Counted from the first letter of the stretch, positions 1-64,000 are shown. The stretch is 64,000 bases of DNA from Clostridiales bacterium (GCA_015055735.1 SVHP01000001.1:10506-74505); one strand, 5' to 3'. Notes: generated by a model from the letters alone, not told the origin. Numbers and translations: made by a program.

Positions 1-1181
1 TGTTCGCCTTGTATTTTCACTCCCGTATCGTAAGTAATATCAGTTAGGTTTCCGTTTACGACTTCTCCTAGTTGCTCCTTACCTAAACTTCTATCGAAAA
101 AGAAAACCGTGTTTGTATCATCGCCTGTACGAGCTTGTTCTACCGAACTGTTTCCACCTTCTTTTTCATAGACTGCATAAACGTTTAAGTTTGAATTTAT
201 ATTACTTAAATCTATTATATCTTGACCATCAGCCGTCGCCGACCAGCCTATAAATACGTAAGCAATATCCGAATCGTTCGTTGGGGTTTCCCCGTCGTGC
301 ACGACTTCTTGCCCCTCCTTAACGTAAACGGTATTTATAATTTTGTCGCCGTTATAAAAATTTACAGTATAGACGTTAGTAACCGATTGTGGCAATTCTT
401 TGCCTTGCTCTAATGTTGCGCCCGACTTATCAACGTCAGCGTAAATCAAAATATCTAAATCCAACTGCAAGCCGTCGTTTATTTGAGCGACTAGAGAATT
501 ATATTTTTCTTGAGTATCTATCACTATTGGATAATCGCCTTTTCCAAACCAACTAGAATATGGAGTATCGTTAGATATTATATCTTGCGCAAATTCTAGG
601 TTTTGGTTATTGAGAACGATCGACTGAAGCATACCGTATTGCGATCTGGTATTATTATCGATATTGCCGTCGGCAAAATCAGCATAAGTATACACTGCTT
701 GCCCCGATGAAGTATCGACTATCGTTGCAAGAGCAACGAATTGGTAATCAAATTGCGAAACGCCGTTTAACGCAGAGTTGTTTTGAGCGTTAAGATTTGT
801 CAACAGCGCATTTGCGTAATAGTAATCGCCTACTTTATAAATTTTATTGTCTGGAATATTAAATACTATCTTTCTATCAAGATTGATATATTTTCCGTCA
901 GTTATACGGTCAAATCTAGATCTCGTAGAAAGCAAAACTGATAGAGAAACTTGATTTTCCGTATCCATAGTTACTATCGTATCGTAAACGCTTTGGCTCA
1001 TCTTAGTAACGAAACGCATACCGTCTTTATGAAGTGCTAATTGTGCGCCTTTCTCCATTGTAAATAGATACTCAGAAGAAGTTGCCAAGGTCGTATTCGG
1101 CAAACATATAAGCGCAAGATGAAAGAATATTAGGCATAAACTAAATAAAATAATCGTTATCTTTTGTTTAATCGTTTTCAT
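1..1181 (-). CDS. Secreted protein, partial (runs off the left window edge); N-terminal signal peptide, Listeria-Bacteroides-type repeat toward the C-terminus
   Basis: Absent from the ORF track because it has no stop in the window. ATG at 1181 is preceded by GGGGGA. My translation starts MKTIKQKITIILFSLCLIFFHLALICLPNTTLA (signal-peptide-like) and stays open to position 1. The segment YTVNFYNGDK...YVFIGWSATADGQ...LNVYAVY matches the Listeria-Bacteroides repeat pattern. Confidence 0.6.
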   Translation of the reverse strand, partial: MKTIKQKITIILFSLCLIFFHLALICLPNTTLATSSEYLFTMEKGAQLALHKDGMRFVTKMSQSVYDTIVTMDTENQVSLSVLLSTRSRFDRITDGKYINLDRKIVFNIPDNKIYKVGDYYYANALLTNLNAQNNSALNGVSQFDYQFVALATIVDTSSGQAVYTYADFADGNIDNNTRSQYGMLQSIVLNNQNLEFAQDIISNDTPYSSWFGKGDYPIVIDTQEKYNSLVAQINDGLQLDLDILIYADVDKSGATLEQGKELPQSVTNVYTVNFYNGDKIINTVYVKEGQEVVHDGETPTNDSDIAYVFIGWSATADGQDIIDLSNINSNLNVYAVYEKEGGNSSVEQARTGDDTNTVFFFDRSLGKEQLGEVVNGNLTDITYDTGVKIQGE

Positions 1182-1363
1182 ACTAATCCCCCTATTAGAC
1201 AAAAGGTATGGCGTCTTGTTCAACGTCAAAATCTTTGTTTCCAACACCAGAAAGCGACAGTACGTCTATTAACAGTTGCCTAAATTCAATTTGTAATAAC
1301 TGATAAGCCTTTTTGTTTTTAGTTATCATTTCCCCTTAGTACTCCTAAAATATAATATACATG

Positions 1364-3763
1364 TTATTCTTTTACGTTTGCAGTAAAGCCCACGTTTTTT
1401 ATTTGCTCTAGTATGGTTTGGATATCTACGCTATCTAACATATTAAAGGTTGCGCTTTTAGTTTGCAACTGAACGTCAATATCGTAAACACCTTGCACCT
1501 TTAACAGTGCGTCTTTTACCTTTCCAACACAATGATTACACATCATGCCTTCAATACTAAGTGTAATTTTTACAAGTTTTTGATTTTTCTCGATTTTATT
1601 AACGTTTTTCGCTTTTTTAACCGATAACCTCAAAGCGTTAGTAACCACGAAAAGCGAACTGCAACACATTAACGCCGAAGCGATAATAGGCGATAAAACC
1701 ACCCCTATAAAACTCAATGCACCAGCAGCGATAGGTATACCTATACAGTTATAAAAGAAAGCCCAAAACAAGTTTTGTTTAATGATCCTTAAACTTTGAG
1801 CGCTAATATTTATAGCCTTATCAAGGCCTGTTAAACTTCCGTTTACTAAAACTATATCCGAACTATCTATAGCAATATCCGTACCCGTACCCATTGCAAT
1901 GCCGATATCAGCGCTTTTTAAGGCAGGGCTATCGTTAATTCCGTCCCCTGCCATAGCGACGAAATATCCGTCCTTCTGATATTTTTGTACTATTTGATAC
2001 TTTTCTTGTGGCAAAACGTCAGCGTAATATTCGGTAATACCAACTTGATTTGCAATAGCCTTAGCCGAACTTTGATTATCGCCCGTTATCATTACCACTT
2101 CAATATTTTTATCAAGTAGATTTTGTATAGCCTTTTTGCTATCTTCTTTAACGTAATCAGCAAGTGCAAAAACGGATAAAACTTCGTCGTCGGTAGCAAA
2201 GTAAATTAAGGTTTTCCCTTCGTACTCGGTAGCGTTAAAGTCAAAGTCTATTTGTTCTGGTATTAAATCAATATTTCCTAAATAATACTTAATACCGTAA
2301 ACTTCCCCTTCAACCCCCTTGCCAACGTGGTTAACGAACTCATCAACAGCAATGGCGCTCTTTCCACAATAATCGACTATGCAATCGGCAAGTGGATGAT
2401 TTGCCCTTAACTCTAGCGCGCTTACGATTTTGAAAATTTCCTTTTCTTCGGTTTGCGACAAATTTATAAAATCGGTCACTTTAGGTTTACCGACGGTTAT
2501 AGTTGCCGTTTTATCTAGTAATACGCAATTTATTTTGCAAGCTTTTTGCAAAACTTCGGCATCTTTAAATAACACACCACAAGACGCTGACTTTCCTGTT
2601 GCAGCCATAACGGCAACGGGTGTTGCTAAACCTAGTGAACACGGACACGATATAACTAAAACGCTTATGGCGTAATTAAAGGACGCATATAAATCTTTAG
2701 ATATAACCAGCCACACAACTAAGGTTATTAACGCAAGCGTGCAAACTATAGGCACGAAAATACTCGCCACTTTATCTGCGAATTTTTGAATAGGCGCTTT
2801 GCTTGCCCCTGCTGACTTAACTACTTCAACGATTTTACTAAACAAGGTATCGCCCCCAACTTTTTGGGCTTCCACTATTAAATATCCACTTTTTATTATA
2901 GTTCCCGAACAAATTTCACTACCTACTTCTACTTGTTCCGGCATACTTTCGCCCGTGATAGCCGACTTATCAATACTTGCGCTACCACTCGCCACCTTAC
3001 CGTCCACAGCCACGTAATCGCCTGCACGAAGCAGTACCATTTGTCCAATTTCTATTTGACTAGTGAGTACGGTTATTTCTTTACCGTCTTTTATAATAAC
3101 GCTAGTTTTAGGCATAAGATTGCCGAGTTTTTGCACGGCGTCACCAGTTCTAACTTTAGATATTTCTTCTAAATATTTACCTAAAGTAACTAAAGATACT
3201 ACCATAGCTGAAGAATCGAAAAATACGTGTTCTACTTGGTTTTGGTTAAAAAATAAGCCTAAGGTCATGACTATACTGTAAATATAAGCCGACGCACTAC
3301 CTAATGATACTAGCGTATCCATATTAGGACTGCCGTTTATCACAGCCTTTACACCGTTTATAAAAAACTTTTTATTGATTATTAAAATTACAGTTGCAAG
3401 AACAAACTGTACTATAAAGTTTATGCTTTTTTCAGGAGTTGGCAAGCCTAGTGCGTGCCCTAAACATAAGTACACGAGAGGAATAAGCAAAAAGATTGAA
3501 ACAATAAACCTTTTCTTTAAGGTTTTTGCTTGGTCATACTTATCGTCTTTTTGGTCGGGCGAAACTATTCCATATCCTAGTTTTTCAACGGTAGCAACAA
3601 TGAGATTATCCGAAACCTTTTGTTGGTCAAAAGATACGGTCATTTGTTTTGCTATAAGCGAAACGCTTACGCTATCTACACCGTCCAACTTTGAAATTGC
3701 CCTTTCTATACCACTAGAACAAGCCGAACAACTCATTCCCGATACTATAAAAGTCTTTGTCAT
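1364..3763 (-). CDS. copA: Copper-translocating P-type ATPase (P1B) with N- and C-terminal heavy-metal-binding domains
   Basis: N-terminal GMSCSAC and C-terminal GMMCNHC HMA motifs, TGES, CPC (SCPCSLG), phosphorylation motif as DKTAT, GDGINDSPAL. AGGAG lies upstream of the ATG. Confidence 0.93.
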   Translation of the reverse strand: MTKTFIVSGMSCSACSSGIERAISKLDGVDSVSVSLIAKQMTVSFDQQKVSDNLIVATVEKLGYGIVSPDQKDDKYDQAKTLKKRFIVSIFLLIPLVYLCLGHALGLPTPEKSINFIVQFVLATVILIINKKFFINGVKAVINGSPNMDTLVSLGSASAYIYSIVMTLGLFFNQNQVEHVFFDSSAMVVSLVTLGKYLEEISKVRTGDAVQKLGNLMPKTSVIIKDGKEITVLTSQIEIGQMVLLRAGDYVAVDGKVASGSASIDKSAITGESMPEQVEVGSEICSGTIIKSGYLIVEAQKVGGDTLFSKIVEVVKSAGASKAPIQKFADKVASIFVPIVCTLALITLVVWLVISKDLYASFNYAISVLVISCPCSLGLATPVAVMAATGKSASCGVLFKDAEVLQKACKINCVLLDKTATITVGKPKVTDFINLSQTEEKEIFKIVSALELRANHPLADCIVDYCGKSAIAVDEFVNHVGKGVEGEVYGIKYYLGNIDLIPEQIDFDFNATEYEGKTLIYFATDDEVLSVFALADYVKEDSKKAIQNLLDKNIEVVMITGDNQSSAKAIANQVGITEYYADVLPQEKYQIVQKYQKDGYFVAMAGDGINDSPALKSADIGIAMGTGTDIAIDSSDIVLVNGSLTGLDKAINISAQSLRIIKQNLFWAFFYNCIGIPIAAGALSFIGVVLSPIIASALMCCSSLFVVTNALRLSVKKAKNVNKIEKNQKLVKITLSIEGMMCNHCVGKVKDALLKVQGVYDIDVQLQTKSATFNMLDSVDIQTILEQIKNVGFTANVKE

Positions 3764-3812
3764 TTTATATACGCTCCTTTTTATATTTTACCATATTATG
3801 CCAAAAAAGAAA

Positions 3813-3853
3813 ACTACACAACCCGATTTTAATCAAGATTGTGTAGTTTTTTT
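3813..3853 (-). terminator. Intrinsic terminator after the feo operon
   Basis: Stem ACTACACA (3813-3820) pairs with TGTGTAGT (3840-3847). It is followed on the minus strand by a T-rich run (plus-strand A run 3803-3812). Confidence 0.6.
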
Positions 3854-3854
3854 G

Positions 3855-4025
3855 TTATTTATTTGTTTGCTCTTCTGTTTTCGTTTTATTTGCACAACCC
3901 GAACAATGCGCACAATCGCATCCACACGAAGTTTTGCCTTTCTTTTTATTTATTATGGACGTCACTATAACACCTACGACGATAGCCACACAACCGATAA
4001 TAATTAAAACGTCAATCGGGTTCAT
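3855..4025 (-). CDS. FeoB-associated Cys-rich small membrane protein (56 aa)
   Basis: Below the ORF-track size cutoff. The ATG lies 2 nt after the feoB stop. Hand translation: MNPIDVLIIIGCVAIVVGVIVTSIINKKKGKTSCGCDCAHCSGCANKTKTEEQTNK, i.e. one TM helix plus a CxCxCxxCxxC tail, the typical layout of this family downstream of feoB. Confidence 0.75.
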   Translation of the reverse strand: MNPIDVLIIIGCVAIVVGVIVTSIINKKKGKTSCGCDCAHCSGCANKTKTEEQTNK

Positions 4026-4027
4026 AA

Positions 4028-6355
4028 TTAACCTCTTTTAGCAATAGGATGCTTTTTGTTGTATAAACGGATAATACATATAACCAAAGTCATTAGTGCG
4101 ACGAAGATAAAGGCCGTCCACCACCACGTAAGTATGCAATACGTAGCCATGCTCACAATATAGGAAGTTAGTATCCAAAACAAAATGGTCCATTTTGCAG
4201 TTCCTTTTTTAAGTTCACCCCTAGCCGTTGCAACTGCTGCAAAGCAAGGAATAGTGGTCATGTTAAATACAATAAAGGAAATCAAACCAGGAATTTCAAT
4301 ACCCGTTGCAGCTATCATAGCAACTACTTCATATCCGTCTTCGCCAAATTCACCCGATTCGATAAGCGCATTAAGTTCAGCTAAAACTTCTTCACTTAAT
4401 ACCCCTGCATTAACTAATATATCAGGGTTAACAGCCATCATTGCAAGAATAACTGAAGATAAAGTTAAAAATCCAGCAATAACGTTTTCCTTTGCAATAA
4501 GGCCAAGTATAGCAGCAACCGCAAACACCCAACCGAGAGAGCCTAATTGACTACCAAAACCAAGTGGTGTGAATATAGGTTGCATAAATTGTCCGATAGA
4601 TGCGAGAATTGACTCATTCATCGTTTCTTTAGCTTCAATTATAGTCCAATTCCAACGGAAGTTAGATAAAAACCAAACGATAATAGTTGATGCTAAAATT
4701 ACAGTAAATACCTTTTTAATATAGTGTTTTGTTTTATCCCACAAATGTATCATCAACGCTTTAAAACTTGGCATATGATAGGTTGGCAATTCCATAATAA
4801 ACGGTGCAATTTCACCGCGTTGAGTAGTTCCTCTCATAACAAGAATTGTAATTACAGCCGTCGCCATACCTATAACGTACAAAGCGTAAGTAATTAAGTC
4901 AACGTTAGCAACGTTAAACGCCATTGCAATAGCACCCGTTACAGCTGCTAAAATAGGTAATTTTGCGCCACAAGTAAAGAAAGGAATAGTTCTAATGGTT
5001 AAAATTCTTTCTCTCTCATCAGCAAGCGTCCTAGTATTTATCATAGCGGGAACAGAACATCCAAAACCCATAATCATAGGAATAAATGCCCTACCCGAAA
5101 CACCGAACTTTCTAAATATTTTATCTAGAATAAAGGCAACTCTCGCCATATATCCCGTATCTTCTAATATCGAAAGAAGTAAAAGCAAGAATATAATTTG
5201 TGGAACGAAAGAAAGAACTGCGCATAATCCTGCCAAAATTCCATCGTTTACTAAATTTAATATCCATTCAGTAGAGGTTAAGTTAGCAACCCCTTCGCCT
5301 ATCCAACCTGAAAGCGTTGCCGTTATTATATCCATCAAGTTAAACAATACAACGCCAGGTGCTGCTATCCCTTCGCCCGAACCAAATAACCCTTCAAAAT
5401 GCGTTCCTGCAAGTGATACCCAATCTTTATTTAAAATCCCCGATAAAAACAAGAAATTTTCAGAGAAAGTTAGGTGGAACATACTAAATAGAATAACCAA
5501 AAAGATAGGAATAGCAAGCCATTTATTTGTTAAAATTCTGTCAGCCTTATCCGAAGAAGTTAATTTTATTCCCTTTGCCTTTTTGGTTAATAGTGGCGAA
5601 TAGTTTTTAGTTATATGCCTATATCTAGCATCAGCAACTAACGCTTCAAAGTCCGTACCAAACAAGTCGTTTGTAAAGGTGTTTTTGAATTCTTCCACCA
5701 TTTTAACTGTTTGTGGATGCATTGCAATCTCAATTTCATCGTTTTCAATAAGTTTTATTGCGTGAAACAATGGATTTGCAACCTCTTGACCTTGCAAAGC
5801 AATTCTAACGTCACCTATAAGATGTGATAATTCGGTATGTTCTAAAACGGTCACGCCCTTTCGTTCTTTTTTACAAGTTGCCAAAGCCACCTTCATCAAC
5901 TCGTCCATGCCCGTATTTTTAAGTGCCGAAATTTCAACAACTGGAATATTTAATCTTTTTTCAAGTTCTTTGGCGTTTATCCTATCCCCTTGTTTTTCTA
6001 ATATATCCATCATATTTAGTGCAATTACAACAGGAACGTCCATTTCCATAATTTGAGTGGTTAAATATAAGTTTCTCTCTAAGTTTGTCACGTCCACTAT
6101 GTTTATAACGCAATCAGGCTTTTCGTCCAAAATATAATTTCTTGAAACGACTTCTTCAGGCGTATATGGAGAGAGTGAGTATATACCTGGTAAGTCTACA
6201 ATAGAAATAGGCTCTGCACCCTTTTTATAAACACCTTCTCTTTTATCAACCGTTACGCCTGGCCAGTTGCCCACGTGCGCAGTTGAGCCTGTTAAACTAT
6301 TAAAAAGCGTCGTTTTGCCGCAGTTAGGATTACCTGCTAACGCAAATCTTTTCAT
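4028..6355 (-). CDS. feoB: Ferrous iron transporter FeoB
   Basis: N-terminal G-domain GNPNCGKTTLFN, DLPGIYSL, and a long polytopic membrane domain. The start is taken at MKRFALAGNP (ATG 6355), which overlaps the feoA stop as TAATG. Confidence 0.93.
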   Translation of the reverse strand: MKRFALAGNPNCGKTTLFNSLTGSTAHVGNWPGVTVDKREGVYKKGAEPISIVDLPGIYSLSPYTPEEVVSRNYILDEKPDCVINIVDVTNLERNLYLTTQIMEMDVPVVIALNMMDILEKQGDRINAKELEKRLNIPVVEISALKNTGMDELMKVALATCKKERKGVTVLEHTELSHLIGDVRIALQGQEVANPLFHAIKLIENDEIEIAMHPQTVKMVEEFKNTFTNDLFGTDFEALVADARYRHITKNYSPLLTKKAKGIKLTSSDKADRILTNKWLAIPIFLVILFSMFHLTFSENFLFLSGILNKDWVSLAGTHFEGLFGSGEGIAAPGVVLFNLMDIITATLSGWIGEGVANLTSTEWILNLVNDGILAGLCAVLSFVPQIIFLLLLLSILEDTGYMARVAFILDKIFRKFGVSGRAFIPMIMGFGCSVPAMINTRTLADERERILTIRTIPFFTCGAKLPILAAVTGAIAMAFNVANVDLITYALYVIGMATAVITILVMRGTTQRGEIAPFIMELPTYHMPSFKALMIHLWDKTKHYIKKVFTVILASTIIVWFLSNFRWNWTIIEAKETMNESILASIGQFMQPIFTPLGFGSQLGSLGWVFAVAAILGLIAKENVIAGFLTLSSVILAMMAVNPDILVNAGVLSEEVLAELNALIESGEFGEDGYEVVAMIAATGIEIPGLISFIVFNMTTIPCFAAVATARGELKKGTAKWTILFWILTSYIVSMATYCILTWWWTAFIFVALMTLVICIIRLYNKKHPIAKRG

Positions 6356-6585
6356 TAATTGTTCCCCTCCATTTCGATACATTTGGCTTCCATGTTTCTT
6401 AAAGTAAGTTCGTATCCCCTAATGGTAATTTCAATAGGATCACCAAGTGGTGCTTTTTTACGCATATAAATTTCAGCGCCTGGAGTAATTCCCATATCAA
6501 ACAATCTTCTTCTGATCATTCTTTCTCCATTAACCTTTTTGACAATACCAACTTCGCCAACTAAAAAATCACTTAATCTTTTCAT
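6355..6585 (-). CDS. feoA: FeoA family iron transport protein
   Basis: 76-aa SH3-like FeoA pattern (G....I..V.....RRL.DMGI.PG..I) immediately upstream of feoB with overlapping stop/start. Confidence 0.85.
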   Translation of the reverse strand: MKRLSDFLVGEVGIVKKVNGERMIRRRLFDMGITPGAEIYMRKKAPLGDPIEITIRGYELTLRNMEAKCIEMEGNN

Positions 6586-6743
6586 ATTCTTTATCCTTTC
6601 TATATAGACCTGTTAAAATATGAAACTTGTTTCGCATTTAACGGTGTATATATTAACATATATATTCAGTATTGTCAAACAAAATGTGAAACTTTTTTCA
6701 ATTTTTTTAAAAAATTCTGAAATTGTTTTCACATTTGTTTTAC

Positions 6744-6772
6744 TTGACAAAAGGTTATACATTATATATAAT
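6744..6772 (+). promoter_or_regulatory. Sigma-A type promoter, TTGACA-17-TATAAT, 6 nt upstream of the TetR ATG
   Basis: TTGACA at 6744-6749, a 17-nt spacer, and TATAAT at 6767-6772. The ATG at 6779 follows with no Shine-Dalgarno sequence. Confidence 0.55.
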
Positions 6773-6778
6773 GGACGT

Positions 6779-7384
6779 ATGAAAAACATAGTTAGAGAAC
6801 CACAACAAGAGCGGTCTATTGAAAAGAAAAATCGAATAATCGAAGCAGGATATCAACTATTTTCTGAGGTTGGTTATTACGGCACTAACACGGCTGAAAT
6901 TGCAAAGCGAGCAGGCGTATCTACCGGTATAGTATACGGTTATTTTCAAGATAAGCGTGACATTTTAATTTGCGTTTTAGACATTTATATAAACCGTGTT
7001 TTCGACCCTATACTAAAAAAATTCGACAAACTCTCAGCCCCTATCGACTACTCGATTTTAATACCTGAAGTTATTGATTTAACCTTAAAGACACACAAAA
7101 AACACGCAAAAATGCACGAAGTTTTACACTCTCTAGGTAGCACCGACGAAGCGGTAAATTCAGAATTTATCGCACTCGAAGATTCGCTTACTTCTAAAAT
7201 TTCCGAAAAATTATTAACGCTGGGCGAAAAGATAGAAAACGCCGCTGAAAAGGTGCATTTTGCAATGGATATAATACAATCTTTCTCTCACGAATACGTA
7301 TTCGACAAACACGAATATATAGATTATTTTGCAATGAGAGAAATCGTAACCAACACGTTAATCAACTTATTTGCATCAAAATAA
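6779..7384 (+). CDS. TetR/AcrR family transcriptional regulator
   Basis: N-terminal HTH: RIIEAGYQLFSEVGYYGTNTAEIAKRAGVSTGIVYGYF. The longer ORF-track start (6620) adds 53 hydrophobic junk residues that span the promoter. Confidence 0.85.
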   Translation: MKNIVREPQQERSIEKKNRIIEAGYQLFSEVGYYGTNTAEIAKRAGVSTGIVYGYFQDKRDILICVLDIYINRVFDPILKKFDKLSAPIDYSILIPEVIDLTLKTHKKHAKMHEVLHSLGSTDEAVNSEFIALEDSLTSKISEKLLTLGEKIENAAEKVHFAMDIIQSFSHEYVFDKHEYIDYFAMREIVTNTLINLFASK

Positions 7385-7400
7385 TTTTATAAAAAAAGAT

Positions 7401-7440
7401 AAAAAAATGAGTTCTATTTTTTTAGAACTCATTTTTTATT
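7401..7440. terminator. Bidirectional intrinsic terminator between the TetR and VanZ genes
   Basis: ATGAGTTCTA (7407-7416) pairs with TAGAACTCAT (7423-7432). The stem is flanked by an A run and a T run. Confidence 0.65.
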
Positions 7441-7446
7441 ATTCAT

Positions 7447-7911
7447 TTATTTTTTAAATTGCTTAAACAATTTTTTATAAATAAGCACACTTAAAAATAA
7501 AATACCAACGCCAAATATATAACCACAATAGTCCAGTAAAACGTCAGCCACGTCAGCCCCACGCTTTGATAAAATTTGCAAGCTTTCATCAATAACAGCA
7601 ACTAAAAGCCCGATGAAAAATATTTCTACCAACTTTTTTACCTTTATTCCATATATCAAAGCAAACAATAAAGATACTAAAAAGCCAAAACAACAAAACT
7701 CTATAAAGTGTGCAGTTTTTCTAAACACGCTATGAGTAACCACCCCTTCACCTAAAGTAGCGTCAAGAACGGGTTTTATAGTTTCATACACACCGTTTGA
7801 ACTTTGTGAAGAACTTTCTGTACTCATGCATGAATTTCCCCAAATAAAGATTAAATTTAGCACAATCAATATACTGTTTATAATGATTGCAACAACTCTC
7901 TTTTTACTCAT
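7447..7911 (-). CDS. VanZ family membrane protein
   Basis: About four TM segments with VanZ-like motifs: KTAHFIEF, DESLQ, R.ADVADVLLDYCG. Confidence 0.7.
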   Translation of the reverse strand: MSKKRVVAIIINSILIVLNLIFIWGNSCMSTESSSQSSNGVYETIKPVLDATLGEGVVTHSVFRKTAHFIEFCCFGFLVSLLFALIYGIKVKKLVEIFFIGLLVAVIDESLQILSKRGADVADVLLDYCGYIFGVGILFLSVLIYKKLFKQFKK

Positions 7912-7927
7912 ACCCTATCACTTTTAA

Positions 7928-9424
7928 TTATCTTGAATACTTATCACACAACTCTTTTAACTGCAAAAAACAAAGCGTAGAAACTTGTTCTTTATTAAAC
8001 TTTATCGACCAGTTTTGATCTTTAACAGTTCCTGGTTCGTTTATTCTATAATCGCTATCTAGTGCCAAAATATCTTGCATAGGAATTATAAATAAATTTG
8101 CCTTGCTCTTTACTCCAAGTTCGATTATGGCTGATAATAGACCTTTAGTGTCGTCAACGAAAGCCTCAAGTTCAAACAGTTCAAGACTATTTTTAACACC
8201 TTGCACGAGATTATTATAATCCCAATCGTTCATCTTATTTATAAGTCCTAACAAAGTATCGTTATCATGCGTACCCGTATAACAAATACAGTTTTCTTCA
8301 TATTTTTCAGGTAAATATAAATTTCCTTTATCGCCGTTAAAAGCAAAGGATAGAATTTTCATACCAGGATAGCCGGTAAACTTTAGAAGATCTCTAACAC
8401 CATCATCAATTATACCCAAATCTTCGGCAATAATTTTGTCTTTATCTATATGTTTATGAAGTTCGTTAAAGAATTGTTCGGACGGAACTTTTATCCACTC
8501 CCCAACTTTAGCGTCCGTTCTATCACTATCCACTTGATAATATCTATCAAAGCCCCTAAAATGATCGATTCTAACGTAATCAAAAACTTCCAGCGAACTT
8601 TTAATTCTATTTATCCACCAAGAAAAGTTATCCTTTTCGTGAACTTCATAGTCGTAAACAGGGTTTCCCCAAAGTTGGCCTTCTTCACAAAAATAATCGG
8701 GTGGAACGCCCGCTTTTTTTATAGGCATAAAGTTATCGTCAAGTTTATATAAATGTTTATTCGTCCACACGTCAACACTGTCTAACGCAACGTATAACGG
8801 CATATCGCCCATTATTAACACGCCCTTTTCGTTAGCATATTTTTTTAAGTCAAACCATTGTTTTCTTGCAATAAACTGAACGAACTGCCAAAACAATACC
8901 TGTTCTTTATACGCCTTTTCAAAACTTAAGAGTGCGTTTTTATCCCTATTCTTAAAATTATCTTCCCACTCGTAAAAGTGTTTTTGACCAGACGCTTCCT
9001 TTATTGACATATAAAGGGCGTAATCATAACTTTGTTTGCTTTCAAGATAGTTTTGAAACTCTAAATCCTTTTTATCAAACCTTTCAAACGCCTTTTTTAG
9101 CAAAGGATAGCGAACGGCATAAAGTTCAGCGTAATCTATATATTTTTTATTCGAAATGGAAAATTGCAATTCTTGTTCAGTAATAAGTCCTTGTTCTTTT
9201 AAAAGTTCTGGACTGATAAAATACGGATTAAAAGAATAACTGCATATAGAAGAATATGGCGAATTACCATACCCCGTTTGAACGAGTGGTAAAATTTGCC
9301 ATATTTTTTGACTAGATTTACTCAAATTATCAACAAATTCATAACTTTCCTTACCGAAATCGCCTATTCCGTACTTACTTGGCAAGGAAAAAATGGGCAT
9401 CAATACCCCTGAACATCTTTCCAT
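7928..9424 (-). CDS. malQ: 4-alpha-glucanotransferase (amylomaltase, GH77)
   Basis: N-terminal SGVLMPIFSLPSKYGIGDFG, then RIDHFRGF and GEWI motifs. The 498-aa length fits. Confidence 0.9.
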   Translation of the reverse strand: MERCSGVLMPIFSLPSKYGIGDFGKESYEFVDNLSKSSQKIWQILPLVQTGYGNSPYSSICSYSFNPYFISPELLKEQGLITEQELQFSISNKKYIDYAELYAVRYPLLKKAFERFDKKDLEFQNYLESKQSYDYALYMSIKEASGQKHFYEWEDNFKNRDKNALLSFEKAYKEQVLFWQFVQFIARKQWFDLKKYANEKGVLIMGDMPLYVALDSVDVWTNKHLYKLDDNFMPIKKAGVPPDYFCEEGQLWGNPVYDYEVHEKDNFSWWINRIKSSLEVFDYVRIDHFRGFDRYYQVDSDRTDAKVGEWIKVPSEQFFNELHKHIDKDKIIAEDLGIIDDGVRDLLKFTGYPGMKILSFAFNGDKGNLYLPEKYEENCICYTGTHDNDTLLGLINKMNDWDYNNLVQGVKNSLELFELEAFVDDTKGLLSAIIELGVKSKANLFIIPMQDILALDSDYRINEPGTVKDQNWSIKFNKEQVSTLCFLQLKELCDKYSR

Positions 9425-9485
9425 AATATCTTAGTTTTTATATTTTATCTATTTTTTAGTATTTTTAATCAAGTTAAATAAGTAT

Positions 9486-10223
9486 TTATAACGAAAAGCC
9501 ACCGTCACAGCAAATAACTTGTCCGGTTATAAAACTTGCCTGCTCCGAGCATAAAAAATAAACGAGATTTGCAACGTCACAAGGCTCGCCTAGTCTTGAT
9601 AGTGGCGTTTGTTCTTGTAAATCGGTTAAATCATCTTTAGATAAGTGCGCAATCATAGGCGTTTTGATAACGCCTGGGCATACGCAGTTAACGTTTATTC
9701 CAGATAACCCAACTTCTTTTGCCAAAGCCTTAGTGTATCCGATAAGAGTAGACTTACTAGCAGAGTATGCAACTTCCATACTACTACCAACTACTCCCCA
9801 CATAGACGATATATTGACTATTTTACCGTGTTTTGCGCTTATCATTGAATCTAACACTCTATTAGTGATTAAAAAAGCGCTTTTAACGTTTACTTCAAAA
9901 AGTTTATCCCACTCTTGTTCGGTAGTATCGGTTATAAGTTTATATAAGGCAATTCCACAGTTGTTGACGAGAACTGATATGGTCTTAAAACTTTTTTTAA
10001 TGCTATTCATCATATTGTCAATCTCTTGACTATTCGATAAATCAGCTTTTACAGCAAAAAAGTAATCGGCTAAATTTTGCTTTTGCAAGTCGTTTTTAAA
10101 CTCTATTATGCTTTGCTCGTTATCGTTATATTGACCGATAACAAAATAGCCTTGCTCTAAAAACTTTTGAGCGATAGCCTTACCTATCCCGCCACTTACG
10201 CCTGTAATCAATGCTGTTTTCAC
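9486..10223 (-). CDS. SDR family oxidoreductase (FabG-like)
   Basis: TGVSGGIGKAIA Rossmann motif, NNCG, and catalytic YSASK. GTG start with AGGAG upstream. Confidence 0.8.
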   Translation of the reverse strand: MKTALITGVSGGIGKAIAQKFLEQGYFVIGQYNDNEQSIIEFKNDLQKQNLADYFFAVKADLSNSQEIDNMMNSIKKSFKTISVLVNNCGIALYKLITDTTEQEWDKLFEVNVKSAFLITNRVLDSMISAKHGKIVNISSMWGVVGSSMEVAYSASKSTLIGYTKALAKEVGLSGINVNCVCPGVIKTPMIAHLSKDDLTDLQEQTPLSRLGEPCDVANLVYFLCSEQASFITGQVICCDGGFSL

Positions 10224-10254
10224 GTTGACTCCTAATTTACGATTATTAATAATA

Positions 10255-10275
10255 CCCGCAAAAAACTTTTGCGGG
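10255..10275 (-). terminator. Intrinsic terminator after efp
   Basis: CCCGCAAAA (10255-10263) pairs with TTTTGCGGG (10267-10275). Confidence 0.6.
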
Positions 10276-10298
10276 TACTAATTCTTAAAAATAATTAA

Positions 10299-10856
10299 TT
10301 AGCCTTTAACTCTTTCCATGTATTCGCCGGTTCTAGTATCAACTCTAATTAGTTCACCTTCTTCAACGAACATAGGAACTTGAAGTCTAGTACCTGTTTC
10401 CAAAACTGCTTCTTTAGTAGCGTTGGTTGCAGTGTTGCCCTTAACTGAAGGATCAGCTTGTACTACACGAAGAACAACGAAGTTTTCACATTCAACAGAG
10501 AAAGCTACGCCTTTATAAGATCTAACGACAACAGGGTCGTTTTCCTTTATATATTTAAGAGCGTCTTCTACTTGGTCGTGGTTTAGTGGAACAAGGTTAA
10601 ATTCTTGGTCCATGAAATAGTACAATTCACCATCGTTGTAAGAATAGGTCATGTTTCTAGTTTCAATTTGAGCGTCTTGAAGTTTTTCAGTAGGGTTCCA
10701 AGTTCTTTCAAGAACTTTACCATCAATAACGTTTTTCATCTTAGTTCTAACGAACGCTGCGCCTTTACCTGGCTTAACGTGTTGGAAATCTACGATAGTC
10801 CATACTGAACCTTCATATTCAAAAGTAGAACCTTTTCTAAAATCACCTGCTAACAT
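10299..10856 (-). CDS. efp: Elongation factor P
   Basis: 185 aa with [20 protein letters not shown], the conserved EF-P loop. AGGAG RBS. Confidence 0.93.
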
Positions 10857-10947
10857 AATATTTTCTCCTTAATTTGTACAAAAATTTACTTTGTTGTTAT
10901 TGTTTTAATTTTCAACTCTTATATTTTACCAAAAATTTACGATTAAG

Positions 10948-11793
10948 TCAATTATCATAATAGGTTTTTTGCATTTTTAATGCATCAATATCTTGTGTAC
11001 CTGCCGATTCGCACACTATAAACGGTTCCAACTTAAGTTTTTTTATAGCTTTTAGCATCGGTTCATAGTCTGGGCCGTAGTGATTATCTTCAAAAGTCAA
11101 GTGTCTTACTTCGCCTTTTGCCGAATATTCTATCTTTGAAAAGTGTATATGGAAGTTCTTCATTCTCTCATACCCTAGATTATCTATCATATAATTTAAT
11201 CTATCGAGATAATCTTGTTCGGTCTTTAAGCTCCCAAACTCTCTTGCGTTAATATGCCCAAAATCGACGGCTGGCGTATAAATCTTATCTATCTTACAAA
11301 ACTCGGTCACTTCTTCTATCGTGCCTATTTGTCCTAGTTTACCCATAGTTTCAGGGCAATATATCAAATGGTCAAGCCCCTTTCCATAAATTAGGTCTCT
11401 AAGCGTCTTAAGTCTTTCTATCGTTAAACTAACCGCTTGCTCTCTTTTCATCTTGCCTTGACTTGCAGGGTGAAAAACTACCCTTTTACCACCCATAAGT
11501 TTTACTTTTTCAGCAGATTGCAAAATATAATTAAAAGACTTTACTGCGTTTTCTAGTTCGGGGTTAGCCAAGTTTATATAATAAGGTGCGTGAACGCTTA
11601 TTTCAACGCCTGCATCAAAAAACGCCTTACCGATAGAAATCGCCCTTTCGTCACTTAGATTAACGCCCCTTCCGAATGAATATTCAAAACACGAAAGCCC
11701 CATGTTTTTTACCCAAACGGCGCTTTGTTCACTCTTTGAATTACCCGCATCAGAAAAAGCGATAGAATTTCCACTAGGACCAAATTTAATCAT
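10948..11793 (-). CDS. AP endonuclease family 2 / endonuclease IV-like TIM-barrel protein
   Basis: Nfo-like metal-site motifs: HAPYYINLANP, VFHPAS, PETMG, DFGHINA, HIHFS. The start is moved to the ATG at 11793 (MIKFGPSG), which has AAGGTG 6 nt upstream; the track's GTG at 11802 lacks usable spacing. Confidence 0.55.
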   Translation of the reverse strand: MIKFGPSGNSIAFSDAGNSKSEQSAVWVKNMGLSCFEYSFGRGVNLSDERAISIGKAFFDAGVEISVHAPYYINLANPELENAVKSFNYILQSAEKVKLMGGKRVVFHPASQGKMKREQAVSLTIERLKTLRDLIYGKGLDHLIYCPETMGKLGQIGTIEEVTEFCKIDKIYTPAVDFGHINAREFGSLKTEQDYLDRLNYMIDNLGYERMKNFHIHFSKIEYSAKGEVRHLTFEDNHYGPDYEPMLKAIKKLKLEPFIVCESAGTQDIDALKMQKTYYDN

Positions 11794-12682
11794 ATTTTTC
11801 ACCTTTTATCTTAAGTAGATCTTTTTGAAGTTGCTCTTTCAACTCTTTCTCGCTGTCAAACTTCAAAATCTCACGCATAAAACTAACGAATTCTAGCGTT
11901 ATATATTTACCGTATAAATTGCCGTCAAAATCTATAATATGCGCTTCAATCAACTTGTTTTTTAAGTTATAAGTAGGGCGAGAACCATAATTTATTATCG
12001 CCGAATAATTTTTACCCTCTAGTCTAACTTTTCCAAAATATACGCCGTTTTTAAGCATAAACTTTTCGCTATCGCACGAAATATTCGCAGTAGGAAACCC
12101 TATTTTTTTACCCACTTGCCTATCCGAAACAACTTTTCCGTTAATGGAATAATAACGCCCCAAAAGTTGCTTTGCAAGTGTTAAATCGCCACTAGCAAGA
12201 GCCGACTTAACTCTAGTGGTAGAAACCTTTTCTCCTTGATAGGTAAAAGTATCGACTATCACGTGATCTTGATTATGCTTTTTAGCGTAATCGGTCAAAT
12301 ATTGAGCGTTGCCCTTGCCGTACCTTCCAAAAGTATAATCTTGACCACTAAAATAACATTTTATATTAAATTTTCTATTCAAGCCGTTCAAAAACGCCAA
12401 CTTGCCCGTAGATAAAAAGGTTTTACTTACGGGCGCAAAATAAATTTCATCAGCGCCCAAGTCCCTTATAAATTGTTCCCTTTCTCTCGGCAAATAAACG
12501 CTTTTTTCGTCGGTTAGATTAAGTTTAGCCTTTACGTTGCCCAAAAAAGTAAATATAGTCAAAGTACAGCCGTGTTTATCAGCGTACTCTCTTGCCAACT
12601 TTATTAACTTTTGATGCCCTAAATGTACGCTATCAAAATAACCTAACGCTATTACCGTGGGCTTAAAACCTTTATCTAACAT
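11786..12682 (-). CDS. ribF: Bifunctional riboflavin kinase / FAD synthetase
   Basis: IALGYFDSVHLGHQ nucleotidyltransferase motif and a C-terminal riboflavin kinase domain (GFPTANI). Positioned after truB. Confidence 0.9.
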   Translation of the reverse strand: MLDKGFKPTVIALGYFDSVHLGHQKLIKLAREYADKHGCTLTIFTFLGNVKAKLNLTDEKSVYLPREREQFIRDLGADEIYFAPVSKTFLSTGKLAFLNGLNRKFNIKCYFSGQDYTFGRYGKGNAQYLTDYAKKHNQDHVIVDTFTYQGEKVSTTRVKSALASGDLTLAKQLLGRYYSINGKVVSDRQVGKKIGFPTANISCDSEKFMLKNGVYFGKVRLEGKNYSAIINYGSRPTYNLKNKLIEAHIIDFDGNLYGKYITLEFVSFMREILKFDSEKELKEQLQKDLLKIKGEKYD

Positions 12683-13520
12683 ACGAATTTATCCTAAGAA
12701 TACCATCATTAACCGTACCGACGCCAATAAAATCGCCTTGATTATACACCCTATACACCCCGTCCGAAAAACCGTAATTTTCATAAACGCCGTCCAAAAT
12801 CTTTTGCGCTTGCATTTTTGTAAGGTTAAGTTTTTCAAAGTTTATAACGCTATCGGCTTTAATCAAATATTGTTCGGGATTTACAGAGTCAAACAACTCT
12901 TGTGAGGTTACGCCGTTTTGCATATTAAACACGCCACACGCCGTTCTAGTAAGTTTACTCATTACCCCTAACGAGCCAGTAGCGAGAGCAATATCCCTTG
13001 CAAGTGAACGGATATAAGTTCCACCCTTACAATCTATTCTAAACTCAAACTCGTTTTCGGAAATTTGAGATAAGCATTGTAAATCCAAAATTGTAACCGT
13101 CTTAGGTTTCAAAGTAAATTCCACACCTTGCCTTGCAAGTTGATAACTGCGCTTGCCGTTTATACATTTTGCCGAATATTTAGGGGGCATTTGCTCTATC
13201 TCGCCAATAAACTTAGGTAGAACCTGTTTAATATCTTCTAAAGTAGGGACTTTATCCGTCTTTTCTGTCGTTTGTCCCGTTATATCTAAAGTATCGGTAG
13301 TGTAGCCGAAAATAAAACGTGCAACGTAAGTCTTTTCTTTTTCTAACAAATATTGAAAAAGTCTAGACGCCTTGCCAACGCCTACCGGTAACACGCCGTC
13401 AGCCATAGGGTCTAAAGTGCCCATATGCCCACACGGACAATTAAATTTTTTCTTTACACCACCCACAGCGTATGCTGAACTTACGCCCGATGGTTTAATT
13501 ATATTTATAAAGCCTGTCAT
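12672..13520 (-). CDS. truB: tRNA pseudouridine(55) synthase
   Basis: GFINIIKPSG.SS and GHMGTLDPMADGVLPVGVG, which contains the catalytic Asp motif. Confidence 0.92.
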   Translation of the reverse strand: MTGFINIIKPSGVSSAYAVGGVKKKFNCPCGHMGTLDPMADGVLPVGVGKASRLFQYLLEKEKTYVARFIFGYTTDTLDITGQTTEKTDKVPTLEDIKQVLPKFIGEIEQMPPKYSAKCINGKRSYQLARQGVEFTLKPKTVTILDLQCLSQISENEFEFRIDCKGGTYIRSLARDIALATGSLGVMSKLTRTACGVFNMQNGVTSQELFDSVNPEQYLIKADSVINFEKLNLTKMQAQKILDGVYENYGFSDGVYRVYNQGDFIGVGTVNDGILRINSYVR

Positions 13521-13544
13521 TATAAAAGCCTATCTAACTAAATT

Positions 13545-14498
13545 TTATTCTGGAAGATAACGACTAACTGCAAAAGTTAGTTTATCCACCACTTCTTCAT
13601 ACTCGCCACATATTTGGCAACCACTCGCCAAAACGTGTCCTCCACCACCGAACGTACCAGCGACTGCATTTACGTCCGTACCTTTTGAACGAAAACTGAT
13701 TTTATACTTACATTTACCAACTTCTAAAATGCAAATGCCTACTTCAACCGTATCTATTCCCATTAGAAAATCGATAAAGCCTTCGGTTTCGTCTTGCTTT
13801 GCGTTCGCACTTTCGAGATCGCTTTTCATGATTGTTGCAACGGCAAGTTTATTATCTAAAAAGTATCTTATTTTGGACATAGTAATTCCAAACAACTTTG
13901 CCCTATTTACCGTTTGTTTAGAAAACATATTATAGTAAATAGTGTTTAAGTCAGCGCCACGCTCCACTAAATAACTTGCGCTACTTAAAGTTAACGGGGT
14001 GACGTTCTTATGTCTAAAATTGCCCGTATCGGTCATAATTCCCATAGCAAGTAAGTTTGCAACTTCATTATTTACGTCACTGTCCATACTTTTAATAAGT
14101 TGTAAAACGTTTTCACAGTTGCTAGCGTTATCAACTACGTAATTGTACTTTGCATATCTAGTGTTTGAAACGTGATGGTCGATACAATAGGTGTTTTTAT
14201 GCGCCAAAAATAGTTCGTTAAAACTGCCCAAGCGAGTGATGTCGGCACAGTCTATCGCAGCTAACGCCGAATATTCTTTGTCTATTTTGTTTTTTACTTT
14301 GTTTACGCTATTTAAAAAGAAAAATCTCGACGGTACGGAATCGTCACAATAAACGTCCGAAACGATGCCGAGATTATTTAACGCAACAGAGAGAGCAAGC
14401 GCCGAGCCTAAAGTATCCCCGTCAGGTCTTATATGACAAATTAGGGCAACGCTCTTTTCCTTTTTAAGTTTTGACGATAACTCGTTTAAACTAATCAC
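13545..14498 (-). CDS. nrnA: DHH family phosphoesterase (NrnA-like oligoribonuclease / pAp phosphatase)
   Basis: HIRPDGDTLGS, DHH (IDHHVS), and a C-terminal GGGH motif. Conserved position between rbfA and truB. Confidence 0.8.
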   Translation of the reverse strand: MISLNELSSKLKKEKSVALICHIRPDGDTLGSALALSVALNNLGIVSDVYCDDSVPSRFFFLNSVNKVKNKIDKEYSALAAIDCADITRLGSFNELFLAHKNTYCIDHHVSNTRYAKYNYVVDNASNCENVLQLIKSMDSDVNNEVANLLAMGIMTDTGNFRHKNVTPLTLSSASYLVERGADLNTIYYNMFSKQTVNRAKLFGITMSKIRYFLDNKLAVATIMKSDLESANAKQDETEGFIDFLMGIDTVEVGICILEVGKCKYKISFRSKGTDVNAVAGTFGGGGHVLASGCQICGEYEEVVDKLTFAVSRYLPE

Positions 14499-14865
14499 TT
14501 TTTTCTCCTTCGTTTATCATTTTGAACAACTTGTCCATTTTGTCGCCATATTCCATGCTGTCGTCTAAAACAAAGTTAAGTTCAGGCACAGTTCTTGCCC
14601 TAATAACTTTGGCAAGTTCAAAACGAATCTTTTTAGCGTCAGCCTTGATAGCGTCAAAAGTAGTGTTCTTTTTTTGCACGTCAGTAGAATAGATACTTAC
14701 GTATACCTTAGCGTAAGAAAGGTCACGACTGCAATCCACTCTCAAAATGGAAAACATTTCGGTCACGAGTGGATTTTTTAGTCGTCTAGATATAATTTCG
14801 TAAATTTCTTTTTGTAATTCGCCGTTTAGTCTATCATTGCGATTGACGTTAGATCTTTTTCTCAT
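14491..14865 (-). CDS. rbfA: Ribosome-binding factor A
   Basis: 124 aa with an RbfA-like KH fold pattern. Lies immediately after infB. Confidence 0.9.
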   Translation of the reverse strand: MRKRSNVNRNDRLNGELQKEIYEIISRRLKNPLVTEMFSILRVDCSRDLSYAKVYVSIYSTDVQKKNTTFDAIKADAKKIRFELAKVIRARTVPELNFVLDDSMEYGDKMDKLFKMINEGEKSD

Positions 14866-17625
14866 TTACTCTTTATTTTCCTCTACTTGATAACTTTCGA
14901 TAAAGTCGCCTACTTTAATATCGTTAAATTTCTCGATACTAATACCACATTCAAAGCCTTGAGCAACTTCCTTTACGTCGTCCTTAAAGCGTTTAAGTTG
15001 CATAACGTTTCCTTCACAAATCATAACGTCGTCACGATAAATTCTCAACTTACCGCTTCTAATGATCTTACCTTCGGTAACGTAACAACCTGCGACTTGA
15101 CCAACGCCTGAAATTTTAAATACTTCTCTAACCTCGGCTTTACCCATATAGACTTCTTTAAATTTAGGAGCAAGCATACCTTTAAGCGCCCTTTCAACGT
15201 CTTCAATTGCTTCGTAAATAACTCTATAAAGTTTAATATCGATACCACTTCTTTCAGCAATTTGTTTTGCGTTAGAGTCAGGACGAACGTTAAAGCCTAT
15301 GATGATTGCCTTTGAAGATTCGGCAAGCATGATATCAGATTCTTTAATTGCGCCTGCTGCGGCGTGGATAACGTTTACCTTAACTTCAGCGTTTGAAAGT
15401 TTTTCTAACGATTGTTTAACTGCTTCAACCGAACCTTGAACGTCCGCTTTAACGATAAGTGGAAGAACTTTCATTTCGCCTTCGGCAATTCTATTAAATA
15501 CGTCGTCAAGAGTAACTTTTGCAGACGCTTTAAGCATATTTTCTTTTTCTTTATTTTGTCTTTCTTGAGCAACAAGTTTAGCAAGTTTTTCGTGTTCAAC
15601 TGCATATAAAATATCGCCCGAATTAGGAACTTCATCTAATCCCATGATTGAAACAGGAGTTGACGGACCTGCGCTAGTCACTCTTCTACCCTTATCGTCA
15701 ACCATAGCCCTAATCTTACCAGTAACCGTACCAACGATTACGCTGTCGGAAATTTTAAGCGTACCGTTTTGAACGAGAATAGTTGCAATAGGTCCTTTGC
15801 TTTGATCGAGTTTTGCTTCGATAACAACGCCCTTTGCCTTTCTATCAGGATTTGCTTTCAATTCTTTGATTTCAGCAACTAGGTTGATGTTTTCCAACAA
15901 GTTATCAAAACCTTCGCCAGTTTTTGCTGAAATAGGACATAAAATTGCGTCCCCACCCCATTCTTCAGGAAGTAGACCGTGTTCGGTTAATTGCGTTTTA
16001 ATTCTATCGATATTTGCCTCAGGCTTATCGATCTTATTTATAGCAACGATAATAGGAACGTCGGCAGCCTTTGCGTGGTTAATCGCTTCAACCGTTTGAG
16101 GCATAATACCGTCGTCGGCAGCAACTACTAATATAGCGATATCGGTTGCTTGCGCACCACGAGCACGCATAGCAGTAAACGCAGCGTGACCTGGAGTATC
16201 TAAGAAAGTAATAGTTTCACCACCAACGGTCACTTGGTATGCACCGATGTGTTGGGTAATACCACCTGCTTCGCCAGCAGTAACGTTAGTCTTTCTAATT
16301 CTATCTAGAAGTGAAGTCTTACCGTGGTCAACGTGACCCATAACGGTAACAACAGGTGGACGTTTCTTTAATTTTTCAGGAGCGTCTTGAACGTCGTCAA
16401 AGCCTTCGCTCAACACGTCTTCAGCAGTCTTGTCTAGTTTAAGTTCAAGTTCAACGCCTATATCGTCGGCAATGAAGGCAGCAGTATCGAAATCGATAGA
16501 GTCGTTAATGGTTTTCATTATGCCTTCTTTGAACAATCTCTTGGTAATTTCAGCAGCAGTAATACCTATCTTTTCACTTAAAACCTTTAATGGAATAATT
16601 TCGGTATTTATAACTGCCTTTTCGATCTTAATTACGTTAACTTCTTTATTTTCTTTTGTTTTTTTAGCAGGACGAACCTTTCTATACCCACTCTTATTTT
16701 CATCGAAATCGTCGATATCAACTTGACCTTTAATCAAGGCGCGCTTATTGATAACGTGCTTATCTTCAAAAGATCTTTCTCCCGATTGTTTTTTCTTAGA
16801 GAAATTTCTCTTATCGTCCTTTTGAATAATAGGTGGTGCAACAAACGTGTTTTGTGGTTTTTTGTTCATACCACCCTTATTAAAGTCAGGCTTTGGTTGG
16901 CGAGGAGTAAATCCTTCTTTATTTGAATTTTGGAATTTATTGTCAGCGTTTCTATTAGGTCTATCGGTTGGACGGAATTCGCCCCTTGGTTGACGTCTTT
17001 CTTGACTGTTCCTATCCGTTTTATCAGTTCTATCTCTACGGTCGTATCTTTGAATAGGCACGTCACGACGCAAAATGAAAGACGGACGAGCAGGCGGTAT
17101 AAACTCGTTTGGCTTTTCCACAGCCTTTTCTTGAGTTTCTTTTTGTTCTACAGGAGTACTTTCTTCAACAGTTTTAGTAGATTGCTCTTGACCTTTTTCT
17201 TGTTGTTTTTCTTCCTTGTTAGGCTTAATTTCATCTACCTTTTCGGTCGTTTCTAAAGGCTTTTCGGCTTGTTTATCAGCAGTAGCGTCTTTTTGAACTA
17301 CCGTTGCTTCAGGTTGCTCTTTTGCTTTTTTAGTTTTAGCTTTCTTTTCAACCTTTTCTTCGCTAACCGATTGCTTTTCTTGTTCTACAGGTTGAGCTGG
17401 TGAAGGTTGAACGTTAGGTTCTTCCACCTTTTCTTTGGCTTGTTCTTCGCTTTGTTTTTTAGCCAAATCGAAGGCCTTTAACTTTTCTTCTAAAAGCCCT
17501 TTTAATCCTTTAATTTCACCAACGAACTTATTTGAAGAGTCGATTAACGCTTCTAATTTTCCGTCTTTAATAAGTTCACTAACCTGTTTAATATTGTCGT
17601 TGTGCATTCCTTTATTTTCAGCCAT
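14866..17625 (-). CDS. infB: Translation initiation factor IF-2
   Basis: G domain: [23 protein letters not shown]. Long K/E/Q-rich N-terminal region. Operon context fits. Confidence 0.95.
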
Positions 17626-17626
17626 T

Positions 17627-17950
17627 TTATTCTCCTAATTCCGTTGCAATAAAATCATTTTCCAAATTATCTAAAATCGCTTTTGACAGTGCTTTATCGC
17701 TCACTGCCATAACCTTTGCGTTATCCTTAAAAGTCATTTGTTCTAAGGTCTTTTGAGTAGTCAATAGTAGCGGACAATTATATTTTCTAGCAATTTTTTG
17801 CGCTTGCTTTTTGGTATTGTCGCTTGCCGACTTACAGCAAATCATTAAATCAATGCTCTTTAACGTTTGAAGGGCGTTCATTCCTATTTTGCATTTTCTA
17901 GCCCTAATAGCAAAACCTATAAAAGTTTGGGCTTTAGTCTTGTTTTCCAA
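17627..17950 (-). CDS. ylxQ: L7Ae/L30e family RNA-binding protein (YlxQ-like)
   Basis: 107 aa, located between ylxR and infB as in Bacillus and Clostridium. Confidence 0.75.
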
Positions 17951-18200
17951 GGAAGTCCTCCATTATCTTATCGTAAACAGCGTCTTCTACGTTGCAAGAA
18001 AAAGCACGATTGAGTAACTTTTTCTTTTTTAAGTTTTGTATGCAATTCTTATCGTTGCAAACGTATGCTCCACGCCCGTTTTGTTTACCCGTTAAATCAA
18101 GGCTTATTTGATCGTTAAACTTAACTACTCTAATTAGTTCACGCTTTGGTTTTTCTTGCCTGCACGCTATGCAGGTTCGCATAGGTACTTTCTTTTCCAT
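17934..18200 (-). CDS. ylxR: YlxR/RnpM (DUF448) family RNA-binding protein
   Basis: PMRTCIACRQ..PK.ELIR and GRGAY.C motifs. The start is taken at the ATG at 18200 (MEKKVPMRTC), 1 nt after the nusA stop. Confidence 0.8.
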   Translation of the reverse strand: MEKKVPMRTCIACRQEKPKRELIRVVKFNDQISLDLTGKQNGRGAYVCNDKNCIQNLKKKKLLNRAFSCNVEDAVYDKIMEDFLGKQD

Positions 18201-18201
18201 A

Positions 18202-19293
18202 TTATTCGTCAGCCTCTTCGCTTGATTCTCCAAGCCCTAATTCTTCTAATTCTTTAATAGCCACGCTTTCGCTCTTAACGTCTATCTTCCAGCCGGTAAG
18301 TCTAACTGCAAGCCTTGCGTTTTGACCACTTCTACCGATTGCTAAAGATAATTTATCGTCAGGAACTACTGCCATAGCGCTTTCGTCCCCCGTTTGAACG
18401 ACTTTAATAACTCTTGCAGGTGAAAGAGCGCTAGAAATGTATTCTAGTGGATTTTCACTCCAAGGAATAATATCGATTTTTTCACCACCGAGTTCACTAA
18501 CGATAGCGTTAACTCTCGCACCCTTATTACCAACGCAAGCGCCAACTGCATCAACAGATGGATCTTCGCTATAAATAGCGATTTTGGTTCTTTGACCAGG
18601 GTCTCTAGCAACACCTTTAACTAGCACTATACCTTGTTTAATTTCAGGAACTTCGTTTTCAAACAAACGTTTAACCAATCCGTTAGCCGTTCTTGAAACT
18701 ACTATTTGAGCAAGTCTACCCGTATTCTTTACTCTCTTAACGTAAACGTTTATCTTTTGGTTAAGTTCGTATTTTTCACCAGGAACTTGATCTCTTGGCA
18801 TCAATACGCCTTCGATTTGGTTACCACCGATTTCAACGTAAACGTTGCCGTCTTCAATTCTTCTAACCGTACAAGCCATGAGTTCGCCTTCTTTATCTTC
18901 GAACTCGTTAACGGTATTTTCGTGTTCGATTTCACGAAGTTTTTGAAGTAAAACTTGTTTAGCTGTTTGCGCTGCAATACGTCCAAAATCTTTACTTTTA
19001 ATTTCAGCAGTAATTTGATCGCCAACCTTATAAGACTTTTTAATTTCTTGCGCATCTTGCAATGAAATTTCCTTTTCGCTATCAACTACTTCTTCAACTA
19101 CCGTTCTAACGCTATAAATTTTAATAGAATTTTTTTCTGCGTTTAACTTTACTTCAACAGCACTGCTTTCGCCCGAATTTTTCTTATAAGCGATGCAAAG
19201 TGCGTTTTCAAGTGCTGAAAGAAACTCGTCTTTCGATATACCTTTTTGTCTTTCAAGTTCATCAAGTGCTAAAAAGAAATCTTGATTTATCAT
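18202..19293 (-). CDS. nusA: Transcription termination/antitermination factor NusA
   Basis: N-terminal domain, S1 and two KH domains (GACVG.KG.R, AIGR.GQN.RLA). Confidence 0.95.
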   Translation of the reverse strand: MINQDFFLALDELERQKGISKDEFLSALENALCIAYKKNSGESSAVEVKLNAEKNSIKIYSVRTVVEEVVDSEKEISLQDAQEIKKSYKVGDQITAEIKSKDFGRIAAQTAKQVLLQKLREIEHENTVNEFEDKEGELMACTVRRIEDGNVYVEIGGNQIEGVLMPRDQVPGEKYELNQKINVYVKRVKNTGRLAQIVVSRTANGLVKRLFENEVPEIKQGIVLVKGVARDPGQRTKIAIYSEDPSVDAVGACVGNKGARVNAIVSELGGEKIDIIPWSENPLEYISSALSPARVIKVVQTGDESAMAVVPDDKLSLAIGRSGQNARLAVRLTGWKIDVKSESVAIKELEELGLGESSEEADE

Positions 19294-19408
19294 TTTTATC
19301 TCCTTAATAAGTGTGTGCTTATTTTTATTTTCTAATTTTGTTTTATTTTACGTTTTTTATTTTTTACAAGGCTTAATAAAAGGTTTTTTTATTTTGTAAT
19401 TTAACCTT

Positions 19409-19879
19409 TTATTCAAAGTCGATATACTCGTTGATTTTAACAATACTTTTTAGTTCGATTGTAAAGGTGTCTTTTTGGCTAACCTTTAACGTTATAACCT
19501 TTTTATCCTTATCGTAAGAAGTCAATACTCCGTCGTAATTCTTCTTTCCCTTTATAGATGCGTAAAGTTTAACCTCAACCATTTGACCAATATGGTCCAA
19601 AAAATCCTTGTCGGTCTTAAACGGTCTATCTATGCCCAAACTTGAAACGTTTAATCTATACGGTTGATTAAAGGTTGGGTCGAACTCGTCTAACGGCTCG
19701 TCTATCGCCCTATGAAAAAGTTCGCAAGTATCAAGGTCTATCCCACCGTCCTTATCGATATAAAAAGTTAATTCTGGATTTTTGCCTTGTTTGAACTCAA
19801 CTTCAACCACTGTTATCCCTAACGGCGTTGCAATATTTTGAGCAAATTCTAATATTTCGGCGTTACTTTTTACCTTCAT
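19409..19879 (-). CDS. rimP: Ribosome maturation factor RimP
   Basis: 156 aa and the first gene of the nusA operon. RimP-like N-terminal pattern. Confidence 0.9.
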   Translation of the reverse strand: MKVKSNAEILEFAQNIATPLGITVVEVEFKQGKNPELTFYIDKDGGIDLDTCELFHRAIDEPLDEFDPTFNQPYRLNVSSLGIDRPFKTDKDFLDHIGQMVEVKLYASIKGKKNYDGVLTSYDKDKKVITLKVSQKDTFTIELKSIVKINEYIDFE

Positions 19880-19900
19880 AAATCTCCTTTATAAAAAGAT

Positions 19901-19924
19901 ATGAGAACGGGCAACCGTTCTCAT
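19901..19924 (-). terminator. Intrinsic terminator-like hairpin, either ending the upstream gene or acting as a leader attenuator of rimP-nusA
   Basis: ATGAGAACGG-GCAA-CCGTTCTCAT, a 10-bp perfect stem followed on the minus strand by ATCTTTTTAT. It lies downstream of a candidate promoter (19954-19982). Confidence 0.5.
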
Positions 19925-19953
19925 AAGTCAAGCATCATGATTTAAGCATATTT

Positions 19954-19982
19954 ATAATAGCACAATTCTATGAATTTTGCAA
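19954..19982 (-). promoter_or_regulatory. Candidate rimP-nusA operon promoter, TTGCAA-17-TATTAT
   Basis: On the minus strand, TTGCAA (19977-19982), a 17-nt spacer, then TATTAT (19954-19959). Confidence 0.4.
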
Positions 19983-19989
19983 GCGTTTT

Positions 19990-21516
19990 TTAATTATTTT
20001 TTAATTTCATCATCTCGATTAACGCTTCAGCCGTTGCGTAAGCATCGGCTAGCGCACGGTGATGGTTAAATGTTATACCAAAATGGTCTGCAATAGTTTG
20101 TAAATCGTGTCGTCTTAAACTTGGCAAAACTTGTCTTGCAACTTCTACCGAGTCGATTACTTTATTCTTAACTTCAAACTCGCTCGCCCCAGCAAAGCGC
20201 TTGATAAATTTCATATCGAAATCGGCGTTATGCGCAACCAATATTGCGCCGTCTATAAACTTGATAAAGTCGGGAATAACAGCGCTAATTTTAGGCGAAT
20301 CTTTTACCATATCTTCAGTAATTCCCGTAATCTTTGCGTTTTCTTCGGTAATTTTATAGTCGGGCTTAACTAGCGTTGTAAAATGTTCGACTATCTTTCC
20401 CCCTACCATTTTTACTGCGCCTATTTCGGTTATGCCGTTATTCATAAAATCAAGCCCCGTAGTTTCCAAATCGAACACTACGTAAGTATTGTCGGTAAGT
20501 TCTGCTGGCAATATTTCTTCACTATCAAAAACGCTTTTAACCTTAATACTAACCTTAGCAGGCTCTGGAAATATCAATTTATATTCCCTTGGCGTTTTCT
20601 TTTTATACTTATCCTTTTTCACAAAGTCTTTTGGAAAAGTACAACGGTTTATCTTGTCAAAAGTAAAAGATCTTCTACCGTTATATTCGCCAATGCTACC
20701 CCTTGCTATTATACACTCGCCAACGACGATTTCTTTAATTTTATGATAAGTACTCTTTTTAGAAAAGTACACACCACTGGTCTTACCCGTAGTATCGTCC
20801 AAATGAATAATCAAGAACGGTTTACCGTTTTTAGTTTGACGCTCTTGAATATCGGTAACCGTACCACAAACTGTCACTTCGCCCTGATTAGCGTCTTCTA
20901 TGTAAAGGGCAAGATCCCCCATATTTTCATCGTCTATAACGACCACGTCTTGAACTTTAATAGTTCTATGCTCTATCTTTTGAAGTTGATCTTCATAAAC
21001 TTCTTCAGACAGTAAACTGAACGTTTCTTCAGCTTCTTTTATATCGGTACTTCCCACGAACTCCGAACAAAACAGTTTAGATAAGTGTGCGTTAAGTTTT
21101 TGCATAGCTCCGTTTTTAACTACGTATTCGGCCCCGTCCTTAGTAAGCCTTAACACGTATTTAACTAAATCGCCAACCACCGTAGAAATAATATCGGTAG
21201 GCTTTAGAAAGATCGAGATAGACGGATAGTTATCGCTTAAAAACTTAAAAATTTCGTTGTTAACGAGTTCGTCGTTACTTACGATCTTTTTAACGGTCAC
21301 TTGCACTTCGGTAAAAATAGGCGAAGTAATTTTTTCAGCGTGTTTTAGAATTTGCTGTTGCAAGTCGCTATCGATAGCCCTGTCGCATATAAAATTGTAT
21401 CTAATAGAATACTTTTTCTTATCGATCTCTATAGAACTAATCTTGACGTTTTTCAACCTTTCGTCAAGAAGTCTTATATCCGATAAAAACTCAGCATTAC
21501 TTTTTATCGTAAACAT
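19990..21516 (-). CDS. DnaQ-like 3'-5' exonuclease fused to an OB-fold and a PolC-type N-terminal region (no PHP or polymerase domains)
   Basis: C-terminal Exo I/II/III motifs: VVFDLETTGL, AHNADFDMKF, HRALADAYA. The central segment VTVCGTVTDIQERQTKNGKPFLIIHLDDTTG...ARGSIGEYNGR looks like the PolC OB domain. Confidence 0.7.
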   Translation of the reverse strand: MFTIKSNAEFLSDIRLLDERLKNVKISSIEIDKKKYSIRYNFICDRAIDSDLQQQILKHAEKITSPIFTEVQVTVKKIVSNDELVNNEIFKFLSDNYPSISIFLKPTDIISTVVGDLVKYVLRLTKDGAEYVVKNGAMQKLNAHLSKLFCSEFVGSTDIKEAEETFSLLSEEVYEDQLQKIEHRTIKVQDVVVIDDENMGDLALYIEDANQGEVTVCGTVTDIQERQTKNGKPFLIIHLDDTTGKTSGVYFSKKSTYHKIKEIVVGECIIARGSIGEYNGRRSFTFDKINRCTFPKDFVKKDKYKKKTPREYKLIFPEPAKVSIKVKSVFDSEEILPAELTDNTYVVFDLETTGLDFMNNGITEIGAVKMVGGKIVEHFTTLVKPDYKITEENAKITGITEDMVKDSPKISAVIPDFIKFIDGAILVAHNADFDMKFIKRFAGASEFEVKNKVIDSVEVARQVLPSLRRHDLQTIADHFGITFNHHRALADAYATAEALIEMMKLKNN

Positions 21517-22544
21517 TTATCAATTTCTCCAAAAAATTCCCTTTGTACGTCATTTTTATCCACTTGCTTAACTATTTTCCCCTTTACGAAAATAGCGCAG
21601 TGATCCTTTGCGCCTGCAACGCCTAAGTCTGCATCTTTTGCTTCGCCAGGGCCGTTAACCACGCAACCCATAACGGCAATTTTTAATGGTTTTTTAATAT
21701 TTGCAGTATAATCTTCCACCTTTTTAGCAAAAGCCATGCAGTCCCACTCGCATCTACCACAAGTTGGACAAGCGATAATCTTTACACCTTGGTCGTACAT
21801 ATCGAGCGCCGAAAGAATAGATTTTGCAGCGATTACTTCCCTTTCAGTATCGGCTGAAAGGCTAACCCTAATGGTATCGCCAATGCCTTTGAGCAACAGT
21901 GCGCCTATACCCATAGCATTTTTAATTACGCCGTTATATTCAGTACCTGCCTCAGTCACTCCTAAATGCAAAGGATAATCGGTTTTGGTCGCTATGTATT
22001 CGTAAGCCTTAACGGCAAGTCTAACGTCGGAGGCTTTTACCGAAATAACGATATCGTTTACGCCGTATTTTTCAAGCAAAGCGACGTTTTTCAAGGCGCT
22101 TTCTCCAAGCGAGATTTCATTTTTGCCGTATTTAGCCAAAAACTCCTTTTCAACACTGCCCGTGTTTGCGCCAACTCTAACGGGGATTTTAGCGCTCTTT
22201 ACAGCATCTGCAACAGCCTTAACGTTATTCTCCCCACCGATATTGCCAGGGTTAATCCTAATCTTATCTGCCCCACCGTCTATGGCTTTTATTGCGAGTT
22301 TATGATCAAAGTGAATATCGGCAACGAGTGGAATATCCACGAGTTTTTTTAGTTTTATAAAGGCGCTAGCATCCTTATCGTCTAACACCGAATAACGCAT
22401 TATATCAAGCCCTAATTCTTTTAATCTTACAAGTTCTTGATAAACCTTGTCGGTATCCGAAATTCTATGCGTAGACATAGATTGAATTTTAATTCTTTCT
22501 CCACCACCTATTACGGTGTTACCAATTACAATTTTCTTACTCAT
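21504..22544 (-). CDS. ispG: 4-hydroxy-3-methylbut-2-en-1-yl diphosphate synthase
   Basis: IKIQSMST, RINPGNIG, and C-terminal CPTCGRC plus GCVVNGPGE. The start is taken at MSKKIVIG (ATG 22544). Confidence 0.9.
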   Translation of the reverse strand: MSKKIVIGNTVIGGGERIKIQSMSTHRISDTDKVYQELVRLKELGLDIMRYSVLDDKDASAFIKLKKLVDIPLVADIHFDHKLAIKAIDGGADKIRINPGNIGGENNVKAVADAVKSAKIPVRVGANTGSVEKEFLAKYGKNEISLGESALKNVALLEKYGVNDIVISVKASDVRLAVKAYEYIATKTDYPLHLGVTEAGTEYNGVIKNAMGIGALLLKGIGDTIRVSLSADTEREVIAAKSILSALDMYDQGVKIIACPTCGRCEWDCMAFAKKVEDYTANIKKPLKIAVMGCVVNGPGEAKDADLGVAGAKDHCAIFVKGKIVKQVDKNDVQREFFGEIDKCLR

Positions 22545-22551
22545 AAAAATT

Positions 22552-22580
22552 ATTATAGCATAACTTATTCTAAATGTAAA
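22552..22580 (-). promoter_or_regulatory. Candidate ispG promoter, TTTACA-17-TATAAT, 7 nt from the ATG
   Basis: On the minus strand, TTTACA (22575-22580), a 17-nt spacer, TATAAT (22552-22557), then AATTTTT and the ATG. No SD. Confidence 0.45.
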
Positions 22581-22646
22581 GAAAATATATAAATTGTACA
22601 TCTTATCAAATTTATTAAAACGTAAACTTTTTGGCGCTAAAAACTA

Positions 22647-22664
22647 AAAGGGGTTATCCCCCTT
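22647..22664 (-). terminator. Intrinsic terminator closing the phage-derived operon
   Basis: Minus strand reads AAGGGGG-ATAA-CCCCTT followed by TTAGTTTTT. Confidence 0.6.
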
Positions 22665-22686
22665 CTAGCTTTTAAGTTTAAGATAG

Positions 22687-23583
22687 TTAAATACCAGCCC
22701 TTACTTTATAGGTATAGACGATTTCAGTATAATATTCGTCTAGATATATTGCTAGTTTTCGTTCTGAAGAAATATCGTAAAAGGCGTCGGTGGCGTTCAA
22801 GGTATCGTAATAACCGCAAACGCATCTAATAACGTCTTCGTAATATCCCATTTCAACTAACTGGTCGTGAGTAATTTCACCCGAAGTAATATCCAAAAAT
22901 CTCAACTCAAAACTTGCATTAATTTCTTTTAGACTATTGTCGTATCTTTGAATCTTTTCTTCAATGGCGTTATTGTACTTAAAAATTTCGTTGCTTAATT
23001 TTTTTCTATCTTCTTTAAGCTCCACTACTTTTGCTGTCTTTTCCTTACTGTGAATAGATGAAAAATAGGTTGAACTATCGTCAAGTTTTTTCTCAAGTGC
23101 AGTCTTTTTTGCAGTTAAACTTGCAACTTCGCTATCGCAACTAAGATTTATCTCGGTAATCTTTGCATTTTTCTCTTGTTCTAATTGGGCAGTCTTATCT
23201 ATGATAATAGACGAATTTATAAGCCCAGAACTTGCAATTTGACCTTGAATTTTTTTCAAACTTTGCTCGTAAAGTTGATTAACCTCATCAACTTGTTTAG
23301 CACTGTTTTGATTAACGAGATCAATTTTTGTTTGTATTTCAGTTATTTCTAAACTAATTTCTTGCTGATAATTTTTTATTTCTCGTTCGTGACTAGCAGA
23401 AAGCAAAGTATTTGCAGTAGTATTAAGTTCGGTATCGGTCGGTACTGCCGTACTCATTTTATCTAAATCCAACGGCAATAAGTTGATACCTTGAAAACCT
23501 TCTCGCCTAATCCTATAATAGTAAAACAAGTCGTTTAGCACAACGTACATTTGCGCCTTGGTCGTAGGTAAATTAAATTCCAT
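22687..23583 (-). CDS. Hypothetical protein, central coiled-coil (last gene of the phage-derived operon)
   Basis: 298-aa ORF with AGGAG RBS, 10 nt after the preceding stop. Long heptad-like E/K/Q/L-rich middle. I recognise no family. Confidence 0.6.
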   Translation of the reverse strand: MEFNLPTTKAQMYVVLNDLFYYYRIRREGFQGINLLPLDLDKMSTAVPTDTELNTTANTLLSASHEREIKNYQQEISLEITEIQTKIDLVNQNSAKQVDEVNQLYEQSLKKIQGQIASSGLINSSIIIDKTAQLEQEKNAKITEINLSCDSEVASLTAKKTALEKKLDDSSTYFSSIHSKEKTAKVVELKEDRKKLSNEIFKYNNAIEEKIQRYDNSLKEINASFELRFLDITSGEITHDQLVEMGYYEDVIRCVCGYYDTLNATDAFYDISSERKLAIYLDEYYTEIVYTYKVRAGI

Positions 23584-23593
23584 ATTTTTTCTC

Positions 23594-24829
23594 CTATAAA
23601 CTATATTCTAATTGTAAATTTTTAGCCTTCAAATCACCACTGTCAACGCTAATTTCAAAAGTAAAATCACAAGAATACAAATTCAAAATCTTTTTACAAT
23701 ACCCTTTCTTCAAACTATATTCTTTACTTCCAAAATCACCTTTGACTACAAGTAACGCGTCGCAATCTAGATGAATAGACAAAGATAATAACGATTTTTT
23801 AACGTTAGTGTTAAAATCAACCTTTTTACTTATCCATTTTCCACTCTGTCTAGTATCCTTTTCCAAAGTAAGCGTACAAATATACCCACTAGAATTATCG
23901 ACGTAAAACTCTCCTCCACACAAAGCGCAACTGCCCTTTTCGGTCAAGCACTGTTTGTTAGAAACCGTGTCGTATACGTAGATATAATTTTTATAATCGA
24001 CCATACTCGACATCGGCAAGTAATATTTTCCACCGCCCGAATAAGCCACGTCTTGCCTAACAAGTTGGTAGTCGCTTATAACCGAGTCAATTTCGCTTAC
24101 CCTATCCTTTTTGTAAGAACAAAGTTTATTAGCGTTCATAAATAGTATTGAGTCGCCTACTGCACAAACACTACCTTGTTCGATCTTCAAGCTATCGGCG
24201 TAAAGTTTATTTAACGCATAGTCATAATCACTTGAAATGGTTAATTTGTACATGGCTTTTTCACAAACTATCAAAAGCGCTTTGTCGTAATCAAATATTC
24301 TCATGATACGCTCGTCGTTTTCATCTAGATTTATAAAATTAAAATCACTCGCTTGAACGCTAAAGTCAACGAAGTCAAATTCTTTACTAAAATACAAAGT
24401 ATTACCATTTGCAACGAATATTCTTCCGTTATAAGTGCAAGCATCGGTGCCGTAAGGCACTGAAACGTTGGTATTAGTTTCCCCCAAAACAACGGCCTCA
24501 GAATTACTTAAAACCAACACGGTATCCTGCCCCTTAAACTTAACTTTAGACAGGGTTGGCGTTTTGTTTATACCTTCTAGCCTTTTAACAAAAGAAATGC
24601 CTTGAAATTCGTAAAGGCTTTTGTCGGAGCATAAAACGAATACCCTGTTTGCTACAAAATATCCTTTTACGACTTTAGCAGGCGCTTGACAAAACATGCT
24701 TTGTTTTTTAACGTTTAACTCTAATTCTTTTCCAACGTCAAGATTAACGGCGAGATTAGTAAGGTTAGAAAAATCTTCAACTATTAAAGTTTTTTTGTTC
24801 ATTTTACCCTGCGTCAAATACTCTTTCAT
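23594..24829 (-). CDS. Hypothetical protein, beta-rich repeats (phage-derived operon)
   Basis: Start moved to the ATG at 24829 (MKEYLTQGK), which overlaps the upstream stop as TAATG and has AAAGGAG upstream. Recurrent short hydrophobic beta-strand-like segments. No recognised family. Confidence 0.6.
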   Translation of the reverse strand: MKEYLTQGKMNKKTLIVEDFSNLTNLAVNLDVGKELELNVKKQSMFCQAPAKVVKGYFVANRVFVLCSDKSLYEFQGISFVKRLEGINKTPTLSKVKFKGQDTVLVLSNSEAVVLGETNTNVSVPYGTDACTYNGRIFVANGNTLYFSKEFDFVDFSVQASDFNFINLDENDERIMRIFDYDKALLIVCEKAMYKLTISSDYDYALNKLYADSLKIEQGSVCAVGDSILFMNANKLCSYKKDRVSEIDSVISDYQLVRQDVAYSGGGKYYLPMSSMVDYKNYIYVYDTVSNKQCLTEKGSCALCGGEFYVDNSSGYICTLTLEKDTRQSGKWISKKVDFNTNVKKSLLSLSIHLDCDALLVVKGDFGSKEYSLKKGYCKKILNLYSCDFTFEISVDSGDLKAKNLQLEYSL

Positions 24830-25389
24830 TAAACCCAACTCCTTTGTTTTATCTTGGAATTTTTTGGCAAACACAAAAGTTCAACGCTCGCAGCGTATCG
24901 CTTATGAAAAGCAACTGCGTCATCTAAACGCCCTTCGCTAATAGCAAGTTCAGCCAAGAGTCCGTAAGCAATAACTCGTGCAGGGACGTCCTTTTCCATA
25001 TACCCTATTTCTTGGTCTATTGAATAAGTAGGTGGAGAATATTCGTACTCAACGTCGACCGTCACGTGATTAAGAAGGATATATTCGGGCATTTGAGTAA
25101 AATTTACACTCGTTCCATCTTTTAGGTAAACCGAACGAATTTTCAATATTTTATCTTCTAATCTAGAATAATAAATTTTCCCACCGACACTACTGATCGA
25201 TTTAGTTTTAATCATAGGAATATAAGTGGTTGCTAATTCGTTTATAACCAAGTTAGCAAGTCCAACCATGCTATCTACTTGAGTGGAGGTTTCCACCCCT
25301 ACGTTTTGCACGTTGCCGTCCAAATAATCTATTATTTCCTTTCTATTTATCATCAACGCTGCCATTTTTATTATATCTTTAATTTGCAT
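24829..25389 (-). CDS. Hypothetical protein (position consistent with a head completion/adaptor protein)
   Basis: 186-aa ORF directly after the capsid gene and hairpin, with AGGAG RBS. The function is suggested by position only. Confidence 0.55.
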   Translation of the reverse strand: MQIKDIIKMAALMINRKEIIDYLDGNVQNVGVETSTQVDSMVGLANLVINELATTYIPMIKTKSISSVGGKIYYSRLEDKILKIRSVYLKDGTSVNFTQMPEYILLNHVTVDVEYEYSPPTYSIDQEIGYMEKDVPARVIAYGLLAELAISEGRLDDAVAFHKRYAASVELLCLPKNSKIKQRSWV

Positions 25390-25409
25390 AATTTCTCCTT
25401 TTTATACAA

Positions 25410-25436
25410 ATTGCCGAGCCTATAAGACTCGGCAAT
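25410..25436 (-). terminator. Hairpin after the capsid gene (partial terminator or mRNA stabiliser)
   Basis: ATTGCCGAG (25410-25418) pairs with CTCGGCAAT (25428-25436). On the minus strand it is followed by TTGTATAAAAAGGAG, which leads into the next ORF. Confidence 0.5.
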
Positions 25437-25462
25437 TTAGTTTGTAAATTTTTTAGATGATA

Positions 25463-26638
25463 TTATTCTGTAATACTAGCAATCATACCTTGACCTGCTG
25501 GACAAGAACAAATAAGATCTGCGTATTTTACGAGAGTAGCAGTATAAACTGGTTTTCCAGGCACTTGACGAAGAACCTTTCCGTCGTCGCCTGAAAGCCA
25601 TTGCCAATCGCAAAGTTGATGTAATGCAAAATCGTTAGTATTAAGCAAATACATAGTACCTTTTGGACAAAATCTATCGGCAACGATAGGAATACCGTTA
25701 AACGACATAGCCTTAAAACCACCAGCCAACTCCATAGTGTCTACCACACGTTTATTTTGAGAGAACAATTTTTGAAGCGCTCTTCTAACACCTAACGAAC
25801 AAACGATGAAGTTTACCTTATTACCACTCTTAAGTTCAATTTCGTCAAGTGCGATTTGAATAGCTTCTTCACTAATTTCGCCACTCAAGTGTTTGATGTA
25901 CGGATTAAGAATAGGAGTTTGAGCCTTATTAGCGCCGTAAATATTAGTAATTTTATTATCGAATATTGCGCCAAGCCCCGTGATTTCGTTATTATACGAA
26001 CCTTGAAGCATTAAGTAAGCGTATGAAGGAAGATTATCTTCTATAACTTCCTCACCCGAAATAGTTACCATGCTCATATCTCTATCGATATTAATAATTT
26101 TTCTTCCCGTAGCGCCAGCAACAGGTACGCCTTGTCCGTCTACGATGTCAACTATCATACCTTCAGAAAGGTTGTTCAAGTTGTCAACGTCTAGCATGCC
26201 GTCGGCAATACTTCTAATGCTTGCTAGAAAGCCCGTACCGTTACCGTAAAGCATTCTTCCAAAGTTAAACGAACTTGCTTTAATAAGGCTTTCCATTTCA
26301 GAATTTAATAAACTTACGAACGAACCAGCGTTATTTTCAGAGGCTCTAATCGCCTTATCAGAAATTTCGATTACGCCGTACAAGTTCTTTAAGGTCGATA
26401 CTAGTTGAACGTAGTTATTTCCAGAAGCTGCTGGGAGACCACCGTCTTCAGTACCCGCACCGATACCACCGTTAAGACCTGAAACTGCTAATTTTCTAAC
26501 TTCTTTACCCCAAACGTCGTTGGTAGTTTTCTTAATTGCCGCAAAGAAAGGGTTAACGTATCCGTCAAGTTGTGAACTCACTGCATCTAAGTAATATGTT
26601 TTTAACGCATTATCAGCGTTTTGTAAAGTAATAGCCAT
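25463..26638 (-). CDS. Phage major capsid protein (likely HK97-fold)
   Basis: 391 aa, located directly after a scaffold-like gene and downstream of portal and TerL. Strong AGGAG RBS and its own downstream hairpin. The call rests on context and general resemblance, not a named motif. Confidence 0.65.
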   Translation of the reverse strand: MAITLQNADNALKTYYLDAVSSQLDGYVNPFFAAIKKTTNDVWGKEVRKLAVSGLNGGIGAGTEDGGLPAASGNNYVQLVSTLKNLYGVIEISDKAIRASENNAGSFVSLLNSEMESLIKASSFNFGRMLYGNGTGFLASIRSIADGMLDVDNLNNLSEGMIVDIVDGQGVPVAGATGRKIINIDRDMSMVTISGEEVIEDNLPSYAYLMLQGSYNNEITGLGAIFDNKITNIYGANKAQTPILNPYIKHLSGEISEEAIQIALDEIELKSGNKVNFIVCSLGVRRALQKLFSQNKRVVDTMELAGGFKAMSFNGIPIVADRFCPKGTMYLLNTNDFALHQLCDWQWLSGDDGKVLRQVPGKPVYTATLVKYADLICSCPAGQGMIASITE

Positions 26639-26708
26639 AATTTCTCCTTTTTAATAAAAATAATATAATGTTTGTAAAATTTTAATTTTTTGGTTGTAGT
26701 TTTACCTA

Positions 26709-27161
26709 TTAGTTATTCACCAATAGTTTTTTAGCGAGATTCCCCGCTTCTTCAATGGTTTTTGGTCTAGAAACGGGAGTCTTCACGCCTGCTCCTGCCC
26801 CATCCATAACGATGGCTTGTGGCTTTTTATTAAGCACGTCAAGTAGGTATTCTTTTAACACGTCTTCTTTATCAACCGAATTTTCACCTATATTTGACGG
26901 CTCGTTTTTATCCGTTTGTATTTTTTCATCAACTTGATGATCAGCCGTTTTTTGTTGACCCTCAGCAATTTTGCTTTCCAATTCTTTTATTTTCTGACAG
27001 CGTTTGGTAAATTCAGACTGTAAAGAATTGTAAGCGTTGACAAGCGAGTCTACGTCCTTAAACTTTCCAAATGAGACTTCACTTTTTTTATCGCCTAAAT
27101 CTTTTTCCGTCTCCACGGTGTGCGTTTTAAGTTCTGTTTGTTCATTAATTATTTGTTCCAT
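26709..27161 (-). CDS. Phage capsid scaffolding protein
   Basis: 150 aa, acidic and helical. The segment FGKFKDVDSLVNAYNSLQSEFTKR resembles scaffold proteins. Lies between portal and capsid. Confidence 0.6.
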   Translation of the reverse strand: MEQIINEQTELKTHTVETEKDLGDKKSEVSFGKFKDVDSLVNAYNSLQSEFTKRCQKIKELESKIAEGQQKTADHQVDEKIQTDKNEPSNIGENSVDKEDVLKEYLLDVLNKKPQAIVMDGAGAGVKTPVSRPKTIEEAGNLAKKLLVNN

Positions 27162-29037
27162 CGTTTATTTCTCCATTTTTTACCATTAATTTTTGTTTAT
27201 GCTCTAAGATGTGAGCATAAAAATTTTGTTTTTGCTTATCCGAAAGAGATTGATATTCACTTAAGACGTATCTAGTATGTTCTTCTTCGTGTACCGAATG
27301 TTCGTCAATATCGTCTACGCATACAAATTTCTTTTTAAGTAAATCGTTTTCTCGTTGCGCCTTTTCTTCGTGAAGTCTTGCAAGTCCCTTTTGATAATCA
27401 AGTTCCTTATATCCTAATAAAGACAACACTTTTTCCTTAATACTCGGTCTAAATTTACCTGCATCGTCGGTTAGTAAGCCACTTTCGTAAAGTTTAAATA
27501 TCATTTCCTTCTTTTGTCTATTGGTGTACAAAAGTTCGTTTTCGTTTTCCAAATAAACGTCGTCAGAGCCTATCGCCCTTTTGTCTAGATAGAGAATGTG
27601 CGTTTTCTTAAACTCGTCTTGAACTTTAATAACCCTAACGTCAGCCGAAAACTGCGAATACAATCTTATCATTTGTTTAGAAATTTGCACGTAGCAGTTT
27701 CTAATTTCTTCGGCACTTTTTAGAAGTCTAGAGTTATCTTGTTCAACCAATATTTCAAGCGAAGTACCACTAGATAGCGTTGCGTTAGAGGCGCTAGAAG
27801 TAACGTTACTAACACCACTGACTACAACGAATTCATTTAGCAACCTTTCTTCTTCCTCGTTAAAGTCGGACGGCATACTCATTCCCGACATCATCTCAGG
27901 CGCTTTAGAGCCTTGTCTATAAACTAGCACTTTTCCAGGACTTAATCCTTCTTCTGCTAAATCGTCAACGTCGGTAGAACCGTCTTCAACCGTCAACACG
28001 CCCATAGAAAGTCTATTCAAAAATTCGTGCTTACGATTTTTAACTGCATTGTACGCCCTTTGAATAGGTATCAATCTTTCGATAATGCTCTTTCCGAAAA
28101 AGCAACCTGCCTGTTCGTACGAGCATTGTTTAACGAAAGGATAACTTCTTCCACCGTTCTCGGCATTTTGATAAGGCAACTCACCTAAATACAATAATTT
28201 GCCGTTAGCAACGGTAATAAGTCTACCGTTTGGAAACTCAGCGTTAGGTTTTTCATATCTTTCGATAACTATAACTGCGTTATCCATAGTATTTTGGTCT
28301 TGCGAATTAAAAGCCGACTCGTTTTGCAAACTTTGAACGTAGATAGTTTTACCTATAACGCCCACTCCGTAAATTCGTTTAACGTCGTCCACACTCATAG
28401 CCCTAGCGTGTATGATGCTTGCGCAATCTTCTATATCTTCGCTAGTTAAGTTGTCTGGGAAAATTTCAAAGGGCGAAACGGGTATAACCTTAACTTCCCC
28501 TTCAAAAACGTCCTTTCCATGATGTTCTCCGATTTTATTTCCACCAAAACTATCCCATAAAATTTTATAAAAACTCGTACCACACGTTTCGCTCCATACG
28601 GTCGCCTTTTTAACTACTTTATCAAGCGCAATTTTTTTAGAAACGTTTTCTAAAAGCTTTTCGGCTAAAGACGCGGCAGTTACGTCCGCATCGTCGTCGG
28701 TCTTTGGTCTTACGGAAACGTTGGGGGTTATAGAAGAGAATTTAGATAACCTTGTGTCAATTATAGGTGCAATGTGATTAAAAACACCCTGTCCTTGCCA
28801 GTAATACGTTTTATTTTGTTCAAGCAATTCACCTTGAGAATTCAAGTCGCAATACTGATTGCCGTTAAGGAAATTCATATTAAGTTCCCACTGTCTTTCG
28901 TAACCGACTCTTTTTTCTCGTCTTTTCTTAAAATCCATTTCAACGTCGGCAATTAAGTCTTCGATATATCTATCGCTTTGCCTTTTTGAATTGAATTTTC
29001 CTTTGGTTGTATTCAAATTTTTTTCTCCTTTAATCAT
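27145..29037 (-). CDS. Phage portal protein
   Basis: 630 aa, just downstream of TerL. N-terminal W.LN.NF..GNQY portal-like motif. Confidence 0.75.
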   Translation of the reverse strand: MIKGEKNLNTTKGKFNSKRQSDRYIEDLIADVEMDFKKRREKRVGYERQWELNMNFLNGNQYCDLNSQGELLEQNKTYYWQGQGVFNHIAPIIDTRLSKFSSITPNVSVRPKTDDDADVTAASLAEKLLENVSKKIALDKVVKKATVWSETCGTSFYKILWDSFGGNKIGEHHGKDVFEGEVKVIPVSPFEIFPDNLTSEDIEDCASIIHARAMSVDDVKRIYGVGVIGKTIYVQSLQNESAFNSQDQNTMDNAVIVIERYEKPNAEFPNGRLITVANGKLLYLGELPYQNAENGGRSYPFVKQCSYEQAGCFFGKSIIERLIPIQRAYNAVKNRKHEFLNRLSMGVLTVEDGSTDVDDLAEEGLSPGKVLVYRQGSKAPEMMSGMSMPSDFNEEEERLLNEFVVVSGVSNVTSSASNATLSSGTSLEILVEQDNSRLLKSAEEIRNCYVQISKQMIRLYSQFSADVRVIKVQDEFKKTHILYLDKRAIGSDDVYLENENELLYTNRQKKEMIFKLYESGLLTDDAGKFRPSIKEKVLSLLGYKELDYQKGLARLHEEKAQRENDLLKKKFVCVDDIDEHSVHEEEHTRYVLSEYQSLSDKQKQNFYAHILEHKQKLMVKNGEINDGTNN

Positions 29038-29329
29038 TTTGAATTTGTTTAAGCAGTTTCAAAAGTCTAATCTTTTCGCTCTCTAGCTCCTCGTCAGACA
29101 TTTGACTTACCTGTTGTTCGTTTTCATCTAACAAAAGTTTAAGGGCGGTAATATCCGGTGGAACGTTTTTTATCGTGACTTTTTTCTTGGTCAATTTAAC
29201 GTCACCTTCTTCATTACCTACGTATTCTTCAACCACTTCGGTCGCATCGTATCCCAACGCTTTCTTTATTAGAACTTGCCTTAAATCTTGCTCGGTGATA
29301 ACCTTTTGTTTTTTACTTTTTCCTTTCAT
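29030..29329 (-). CDS. Small phage protein, possibly terminase small-subunit-like
   Basis: 99 aa, overlapping TerL by 17 nt and portal by 8 nt. Basic N-terminus, and KKVTIKNVPPDITALKLLL resembles the C-terminal part of some small terminases. Confidence 0.45.
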   Translation of the reverse strand: MKGKSKKQKVITEQDLRQVLIKKALGYDATEVVEEYVGNEEGDVKLTKKKVTIKNVPPDITALKLLLDENEQQVSQMSDEELESEKIRLLKLLKQIQND

Positions 29330-30746
29330 TCATAATTTTTCTGATTAACCTTTCCTTATCCTTTTGAATTTCCGTCTTTGGCTTTTTAGGCTGGGCATTA
29401 TCAGGTTTTGTCATTATGTAATAGCGCAATTCGTCTAGCGCATGGTCGTCTACTTTTCTTGGGTTTTCGCCAGCGCCCCAACGGTAGGTTTTTAGTTCTC
29501 TAATAAGGTTTACGCACGATGGAAATATATAGAGTTTAGGTTTATTATCGTTAACTTTCAAATACTGTTTAACCCTTTGAATTCCACTAAACATATCCTT
29601 ATTGACGTTTGGGTTAACGATTATTCCCGAGTCGTAGAACAATTCGGTCACACTCTTTGAAGATGCCAAAGTCCTTTGATTAGCAGCGGAGTCGATGATA
29701 GCGTGGTACCTTCCGAAAGCATCTGACTTCCAATTAAGCGACTTACTTATTTTCTTTATCATATCCGAATGATAACAAACGTCCCTTCCCGCCTCAAAAT
29801 GTTCGGCTACGACGTAGATATTTCCATCGTAATCAACTGCATACCAATGCGCCGAAAGTGGATTGTTAAGACCTGGGTCGATAGAAATAGTATCCTGCCA
29901 TTCTAGCGGGATATTAAAAGGCTGTTTTAGGACGTGAATTTGTTCGTCAAACTCTGGATATACAAGTCCTGAACTAGCCTTAAATCGACCGTAGCGCCTA
30001 CTTTCAAGTTGATCGCTAGATAAAGTTTTAGTAAGCAACGCTACTTGCGCACTATCTAAATACGGATTATCGCCCCACTCCATAAACTCGTACCATATCT
30101 CGGGATCGTTTTCTTGATTAAGATAGATCTTGTCGTGAATAAAGGTCAAGCCTTTAAGTGGAGTCATCGTTCCGAATATATCCCCACACTTATCTAGAAC
30201 TCTCATTCTACACTCATCGTAAATATCTTCGGGTGGTTCTTCGTCAAACCAAACGAAATCCAACGAACTGCCTTGAAATTTTTCTCTACCTTGGTCACAA
30301 GATTTAAAACCTATAACAGAAATACCACCAAAAACGTTTCGCATTCGGATTTGGTCTATTACGCCGTATTTTAGGCTGTCTTTCTTTCCCGAAAGCATAC
30401 TCACGTCCACAATCCAAGACGGGTTGATGTAAGATAAGACCTTGTTTTGCGCAACGTCCCTTTGAACTTGTTGTGAAAGTGAAACAACCCAGCCAAAGAC
30501 GTTATCTTTATTTTGCCTATAAGGGTGTATACCCCTCGCCAAATAAACACTTTCTACTGCACCACATTCAGTCTTACCACTTCTGTTTCCACCAAAAACC
30601 CATCTATTCTTTTTTTGGCACTTGTGAAAGGCAAGTTGTTTTAAATGCACCTTTTCACCGGTGTTATATTTAGCTAACCTGTCTTCACCTTTTCTTAATT
30701 TTTGTTCTTGTTCGATTAAGTTGATTCTCGATATTATCTGTTGCAT
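29313..30746 (-). CDS. Phage terminase large subunit
   Basis: Walker A FGGNRSGKTE, Walker B LDFVWFDEE, and a C-terminal nuclease-like region (IDSAA, DDHALDELRY). The start is taken at MQQIISR (ATG 30746), 4 nt after AGGAGG. Confidence 0.85.
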   Translation of the reverse strand: MQQIISRINLIEQEQKLRKGEDRLAKYNTGEKVHLKQLAFHKCQKKNRWVFGGNRSGKTECGAVESVYLARGIHPYRQNKDNVFGWVVSLSQQVQRDVAQNKVLSYINPSWIVDVSMLSGKKDSLKYGVIDQIRMRNVFGGISVIGFKSCDQGREKFQGSSLDFVWFDEEPPEDIYDECRMRVLDKCGDIFGTMTPLKGLTFIHDKIYLNQENDPEIWYEFMEWGDNPYLDSAQVALLTKTLSSDQLESRRYGRFKASSGLVYPEFDEQIHVLKQPFNIPLEWQDTISIDPGLNNPLSAHWYAVDYDGNIYVVAEHFEAGRDVCYHSDMIKKISKSLNWKSDAFGRYHAIIDSAANQRTLASSKSVTELFYDSGIIVNPNVNKDMFSGIQRVKQYLKVNDNKPKLYIFPSCVNLIRELKTYRWGAGENPRKVDDHALDELRYYIMTKPDNAQPKKPKTEIQKDKERLIRKIMNERKK

Positions 30747-30771
30747 AATGCCTCCTAACCAAAGCAACCGC

Positions 30772-30800
30772 ATTATATATCTCTTTTTTTACGATTGCAA
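30772..30800 (-). promoter_or_regulatory. Consensus sigma-A type promoter, TTGCAA-17-TATAAT, driving the phage-derived operon
   Basis: On the minus strand, TTGCAA (30795-30800), a 17-nt spacer, TATAAT (30772-30777), about 25 nt upstream of the TerL ATG. Confidence 0.5.
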
Positions 30801-31035
30801 TACTTCATGACACCAAAATTCAAAATTTTTTAAAAAAATAAATCCACAATTTCAAAAATCGTGAATTTTAATATAATATATTAACTATTTAAATTTTCTC
30901 AAAAAAATTTGCAAAAAAATATTTTTAAATTTTAACAATTACTATAAAAAAAGTTGAATACTCCATAAAGTTTTAACATTTAAATTGAGCATCTCATAAA
31001 TTGATAAAAGAACTAAACAATCAAAAGGAGTAAAA

Positions 31036-32310
31036 ATGAATCCATTTAATGAAAGCCCTAGACCGATAGATAAAACGCTTCAAAATTGGCAACAGTTATA
31101 CCCAAAGCCTTATAACAAGCGAGAAGTAGATCCTTACACAAAGTGTAGAATAATACTTATGAACGGCACGGAATTTGAAGCAAACTGGTTTTCTCATCAA
31201 CTTGCTAGGCACACTTGCAACAACGAACTTCGCAGGGATATCGCCTTAACTAGAGAAATAGAAAAACAGCAACAGCTTAAAATTTCATTATTAAAACCAA
31301 AGGACGAGAGCATATTAGAACACACTATCGGGTACGAACAACTTGCCGTCGATTTAACGGCAGAACTTGCTAAACGTGAGATAGACTGTTCGGTAAAAAC
31401 AGCCTTAGACTTTGCATTACTTGAAGACTTCGACCATTTATATAGGTACGCTAACCTACTTGAAATGGAACAAGGCGTTTACGCCGAGTGGCTAGTTGGA
31501 AGATACACCGAAATAATGCCAGGACGCCCTACTATTTCACACCATCGCTATCCTAAAGACAACGTTAGAAGTTGTATAAACGCCAAGACTTCGGACGTTC
31601 AAACGGTGCTTAACACTATGATAATCACGGGCGCCGAACAACAAACCATGAATTATTATATGAACGTCACAAACTTTGCAAAAAGTGATTTAGGACGAAG
31701 ACTATATCAAGAAATTGCCCTAGTCGAAGAAGAACACGTAACCCATTACGAATCGCTTATGGACGGAAATGCAACTTGGCTCGAAATGCTTTTATGGCAC
31801 GAATATTGCGAGTGCTATTTATACTGGTCTTGCTACGTTACCGAAACGGACGGGTACATTAAAAACCTTTGGGAAGAAAATCTATCGTTTGAAATTAGTC
31901 ATTTACATCGTGCTGTTGACTTACTCAAAAAATACGAAAACAAAGATTGGCAAGAAGTCATACCTTGTGGAGACTTCCCTGCACCTATTTCATTACACGA
32001 AAATATCGATTATGTGCGCAAGATTTTAGACGATACCGTGCAGTTTACAACCGACCGTGATAACTACGTTAAAATCAAAGATTTGCCAAGTGACGCAGAC
32101 TTTTTCAAGTTCCAAAACATTACCAATCCTAACGTAGATATAGTTCCGTCACACAACGTAATTCAAACGGAAATCGCACGGCGTGGAATGGATTATCGCT
32201 ATCAAACAGCCCCAAACCCTATCGAACAACTACGTGATAGACGTGTTGACAACACTAGCGTTGGTAGAAAACCAAACGCCACTTCATCATCAAGTTTTTA
32301 TTGCAACTAA
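31036..32310 (+). CDS. Ferritin-like (di-iron carboxylate type) superfamily protein, function unknown
   Basis: 424 aa with AAAGGAG RBS. Helical segments carry E/ExxH-type ligand patterns: GTEFEANWFSH, LEDFDHLY, GAEQQTMNYY, VEEEHVTHYE. Confidence 0.45.
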   Translation: MNPFNESPRPIDKTLQNWQQLYPKPYNKREVDPYTKCRIILMNGTEFEANWFSHQLARHTCNNELRRDIALTREIEKQQQLKISLLKPKDESILEHTIGYEQLAVDLTAELAKREIDCSVKTALDFALLEDFDHLYRYANLLEMEQGVYAEWLVGRYTEIMPGRPTISHHRYPKDNVRSCINAKTSDVQTVLNTMIITGAEQQTMNYYMNVTNFAKSDLGRRLYQEIALVEEEHVTHYESLMDGNATWLEMLLWHEYCECYLYWSCYVTETDGYIKNLWEENLSFEISHLHRAVDLLKKYENKDWQEVIPCGDFPAPISLHENIDYVRKILDDTVQFTTDRDNYVKIKDLPSDADFFKFQNITNPNVDIVPSHNVIQTEIARRGMDYRYQTAPNPIEQLRDRRVDNTSVGRKPNATSSSSFYCN

Positions 32311-32325
32311 TAAATTTTCTTGTAG

Positions 32326-32366
32326 TAAAAAACACACTGTTTTATAAAAGCAGTGTGTTTTTTGTT
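32326..32366. terminator. Bidirectional intrinsic terminator between convergent genes
   Basis: AACACACTG (32331-32339) pairs with CAGTGTGTT (32351-32359). Flanked by A and T runs. Confidence 0.65.
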
Positions 32367-32378
32367 TATATTTATTTT

Positions 32379-34766
32379 TTAGACTATTAGTTTATCGTGA
32401 AGAACAGTAAACTTCTTATCTAAATATTGTACGCTAATTACTTCCATTTTTGACATAGTAATTTGTTGGCTATTTCCTTCTATGGTAAGAGTAAAAGTCT
32501 TGTCTTTAAGTTCAGGGTTAAAAAATCTCAAAACGTAACCGCCGTCCTCGCCTATTTTCATAGTAGGCATTACCACAGGTTTATCGGTATAAATTTGAGT
32601 TTTGCGTTCTCCAACACCTATCGGGAACACGTTGATGGCGTAAGGTTTTTGGTTAAAGAGTTCGCTCATAGTAGTCACTTCTTCAACCGTACCCGTCATA
32701 ATTCTAAGTCTATAAGTATATCTGCCGTTATCAATTCTTGGCAAGTATCTATCGGTAGGGTAAAGTTTTCTTCGACCAGGAATCAAGCCGTATTCATCAA
32801 TAGGTAGTGGATGCATACAATATCCAGCGCCACGAAGTAAGGTTAAATAAATATATCCGTCCTTTATAATACCAGAATACACACCGTCGTTTATAACTGC
32901 GAATACTTGTCCGTCTTCTTTTCTTACACCTAGCCATTTTTGGAAAGACAATTCGCTATCCAATGGCTTTTCTTCAACGACGAACGGACCGTCGCCTATC
33001 ATAACGCCTTTTGGCGCAGGAATTTTAAGTTTTACAAGTTTATTCTTTTCGGAAAACTCTACCGTTACTTTTAAGTCAACGTACGACTTATCTTTATAAC
33101 GGCGATATTCTATTACTGCATCAGTCTTGTTCTTAGTATAAAAACCTTCAACCGAAGTTAAAATCTCCCCGTCTTCAATAACGTGTTCAGGGTAAATATC
33201 TTCGTTTGAAACGATAAAATCCTTACATTCTTGCTCTGTCATAAGCCTAAATTCTACTGGATTTTTACCCATACATCTTTGCTCGTCTTCGCTCATACCC
33301 CAAGGGTCGGCAGTATCGTCGTACATTTCTAAAGCAACGGGACTATCTAAAAGAGAGCCTTTAATAAATTCTTTAATATCCCCCTTAACTGCAGGTACAG
33401 AATATCTATCGTATCCCTTCTCTTCTTTTACAAATACCGAAAATCTAGTCACGCCAAGTGGTTTTAGCGTTCCGTTAAATACGATTCTTTTTCGCCAATC
33501 AAGGTTCATATTTGAATCTTCTTTAATTTCTTGACAAGGAATTTCTTTGCCGTTATAGTACACTACCGGCGCATATCTAAGGTCATATCGCCAGTTTTGG
33601 TCAGGCAATATAAATTCAGCTTCGATAGGCTCGGTAATTTCGTATGGCATAGGGTTAAATACGTAGATAGGGAATTCGCCTTCTTGAGCCACAGGCTCGC
33701 CTGCCGTAAGGTACATAAATGCGTTAGTTCTATAATCTCTACATATTTTCTTACAGTAGTTTAATAGTTCTAAAGCGTTCGCTTCGCCGTCCTCAATACA
33801 ACTTCCAGGAAGCGTATCGTGGAACTCCGAAAGTAGCAACGCCTTTTGCGCTTCGTACAAATCTTTTAAGTCGGGATTGTAGCCAGAAAGAGAGGCAACC
33901 GACAACATTTTTTCGGTAGTATAAAGTACGTTTTCGGCTTGTCTATGCGCTTGTTTAACCCTTGCCATAGACGAATAACAACCAGCCATACAAGTAACTA
34001 ACGAATAGTCTATATCGTTGCTAATCTTAATATCGTCGTTAAACAAGTCTTCAAGCGTACTATGGAAAATATTAAAGCCGTCTATCTTTAAATTTTCAAT
34101 ATCTTTTAAATCCTTTCTAGACGGACCGCCACCGTGGTTGCCTACACCCCAAAGCACGAAGTCAACGTCTTCAGCTTCCTTCGCCCTATCTGTAATCAAT
34201 TCAGCAGCCTTACCTAGCACTGAACCATAGTTTTTAGAGTTTGAAAACAATATACTATCACCACTTGGGCTTACCCAATTATAAAATTTTCCTTCAGGGT
34301 AATGTGCATTTTTGCTCCATTTTAAAGGTCTAAAAGCAACGTAGCCTTTATATCCCGTCTTTTTAAGAATTTGAACTAAACCTATACTGTGTCCAAAAGA
34401 ATCGTAATTTACTGCAATTTCGGGAATAACACCGAATTTTTCTTCAAAGTATTTATGTCCTACTTTGGTTTGACGCACGAAACTTTCGCCACTAGGCATT
34501 AAGCAGTCCGGCTGTAAATACCAACCGCCTGTAATCTTCCATTTACCTTTCTTTACGAGCGATTTGATACGTTCAAAAAGTTCAGGACAATTTTTTTCAA
34601 CTGCTTCGTAAAGCAAAGATTCGTTATGACAAAATACATAATCAAACTGATCGGCAAGATCGCAAGCGCTCTTAAAAGTCGCAATAGCCGCCGATATTCC
34701 TTCGTCCCAAGTCCACTGCCATACTGGGTCTATGTGTGCGTTGCAAATCAAATGTAATTTTTTCAT
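32379..34766 (-). CDS. Glycoside hydrolase family 38 alpha-mannosidase
   Basis: N-terminal CNAHIDPVWQWTWDEG, the GH38 signature. 795 aa. Confidence 0.85.
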   Translation of the reverse strand: MKKLHLICNAHIDPVWQWTWDEGISAAIATFKSACDLADQFDYVFCHNESLLYEAVEKNCPELFERIKSLVKKGKWKITGGWYLQPDCLMPSGESFVRQTKVGHKYFEEKFGVIPEIAVNYDSFGHSIGLVQILKKTGYKGYVAFRPLKWSKNAHYPEGKFYNWVSPSGDSILFSNSKNYGSVLGKAAELITDRAKEAEDVDFVLWGVGNHGGGPSRKDLKDIENLKIDGFNIFHSTLEDLFNDDIKISNDIDYSLVTCMAGCYSSMARVKQAHRQAENVLYTTEKMLSVASLSGYNPDLKDLYEAQKALLLSEFHDTLPGSCIEDGEANALELLNYCKKICRDYRTNAFMYLTAGEPVAQEGEFPIYVFNPMPYEITEPIEAEFILPDQNWRYDLRYAPVVYYNGKEIPCQEIKEDSNMNLDWRKRIVFNGTLKPLGVTRFSVFVKEEKGYDRYSVPAVKGDIKEFIKGSLLDSPVALEMYDDTADPWGMSEDEQRCMGKNPVEFRLMTEQECKDFIVSNEDIYPEHVIEDGEILTSVEGFYTKNKTDAVIEYRRYKDKSYVDLKVTVEFSEKNKLVKLKIPAPKGVMIGDGPFVVEEKPLDSELSFQKWLGVRKEDGQVFAVINDGVYSGIIKDGYIYLTLLRGAGYCMHPLPIDEYGLIPGRRKLYPTDRYLPRIDNGRYTYRLRIMTGTVEEVTTMSELFNQKPYAINVFPIGVGERKTQIYTDKPVVMPTMKIGEDGGYVLRFFNPELKDKTFTLTIEGNSQQITMSKMEVISVQYLDKKFTVLHDKLIV

Positions 34767-34944
34767 ACTGTACCTTCCTTATATTTGTACTTGCATTTTA
34801 GTAAACATATTTTAGCATATAAAATTAAATCTCTATAACGAAAATTTAACATAAGTATCTAAAACGCAACAACAATGATTATACAAGTATTATATACTTT
34901 TAAATGGTATAAAACAATAACTAAACAATCTTTTTAAGTAACAA

Positions 34945-34980
34945 AATTCTCTCTACTAACCAAAGTTAATAGAGAGAATT
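34945..34980 (-). terminator. Intrinsic terminator after the topoisomerase A-subunit gene
   Basis: AATTCTCTCTA (34945-34955) pairs with TAGAGAGAATT (34970-34980). On the minus strand it is followed by TTTGTT. Confidence 0.55.
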
Positions 34981-34997
34981 TGTATTACTTTTATTCT

Positions 34998-37424
34998 TTA
35001 GTTTTCAAACACTTTGAATACCTTTTCAGGAGCACGCTTTTTGTTTTCGTTCTTTAAGGTTTTGCCCTTTGTAGTTCTACCTTCTATTGAAATGGTTTCG
35101 GTGTTTTCGGTAAACGCCACGCCGAAAGTATCGATTATTGCTATATCGAACGGTTCTTTAACGTAGCAAGCAAACACTACTTTACTGTTCTTACCTAGTT
35201 CTACTATTTTAACGCCCTTTCTATTTCTTGCAAGTGGTTCTATCTCGGTAGTTATAACTCGCTTATAGAAACCAGCGTCAGTCACTATTAAGAACTCGCC
35301 TTCATCATCAATTTGTGAAACGAACACGATTTCGTCGCCCTTGTTTATATTGAGCCCCTTAACGCCACCAGCAACCCTACCTTGAACAGGAAGGTCGTCT
35401 TTTTGAGCGTTTAAGGACATACCGTTCTTGGTAACGAAGGCAATAGTTGTATCAGGTAAATCTTGTTCTACTGCGATAAGCTCGTCCCCGTCTTTGAGTT
35501 TTATTGCTTGATAATATGGTTTAATCAAGTTATATTCAGCCCACTCGGTCTTTTTAATCAAGCCGTCTTTGGTAAAGAACAACAAATGTCCGTCAGGAAG
35601 TTTATCTTCGTCAACTGCAAAGAAAGCGATAGGATATTCGTTTCTAGCCACTTCTTTTGCAACTGCGTTAAACTTATGCCCTTTATCACGATATCTACAC
35701 TCAGGGGCAATTTCCATATCGATCTTACAGCAATTACCGAGGTTGGTAAACGCAATAAGCTTTTGGTCGGTACGAGCCTTAATCTTAAACTTAATAAACT
35801 CGTCGCTAGAAGTGTTAGACTTAACCGACTTATCGCTCATCTTAAAATTCTTTTCGGTCATTTTCTTAAAAGTCTTACCTTCGGTAAAGGCAACTACGAA
35901 ATCGTCAATTTGTTTAAGTTCCTTTTCTACGCTTTGGATATCGACCTCTTTTCCAGCGACGATTATATTACTTCTTCTATCTTCGCCGTACTTTTTCTTA
36001 ATTTGAGTAAGCTCGGTCTTAACCACTTCCATTTGTCTTGCTTTGCTTGCAATAATTTCGGTTAATTCCTTAATCTTCTTTTGAAGTTCAGCAAGTTCTT
36101 CTTCGAGTTTATAAACTTCGAGTTTAGTAAGTCTTGCAAGTCTTAAATCTAAAATTGCAGTTGCTTGAACTTCGGTTAGCGAAAATCTTTGTCTTAATTT
36201 AGCCCTAGCGTCAGCCGTGTTTTCGGCATTTTTGATAATCTTAATAACTTCGTCAATATTCTTTACTGCGATTATCAAGCCTTCTAAAATATGCGCTCTT
36301 TCCTTTGCTCTATCAAGTTCAAACTTACATCTTCTAAGTATTACTTCACGTTGATAATTTACGTAGTAACTAATAATTTCTAGCAAGCCTAATTGACAAG
36401 GCTTGCCGTTGGCAATAGCCACCATATTGATACCGAAACTCGTTTCCAAATCGGTATTTTTATATAAGTAATTCAATATTGCAGTGGCGTCGGCATCTTT
36501 TCTCAATTTAATCAATGCGCGCATACCGTTTCTATCCGATTCGTCAACGACGTCGGCAATACCAGCCAAATACTCTTTCTTTTCTTCTTTCATATCGGCG
36601 ATCTTCTTTAATAAGTTCGCCTTATTCACTTGATAAGGAAGTTCGGAAATAACTAAATTTTGTTTATCCCCACTTTCCTTTTCGATATTTACGCGCGCTT
36701 TAATCTTAATCTTACCACGCCCCGTCTTATACGCTTCTTCAAGTTCTTCGCCGGCAACTATATATCCACCCGTTGGAAAATCAGGCGCTTTAACAAACTT
36801 CATCATTTCCTTTAATGAAATCTTAGGGTTATCAATGTATGCAATAGTACCGTTAATGACTTCTACTAAGTTATGTGGTGGAATATTTGTTGCAAGCCCT
36901 ACTGCAATACCAGTTGCACCGTTGACCAAAAGGTTAGGATAACGACCAGGAAGAGTATCAGGCTCTTCTTGAGTATCGTCAAAGTTTAGACTGAACTTTA
37001 CGGTATCTTTATCTATATCTTTAAGTAGTTCTAACGCCAAAGGCTCGAGCCTTGCTTCGGTATACCTATAAGCAGCAGCCGAGTCGCCGTCAATCGTACC
37101 GAAGTTACCTTGTCCGTCGATAAGAGGCATACGCATATTAAAATCTTGCGCCAAATGCACGATTGCGCCGTAAACCGAACTATCGCCGTGTGGGTGGTAT
37201 TTACCCAAAACTTCACCGACGATTTTGGCGCACTTTTTATGTGGTTTATCGTTGGTTAAACCCATTTCGTACATAGCGTAAAGAATACGCCTTTGAACGG
37301 GTTTTAGTCCGTCTTCAACTCTAGGCAAAGCACGGTCTAAAATAACGTTTTCCGCATACGGAATCATGGAATTTTTTAGCACTTCGTCGAGCGACGAGAA
37401 AATTATACCCTTTTCGTTTTCCAT
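34998..37424 (-). CDS. parC: Type IIA topoisomerase subunit A (ParC-like; a GyrA paralog is not excluded)
   Basis: [21 protein letters not shown] and the catalytic AAAYRYTE tyrosine region. I saw no GyrA-box (QRRGGKG-like) in the C-terminal domain. Confidence 0.8.
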
Positions 37425-37435
37425 ACTCTACCCCC

Positions 37436-39388
37436 TTAAACCTTTTTAATCTTTGCAAATTTATCTTCTTTATTGAAATTTGCGTGTTCAAAAATATATT
37501 TTTTTCTTTCGCCGACTTCATCGCCCATTAAAACGGTGATAAGTTTATCGGCTTCAGCAGCGTCCTCAATAGTCACTTGCATAAGCGAACGCGACTGTGG
37601 ATTCATGGTCGTTTCCCAAAGTTGAGAAGGGTTCATTTCGCCAAGCCCCTTATATCTTTGGATAGAATAGCCTCTACCCACTTTAGCGATTTTTTCTTGA
37701 AGTTCCTTTTCGTCGTAAGCGTACTCTTCAACGCTACCCTTATGCACCTTATAGAGTGGTGGCATACCGATATAGACGTGCCCTGCGTTTATTAGTTCAC
37801 GCATATATCTAAAGAAGAAGGTTAAAAGAATCGCCCTAATATGCGCACCGTCTTGGTCGGCATCGGAAAGGATAATAACCTTGTGATATTTTAAGTCGTC
37901 TAACTCAAAATCCGAGCCAATACCCGTACCTAATGCGCTAATAATCGTTCTTATTTCTTCATTTTGTAAAATTTGGTCTAACTTTTTCTTTTCCACGTTA
38001 AGTGGTTTACCCCTTAACGGAAGTATGGCTTGATACTGGCGCATTCTAGCCTGTTTTGCGCTACCACCAGCCGAATCGCCTTCGACTATAAACAGTTCGT
38101 TAAGCTCGGCTTTTCTACCCGAACAAGCCGCCAACTTACCGACCAAATTTTGTACTTCAATGCTCTTTGACGCTCTTGCAATCTCTTTAGCCTTTTTAGC
38201 GGCAAGCCTAACCTTTGCTGCCCCTAAAGCCTTGTTGATTATGGTGTCGAAAACCTTTACTAGTTTTTTGTTCTTCATTAAAAGCGAAAGTTCGCTAACC
38301 GTCACGCCTTCTACCGCAGGGCGTGCTTCGGGATTGCCAAGCTTAGTTTTGGTTTGCCCTTCAAACTGAACGTTTTGCATTTTTATAGATATGATTGCAG
38401 TCAAACCTTCCTTAAAATCGTCGCCGAGCAAGTTATCGTCTTTTTCTTTTAGGATATTTCTTTCCCTTGCGTAATCGTTAAGCGAACGAGTTAGTCCTGA
38501 CCTAAATCCCGTTTCGTGCATACCGCCTTCGCCCGTTGGAATATTGTTTACGTACGAACAAACGCTGTCGGTGTAAGCGTCGGTGTGCTGAATAGCAATC
38601 TCAACGGCAATATTATCACGAGTTGCGCTAAAGTATAACGGATCGCCGTAAAGCGAAGACTTGCCTTCGTTTAAGTATTTAACGAAATCGACGATACCAC
38701 CGTCAAATTTATAAGTGCGACTAAAATCGGTGTTCTCGTCATAAAACTTAATTTCTAACCCCTTGTTTAAGAACGCCAATTCTTTTAGCCTTTTTAGTAT
38801 GGTTTCTACCGAAAACTCAACCGTTTCAAAAACTCTCTTGTCGGGTAAAAATCTAATGAACGAGCCTTTTTTAGTGGTCTTTACTTTGGTATCCTTTAAC
38901 GGCGCTTTAGGTACGCCCGATTTAACTTTCCCCGTTTCTTCATCAAGATAACTACTAAATTCCATTTGATAAACGGTGTTTTTATAAACTTCTACTTTTA
39001 GCCACTCTGAAAGCGCGTTAGTAACCGATGCGCCAACCCCGTGTAACCCACCCGAGAAATTATAATTATCCGAGTCAAACTTACCCCCTGCGTGAAGTTG
39101 CGTAAATACAACTTCTACACCAGAAACGCCAGCTTTAGAGTGAATATCGGTAGGAATGCCCCTACCATTATCTTCAACCGATGCGCTACCGTCTTTGTAT
39201 AGTTTAACTTCTATCTTGTTAGCGTAGCCGTTTGCCGCTTCGTCAATAGCGTTATCCACTATTTCCCAAAGTATGTGATGTAACCCCTTAACCCCCGTAG
39301 TACCAATATACATACCAGGACGAAGTCTAACAGCATCTAACCCTTCTAAAATCTTAATATCTTCTGCTTTATAACTAACTTTAGCCAT
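37436..39388 (-). CDS. parE: Type IIA topoisomerase subunit B (ParE-like; a GyrB paralog is not excluded)
   Basis: GHKL ATPase motifs (LEGLDAVRLRPGMYIG, EIVDNAIDEA), Toprim EGDSAGG, PL.GK. Adjacent to the A subunit. Confidence 0.8.
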   Translation of the reverse strand: MAKVSYKAEDIKILEGLDAVRLRPGMYIGTTGVKGLHHILWEIVDNAIDEAANGYANKIEVKLYKDGSASVEDNGRGIPTDIHSKAGVSGVEVVFTQLHAGGKFDSDNYNFSGGLHGVGASVTNALSEWLKVEVYKNTVYQMEFSSYLDEETGKVKSGVPKAPLKDTKVKTTKKGSFIRFLPDKRVFETVEFSVETILKRLKELAFLNKGLEIKFYDENTDFSRTYKFDGGIVDFVKYLNEGKSSLYGDPLYFSATRDNIAVEIAIQHTDAYTDSVCSYVNNIPTGEGGMHETGFRSGLTRSLNDYARERNILKEKDDNLLGDDFKEGLTAIISIKMQNVQFEGQTKTKLGNPEARPAVEGVTVSELSLLMKNKKLVKVFDTIINKALGAAKVRLAAKKAKEIARASKSIEVQNLVGKLAACSGRKAELNELFIVEGDSAGGSAKQARMRQYQAILPLRGKPLNVEKKKLDQILQNEEIRTIISALGTGIGSDFELDDLKYHKVIILSDADQDGAHIRAILLTFFFRYMRELINAGHVYIGMPPLYKVHKGSVEEYAYDEKELQEKIAKVGRGYSIQRYKGLGEMNPSQLWETTMNPQSRSLMQVTIEDAAEADKLITVLMGDEVGERKKYIFEHANFNKEDKFAKIKKV

Positions 39389-39497
39389 TGTATCTCCCCA
39401 AATAATATGCCATTATAATATTATTTTACTATATATTGTGTTTTTTTTCAAGTCATAATCACAATTTTTTTAGTTTATTAGAAAAAAATATATAAAA

Positions 39498-39552
39498 AAC
39501 CTTTTGGCAATAACAGTATGTTTGTTGTTATTTATAAAAATTCCAAAAGGTT
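39498..39552 (-). terminator. Long hairpin terminator after the methyltransferase gene
   Basis: AACCTTTTGG (39498-39507) pairs with CCAAAAGGTT (39543-39552). An inner AATAACA/TGTTATT stem is also present. Confidence 0.5.
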
Positions 39553-39570
39553 TAAATAAAATAAATATAT

Positions 39571-40488
39571 TTAGTTTTTATTAGGGTTGCTGTTTCGTTC
39601 CCAAAACACGCCGTCCGAATAGCCTTGTATAGATTTATCACTCTCGGCGTCTTTAAGGCGTTTTTCGCCCCAAGCGCAATAGAGTGGATTTTGTTCTATA
39701 TTGATATAGTTTCTAGATAGTTTTTTAGCAACCACGCCCGTAGTACCACTGCCTGCAAAGGGGTCTAGCACTAAATCGCCTTGATTAGAACTTGCAAGGA
39801 TAAGTTTTGCAATAAGTTTTTCGGGTTTTTGGGTTGGGTGCGCAGTATTTTCTGCCATTGACCAATAAGGAATAGCAATATCGTCCCAAAAGTTAGACGG
39901 GCAAGTTAGCCTAAACTTTCCGTCCTTAGTTTCTTGCCAATCTTTAGGCTCTCCGTCCTTTTTATAAGGTGCTAAAACCTTTCTTTTTTGCTTAACTGCG
40001 TCCAAATTAAAGGTATAATCATCGCTAACGGTAGCAAAGAAAATATCTTCCATACAGTTTTTCCAATTAGCCTTTGCGCCACGCCCTTTTTCTCTTTGCC
40101 AAGTGATTCTGTTTCTTAAAACAAAGTGTTTATCGATAATCTCGCCTATAACTAGCGCGCTTTTCCAATCGCAACAAACGTAAAGGCTTGCAGTATCTTT
40201 TAATTTGTCTTTAATTGCAGTTATCCACTTTTCGGTATAATCGGCGTACTCTTTAAGCCCAAGTTTTTTAAAGTTTGAGCCGTGAAAGTTTTTATCCAAG
40301 TTATAAGGTGGGTCAACCACGAGTAAGTCTATCGACTTATCCTTAATTTTTTTCAAGACGCTAAAACTATCGCCAAGCACGGTACAGTTTATGTGCTCGC
40401 AATAATCTTGTTCTTTTATGCAGTTATCTAAATAAACTTTACCTTCATTTAGGTCAAAGTCTATGGTTTTATTTCTAGTTGATTTCAT
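39571..40488 (-). CDS. Site-specific DNA methyltransferase, beta class (N6-adenine or N4-cytosine); no restriction partner seen
   Basis: Motif IV VVDPPYN comes before motif I DPFAGSGTTGVVA, which is the beta-class order. Also HPTQKPEKL. Confidence 0.85.
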   Translation of the reverse strand: MKSTRNKTIDFDLNEGKVYLDNCIKEQDYCEHINCTVLGDSFSVLKKIKDKSIDLLVVDPPYNLDKNFHGSNFKKLGLKEYADYTEKWITAIKDKLKDTASLYVCCDWKSALVIGEIIDKHFVLRNRITWQREKGRGAKANWKNCMEDIFFATVSDDYTFNLDAVKQKRKVLAPYKKDGEPKDWQETKDGKFRLTCPSNFWDDIAIPYWSMAENTAHPTQKPEKLIAKLILASSNQGDLVLDPFAGSGTTGVVAKKLSRNYINIEQNPLYCAWGEKRLKDAESDKSIQGYSDGVFWERNSNPNKN

Positions 40489-40490
40489 AA

Positions 40491-41957
40491 TTATTTATTA
40501 TAAAGTTTAATCCACGCATCTAATTTATTCATAAGGTCGTTATTATCGGTAGTTTTCTTAAGCATATCTAGCAAACTATCCGTGCAGTCGTTTCGCTCTT
40601 GCAAGATTTTGCGTAGTTTATACACGGTTGAAAGTTCCTTTTCGTTTAGTAAAAGTTCTTCCTTTCTAGTTCCCGACTTATAGATATCGATAGCAGGGAA
40701 CACTCGTCTTTCGCTTAGTTCTCTCGACAAGTGAATTTCCATATTACCAGTACCTTTAAACTCTTCGTAAATAACGTCGTCCATTCTACTACCCGTATCT
40801 ATTAAAGCCGTCGATAGAATAGTTAAACTTCCCCCTTCTTCAATGTTTCTCGCAGCACCGAAAAAGCGTTTTGGGCCTTGTAAAGCAATAGGGTCTAACC
40901 CACCAGAGAGCGTCTTTCCCGAACTTTCCACCACCGAATTATACGCCCTTGCAAGTCGAGTTATAGAGTCCATTAAGATAACAACGTTTTGCCCCACTTC
41001 GACCAATCTTTTAGCCCTATTGATAACCAATTCCGAAGCACGAACGTGATGCTCTGCACTCTCGTCAAATGTCGAGAAAACCACTTCTCCCTTAACGCTT
41101 CTTTTGATATCGGTCACTTCTTCAGGGCGTTCGTCGATTAAGAGCATAATGAGTTTTACGTCCTTATAGTTTGATTCAATCGATTCGGCAATGAGTTTTA
41201 AGAGCGTTGTCTTTCCCGTTTTTGGTGGAGCGACTATTAAACCCCTTTGCCCCATACCTAACGGACAAAATAAATCTATAAGCCTAATTGACAAATTATT
41301 TTGCGAGTTTTGATTTTCAAGCTTGAGCCTTTGGGTTGGATAGTAAGGAATCAAATCGTCAAAATTATTTCTTCTTAAAAATACTTCAGGGTCTAAATCG
41401 TTGATTGCGACCACTTCTTGTAAGGCAGGCGAATCGCCTTCTCTAACGATTTTAGCAGTGGCTTTAACCTTGTCGCCACGGCGTAAGTTATACTTTCTAA
41501 TATTTGCGCTAGAAACGTAAATATCTTCGTTCGAATTTTCGTAGTTATTAGCCCTTAAAAAGCCATAGCCTTGACTATGTTGTTCTAAAACGCCCTCAAT
41601 GGTAAACTCTTCTGTTCTAGGTTTACTGTCGCTAAAATAGGTATGCAAAACTTCACTACCTTCGTACGAGCATTCGCCCGTCATGTCAGGCTGTTCATAC
41701 TCTTGGTTTTCTTGTTCTTTTTTATAAAACTCCGAAACGTCAATAGTGATTTTAGGTGGTGCGCCACGTTTACTTATAGGGATAGGCTTAATCTTGTTTT
41801 GTTGAATAGCCATAATCTCGGTTATAAGTTGATTTTTCTTTTTGCCTGCAGGCGCTTTTACGCCTATTTGCCTACCAATTTCACGCAATTTAGAAAAATG
41901 TAGTTGGTCTAAAACTTCTTTTGTAAAAATAATAAATTCACTCATATTAACACCCAT
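40491..41957 (-). CDS. rho: Transcription termination factor Rho (with an N-terminal insertion)
   Basis: OB/RNA-binding region GYGFLR...DIYVS..IR...LR.GD, Walker A APPKTGKTTLL, and the Q and R loops. The start is ambiguous: ATG 41957 or ATG 41945. Confidence 0.9.
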   Translation of the reverse strand: MGVNMSEFIIFTKEVLDQLHFSKLREIGRQIGVKAPAGKKKNQLITEIMAIQQNKIKPIPISKRGAPPKITIDVSEFYKKEQENQEYEQPDMTGECSYEGSEVLHTYFSDSKPRTEEFTIEGVLEQHSQGYGFLRANNYENSNEDIYVSSANIRKYNLRRGDKVKATAKIVREGDSPALQEVVAINDLDPEVFLRRNNFDDLIPYYPTQRLKLENQNSQNNLSIRLIDLFCPLGMGQRGLIVAPPKTGKTTLLKLIAESIESNYKDVKLIMLLIDERPEEVTDIKRSVKGEVVFSTFDESAEHHVRASELVINRAKRLVEVGQNVVILMDSITRLARAYNSVVESSGKTLSGGLDPIALQGPKRFFGAARNIEEGGSLTILSTALIDTGSRMDDVIYEEFKGTGNMEIHLSRELSERRVFPAIDIYKSGTRKEELLLNEKELSTVYKLRKILQERNDCTDSLLDMLKKTTDNNDLMNKLDAWIKLYNK

Positions 41958-41958
41958 T

Positions 41959-43155
41959 TTACTCACCTTTAATAGATTTTGCCGACACGATACCACTAAC
42001 GAAAGCAAACGTTAAGTTATATCCACCACAATCGCCGTCTACGTCCAATATTTCACCCACCATATAAAGTCCTTTAACAATCTTACTTTGATAGGTTTTA
42101 GCGTCTATTTTGTCCGTCTTAATACCACCACGAGTCACTTGTGCATAAGAAAAATCAAGAGAACCTAAAACGTTAAGTCTAAAATTCTTAATCGCATACG
42201 CAATATCTGACGGCTTTGTTGATTTTGCACTTTTTAACACTTGTTGTCCGATTTTTTTATTTAATACCGAAGACAACAGTTCTTCTTGACTTATATACGG
42301 TTTACTTTGTCTTTCTCTAATAATATCTTCTACTTGAGAACGGGATAAATTAGGCAAGAATTCCACGATTAAATACGCTCCTTCTTTATCGGCAACACTT
42401 GCCGATAAAGAAAAGATTGCCGACCCTGACACGCCGTAATCGGTAAACAGCAAATCGCCTTCAGCCGTCATCAATAGTTTGTCTTTCGAGTAGGACGATA
42501 CCTTAGCCCTTTCTTTTAAGCCTTTAAGTCCCTTTATTTGATTAGTTTGAGTTTTTAGTTGAACTAACGACGGATAAAGCGCTGTCTTTTTATGCCCAAA
42601 TTTTTCAACTAACGAGTAAGCACTACCGTCCGTTCCAAAATGTTTACCAGCGCTTCCACCTGCGCTGACAACGACCGTTTTTGCTAGGTATTTTTCCGTT
42701 CCCACGTAAACTTCAAAAAGGTCGTTATTCTTTGATATTTTATCCACCTTTTTGCTCGTTAATATTTGGCAATTTTTATACGCCAAAAACGCCCTTAACA
42801 AATCTAAAACAGCGCTTGCCTGCTTAGATAAGGGGTAGGTTTTTCCGTCGCTACCACTCGTTTGATATATACCTAAATCAGCCAAATACTTTTTTAGGTT
42901 AATTTGTTTTTCTAACTCTATAAACTGGTCGATAAAAGCCTTGTCGCCATAATAAAAATTTGCGCCAAAGTTTTGGTTCATAAGGTTGCCTTGTCCGTTG
43001 CCCGTTGCGATAAGTTTTTTACCAACTCTATCGTTGCGCTCTAAAATAAGCACGTCTTCACCTTTAAAATGGTTATCGCCACTTAAGAGTTCAACAGCGC
43101 AAAGCAAGCCACTAGCCCCACCGCCAATGATTATACTATTATATATTTTTTGCAA
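41959..43155 (-). CDS. HI0933/BaiN-like FAD-dependent flavoprotein
   Basis: N-terminal IIIGGGASGL dinucleotide motif, TGNGQGNL, and C-terminal GGYNL motifs. Confidence 0.75.
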   Translation of the reverse strand: MQKIYNSIIIGGGASGLLCAVELLSGDNHFKGEDVLILERNDRVGKKLIATGNGQGNLMNQNFGANFYYGDKAFIDQFIELEKQINLKKYLADLGIYQTSGSDGKTYPLSKQASAVLDLLRAFLAYKNCQILTSKKVDKISKNNDLFEVYVGTEKYLAKTVVVSAGGSAGKHFGTDGSAYSLVEKFGHKKTALYPSLVQLKTQTNQIKGLKGLKERAKVSSYSKDKLLMTAEGDLLFTDYGVSGSAIFSLSASVADKEGAYLIVEFLPNLSRSQVEDIIRERQSKPYISQEELLSSVLNKKIGQQVLKSAKSTKPSDIAYAIKNFRLNVLGSLDFSYAQVTRGGIKTDKIDAKTYQSKIVKGLYMVGEILDVDGDCGGYNLTFAFVSGIVSAKSIKGE

Positions 43156-43286
43156 TTTTATTCTCCTTGCAAATAGTTTTTAATTAAATGGATAAAAAAT
43201 GATAATAAAAAATTTTAAGAAATTTATAGTAAAGCTATAAATATTTTGAAAAAAATATAAGAAACAAAAATAAAAAAAGAATTTTC

Positions 43287-43319
43287 GGTTGGGATTACTA
43301 TTATATTATAATCCCAACC
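43287..43319 (-). terminator. Intrinsic terminator after argS
   Basis: GGTTGGGATTA pairs with TAATCCCAACC. On the minus strand it is followed by GAAAATTCTTTTTTT. Confidence 0.65.
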
Positions 43320-43330
43320 AAAACAAATTA

Positions 43331-45013
43331 TTACATTTCGTCGACAGTTTGTATGCCGAGTAATGTCAATGCGTTAGTTAAAGTGATTTTAACAGCTTTA
43401 CAAAGCGCAACTCTAAAGTTCTTAACGCTTTGTTCAGCAGTGGCGATTTTACATTCCATATAGAACTTATTAAACGCCGTTGCCAAATCGATAGCATATC
43501 TAGTGACAAAAGACGGCTCGTATTTTTCGCCAGCAGCCTTAACCACGTCCTTAAACCTACCAAGTTCTGAAATTACTGCGTATTCGCTTGCAGTCATATC
43601 GAACTTATCGAATTTACCAACTTCGCCACTCTTTGCAATAACGCCGTTACAACGAGCAATGGTGTATTGAACGTAAGGACAAGTCTCCCCTTCAAAACTT
43701 AAAACCCTATCGTAACTGAACACTATATCCTTAATTTTGTTGTTGCAAAGTGCACCGAAAATAACAGCGCCCGTACCAACAGCCTTTGCGATCTTATCCT
43801 TATCTTTAAGGTTAGGGTTTTTCTCTTCTATAACGGCGTAAGCCTTTTCAATAGTCTTATTGATAACGTCTTCAAGAAGAACGACGTTTCCCGAACGGGT
43901 ACTCATTGACCCACTTTCTAGGCTTACCATACCGTAAGCGACGTGAACCATATCCTTCGCCCAGTCCTTACCCATCAATTCTAACACCTTAAAAAATTGT
44001 TTGAAATGTAAATTTTGTTGATAAGCAACAACGTATAAGCACTTATAAAAATCGTAAGTATTCTTTCTATAAACGGCAGCAGCAATATCTCTCGTTGCGT
44101 ACAAAGTCGAACCGTCCGACTTTAATATCAAGCAAGGTGGCATGTCGTGTTCTTCCAAATCGACGATAGATGCACCGTCCGAAACTTTCAATAAGTTTTT
44201 CTCTTTTAATTCGTCAACGATAGGCGCCATTTTGTCGTTATAAAAACTTTCGCCCGCATAACTATCAAACTCAACGTTCAAGAGTTTATAAATCTTGTCT
44301 ACTTCTTCTAAAGTAATTCTCTTAAACATCTCAAATAGAACGTTACTTTCTTTATCGCCATCTTCAATCAACTTAAAGTAATGCCTTGCCTCATCGTCCA
44401 TCTCCGGGTGAAGTTTTGCTTCATCGTGATATTTTACGTAAATTCTAGTTAATTCGCTAAGCCTTCCCTTTTCAACTTGTTCAATGCTACTCCATTTTTT
44501 GAAAGCGACGATAAGTTTACCAAATTGCGTACCATAATCGCCAAGGTGATTTATTCCCACTACTTTGTAGCCTAAAAATCTAAAGATTTTACACAATGCG
44601 CTACCGATAACGGTAGTGCTTAAATGCCCAATATGGAAGGGCTTCGCAATATTTATAGACGAGTAGTCTATACAAATAGTTTTATTCTCGCCTATATCCG
44701 AAGAACCGTATCTATCTCCCGAACAAATAATTTCATCTAGCAACGAACTAGCAAAACCCTGTCTATTTATCTTAAAATTCAAATAACCGTTAACAGCAGA
44801 ACATTCGGTAATAAACTCGTCGGTAACAAAATTATTTTTCAAGTCTTCTGCAATTTGAATAGGCGAACGGCGCAATAACTTACTCAACTTAAAGCAAGGT
44901 AAAGCGTAATCACCCATATCAAAATTAGGTGGTAATTCGATATACGAATAAATTTCTTGTTGTGATAAACCGTCAATATTAAGTTTTTGTGCAATAATTT
45001 TCTTGTAATCCAT
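43331..45013 (-). CDS. argS: Arginine--tRNA ligase
   Basis: Class I HIGH variant (KPFHIGHL), MSTRSG (KMSKS-like), and the typical C-terminal DALR anticodon-binding domain. 560 aa. Confidence 0.93.
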   Translation of the reverse strand: MDYKKIIAQKLNIDGLSQQEIYSYIELPPNFDMGDYALPCFKLSKLLRRSPIQIAEDLKNNFVTDEFITECSAVNGYLNFKINRQGFASSLLDEIICSGDRYGSSDIGENKTICIDYSSINIAKPFHIGHLSTTVIGSALCKIFRFLGYKVVGINHLGDYGTQFGKLIVAFKKWSSIEQVEKGRLSELTRIYVKYHDEAKLHPEMDDEARHYFKLIEDGDKESNVLFEMFKRITLEEVDKIYKLLNVEFDSYAGESFYNDKMAPIVDELKEKNLLKVSDGASIVDLEEHDMPPCLILKSDGSTLYATRDIAAAVYRKNTYDFYKCLYVVAYQQNLHFKQFFKVLELMGKDWAKDMVHVAYGMVSLESGSMSTRSGNVVLLEDVINKTIEKAYAVIEEKNPNLKDKDKIAKAVGTGAVIFGALCNNKIKDIVFSYDRVLSFEGETCPYVQYTIARCNGVIAKSGEVGKFDKFDMTASEYAVISELGRFKDVVKAAGEKYEPSFVTRYAIDLATAFNKFYMECKIATAEQSVKNFRVALCKAVKITLTNALTLLGIQTVDEM

Positions 45014-45075
45014 AATAAAACTTCCTTTCCTTTATAATAATACCATATAATTTACAAAAAAAGCAACCTAAAAAC

Positions 45076-45104
45076 TTGTAATTTTCTTGAATTTAGATTA
45101 TAAT
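45076..45104 (+). promoter_or_regulatory. Candidate ychF promoter, TTGTAA-17-TATAAT
   Basis: TTGTAA (45076-45081), a 17-nt spacer, TATAAT (45099-45104). An ordinary 33-nt leader with GGAG RBS follows. Confidence 0.5.
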
Positions 45105-45137
45105 TGTTAGGTCAAAAGAAAATTTCGGAGAAAGAAT

Positions 45138-46235
45138 ATGAAACTAGGTGTAGTAGGACTACCAAACGTAGGAAAATCAACGCTATTTAACGCTATAACA
45201 CACGCAGGCGCAGAATGCGCAAACTATCCGTTCTGTACGATAGAACCAAACGTAGGCATCGTTGCAGTGCCTGATGAAAGATTAGAAGTGTTAGGTAAAT
45301 TATACAATACAAAAAAAATTACCCCAGCAGTAGTAGAATTCGTAGATATTGCAGGGTTAGTTAAAGGCGCAAGCAAAGGCGAAGGTCTTGGCAATAAGTT
45401 CTTAGCAAACATTAGAGAAACGGACGCTATCGTTCACGTAGTTCGTTGCTTTGACGATGAAAACGTCACTCACGTAGATAGCGATATCGATCCTTTAAGA
45501 GATATTGAAACTATCAACTTAGAACTTATCTTTGCAGATACTGAAAGCATTAAAAAGAGATACGATAAAGCCCTTTCTATGGTTAAGACGGGCGACAAAA
45601 AATACAAGATTGAAGCAGAGTTTTTAGAAAGACTTTATAAACATTTAGAAGACTTAAAACCTGCTAGAACTCTCGATTGTAGCGAAGAAGAAAAAGAATA
45701 TCTAAATTCACTTTTCTTAATCACTGCAAAGCCTGTTATCTATACTGCTAATATCGGCGAAAAAGATATGGGTAAAGATGAAAGCACTCTCCCACTCGTT
45801 CAAAAGGTTATCGATTTTGCTAAACAAGAAAATTCTGAATATATGGTTATTTGCGCTAAAACCGAAGAAGAACTTTCTATGCTAGAACCTGACGAACAAC
45901 AAATGTTTTTAGAAGAATTAGGCTTAAAAGAAAGTGGTCTTGATAGACTTGTTAAAACTTCTTATAGGCTTTTAGGTTTAATCAGTTATCTTACTGCAGG
46001 CGAAAAGGAAGTTCGTGCTTGGACTATTGAAAAAGGCACTAAAGCCCCACAAGCAGCCGGCAAAATCCACACTGACTTTGAAAAAGGCTTTATCCGTGCC
46101 GAAATCGTTGACTACGATATTTTAGTCGAACTCGGCTCGTTCAACGCCGCAAAAGAAAAAGGCAAGGTCCGTTCTGAAGGTAAAGAATACGTTATGCAAG
46201 ACAGCGACGTAGTTCTCTTTAGATTTAACGTTTAA
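45138..46235 (+). CDS. ychF: Redox-regulated ATPase YchF
   Basis: GLPNVGKSTLFNA, the Obg-like G domain, and a C-terminal TGS-like domain. 365 aa. Confidence 0.93.
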   Translation: MKLGVVGLPNVGKSTLFNAITHAGAECANYPFCTIEPNVGIVAVPDERLEVLGKLYNTKKITPAVVEFVDIAGLVKGASKGEGLGNKFLANIRETDAIVHVVRCFDDENVTHVDSDIDPLRDIETINLELIFADTESIKKRYDKALSMVKTGDKKYKIEAEFLERLYKHLEDLKPARTLDCSEEEKEYLNSLFLITAKPVIYTANIGEKDMGKDESTLPLVQKVIDFAKQENSEYMVICAKTEEELSMLEPDEQQMFLEELGLKESGLDRLVKTSYRLLGLISYLTAGEKEVRAWTIEKGTKAPQAAGKIHTDFEKGFIRAEIVDYDILVELGSFNAAKEKGKVRSEGKEYVMQDSDVVLFRFNV

Positions 46236-46256
46236 TAAATATTATTGATAACAATT

Positions 46257-46295
46257 AGCACGCAACTTTTGTTAAAGTTGCGTGCTTGTTTTTGT
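46257..46295 (+). terminator. Intrinsic terminator after ychF
   Basis: AGCACGCAACTTT pairs with AAAGTTGCGTGCT, followed by TGTTTTTG. Confidence 0.7.
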
Positions 46296-46441
46296 ATAAA
46301 ATTATAATCAAAAAGCTTCACTATTTACTAATAGGACACTCGTTCGTTTGCCTTGCAAACTACCGAGGACTTTGCTTGATTTTAATTGCCCGTCAAGGCG
46401 TCCGAACGATAGGTTCGATGCTACTACTATTCCCTACTAAA

Positions 46442-46469
46442 TAAAAAAGGGCAAGTCAGTTTAACTTGC
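46442..46469 (-). terminator. Intrinsic terminator of the four-helix-bundle gene
   Basis: GCAAGT (46451-46456) pairs with ACTTGC (46464-46469), overlapping the stop codon. On the minus strand it is followed by CCTTTTTTATTT. Confidence 0.55.
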
Positions 46470-46809
46470 TCTTTAAGGTTTTTATTGAGGTTATTAACAA
46501 AATTTTTATTTTTATAACTTTATTATGTAAAAGTTCAAAAATCGACTTTTCAACTAAATTAGAGTTGTTAAGAATTATTAACCAATTTTCTGTTTCGTTT
46601 GCTTCTTTTAATGCTATTTCAAATTTAGAAATCATATCTAAACGGCTTTGGGGATAATTTGCTTCAGCGATATTAGCGCTTATACTTGTACCACTTCTCT
46701 TTATTTGGTCTGCAAATGAATGTTCTTTCTTGTCCCTTAAATTATTTGCAAGTTTAATTACTTTAAGAGCAAACTCTTGTGATAAATTTAGCAATTTATT
46801 TTCTTTCAT
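46456..46809 (-). CDS. Four-helix-bundle protein (23S rRNA intervening-sequence protein / Avd-like family)
   Basis: 117 aa, all-helical. The pattern F..QI.RS..SI.ANIAEA......D....F.IALKEA.ET..WL is typical of this family. Confidence 0.8.
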   Translation of the reverse strand: MKENKLLNLSQEFALKVIKLANNLRDKKEHSFADQIKRSGTSISANIAEANYPQSRLDMISKFEIALKEANETENWLIILNNSNLVEKSIFELLHNKVIKIKILLITSIKTLKSKLN

Positions 46810-46815
46810 ATCTTT

Positions 46816-46844
46816 ATTATATCATATTCTTAAAATCAAATCAA
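46816..46844 (-). promoter_or_regulatory. Candidate promoter, TTGATT-17-TATAAT, 6 nt from the four-helix-bundle ATG
   Basis: On the minus strand, TTGATT (46839-46844), a 17-nt spacer, TATAAT (46816-46821), then AAAGAT and the ATG. No SD. Confidence 0.45.
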
Positions 46845-46850
46845 CTTATT

Positions 46851-46988
46851 CCACCGTAGTGGTTATAATGTGAGCGAAGCGAACTATCATGTACCTTTGG
46901 TACTATAATTCAAATTCGCTTTATTAACTCGCTATCGCTCGAATGATAGTCACTATCGTGACATTATAATCATATTCATGCGAATTTG
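46851..46988. repeat. Cluster of interleaved inverted repeats between tRNA-Gln and the four-helix-bundle gene
   Basis: Complementary pairs:
- TTATAATGT (46863-71) with ACATTATAA (46961-69)
- GAGCGAAGCGA (46872-82) with TCGCTATCGCTC (46929-40)
- ACTATCAT (46883-90) with ATGATAGT (46943-50)
- CAAATTCGC (46911-19) with GCGAATTTG (46980-88)
Local hairpins: GTACC/GGTAC, GATAGT/ACTATC, CCAC/GTGG. Confidence 0.55.
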
Positions 46989-46992
46989 ATAT

Positions 46993-47022
46993 AAAAAAGA
47001 ACACATAAATTGTGTTCTTTTT
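46993..47022. terminator. Intrinsic terminator after tRNA-Gln (bidirectional shape)
   Basis: AGAACACA (46998-47005) pairs with TGTGTTCT (47011-47018). Flanked by A and T runs. Confidence 0.65.
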
Positions 47023-47098
47023 TGGCAGGGGTAATAGGATTCGAACCTATGAAATGACGGAGTCAGAGTCCGTGGCCTTACCGCTTGGCGATACCCCT
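47023..47098 (-). tRNA. tRNA-Gln (anticodon CUG), CCA encoded
   Basis: Minus strand reads AGGGGTA TC GCCAAGCGGTAAGGC C ACGGA CTCTGAC TCCGT CATTTC ATAGG TTCGAAT CCTAT TACCCCT G CCA. The cloverleaf folds by hand, with anticodon loop CU-CUG-AC. Confidence 0.9.
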
Positions 47099-47130
47099 AT
47101 TGCGTTTGCATTTTGAAAGCAAACGTGTTT

Positions 47131-47871
47131 TTATAAATCTTTATCGTTTATATCTATAATTATTCCTTGCGTTTTCTTATAACTAACTAATGCTTGTTTA
47201 TAATTATCTTTTTGCTCTATTCTTTCAAAATTACCTTTCAATAAAAAATCAGTTAGTTCCCTATTCGTGTTTATTTCTTCAGGTATATAAATACCCGCAG
47301 TTATAGGTTGGTCAGCATGATGAAAGTCCGTACCCGACATCTTAATCAAATTATGTCTATCGCAAAATTCGTTTGCCAAAGCATTTTTATTTCTATGATG
47401 ATAATGTCCGTTAAAACTTTCAGCGCCGTGTAAATACTGTGGATTACCTGCAGTTACCCCATCTCTAAACGGATGAGTTTGATACATAAAAAGATTATAT
47501 TCTTGGCTTAAATCAAACAATTCCTTTTGCGTTAAATCATATAGTTTTGGATAACGGTACAAAAACTCTTTATCAAAACCGTACAACATAAACTCGGTGT
47601 TAATGCAAAGCAATCTAGTTTCAAGTCCGTAAAAAATTTTCAAGCCGTGTTTTTGCCCTAAATCTTGCGCTTGGTTGATTAAATCAAAATAATATTCGAC
47701 ATAGCCCTTATCTGTTTTATCGCTAAACGCATCAAAACTATTTTTACAATAGTGATTAGTAACAACTATTGCACCATAGCCTGCCTTTTTATACTCTAAA
47801 ATAATATTTTCGGTAGTCCAATCAGCACAATAACTGCCCCCTGTATGAGCGTGAGTTTCAAGTTTAATCAT
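47131..47871 (-). CDS. PHP (polymerase/histidinol phosphatase) domain protein
   Basis: N-terminal ETHAHTGGS, VVTNH, and later H-rich motifs (THPFRD, NGHYHH, GTDFHH). Confidence 0.75.
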   Translation of the reverse strand: MIKLETHAHTGGSYCADWTTENIILEYKKAGYGAIVVTNHYCKNSFDAFSDKTDKGYVEYYFDLINQAQDLGQKHGLKIFYGLETRLLCINTEFMLYGFDKEFLYRYPKLYDLTQKELFDLSQEYNLFMYQTHPFRDGVTAGNPQYLHGAESFNGHYHHRNKNALANEFCDRHNLIKMSGTDFHHADQPITAGIYIPEEINTNRELTDFLLKGNFERIEQKDNYKQALVSYKKTQGIIIDINDKDL

Positions 47872-48455
47872 AAATAACAGCCTAGCTCCCCAAAAACATC
47901 TTTTTGTATAAGTTTATTAACGCATAAATACACTGCAATCGTATCAAATCTAGCATCGTGAAAACCTATATCTTGACCGTAAAAGTCGTTTGAAACCTTT
48001 TGAATTTCACTATCGCTAACGCCCGAAAAAGCACAAAGTTCTTGCAATTTAGGGTATTTATAACCGTTCCCACTACTACGCTTTAAACAACAAATAGGCG
48101 TTGTTTTTTTCATGGAACAAAATTCGTTTTTGACCTTAAAAACTTGATTTAATCTTTCGTATTCAGTGCGCATAAACGAAAAGTCAAACGCCACGTTATG
48201 AGCCACTATCAAGTCTGCATTTTCAAAATCGGTCTTAATTTGATCAAAAAAATCAGCAAATCTTTTCCCGTTAGAAAGAAACTCTAGTTTTTGCTTTGAA
48301 AAGCCGTGCACCATTTGTGCGCTAGGCTCTACATAATCGACCGTAAAGAAAAAGTTCTTACCCACTACTTTTTCTTTAGTTTGTAAAATATAAGATAATT
48401 GACAAATTTGACCAGGATGAAGCCCCGTCGTTTCCGTATCAAAATATAAAATCAT
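47868..48455 (-). CDS. DnaQ-like 3'-5' exonuclease
   Basis: Exo motifs ILYFDTETTGL, AHNVAFDFSF, HDARFDT. Its stop overlaps the PHP gene start by 4 nt. Confidence 0.8.
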   Translation of the reverse strand: MILYFDTETTGLHPGQICQLSYILQTKEKVVGKNFFFTVDYVEPSAQMVHGFSKQKLEFLSNGKRFADFFDQIKTDFENADLIVAHNVAFDFSFMRTEYERLNQVFKVKNEFCSMKKTTPICCLKRSSGNGYKYPKLQELCAFSGVSDSEIQKVSNDFYGQDIGFHDARFDTIAVYLCVNKLIQKDVFGELGCYL

Positions 48456-48493
48456 ATTTTAGTAGAATTAAATATACAACTCGATTTATAAAA

Positions 48494-48517
48494 GGCAAAA
48501 CGACTTATCGTTTTGCC
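48494..48517 (-). terminator. Intrinsic terminator after the lipoprotein gene
   Basis: GGCAAAACGA (48494-48503) pairs with TCGTTTTGCC (48508-48517). On the minus strand it is followed by TTTTAT. Confidence 0.6.
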
Positions 48518-48526
48518 CTTCGTTTT

Positions 48527-50365
48527 TTATCCTTCAATTAAATCTTTATAAACTTCTGGATATCTTACTACGAGTTCCGTATTGTTTACGTAATCGTTGA
48601 TAATTTTTTGTTCTGTAATGCTAAATTGTTTATTAGCAATGTTCGTTGCAAGATTGCCGTGTAATACGTACAAGTAATTATTTGTATTTTCGTATTCGTC
48701 CCAATCTTTTAACATTTCTTTAAGTTCAGCTTCCCAAGTAGTAACACCTTCGCTCATCTTAAATTCTTTATCCAAGTATGATTCTAGCGTTGGGTAATCA
48801 TAAGACGCAAAACTTTCAGAGAAGAACATAATGTGATAACCGTAATTTGTTGCAGCAATCTTGAAAGTATTTTCGCTTGCATTTATAAGTTCTCTACCAG
48901 TAAGAGCAAATTCTTCAGCCCAAGAATTAGTTACGTTATCTTTTTCAGGTTTAATTGCATAACCCTTGTATGCATTTAACGCAGTATCGCTATCGTCTTG
49001 AGAGAAAGCAAACATCAATTCTTTAATTCTATCGTCAAAGTTATCTTTAACAGTAGTTGCCGTATAAGTAACGTTATCTAAAGTCGTTGCAGTTCCATCA
49101 TATAAATATTCGTTTACGAAAGCGATAAATTCATTATACGACATCTTTGTAGTATCTTCTACTCTATATTCAGCCTTATAATCTTTATCTTCTTTATCAG
49201 CGCCGTTAAGTAAAGTTACAGTACCACCGAAAGGAATACTATCTTCACAAAGAGCGTAATCGCCAGTAAACTTTTCACCGTCAAAATCATAACCTTGTGC
49301 AATCCAAGAACTTCTTAAATCGGTTACAGTGATGTTTGCGAACACTTGGTTTCTCTTTTCTGCAATTTGTTCTTCCTTAAGGTTTGGCGTTTTTTCAAAT
49401 TCGGTCATTTCAGCGAGCATATCGTCGTCAGCCTTTAGAAGAACGTGATATACCATACCATAACCGTTTCTGCCATATAGAATTGGAGATGAAGCGCTGA
49501 TGCTATCTACTAAAGCGCCGAATTCAGCACCTGATTCTTTGATAGCCGCTTGCTTTTGGTTGTTATAAATTCTTTCGTATTCAGCTTGAACGTCTTGATA
49601 AGAAACCTTTGCACGAGCTTCCGTAATTATTGAGTTTGTATACACTTCAACAACTTTAGCTTCCAAGTTAGCCTTTAAAGTCTTTTTGAAATAATCGGTT
49701 TTAGTAATATCGTTATTATCATATTCGTCGCCTAAAAGGTCGTTATCCTTTAATGCATTGATAGCGTCGGTAAAAGCAGCCATTCTATCAGCAACGCTGA
49801 AATTATCGATAAATTCTTGCTTCTCTGTATCGGTCACATCATCGTCGTTAGTAGCACCTGTTGGAACAACTCTAGCCGTACCGTCAAAAGTATCTTGACG
49901 TTTTTCTTCTTCGTCTTCTTCAGCGTAAGAATCGATCAAATCGTCAACTGATTTATAAGTAGAATATTTAGCATCTAATTCTTCTAGATCAGAAAGGAAA
50001 TTTTCTAGATATTCGTTATACTTAGATAAATCGTTCCAATCGCTTGGTTTAGCGTAATTGTTATCCATTTCATCTAATGCAAATTGAATCAATACTCTAT
50101 TATTGATTAAACTTGATAAGATACCGTCAAGAGTATCTTGAGTAAGTTCAGCGCCTTGGTATTGATAATTGTTCATATAAGCAGTGATAAGATCTCTCTT
50201 ATAAATCACGTCTTTAGGAGCGTTTTCATTAATTTGAACGGTCGCTACCACTTGCGATAAATCTCTTGCGTTATTCGTTGTCACAAGACTGCAACCAAAA
50301 AGACTAGAAATGCCCATTACCATAACTATCATAATGGTTACTATTGCAACTTTAATTTTTCTCAT
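48527..50365 (-). CDS. Lipoprotein, SurA/PrsA-like (degenerate parvulin-type foldase)
   Basis: Lipobox SSLFGC after a hydrophobic signal. GYHIMF and GMVYHVLL resemble parvulin PPIase cores. A foldase commonly sits downstream of mfd in Clostridia. Confidence 0.55.
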   Translation of the reverse strand: MRKIKVAIVTIMIVMVMGISSLFGCSLVTTNNARDLSQVVATVQINENAPKDVIYKRDLITAYMNNYQYQGAELTQDTLDGILSSLINNRVLIQFALDEMDNNYAKPSDWNDLSKYNEYLENFLSDLEELDAKYSTYKSVDDLIDSYAEEDEEEKRQDTFDGTARVVPTGATNDDDVTDTEKQEFIDNFSVADRMAAFTDAINALKDNDLLGDEYDNNDITKTDYFKKTLKANLEAKVVEVYTNSIITEARAKVSYQDVQAEYERIYNNQKQAAIKESGAEFGALVDSISASSPILYGRNGYGMVYHVLLKADDDMLAEMTEFEKTPNLKEEQIAEKRNQVFANITVTDLRSSWIAQGYDFDGEKFTGDYALCEDSIPFGGTVTLLNGADKEDKDYKAEYRVEDTTKMSYNEFIAFVNEYLYDGTATTLDNVTYTATTVKDNFDDRIKELMFAFSQDDSDTALNAYKGYAIKPEKDNVTNSWAEEFALTGRELINASENTFKIAATNYGYHIMFFSESFASYDYPTLESYLDKEFKMSEGVTTWEAELKEMLKDWDEYENTNNYLYVLHGNLATNIANKQFSITEQKIINDYVNNTELVVRYPEVYKDLIEG

Positions 50366-50481
50366 ATATATTATCTCCCAATTTAAGTATTGATTATGTA
50401 TACCCGTAAATTATATACTATCTTTCAAAAAAATGCAACCGTTTATTTGATTTTTTTATGCAAAAAGTGAAATTTACTTTG

Positions 50482-53400
50482 TTAATTTGCAAATATCAAG
50501 AAACTTTTTATTTGAAATAGGGTTTGTTCGTTAGTTTGACCGTTTTTCTCGAACTCCAAAGTAGGCTCTACGCTCATAGAAATTTTAACTATTTCGTTAA
50601 ATTCGTCTATTGCTCTAGTCAACTTTTGGTTAGCCAAAACTGAAAAATCATTTAGAACGAGTTTTGCTTGTTCACGATTTATAACTACCATTTTAACACC
50701 AAGTTTCATAGCGAGCAATTTAACCACGGCAATATTGATTAAGTTATCAGCTTCGTCAGGTAACCTTCCGTAAGTTTCCTGCATCATTTCTCTAAATTCC
50801 TTTTCGGCTTCTAAGGAAGAAATCTCAGCAATTTCCTTATACGCATCCATTCTAGTTATGCTACTTTCTATATATTTATCGGGAATAAACGCCGTCACTC
50901 TAATATCTAGTTCAGGCATAATTTCTTCCTTTCCAGAAATTTCTTCTCTCAAAAGTTTAGAGTACAATTCATACCCTATCTTTTCCATATGTCCGTGCTG
51001 TTCAGCGCCTAAAATATTGCCTGCGCCACGAATTTCCAAATCTCGCATAGCGATCTTTATTCCACTACCCATTTCGGCAAACTCGACTATTGCGTTAAGC
51101 CTTTCAAAAGCTGTATCGGTAAGAATTTTTTCACGCTTAAATGTAAAATACGCATAAGCAAGCCTATCGCTTCTACCGACACGCCCTTTTAGTTGATAAA
51201 GGGTAGAAAGACCTAACCTATCGGCGTCTATAACTATTATCGTATTAGCCTTTGGCAGATCTATTCCGTTTTCGATAATGGTGGTGGAAATAAGCACGTC
51301 CGTTTGACCTTGATAAAAGCCCATGACGTTAGTTTCCATAGTCTTTTCTTCCATTTGACCGTGAACTACGGTAAATTTTAAGTTTGGTAAAATGCTTTTT
51401 ATTCTATCGGCAAAATTGAAAATACTATCTACTCTATTGTATAGTATAAACGCTTGCCCACCCCTATTTATTTCTCTCGTTATAGCGTCTTTAATGAGCA
51501 TATCGCTCTCTTCGGTAACGTAAGTTTGCACGGGAAGACGCTTTTTCGGTGGTGTATTTATAGTACTTATCGACCTAATACCCGACAACGACATATGCAA
51601 AGTTCTAGGAATAGGCGTTGCCGTTAAAGTAATGGCGTCTACGTTGGTTTTTAACAGTTTAATTTTTTCTTTATGCTCAACGCCGAAACGCTGTTCTTCG
51701 TCCAAAACCAAAAGCCCCAAATCCTTAAATTCCACGTCTTTACTTAGCAATCTATGCGTGCCGATTATAAAATCGATAGAGCCGTCCTTTAACCCTGCGA
51801 TTATCTCGCCTTGCTGTTTTGGAGTTTTAAATCTATTCAAAACTGCAATCTTAACCCCAAAGTCCTTAAATCTTTGGACTGCCGTATTATAATGCTGTTC
51901 GGTCAAGATTGTGGTTGGCGCAAGCATTGCCACTTGCTTGCCAGAAACGATAGCACGGAACACTGCACGAAAAGCCACTTCCGTCTTTCCAAACCCAACG
52001 TCACCACACACTAGCCTATCCATAACTCGACTGCTAGTCATGTCCTTACAAATATCTTGATTTGCTTGAACTTGGTCGGGTGTATCTTCAAACGGGAAAG
52101 AGCCTTCGAACACCGATTGAAGTTCTTTATCTTCAGTGAACTTAAAGCCTTTTTGTTCGTCACGCTCTTGATAAAGCCTTTTTAGGTCGAAAGACATCTT
52201 TTTAATGCTTTCCTTGACCCTAGCTTTTACCCTTTCAAAATCCTTACCACCTATTTTAGAAAGTTTAGGCTTTTTCTCGCCACCTAAATATCTAGTTAAA
52301 ATATCCATTTGTTCAACAGGAACGTATAGGATATCCCCACCGGCGTATTCAACGGCTACGTAATCTTTAGTGCCTTCGGTTGACGAAAGTTTTTTATTGC
52401 CTAAAACTCTACCGACCCCGTGAACTTCGTGAACGCAGTAATCGCCGACTTCTGGCGCAGTAAAGAAATTTTGTTTTTTGCTTTTTAGTTTTCTAGCCGA
52501 AACGGGCTTAGAAAACAAGTTGCCACTTCCTATAACTACTGCCTTTTGCTCGTGAAAAATAAAACCACGAGTAAGTTTTTGCAGTTTAATATCCACGCCT
52601 AAAAGTTTGCTGTTGCTATTTTCTATAGAGCAAGCAATCCCCCTAGCGAATAGTTCGTGACTAAAATTTTCAGCCCTTTTAAGATCGCCCGTGCAGACGG
52701 TTATAGAATACCCCGACTTTAGCCAGTTATCTATATCTTGGAACACTTCCTTAAAATCCAACTGATAATCGGCAACTGCGCTATTTGAAGGGTTAATAAT
52801 CTTTAAAGGATTAAAAAATGGAATAATGGTAGAAAGCGTTTGAACTGCGCACACCCTAAATTTTTTGACTTTTTCTATAAGTTCTTCAATGCTCATAAAG
52901 TTTTTTTGAGCAAATGAGAAAACTTCCCCACCTTGGTTTAGAGAATTAAATCTTTCGGTAAATTCCGTTCTGTTAAGGCTAGCAATTTCGTGAATTCTCT
53001 TGCTTTCGTCAAAAATAACGACGGTGTTTTTATCTAACAAATCAAAAACAGTTCCACAATCTTTGGATAAAACGCTTAAAACGTTTAATCCGTCAAAATC
53101 GCCCTTTTCCATAAGAAGACAAATATCGTCGTACAACTCTCTCCTTCTTCTCTTTTGTTCTTTAGAACTGTCTTCTATTTCCTTTTGTAAAATACGCTTA
53201 AAATCATCAAAACTATCGTCGTTATAAACGAATTCAGTCGTTTGTAAAACACTAGCGCTATCGACGTACCCCAAATTCTCTCTCGTATCCACGTCATACT
53301 TTTTAATGGCTTCAATGTTATCGCCAAAAAAGTCAATTCTAATTGCACAGTCCATATTGATAGGATAAAGATCGATAATATCTCCCCTAACTGCAAAAGT

Positions 53401-53883
53401 GGCTGGAGAAAACACGCTTTCAACCCTTGTATACCCCATAAATACCAGCTTGCTGATTATATCGGACTGACTAACGTCTTGATTTTTTTGTAATTCAATT
53501 TGATACAACTTTGTCGGAGCAGTTTGCATAAGTGCTTCGGCAGTGGTCACGATAACGTCACAGTTATCGATAGACGAAAAAGCCATCATTCTTGCGTAAG
53601 CGTTATCTTTAGAATAGGCTTTATTCATCAATAAAATCTCGTCTTTAGGTGGCAAGTAGACTGCTTTTTTCCCTGCAAGTTCGTTCACTGCATCGACTGC
53701 AATTCTTGCAGTTATAGAGTCCTTTACTATGTAAAGCACCTTTTCATCAAGAATAGAAACTAGATAATTCTTAAAGGCGTCGGACACGCCAAAAACCGCC
53801 GAAGGTATGCCTTGGCGGACGGCTGAACAAAACTCGTTTAATGAGTTTTGGTTATTTTTTAGTGCTAAAATTTTATCGAGCAT
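50482..53883 (-). CDS. mfd: Transcription-repair coupling factor
   Basis: 1133 aa. UvrB-homology N-terminus, CarD-like RID, SF2 helicase motifs (GDVGFGKTEVA, DEEQRFG), and TRG motif. Confidence 0.95.
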   Translation of the reverse strand: MLDKILALKNNQNSLNEFCSAVRQGIPSAVFGVSDAFKNYLVSILDEKVLYIVKDSITARIAVDAVNELAGKKAVYLPPKDEILLMNKAYSKDNAYARMMAFSSIDNCDVIVTTAEALMQTAPTKLYQIELQKNQDVSQSDIISKLVFMGYTRVESVFSPATFAVRGDIIDLYPINMDCAIRIDFFGDNIEAIKKYDVDTRENLGYVDSASVLQTTEFVYNDDSFDDFKRILQKEIEDSSKEQKRRRRELYDDICLLMEKGDFDGLNVLSVLSKDCGTVFDLLDKNTVVIFDESKRIHEIASLNRTEFTERFNSLNQGGEVFSFAQKNFMSIEELIEKVKKFRVCAVQTLSTIIPFFNPLKIINPSNSAVADYQLDFKEVFQDIDNWLKSGYSITVCTGDLKRAENFSHELFARGIACSIENSNSKLLGVDIKLQKLTRGFIFHEQKAVVIGSGNLFSKPVSARKLKSKKQNFFTAPEVGDYCVHEVHGVGRVLGNKKLSSTEGTKDYVAVEYAGGDILYVPVEQMDILTRYLGGEKKPKLSKIGGKDFERVKARVKESIKKMSFDLKRLYQERDEQKGFKFTEDKELQSVFEGSFPFEDTPDQVQANQDICKDMTSSRVMDRLVCGDVGFGKTEVAFRAVFRAIVSGKQVAMLAPTTILTEQHYNTAVQRFKDFGVKIAVLNRFKTPKQQGEIIAGLKDGSIDFIIGTHRLLSKDVEFKDLGLLVLDEEQRFGVEHKEKIKLLKTNVDAITLTATPIPRTLHMSLSGIRSISTINTPPKKRLPVQTYVTEESDMLIKDAITREINRGGQAFILYNRVDSIFNFADRIKSILPNLKFTVVHGQMEEKTMETNVMGFYQGQTDVLISTTIIENGIDLPKANTIIVIDADRLGLSTLYQLKGRVGRSDRLAYAYFTFKREKILTDTAFERLNAIVEFAEMGSGIKIAMRDLEIRGAGNILGAEQHGHMEKIGYELYSKLLREEISGKEEIMPELDIRVTAFIPDKYIESSITRMDAYKEIAEISSLEAEKEFREMMQETYGRLPDEADNLINIAVVKLLAMKLGVKMVVINREQAKLVLNDFSVLANQKLTRAIDEFNEIVKISMSVEPTLEFEKNGQTNEQTLFQIKSFLIFAN

Positions 53884-53928
53884 AATATCCCCAATAGGTT
53901 ATTTTTTACACTTTTTTCGGCTTTATAA

Positions 53929-54501
53929 CTAGCCTTTTTTATTATATCTTTGCATTATATACTGAATATCTTTACCGTTAGCAAAATCGTAAAGCGCCTT
54001 TGCCCCGTTTTCTAAAATGCTATCAAATATAGGCTTATCTTCAATACTAATTCCCGATAGCACGTAGTTTATAAGGGGTATTTGCAATTCAGTTCTAGGC
54101 TTAAAACCAATTCTAACTCTAGGAAAATTAGTTAGCCCTAATCTTTCAACGATATTTCGCATACCGTTATGAGTGCCTGCTGAACCACTTTCTCTAATTC
54201 TGCACTCGCCTATATAGATATCGTAATCGTCGTAGACGACTATTAAATCTTTTGGCGAAATCTTAAAGAAAGAAGTTAGTTCTTGCACGCTTTCACCGCT
54301 TAGGTTCATATAGGTTTGAGGTTTTGCTAAAATAATTTTTTCGCCTTTAATGTTTGTTTGCGCAATAAGCGCACGACATTTAGATTTATCAAACCCAACG
54401 TCTAGCATTTGGGCTAGTTTATCCACACACATAAACCCTAAGTTATGAAAGGTGTTTTTGTATTTATCGTCGGGGTTGCCTAACCCCACAATTAGTTTCA
54501 T
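53929..54501 (-). CDS. pth: Peptidyl-tRNA hydrolase
   Basis: MKLIVGLGNPDDKY..T.HN.GF and THNG motifs. Confidence 0.93.
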   Translation of the reverse strand: MKLIVGLGNPDDKYKNTFHNLGFMCVDKLAQMLDVGFDKSKCRALIAQTNIKGEKIILAKPQTYMNLSGESVQELTSFFKISPKDLIVVYDDYDIYIGECRIRESGSAGTHNGMRNIVERLGLTNFPRVRIGFKPRTELQIPLINYVLSGISIEDKPIFDSILENGAKALYDFANGKDIQYIMQRYNKKG

Positions 54502-54520
54502 ATTCTATCCCCACTAAAAA

Positions 54521-54541
54521 AGCCGTTTCAAATCAACGGCT
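54521..54541 (-). terminator. Intrinsic terminator after prs
   Basis: AGCCGTT pairs with AACGGCT. On the minus strand it is followed by TTTTTT. Confidence 0.6.
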
Positions 54542-54561
54542 TTTTCCAAAAATAAATTTTA

Positions 54562-55512
54562 TTATTCGTAAATTGCAGAAAGTGAAGAATCCGAATAGAT
54601 TGAAGTGATTGCCTTTGCGATTAGTTTTGCGCAAGAAACAACTTTAACCTTTGAACAATTTCTAACGCTTTCAGGAAGGTCGATAGTATCTAAAACAACG
54701 ATTTCCTTAATAGGTGAAGCGATAAGTCTTTCCATAGCAGGTCCACTTAAAACGCCGTGAGTACAGCAAGCGAAGATTTCCTTTGCGCCGTTTTTAGCAA
54801 GCGCTTCTGCACCTTGACAAATAGTACCTGCCGTATCAATCATATCGTCTATCATAATACACGTTTTACCTTTTACGTCGCCGATAACGTTCATAACTTC
54901 AACTGCGTTTGCCTTTGGACGACGCTTGTCCACGATAGCGAGCGCTGCATCTACTCTAGAAGCGAAGTTTCTCGCTCTACCAACAGAGCCAACGTCAGGT
55001 GAAACTACAACCCAGTTTTCATCCATCTTCTTCTTGAAATACTTAGTAAGAAGTGGAGCGCCGTATAAGTGGTCAACGGGAATATCGAAAAAGCCTTGAA
55101 TTTGCGCAGCGTGAAGATCCATAGTTAGAACTCTATCAGCGCCTGCAGTAGTCAAGATATCTGCAACTAACTTTGCCGTAATAGGGTCTCTAGGACGAGC
55201 CTTTCTATCTTGTCTAGCATAGCCAAAGTATGGAATAACAGCTGTAATTCTACCAGCCGATGCTCTCTTACAAGCGTCGATCATGATAAGAAGTTCCATA
55301 AGGTTATCGTTTACAGGAATAGAAGTAGATTGTATAATAAACACGTCTCTACCTCTAACCGTTTGTGGAAGAGTAGTGCTTATTTCACCGTCAGAGAACT
55401 TGCTAACTTCAGCGTCGCTCAATGTCAAGCCTAATTCTTCAGCTACTGCTTTTGCTAGAGGGATATTTGAATTCCCTGCCAACACCTCAATTTGGTTACC
55501 GTGTGTAATCAT
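54562..55512 (-). CDS. prs: Ribose-phosphate pyrophosphokinase
   Basis: DLHA.QIQGFF and the PRPP-binding loop [11 protein letters not shown]. The start is taken at MITHGNQ (ATG 55512), which has AGGAG upstream. Confidence 0.93.
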
Positions 55513-55582
55513 TTTATTTTTTCTCCTAATGTAACTTTGTGTACATATAGTACCTATTTTAGTTGTACCACAAATCTCGATT

Positions 55583-56029
55583 TTAGTCAAGACTTTTTAT
55601 ACATCTCTTCCCTTTAAAATAATTTTTTATTATATTTGCACAATTCTCTTGCAATAATCCACCCTCAAATTGTGTTTTATGGTTAAGTCCACTATCGGTT
55701 AAAATACAAAACTTACTTATTGCCCCACCGCTCTTACTCTCGTAAGCGCCAAAGTAAACCTTACTAATTCTAGCATTTACGATTGCACCTGCGCACATAG
55801 GACAAGGCTCCATAGTCACGTACATTTCTGCGCCGTCTAATCGCCAACTCCCCACTTTCTTGCAAGCCTTAGTTATGGCTAGTATTTCGGCGTGAGCAGT
55901 TGGATCTTGCCTTTTTTCAACTAAGTTATACGCCCTTGATAAAACCACTCCGTCCTTTACTATTACAGCACCGATAGGCACTTCGTCTTTTAAGACTGCC
56001 TTCATCGCCTGCTTTATTGCCATTTTCAT
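55583..56029 (-). CDS. tadA: tRNA adenosine(34) deaminase
   Basis: HAEILAI and PCPMCAGA zinc motifs. The ATG at 56029 overlaps the upstream stop as ATGA; the track start at 56044 is also possible. Confidence 0.88.
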
Positions 56030-56814
56030 AAATTTTTCTTGCATATTAACTCCGTTAAAGTTTGAACGCTAGCGTCTATCACGCCCTTATTTTCTTTGTA
56101 TATTTGGTCTAAATGCTCTTTAGTTATTGGGTGAGATAAACTATCACTACCCACTTCTATGGTAAGAGCAGGAATTTTTAATTTCTGAATACACCAATCC
56201 TTATATCCACCTGCCGAATTAGGCGTACTTTTGATAGCGTAACCAGTCGCATCGGACACGCTTTTTGCAAACAAATAGTCCCTTTTCTTACGCTTTTCGT
56301 CTTGAAAAAACTCGTAATAAATTTCTTGACCTTTTGAGTGATAACTTATTGTTGCATGTGGTTTTATACTAAGTGTAAAATCCCTAATAGCCCTTGTTTC
56401 TGGCTCGCAAAAGGCATATTCGCCCACGTAATTTTGGCTTGCTTTGCAAAAGACGTTTTGCTCTCCACTCCCAAAATTTGCGTCAAAATTGACGTTTAAG
56501 TCCACGCCGTTAGCGTTTGCTTTATAAAGTGGATTTTGCTCTAACGCTATCTTCACGCCGTCGGGATTTAACATAGGCAAGAAATATACGCTCGCTTTAC
56601 TTTTTGAGTTTTTATAATCTTCAATCAGTTTTATTGCTAGATAAGAAGTTATATATTCTCTAGCGTGTATGGAAAACTGAACAATTAGTTTTGGCTTTTC
56701 AGCCTTCTTAACTGCAAGATAGTAAATCGGTCTATTATTTACGCTCCTACCTATTATACCCTTTTCGCCCTTAAAGGCATTATAATAATTTTCAACCTTA
56801 TCTAAAATATCCAT
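56026..56814 (-). CDS. M14 family zinc carboxypeptidase (gamma-D-glutamyl-meso-DAP peptidase-like)
   Basis: SIHAREYIT (HxxE zinc site), NPDG, and VNFDANF motifs. Confidence 0.7.
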   Translation of the reverse strand: MDILDKVENYYNAFKGEKGIIGRSVNNRPIYYLAVKKAEKPKLIVQFSIHAREYITSYLAIKLIEDYKNSKSKASVYFLPMLNPDGVKIALEQNPLYKANANGVDLNVNFDANFGSGEQNVFCKASQNYVGEYAFCEPETRAIRDFTLSIKPHATISYHSKGQEIYYEFFQDEKRKKRDYLFAKSVSDATGYAIKSTPNSAGGYKDWCIQKLKIPALTIEVGSDSLSHPITKEHLDQIYKENKGVIDASVQTLTELICKKNL

Positions 56815-56829
56815 ACATAATTGTATGCA

Positions 56830-57303
56830 TTATTTATGATATCCACTACCTGTAATAATGGAAAACGCCCTATAAATTTGTTCTGAAAGCATTAACCTAA
56901 ACAAAGTATGTGGAAAGGTCATATCCGAAAAAGACAACAGTTTATCAGCACGACTTTTTACCCTATCGCTAAGCCCGTAAGAACCACCGATAACGAAGGT
57001 TATAACCCCGTTTCCACCATCTATAAGCGATTTGATTTGATTAGCAAACTTTTGGCTATCGGTTTTAGTACCTTCTATCGCCATAGCAAAAACGTAACCT
57101 TTTAAGTGTGGTAAAATTCTATCGGCTTCTTTTTCTTTTATCGTTTGTATTAAAGCATTATCAACCTTTGTAAAATTTTCTTCGCTCACTTCAATAATCG
57201 AAAAATCTGCAAACTTGCCCATGCGTTTTGCATATTCATTTATACCTTCTGAAAAGTATTTTTCTTTAACTTTTCCAACAACGACTAAATTTACCTTAAC
57301 CAT
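56830..57303 (-). CDS. rlmH: 23S rRNA (pseudouridine1915-N3)-methyltransferase
   Basis: 157-aa SPOUT protein. C-terminal FVIGGSYG...LS.S.MTFPH...R..L.EQ.YRA. Confidence 0.9.
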   Translation of the reverse strand: MVKVNLVVVGKVKEKYFSEGINEYAKRMGKFADFSIIEVSEENFTKVDNALIQTIKEKEADRILPHLKGYVFAMAIEGTKTDSQKFANQIKSLIDGGNGVITFVIGGSYGLSDRVKSRADKLLSFSDMTFPHTLFRLMLSEQIYRAFSIITGSGYHK

Positions 57304-57311
57304 ACTTCCCC

Positions 57312-58196
57312 TTATGCGAATAAATTACCTAGCATAATTATCAAACACATGCCAATTCCAAAAAGCCCGAAAGGTAAATAAAAGAACTTAACACCCTTTT
57401 TTGGAACTTGTTGTTCTTGCCCTTTTAGTCCAAAATAACTAATCAAAAAGTAGCCGATAAGAGCAAGTAATCCTAGCGCAATCAACAAAGCGTTAGTCAA
57501 ATCCACGTTCACTTTTAGATAAGTTAATAGTAAAATTGAAAAATTGTTTATAAAATGCGCAATTATGCAAGGAATAACGCTCTTTGCAACAATCGCTAAT
57601 AAGCAAAAGGCAACTCCGTAAATAAATTGATATACAAACTGTGATACTGAACAGTGGTACAATGCAAAGCATAAACCAACTGTAAATATTCTCACGAGTA
57701 AATTTTCGCCTTTTAGCGAGTTTAAAAGTATTCCCCTAAATAGCAATTCTTCAAAAACGGCGGGAAGTAGCGCTATCGTAACCGAGAAAAAGATTAACTC
57801 AAATGGGTTATTTAGTGGAATATTTGGCGAAGCAAGGTTTAGCCCTATTCCACCCAAAAATTGAGCGAAAAGCACGTTGACAAAGCCAAGTCCTAAAAAC
57901 ATACCAACCGATAGTAATATTGCAGTTAATAGGTGTAGTTTATTAAATTTATTAAGGCTTAAAACACTAATCGAACGGTTTTTAACTTTTATTTGATAAA
58001 CGATAACCAAAATCAAAGCGAGTGGCGAAACGAGAGAGTTTACAGCCACGAATAAAGTGCTATTACTATCGGTAAAAGCCAATAAAATAGCTTGAACAAA
58101 AAAGGCTAATACGATATAGCCGACCATTAAAATTGCAAACGACAACCCACCGTCCGTTTGCATGAGTGGATAAGTTTGTGTTTTGCTTTTTTTCAT
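57312..58196 (-). CDS. CPBP family intramembrane glutamic endopeptidase
   Basis: Polytopic membrane protein with EELLFRG, FALYH and HFINN motifs. Confidence 0.8.
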   Translation of the reverse strand: MKKSKTQTYPLMQTDGGLSFAILMVGYIVLAFFVQAILLAFTDSNSTLFVAVNSLVSPLALILVIVYQIKVKNRSISVLSLNKFNKLHLLTAILLSVGMFLGLGFVNVLFAQFLGGIGLNLASPNIPLNNPFELIFFSVTIALLPAVFEELLFRGILLNSLKGENLLVRIFTVGLCFALYHCSVSQFVYQFIYGVAFCLLAIVAKSVIPCIIAHFINNFSILLLTYLKVNVDLTNALLIALGLLALIGYFLISYFGLKGQEQQVPKKGVKFFYLPFGLFGIGMCLIIMLGNLFA

Positions 58197-58280
58197 AACT
58201 TTATTTTACAATATTTTTGATAATTAGTAAATCAAAATTTAAGTTCATATTTATAAATACAAGCTTAATACAAAAAAATT

Positions 58281-58306
58281 ATGCCTTGCAAGAACTTGCA
58301 AGGCAT
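58281..58306 (-). terminator. Intrinsic terminator after guaB
   Basis: ATGCCTTGCAAG-AA-CTTGCAAGGCAT, a 12-bp stem. On the minus strand it is followed by AATTTTTTTG. Confidence 0.7.
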
Positions 58307-58311
58307 ATTTA

Positions 58312-59790
<1,479 letters not shown>

Positions 59791-60411
59791 CTAATTTAAT
59801 GTGTTTAAGATTTTTATGTATTGTAAATCTTTATTTCTATATTCTTTTTGCTCGTTATTTTTACATCTTGCATCTTTAATTGCCTTTTCAACTTGAGCAG
59901 TTTGTTCATCAGTAAACTTAAAGCGATACTCGTCTAATAGCGTACTTAGAGGATTGAATTTAGTATATCCGTTAGTTTTTACAAACTCGTTTGCAACTTC
60001 TAACGCCTTATCGAATTTTTCATTTTTATATAGCACGCTTGCATAATAACCATAATAATATTCTTTGGTAGTTAGTTCGTAATCATCTTTACCCAAGTTC
60101 TCCCTATCCGAAGCCAAACAAAAAGTATTAAAATCTTCCCTAGCGATAAGCATATCCAAATATTTTTCTTGACGTAAACTATCTTGGTTTGCGTAAGTCT
60201 TATCAACGATATCGATTAAATCTTGAATATCGTCAGTTTTTTCATAATTCATTTGATATAAAAAAATGGACGCATTGTTTGCCCCCAAATTATCAAAAAT
60301 ATCCGCAACGGTTTTAGGCGTTAAAATAGATAACACACCAAAAACAATCGCCAATAAACTAACGATTGATGCAAGTGTAATCGCTACTGTCTTAGTAATC
60401 AAATTTTTCAT
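59791..60411 (-). CDS. Hypothetical membrane-anchored protein
   Basis: 206 aa with a single N-terminal TM helix. The helical extracytoplasmic part has no family I recognise. Lies 24 nt upstream of guaB. Confidence 0.55.
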   Translation of the reverse strand: MKNLITKTVAITLASIVSLLAIVFGVLSILTPKTVADIFDNLGANNASIFLYQMNYEKTDDIQDLIDIVDKTYANQDSLRQEKYLDMLIAREDFNTFCLASDRENLGKDDYELTTKEYYYGYYASVLYKNEKFDKALEVANEFVKTNGYTKFNPLSTLLDEYRFKFTDEQTAQVEKAIKDARCKNNEQKEYRNKDLQYIKILNTLN

Positions 60412-60553
60412 AATACTTCTCTATCCTAAAATATATATTTTTATTATTTTAGCAAAGATTAAAATAAAAATCAATTCTTTAAGCGCAAAATTTTATAATT
60501 CATAGAATTACTTTTATTTTTTTCTCATAAAATTAGGTATATTAGGAGGAATT

Positions 60554-61231
60554 ATGAAAAAATTCAAGTTATCAATAGCACTTATAACGCTATCTCTATT
60601 TATCCTAGCCACCTTTAGTGGTTGCGAAAAGCCTATCGACCTATCCGAATATCTCACCGAATTAAAATACCAAAGTTACGCAAACCAAGATTGCGAATAC
60701 GTGATAAAGGCAAATTACGGTTTTATTGAAGATAACCACGTAACCGACGGCAAAGTTGGTAAAAAGACAAATTTACTAACTTTTAAATTGCTAGATAGAC
60801 AAACGGACAACGTCACTTACACGGTAAGTTTAGATTTTAACGGCGTAAACTACAAATCAAATTTTAAGTTAAGTCCCGTTTCGCACTCTCTTGTTGCCGT
60901 TATCGAAATAAACGACTTTAACTTAAACGAGTTTGAAATCACACTATCTCACTCTTCTGAAAACGTAAAAACCACTTTGACTTCTATTTTGCCTGAAAAC
61001 ACCATAACCTACAAGCAGGCCCTAACTCATTTACAAACCCAACAATCGCAACTGATAGCCTCTTATATCGACCAGGACGGGCGTTTCAACGGCGAAATTG
61101 CGGCTAGAATTTTAGTTAAAGACGAGCATCCTTATTGGTATATCGGATTATGTGATAAAGACGGTAATTTAAAGGCGCTTTTGATAGACGGCTTCAATGG
61201 AGAAATTTTGGCAATTAGACAAATATTTTAA
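60554..61231 (+). CDS. Hypothetical lipoprotein (PepSY-like C-terminus)
   Basis: Lipobox ATFSGC after a signal sequence. AGGAGG RBS. C-terminal ...DGNLKALLIDGFNGEILAI is PepSY-like. Confidence 0.55.
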   Translation: MKKFKLSIALITLSLFILATFSGCEKPIDLSEYLTELKYQSYANQDCEYVIKANYGFIEDNHVTDGKVGKKTNLLTFKLLDRQTDNVTYTVSLDFNGVNYKSNFKLSPVSHSLVAVIEINDFNLNEFEITLSHSSENVKTTLTSILPENTITYKQALTHLQTQQSQLIASYIDQDGRFNGEIAARILVKDEHPYWYIGLCDKDGNLKALLIDGFNGEILAIRQIF

Positions 61232-61291
61232 ATACGTTTAATATTAGCAAACGACTTCTTTTTACCTTGCTTTATAAAATATGAAAAAAGG

Positions 61292-61320
61292 TTGCATTTT
61301 TCAAAAGCATATGCTATAAT
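61292..61320 (+). promoter_or_regulatory. Candidate putP promoter, TTGCAT-17-TATAAT
   Basis: TTGCAT (61292-61297), a 17-nt spacer, TATAAT (61315-61320). An ordinary leader with AAGGAGA RBS follows. Confidence 0.55.
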
Positions 61321-61361
61321 AGTTTAATGTAAATTTTTGTCTACAAAAGGAGATTTTGTTT

Positions 61362-62885
61362 ATGGACCTTTTAGCCTTTATTTTGTATTTTGCGCTAATT
61401 CTTGCCGTAGGGCTTTACTTTTTCTTCCGTTCTAAAAACAATGGCGAAAAAGAATACTTTTTAGGTGGTCGCTCTATGGGCCCTTGGGTAACAGCTATGA
61501 GCGCCCAAGCATCTGATATGTCCGGCTGGCTTTTAATGGGTTTCCCTGGTAGTATTATTGCTCTCGGTATGGGACAAGTTTGGATCGGTATAGGTCTTGC
61601 ACTTGGCACTGCCGCTAACTGGATTTTAGTCGCAAATCGCTTACGCCGTTTTTCAAGAGCGTCTGGCGATGCTATCACCCTTCCACAATACTTGACAAAT
61701 CGTTTTGCTTCAAAGAGCCCTTTACTTAAAATTATTTGCGCAATTATCTTTTTAATTAGTTTTACCATTTACGTAGCTTCGGCTTTCGTTGCAGGTAAAA
61801 ACGTTATGTGCGCAGTTATACCTGGACTTGACAATCAACCTATGCTAGCTATGGGTATATTTGCGCTTTTGATTTTAGCGTACACTTTCTTAGGTGGTTA
61901 TAAAGCAGTTTGTTGGACGGACTTCTTCCAAGGCATCTTGATGTTAATCGCGCTACTCGCAGTCCCTATTTTGATGTCCATAACAGGTTCTTTTGATCCT
62001 TCTTATAGCGGTGCATTTGTAGAAGGCGTTAAGCCTTTTGGTTCTAATCCTTTCGCCGCTTCTTGGCAAGAAATAGCGACGGGGCTTGGTTGGGGACTAG
62101 GATATTTCGGTATGCCACACATCTTAGTTCGTTTTATGGCTATTAAGAAACCATCTATGATTAAAAAATCAGCGTCAGTTGCAATTATTTGGGTTGTTTT
62201 AACTTTAGGTGCTGCTATTGCTATCGCAATTCTAGGTAGAACTTTTATTTTTAGCGATGGTTCTTCGCTTGCAGAAATTCTTCTTCCTTCTGGCGATCAA
62301 CAAAACATATTTATAGTGGTTGTACAAAAAATCTTCCCACCGTTTGTGGTTGGTCTTTTGCTCGCCGCAATTATTGCAGCCGCTATGTCAACGGCGGACT
62401 CTCAACTTCTCGTTGCTTCGTCTTCGTTTACTAGCGACATTTATAAACCACTATTACGCAAAGACAAATCTTCGGATCGCGAAGTTTTATGGGTTGGCCG
62501 TATAGTCGTTCTTATCGTTGCAGTCGTTGCATTCGTTATTGCAGCTTCTGGCGTAAGCAACAAAGATAGTTGGGCAAACAGTATTATGAGTATGGTTGAA
62601 AACGCTTGGGGATTATTTGGTGCTTCGTTTGGACCTGTCGTAATTCTATCACTATTCTGGAAAAGACTTAACTATTCGGGCGCTGTCGCAGGAATTATCG
62701 CTGGCGCAGTAGTAGATATCGTTTGGCTACTAACTCTTACTAGTACCACGGGTGTTTATGAAATCATCCCTGGATTTGTAATAGGTTTAATTGCAGCTAT
62801 CGTAGTTTCACTTTGTACTAAAGCACCTTCAGAAGAAGTCAACGCTATTTTCGCTTCGGCAACTGACCCTTCTATCGACGACTAA
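61362..62885 (+). CDS. putP: Sodium:solute symporter family transporter (PutP-like sodium/proline symporter)
   Basis: About 13 TM segments with the N-terminal YFLGGRSMGPWV..MS..ASDMSGW signature. The start is taken at the ATG at 61362, 8 nt after AAGGAGA. Confidence 0.85.
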   Translation: MDLLAFILYFALILAVGLYFFFRSKNNGEKEYFLGGRSMGPWVTAMSAQASDMSGWLLMGFPGSIIALGMGQVWIGIGLALGTAANWILVANRLRRFSRASGDAITLPQYLTNRFASKSPLLKIICAIIFLISFTIYVASAFVAGKNVMCAVIPGLDNQPMLAMGIFALLILAYTFLGGYKAVCWTDFFQGILMLIALLAVPILMSITGSFDPSYSGAFVEGVKPFGSNPFAASWQEIATGLGWGLGYFGMPHILVRFMAIKKPSMIKKSASVAIIWVVLTLGAAIAIAILGRTFIFSDGSSLAEILLPSGDQQNIFIVVVQKIFPPFVVGLLLAAIIAAAMSTADSQLLVASSSFTSDIYKPLLRKDKSSDREVLWVGRIVVLIVAVVAFVIAASGVSNKDSWANSIMSMVENAWGLFGASFGPVVILSLFWKRLNYSGAVAGIIAGAVVDIVWLLTLTSTTGVYEIIPGFVIGLIAAIVVSLCTKAPSEEVNAIFASATDPSIDD

Positions 62886-62914
62886 TAAGACGATAAATAT
62901 TTAGCGATATAAAA

Positions 62915-62938
62915 AACGGCGATTGAAAAATCGCCGTT
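62915..62938. terminator. Bidirectional intrinsic terminator between putP and ppiB
   Basis: AACGGCGA (62915-62922) pairs with TCGCCGTT (62931-62938). Flanked by A and T runs. Confidence 0.7.
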
Positions 62939-62963
62939 TTTTGTTTTTTATAAATCTAATTTC

Positions 62964-63473
62964 TTATTCTTCAACCATATATACCTTTTTCATAACGATA
63001 GGCTCTACCGGCACGTCGTCGTAATAAGACCAACTTTTAGTAGCAACAGTTGAAATATCGATAGCAACTTGTAAACTTTCTTCATCAGTCACTCTACCGA
63101 AAGCAGCGTATTGAGCATCTAGGTATGCTTGATCATCAACGCAAATAAAGAATTGTGACGATGCAGAGTCAGGTATTATAGTTCTAGCCATAGAAATAAC
63201 GCCTGGTGCATGATGAAGGTCGTTCTTAACGCCGTTAGTAGCAAATTCACCCAAAATAGTTCTTGGAGCTTTTTTCTCTTTTAAGCCGTCGTCGTAAACG
63301 AATCCACCACCTTGAATCATAAATCCAGGGATAACCCTATGGAAACACAATCCGTCGTAAAAACCACTTTTAACAAGGTCGATAAAATTTTCGACCGTTA
63401 TAGGTGCGTGTTCTGGAAGAAGTTCAAGATTTATCTTTCTTCCGTCTTCAAATTCCATACAAACTTTTTTCAT
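62964..63473 (-). CDS. ppiB: Cyclophilin-type peptidyl-prolyl cis-trans isomerase
   Basis: FHRVIPGFMIQGG and SQFFI motifs. 169 aa. Confidence 0.9.
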   Translation of the reverse strand: MKKVCMEFEDGRKINLELLPEHAPITVENFIDLVKSGFYDGLCFHRVIPGFMIQGGGFVYDDGLKEKKAPRTILGEFATNGVKNDLHHAPGVISMARTIIPDSASSQFFICVDDQAYLDAQYAAFGRVTDEESLQVAIDISTVATKSWSYYDDVPVEPIVMKKVYMVEE

Positions 63474-63490
63474 AATTAAATCCTTAAAAC

Positions 63491-64000
63491 TTATTTTTTT
63501 ACGTTAAAGTTATCTTTTAGCGAAACTATTTCGCTTAAAATTTCCTTATCCTTAACTTTCAATCTCTTAAAGTAACCCGTTCTAATAAATTGATAGCTAG
63601 CGTTTTCATCGTTTTCAAAGATATAAGGCTCTACCTTACCATTAAATATTTTAACGCTTTCTTTATTCATTCTTTCCGAGAAATCTTGACCAGGGTACTC
63701 TTCATCGTTAAGTAAATGTCCGTATTTACGAATTTCAACGTCCACAGCTGTGTCGGCGTTAACCCATTGAATAACGCCCTTACACTTAACGCCCGAAATA
63801 TCGTTACCACTCTTACTGTTTTCAACAAAAGAACAAAGAAGTTCCTTTACTTGACCGTCGTCGCCAAGTACCACTTGGTCACACTTGATAATATACGCAC
63901 CCTTTAAGCGAACGTATCCGTCAGGCTTAAGTCTAAAGTATTTTGGTGGTGGGTTAAGCGAGAAATCGTCGGCATCTATATATATATGCTTTGAGAACTC
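63491..64000 (-). CDS. glnS: Glutamine--tRNA ligase, C-terminal part (partial, runs off the right edge)
   Basis: The frame stays open to 64000 (…HIYIDADDFSLNPPPKYFRLKPDGYVRLKGAYIIKCDQ…). GlnRS anticodon-binding features: GVIQWV and YQFIRTGYF. The track's start at 63874 is an internal GTG. Confidence 0.88.
   Translation of the reverse strand, partial: EFSKHIYIDADDFSLNPPPKYFRLKPDGYVRLKGAYIIKCDQVVLGDDGQVKELLCSFVENSKSGNDISGVKCKGVIQWVNADTAVDVEIRKYGHLLNDEEYPGQDFSERMNKESVKIFNGKVEPYIFENDENASYQFIRTGYFKRLKVKDKEILSEIVSLKDNFNVKK

Follow-up and report, generated by a model that had tools for sequence, protein, structure and literature searches.

The eight-gene block on the minus strand of the window (the whole 64-kb stretch of Clostridiales DNA analysed here) is best explained as the domesticated descendant, inherited vertically, of a P22/SU10-like short-tailed phage; it would retain the minimal gene set for sealed, DNA-filled capsids and, with a probability of about 0.6, give rise to a GTA-like particle carrying host DNA. 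Since its eight genes stand intact beside ispG, at a single spot shared by dozens of Christensenellales species of the gut, the block most likely belongs to the host as a GTA-like element and is not a prophage. An earlier note on this DNA had already put forward a GTA-like domesticated packaging particle, and that reading remains the best one in view of the synteny, selection, tail hub, TerL motifs and co-divergence described below; its view that the block is neither an inducible prophage nor the product of random decay is also upheld, as this is an intact, selectively maintained, host-resident packaging operon. What is new here is an eight-gene podovirus-like operon of GTA-like type across Christensenellales, the capsid family of the known FpGTA being a different one by annotation.

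The block extends over positions 22687-30746 and its ORFs are all intact, co-directional and tightly coupled, with overlaps of 17, 8, 17 and 1 nt and gaps of 70, 73 and 10 nt (each series in block order, from the coordinates in Table 1), as had been described before. Both proposed bounds were located, the TTGCAA-17-TATAAT promoter at 30800-30772, with a GGAGG ribosome-binding site about 20 nt downstream, and the intrinsic terminator at 22665-22646, where the operon stops directly after the DUF7934 gene. Downstream of the terminator lies ispG, with its own promoter-like site at 22580-22552, and no coding sequence is found upstream of TerL at the locus. The rest of the approximately 84 kb visible around the block holds housekeeping genes only, and block and flanks have equal GC and GC3, as had been judged by eye. 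Integrase, repressor, replication, protease, tape-measure, holin and endolysin families had no match in any ORF of the 64-kb window nor in a further ~10 kb per side (~84 kb in total), which bears out the absences first listed for a smaller region, and neither the block nor the ~84 kb around it shows a recognisable receptor-binding or ejection protein. In addition, no direct repeats bracket the block, in agreement with the reported lack of att-like repeats, no tRNA adjoins it and no alpA was found.

Table 1. Features of the operon, in block order; positions are counted from the first letter of the window.
Feature	Position	Strand	Basis or description
Promoter	30772..30811	-	GTCATGA box, -35 TTGCAA, 17-nt spacer, -10 TATAAT; consensus scan and direct reading
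TerL (large terminase), 477 aa	29313..30746	-	ATPase and nuclease packaging motor; Terminase_6N, phrog_2
TerS-related 99-aa protein	29030..29329	-	C-terminal part of TerS profiles; ORF overlaps TerL and portal
Portal, 630 aa	27145..29037	-	P22_portal 1.8e-17; SU10_portal 3.3e-9; phrog_156 4.8e-35
150-aa acidic protein, candidate scaffold	26709..27161	-	Position only
MCP (major capsid protein), 391 aa	25463..26638	-	HK97-fold podovirus type; NF033394, phrog_14242
186-aa protein, candidate head-tail adaptor	24829..25389	-	Position of P22 gp4 / T7 gp11
411-aa beta-propeller protein, tail hub/nozzle	23594..24829	-	P22 gp10 'DNA-stabilisation' / T7 gp12 class; Foldseek
298-aa DUF7934 protein	22687..23583	-	Conserved N- and C-terminal domains with a coiled coil between; position of P22 gp26 needle/plug
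Intrinsic terminator	22646..22665	-	8-pair hairpin GAAGGGGGATAACCCCTTTT, then T-rich tail; closes operon

Regarding regulation, the scan returned 37 promoter-like sites against 24 expected, and the promoter and terminator taken alone are mere consensus matches. The promoter position is conserved across species, and a composite of a GTCATAA-like box, N3-8, the -35, N15-19 and the -10 occurs in 20 of 51 orthologous upstream regions, compared with a shuffle mean of 0.07. The copy in the window itself, GTCATGA, was missed by this strict pattern, and a relaxed one returned within the window the promoter site and one intragenic chance match only. Conservation of the GTCATAA box between species, immediately upstream of the -35, suggests a host regulator, which renders doubtful the earlier description of the promoter as constitutive-looking; the operon promoter would then be of sigma-A type and under host regulatory control through this box.

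The packaging motor is firmly recognised, as TerL matches Terminase_6N (E 5.5e-10), phrog_2 (1.5e-25) and C-terminal TerL phrogs, and its catalytic motifs are intact. Its ORF, listed as 29313-30773, likely begins at the ATG at 30746 behind the GGAGG site. The Walker A (GNRSGKT) and Walker B (LDFVWFDEE) pointed out beforehand are both present in the translation; 61-64 of 64 orthologs retain them along with three nuclease Asp motifs. The identity of the portal is equally firm by its family profiles, so that both assignments made from the bare sequence are borne out. Between the two genes, the 99-aa protein matches phrog_309 (TerS) in 27 of 28 orthologs, at profile positions ~188-243 of 319 and with a best E of 3.6e-8, and phrog_23444 in 13/28; its alignment has 20 invariant columns, and Pfam and PDB gave no match. 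With these modest PHROG scores it is probably a truncated TerS-like protein, either a DNA-recognition-deficient TerS or a packaging accessory.

The protein formerly described as capsid-like is firmly the MCP, matching NF033394 (capsid_maj_Podo) at 252 bits (cutoff 80), its sole NCBIfam match at E<=0.01, and phrog_14242 at 3.3e-59, with SU10_MCP matched weakly; its homologs fall into more than 6000 clusters, many on long bacterial contigs. The 150-aa protein lies between portal and MCP, as do P22 gp8 and T7 gp9, and is a candidate scaffolding protein. It has orthologs in 70 other loci, with dN/dS of ~0.2-0.4, its family matches are sub-threshold only and it does not match Prp.

Three proteins had been left without assignment in the earlier note, and the 411-aa one is now, going by its modelled fold, a podovirus tail hub of the P22 gp10 / T7 gp12 type, the other two being placed by position only. 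The longest ORF of the hub gene encodes 426 aa from a GTG, and the ATG preceded by an AAGGAG site gives 411 aa. The AF2 model, with a pLDDT of 59 and TM-scores of 0.28-0.46, is of low confidence; the top 17 Foldseek PDB matches are all podophage tail-complex chains, and the matches include Pa223 (8.6e-13), Pan3, GP4, VP1, SU10 (7z47_G), P22 (9jg6_a, 4.8e-9) and T7. In BFVD, top matches include proteins named 'Bacteriophage P22, Gp10, DNA-stabilising', and hhalign related the protein to gp33 of Microbacterium phage Shocker (Prob 92.5, E 5e-7), which adjoins the Shocker 'tail tube protein', and to a 477-aa protein of Maliibacterium (Prob 97.8). Split ORFs of this gene were observed at L029 and L045, which may reflect decay or mistakes in assembly.

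The 186-aa protein has no family or PDB match, its hhalign comparisons with P22 gp4 and T7 gp11 were negative and its single-sequence AF2 model is unusable (pLDDT 34). Its family directly precedes the tail-hub gene in fuller modules, both in Maliibacterium (189 aa; hhalign Prob 91.9, E 7e-7) and in the IMG/VR module L097 (194 aa; tblastn 4e-9), and by this position it is a candidate head-tail adaptor. The 298-aa protein matches Pfam DUF7934 (9.5e-14), its PDB profile matches are to coiled coils only, and the Maliibacterium module contains a homolog (Prob 96.2); a search of 50,697 phage genomes gave no match and hhalign against P22 gp26 was negative. Its position would fit a needle or plug. As the families of all three genes have homologs inside larger podovirus-type tail modules, the description of the operon as head-only goes too far, even if receptor-binding, ejection, lysis, replication and integration genes are absent: with its last three genes in gp4/gp10/gp26 positions and the middle one a tail hub, this is a head plus portal-sealing/tail-hub block.

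The fuller modules, from Maliibacterium massiliense (LR026983.1, 2.215-2.237 Mb) and L097, encode TerL, portal and MCP 58%, 38% and 39% identical to those of the window, and carry the families of the 186-aa, 411-aa and DUF7934 proteins in the same order. They add a sigma-like regulator and a 150-aa full TerS upstream of TerL, as well as 136-, 172- and 254-aa proteins, an 805-807-aa tail protein and a 680-704-aa protein, and these extra genes have no homolog in the window. Such modules could be prophages or larger GTA-like elements. The nearest deposited phages are 25-29% identical at best, and the closest homologs thus do not sit in complete phage genomes, a location that the earlier note would have counted against its reading. 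In IMG/VR the block occurs only as short fragments, some of them joined to host genes.

Gene order and gene sizes are alike in loci L001-L080, and the eight-gene architecture is intact in 47 of the 53 species-level Christensenellales loci with room for the whole block, with an MCP relative in 369 species-level genomes. Strain-specificity, which would have spoken against domestication, did not hold. In 35/50 loci ispG lies directly downstream, within the neighbourhood ispG-exo-rimP-nusA-infB. At least 35 species-level genomes have the block at this fixed site beside ispG-nusA-infB, among them L077, with a NusA only 71% identical to that of the window. Distances for TerL, portal and MCP follow those for exo508, nusA and rimP (Mantel r 0.75, slope 1.03, with 0 of 2000 permutations as high), the identity matrices of block and flanking genes share one clade structure, and in close pairs block dS equals flank dS. 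Likewise, dN/dS (NG86, close pairs) is 0.03-0.08 for TerL, portal and MCP (TerL alone 0.03-0.05) and 0.07-0.4 for the other genes, with 0.07-0.18 for the DUF7934 gene and 0.13-0.4 for the 150-, 186- and 411-aa genes; five genes lie at 0.03-0.2. These values are far below the 1 expected under relaxed selection, except for the 186-aa gene in the closest pair (L005-L006), at ~1.0 on very few substitutions. The last three genes evolve fastest, with 20-50% identity against 60-84% for the head genes. The block thus combines phage-derived structural and packaging genes lying in a chromosome with neither replication nor integration genes, vertical inheritance at a conserved locus (synteny, Mantel, clade structure and dS) and purifying selection (dN/dS, intact loci and TerL motifs), as is characteristic of GTAs, viriforms as understood by Lang/Kogay et al.

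In the proposed mode of action, the sigma-A-type promoter and its GTCATAA box, probably an activator site, would switch the operon on under host control, and the portal, short scaffold and MCP would form a procapsid that TerL fills by headful packaging. Since the 99-aa protein lacks the N-terminal TerS region, the usual place of the DNA-binding domain, little sequence specificity is expected and chromosomal DNA would be taken in. The portal would then be closed by the 186-aa adaptor, the 411-aa hub and the DUF7934 coiled-coil protein, in the manner of P22 gp4, gp10 and gp26, and the net product would be a GTA-like particle carrying host DNA fragments. As no lysis, receptor-binding or ejection genes occur in the ~84 kb, a complete GTA needs partner loci outside it, and release and any adsorption apparatus would have to be supplied by genes at other, unlinked sites, as is the case for RcGTA and FpGTA; the C-terminal domain of the DUF7934 protein may, instead, itself contact the recipient.

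In another reading, the operon makes sealed, DNA-filled heads without tail fibres and is not an autonomous GTA, either borrowing tailspikes or tails from co-resident or infecting phages (a satellite-like piracy from an immobile locus) or serving a host role other than transfer, such as eDNA export, decoy or podophage interference. This is conceivable, although we consider it rather unlikely. The head completion and DNA stabilisation set of P22 gives stable filled heads that become infectious only once tailspikes are added, and exactly this set is kept here after the MCP, with receptor-binding, ejection and lysis genes absent from the ~84 kb and the 680-807-aa tail proteins of the fuller relatives lost. 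However, lysis and fibre genes of RcGTA and FpGTA are also kept at distant loci, which makes their absence from the window uninformative, and the fast evolution of the tail-distal genes is the pattern expected of parts contacting recipient cells. The operon as an order-wide, anciently domesticated sealed-head machine, reduced to procapsid, motor and portal plug after the loss of all receptor-binding and ejection functions, is an unlikely reading too. It would then not be a classical GTA and its host purpose would lie outside autonomous transduction, either in the programmed export or protection of chromosomal DNA or in ready-made filled heads that borrow tailspikes from infecting podophages; with borrowed tailspikes, it would represent a chromosomally fixed, non-mobile analogue of capsid-forming satellites.

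A prophage, inducible or defective, was rejected, with no integrase, immunity or replication family in the ~84 kb, no att repeats around the block and one locus across species. That the block is one module of a split or rearranged viral prophage, whose other modules lie elsewhere, gains something from the visible sequence being 84 kb of one genome and from the larger Maliibacterium and L097 modules, which could be true prophages, but it is improbable given the fixed place in species as distant as L077, the short IMG/VR fragments partly joined to host genes, and a divergence equal to that of the flanks, as a self-propagating phage would not stay 1:1 with one locus over such a time. A cryptic, functionless remnant, persisting by chance or through polar effects on ispG, would explain the many absent phage functions and the split hub genes at L029 and L045; this is very improbable against intact ORFs in 47/53 loci, TerL catalytic residues conserved in 61-64/64 and low dN/dS in five genes, and, since the operon has a conserved promoter and a terminator to itself, ispG does not need it in order to be expressed. 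The compact, capsid-centred gene set without tail fibres had also led the earlier note to consider a capsid-forming satellite or a nanocompartment. A mobile, cf-PICI-like satellite is contradicted by the lack of an integrase, alpA, a replication gene, att repeats and a tRNA target, and by a locus that keeps its place and diverges along with the host, whereas an encapsulin-like nanocompartment is at odds with a portal, a tail hub and a TerL with intact motor and nuclease motifs, conserved in 61-64/64 orthologs; both can be practically set aside.

Returning to the GTA-like reading, the operon shares the order of the P22 late operon, TerL-portal-scaffold-MCP-gp4-gp10-gp26 (2-1-8-5-4-10-26), and the core of a P22/SU10 morphogenetic module was found in it, with a Terminase_6 TerL, a P22/SU10 portal, an HK97 MCP, a candidate scaffold in place of a protease and a gp10-type hub. 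The Pfam matches to P22_portal, SU10_portal and SU10_MCP, and the structural likeness of the hub to P22 gp10, the SU10 nozzle and T7 gp12, point the same way, sequence identity being undetectable beyond these family-level HMM matches. The genes of a complete virion (ejection or internal virion proteins, tailspikes or fibres) were not found, and P22 differs in having the ejection proteins gp7, gp20 and gp16, a tailspike and a pac-recognising full TerS, all missing from the block.

RcGTA-type elements of Alphaproteobacteria are similarly host-resident head and packaging clusters under vertical inheritance and purifying selection, with a truncated non-specific TerS and accessory genes elsewhere. 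They are, however, siphovirus-like, with a protease, tape measure, tail tube, ~17 genes and CtrA/GafA regulation, compared to eight podovirus-like genes without a protease here. FpGTA of Faecalibacterium prausnitzii is a chromosomal operon of ~8-10 kb in a gut Clostridia lineage, like the window block, and its particles, ~8.5-kb DNA and second operon (fibre, RBP, holin and endolysin) were shown experimentally (PMC12946183, Nat Commun 2026), whereas the window block is known from its genes. Its genes likewise include TerL, portal, a scaffold, an MCP and hypothetical proteins of podovirus type, its TerS shows no obvious DNA-binding domain and a coiled-coil protein closes the operon. FpGTA also lacks lysis and fibre genes in its main operon and is near-ubiquitous in its host clade. 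Compared by annotation, the window operon falls outside the FpGTA family: the FpGTA MCP (RCH50849.1) is named as N4-gp56 family and that of the window belongs to NF033394, in FpGTA, TerS precedes TerL, and a Prp-like protein (RCH50850.1) separates portal from MCP, whereas the window operon has its TerS-like gene after TerL and lacks a Prp-like gene, and the hosts are Oscillospirales and Christensenellales, respectively.

Random GTA-like packaging of ~4.1 and 6.3 kb fragments has been described in human stool VLPs for Christensenellaceae HGM11616 and QANA01 (PMC12946183), where no gene cluster was assigned to it (Supplementary Data 1 peaks). The case for the window operon as its source is circumstantial. 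With 8.1 kb, the whole operon would not fit heads holding 4.1 or 6.3 kb; a capsid too small for its own cluster has been shown for RcGTA, and the same would apply to the operon described here.

The eight co-directional minus-strand ORFs described in the earlier note were recovered in the ORF listing, and they are tightly joined, with overlaps of 17, 8, 17 and 1 nt and gaps of 70, 73 and 10 nt. TerL matches Terminase_6N/6C and phrog_2, the portal matches P22_portal, SU10_portal and phrog_156, and the major capsid protein (MCP) matches NF033394 (capsid_maj_Podo) at 252 bits and phrog_14242 at 3e-59. Regarding the gene starts, TerL most likely begins at the ATG preceded by a GGAGG site, the alternative ATG overlapping the -10 box, while the 411 aa of the seventh gene (g7) are counted from an ATG with an AAGGAG site. 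The proposed limits of the block, a TTGCAA-17-TATAAT promoter and a hairpin with a T-run, were both found, as was the matching base composition, GC and GC3 of the block being equal to the flank values. No direct repeats bracket the block, in line with the earlier remark on att-like ones, and neither a tRNA nor an Rfam element adjoins it. The rest of the 64-kb window contains housekeeping genes only, with ispG, a 508-aa exonuclease, rimP, nusA, ylxR, ylxQ, infB, rbfA and truB downstream and a GH38 mannosidase, topoisomerase subunits, a DNA methyltransferase, rho and argS upstream; in a further 10 kb on each side of the window there are likewise no phage genes, only housekeeping ones.

Positions of the operon elements, neighbouring genes and compared segments (window coordinates unless a locus or accession is given)
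Feature	Position	Strand	Remark
Eight-gene block	22687-30746	minus	
Block promoter	30800-30772	minus	TTGCAA-17-TATAAT
Composite promoter match	30811-30772	minus	
TerL start, most likely	30746	minus	ATG with GGAGG
TerL start, alternative	30773	minus	ATG
MCP gene	25463-26638	minus	
Terminator hairpin with T-run	22665-22646	minus	
Two extra genes	31036-34766		GH38 alpha-mannosidase; divergently oriented 424-aa protein
508-aa exonuclease	19990-21516	minus	
N6/N4 DNA methyltransferase	39571-40488	minus	
246-aa ORF	47131-47871	minus	no Pfam family
612-aa ORF	48527-50365	minus	no Pfam family
g6-g8 segment	L001:7005-9697		compared with L002
Varied module 3' end	L069:13312-15507		also L053, L054; L056, L060, L061, L063, L064, L068, L070, L071, L073, L079
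Larger module, Maliibacterium massiliense (L101)	LR026983.1 2215459-2236634		
Larger module, IMG/VR (L097)	IMGVR_UViG_3300029705_006596		

The block order of TerL, portal, scaffold, MCP and the 186-, 411- and 298-aa proteins is that of genes 2, 1, 8, 5, 4, 10 and 26 in the late operon of P22. The last three proteins had been left unassigned; the 411-aa one can now be placed by Foldseek and hhalign, while the 186- and 298-aa proteins (g6 and g8) are still without an assignment from sequence or structure. The AlphaFold2 model of g7 is all-beta with a pLDDT of 59, built on a shallow alignment because the profile query gave only 6 proteins. Each of its 17 best matches in the PDB is a chain of a podophage tail complex, among them those of Pa223 (8.6e-13), Pan3, GP4, VP1, SU10 (7z47_G), P22 (9jg6_a, 4.8e-9, a chain of 470 residues, the size of gp10) and T7, with generic beta-propellers starting in the match list only at about 1e-6, and the top named matches in BFVD are "Bacteriophage P22, Gp10, DNA-stabilising". 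Independently of the model, g7 matched in profile alignments gp33 of Microbacterium phage Shocker (Prob 92.5, E 5e-7), whose gene adjoins the "tail tube protein" gene of that phage, and by hhalign it reached P22 gp10 and T7 gp12 only at E 0.08 and 0.017, over the same propeller region. We count this predicted fold as establishing g7 as a tail hub.

As for the other small genes, g6 occupies the adaptor slot, and g8 is Pfam DUF7934, having a coiled coil that links conserved N- and C-terminal domains and standing in the slot of the gp26 needle or plug. Profiles of g6, g7, g8 and the 99-aa g2 gave no significant match to PDB sequences, g6, g8 and g2 were negative by hhalign against all structural proteins of Shocker, P22 and T7, and a single-sequence model of g6 (pLDDT 34) was of no use for assignment. 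The Pfam search of g2 orthologs returned noise only; TerS families are matched in 27 of 28 orthologs (phrog_309, best 3.6e-8), and as the match is confined to about positions 188-243 of the 319 in the phrog_309 profile, g2 looks like a TerS without its N-terminal part. Taken with the P22 gene order, the structural and profile matches of g7 speak against the "head-only" content claimed earlier, the operon encoding head, motor and portal-sealing or tail-hub proteins.

The surroundings of the block have features of their own. Two extra genes lie between topoA and TerL in the window; in the nearest relatives, TerL comes directly after topoA and the upstream neighbours are MTase-topoB-topoA. For the 424-aa product of one of them, Pfam, PHROG, NCBIfam and PDB gave no match; two other loci (L029 and L051) have homologs of it in a different arrangement, 5-9 kb downstream of the block. 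Between rho and topoB there is a stand-alone methyltransferase without a visible restriction partner, kept at the same position in related genomes with 74-77% identity. The 508-aa protein combines an OB-fold with a DnaQ/RNase_T-type 3'-5' exonuclease but lacks a polymerase domain; its gene overlaps ispG by 13 nt, is kept in all relatives (44-77% identity) and stands in the polC slot of the Bacillus-type order, ispG ... polC-rimP-nusA-infB. Two further ORFs lie between tRNA-Gln and mfd, and the product of the larger one has no match in the phage collection.

Clusters of MCP homologs number more than 6000 at 64-70% identity, many of them on bacterial contigs 100-300 kb long that have Clostridia or Christensenellaceae as their label, and MCP relatives occur in 369 species-representative genomes. 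Across the 80 loci compared, order and sizes of the eight genes stay the same (about 477, 98, 620, 145, 391, 186, 411 and 298 aa), and the block is intact in 47 of the 53 loci with room for all of it. The same block next to ispG, which the earlier note had proposed to look for in related genomes, is indeed present, ispG-exo-rimP-nusA-infB following directly in 35 of 50 loci. Identities among loci range over 69-84% for TerL, 59-67% for MCP and 50-74% for the portal, compared to 69-87% for NusA and 44-77% for the exonuclease, the core block proteins and their neighbours being conserved to the same degree. Block and neighbour genes give the same clades, and their distance matrices are correlated (Mantel r 0.75, slope 1.03, matched by 0 of 2000 permutations).

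Block and flanks have equal dS in close pairs. In the dN/dS suggested as a check, TerL, portal and MCP give 0.03-0.08, DUF7934 gives 0.07-0.18, g4 (the scaffold-like protein), g6 and g7 give about 0.13-0.4, and housekeeping neighbours give 0.01-0.10; some pairwise dN values above 2 for ispG and g7 were left out as frame or HSP artefacts, and g6 reaches about 1.0 in the closest pair, on very few substitutions. Of 64 TerL orthologs, 61-64 retain Walker A, Walker B and the three nuclease aspartate motifs. We read this pattern as vertical inheritance over a long time, with selection for a functioning DNA-packaging machine.

The rates are not uniform along the block. The window MCP shows the same 65-67% identity to its closest relatives, where TerL is at 83-84%, as to distant ones, where TerL is at 70-78%, and this plateau of about 60-70% at all but the shortest distances implies that the capsid protein changes fast at first and then saturates. 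Identity of g6-g8 across all loci is only 20-50%, compared to 60-84% for the head genes. Between the close pair L001 and L002, g6-g8 show dN of 0.11-0.18 and dS of 0.9-1.4, against 0.01-0.03 and 0.35-0.40 for TerL and MCP, suggesting recombinational replacement or accelerated evolution. At its 3' end, the module differs in more divergent clades, where it does not adjoin ispG: in one, the hub gene and DUF7934 are separated by an additional gene of about 290 aa (the DUF7934 match is 3.9e-35 in L069), and in another the last gene encodes about 160-185 aa without a Pfam match.

The promoter is kept in place across orthologs and has a composite form, with a GTCATAA-like box, 3-8 nt, a TTGACW/TTTACA -35, a spacer of about 17 nt and TAYAAT, found in 20 of 51 orthologous upstream regions where 0.07 were expected from shuffles. 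Within the window, the relaxed pattern occurs only at the block promoter and in one intragenic chance match. The conserved box is probably an activator site, which argues against the constitutive expression proposed earlier. A sporulation-sigma reading of the GTCATA box was rejected on reading the sequence against the consensus of those factors, no matching -10 lying at the required spacing.

Closest homologs in complete phages, the finding named beforehand as contrary to domestication, did not appear: among 50,697 deposited phage genomes, the best MCP and portal matches are 25-29% identical and belong to actinobacterial podophages, and there is no DUF7934 match. IMG/VR has the block only as short pieces, and on some of these there are host genes, rho and the methyltransferase among them. 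The contigs carrying its capsid gene (L084-L098) are 4.5-17-kb pieces of the chromosomal block, at least one of them (L088) also with host rho and methyltransferase; a further contig, L099, contains host or defence genes. Such "viral" contigs are fragments of bacterial chromosomes and not viruses, and public virome resources therefore list the element as a virus.

Larger homologous modules occur in Maliibacterium massiliense, which has the larger version only, and in one IMG/VR contig. They have a sigma-like regulator upstream, a TerS of full length (150 aa) that precedes TerL, and additional small proteins; after these come MCP and the homologs of g6 and g7, then a tail protein of 805-807 aa, DUF7934 and a protein of 680-704 aa. 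No homologs of their extra genes were found in the window, so that we take the eight-gene block to be a reduced derivative of the same podoviral lineage. The block scaffold has about 150 aa, compared to 227-405 aa for the gene at the same position in the larger modules, which may, speculatively, hint at a smaller capsid. These modules may be either prophages or larger GTA-like elements, and Maliibacterium, being cultured, is a possible experimental entry point.

Conservation, co-divergence, purifying selection and the gene identities bear out the core idea of a domesticated GTA-like packaging operon, and we put the probability that it is domesticated, functional and particle-forming at about 0.9. 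Synteny, co-divergence, dN/dS and the conserved catalytic motifs of TerL exclude a remnant in decay, a mobile satellite or a nanocompartment. In the proposed mechanism, host-controlled expression would lead to procapsid assembly, TerL with the truncated TerS would carry out low-specificity headful packaging of chromosomal DNA, the portal would be sealed by the adaptor, hub and DUF7934 plug, and release and adsorption functions would come from unlinked loci. Neither tailspike, fibre and ejection proteins nor lysis genes are encoded in the operon. Action as a gene transfer agent (GTA) in the strict sense seems somewhat favoured; the main rival, that the sealed heads are not autonomous transducers and may need borrowed tailspikes or serve another host function, is rather unlikely. 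The GTA-like operon would represent an independent podovirus-derived lineage across an order of gut Clostridia.

Very few lineages are known to have GTAs, and this operon is conserved in the Christensenellales of human and ruminant guts, over hundreds of species. If transducing particles are made, a heritable, health-associated gut order would have gene flow through capsids as an inherent trait, and part of the "bacterial contamination" of gut viromes would be explained. The eight-gene set defines a minimum for a DNA-filled podoviral head. No earlier description of the Christensenellales operon was found in the literature searched.

The first podovirus-like GTA, also the first from the human gut, is FpGTA of Faecalibacterium, reported in 2026. 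Its operon has 10 ORFs, its capsids measure about 40 nm and its DNA about 8.5 kb, and a second operon 125 kb away encodes fibre, RBP, holin and endolysin (PMC12946183). In that study, 3 of 25 GTA-like packaging events were in Christensenellaceae (HGM11616 and QANA01), with read-length peaks at about 4.1 and 6.3 kb, and the search for GTA genes covered only the MAGs of Onthomonas, Gemmiger and Faecalibacterium (PMC12946183). The operon is a concrete candidate for the genes behind this Christensenellaceae packaging, which were not found there. The FpGTA MCP is annotated as N4-gp56 family, with a Prp-like gene between portal and MCP (PMC12946183), whereas the Christensenellales MCP matches only NF033394 among the NCBIfam families and is set apart by family annotation; Faecalibacterium is absent from the 20 MCP homolog clusters sampled in a 50%-representative search. 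This difference in capsid family suggests an independent domestication, and, as compared by annotation, the two appear to be the same kind of element from different lineages.
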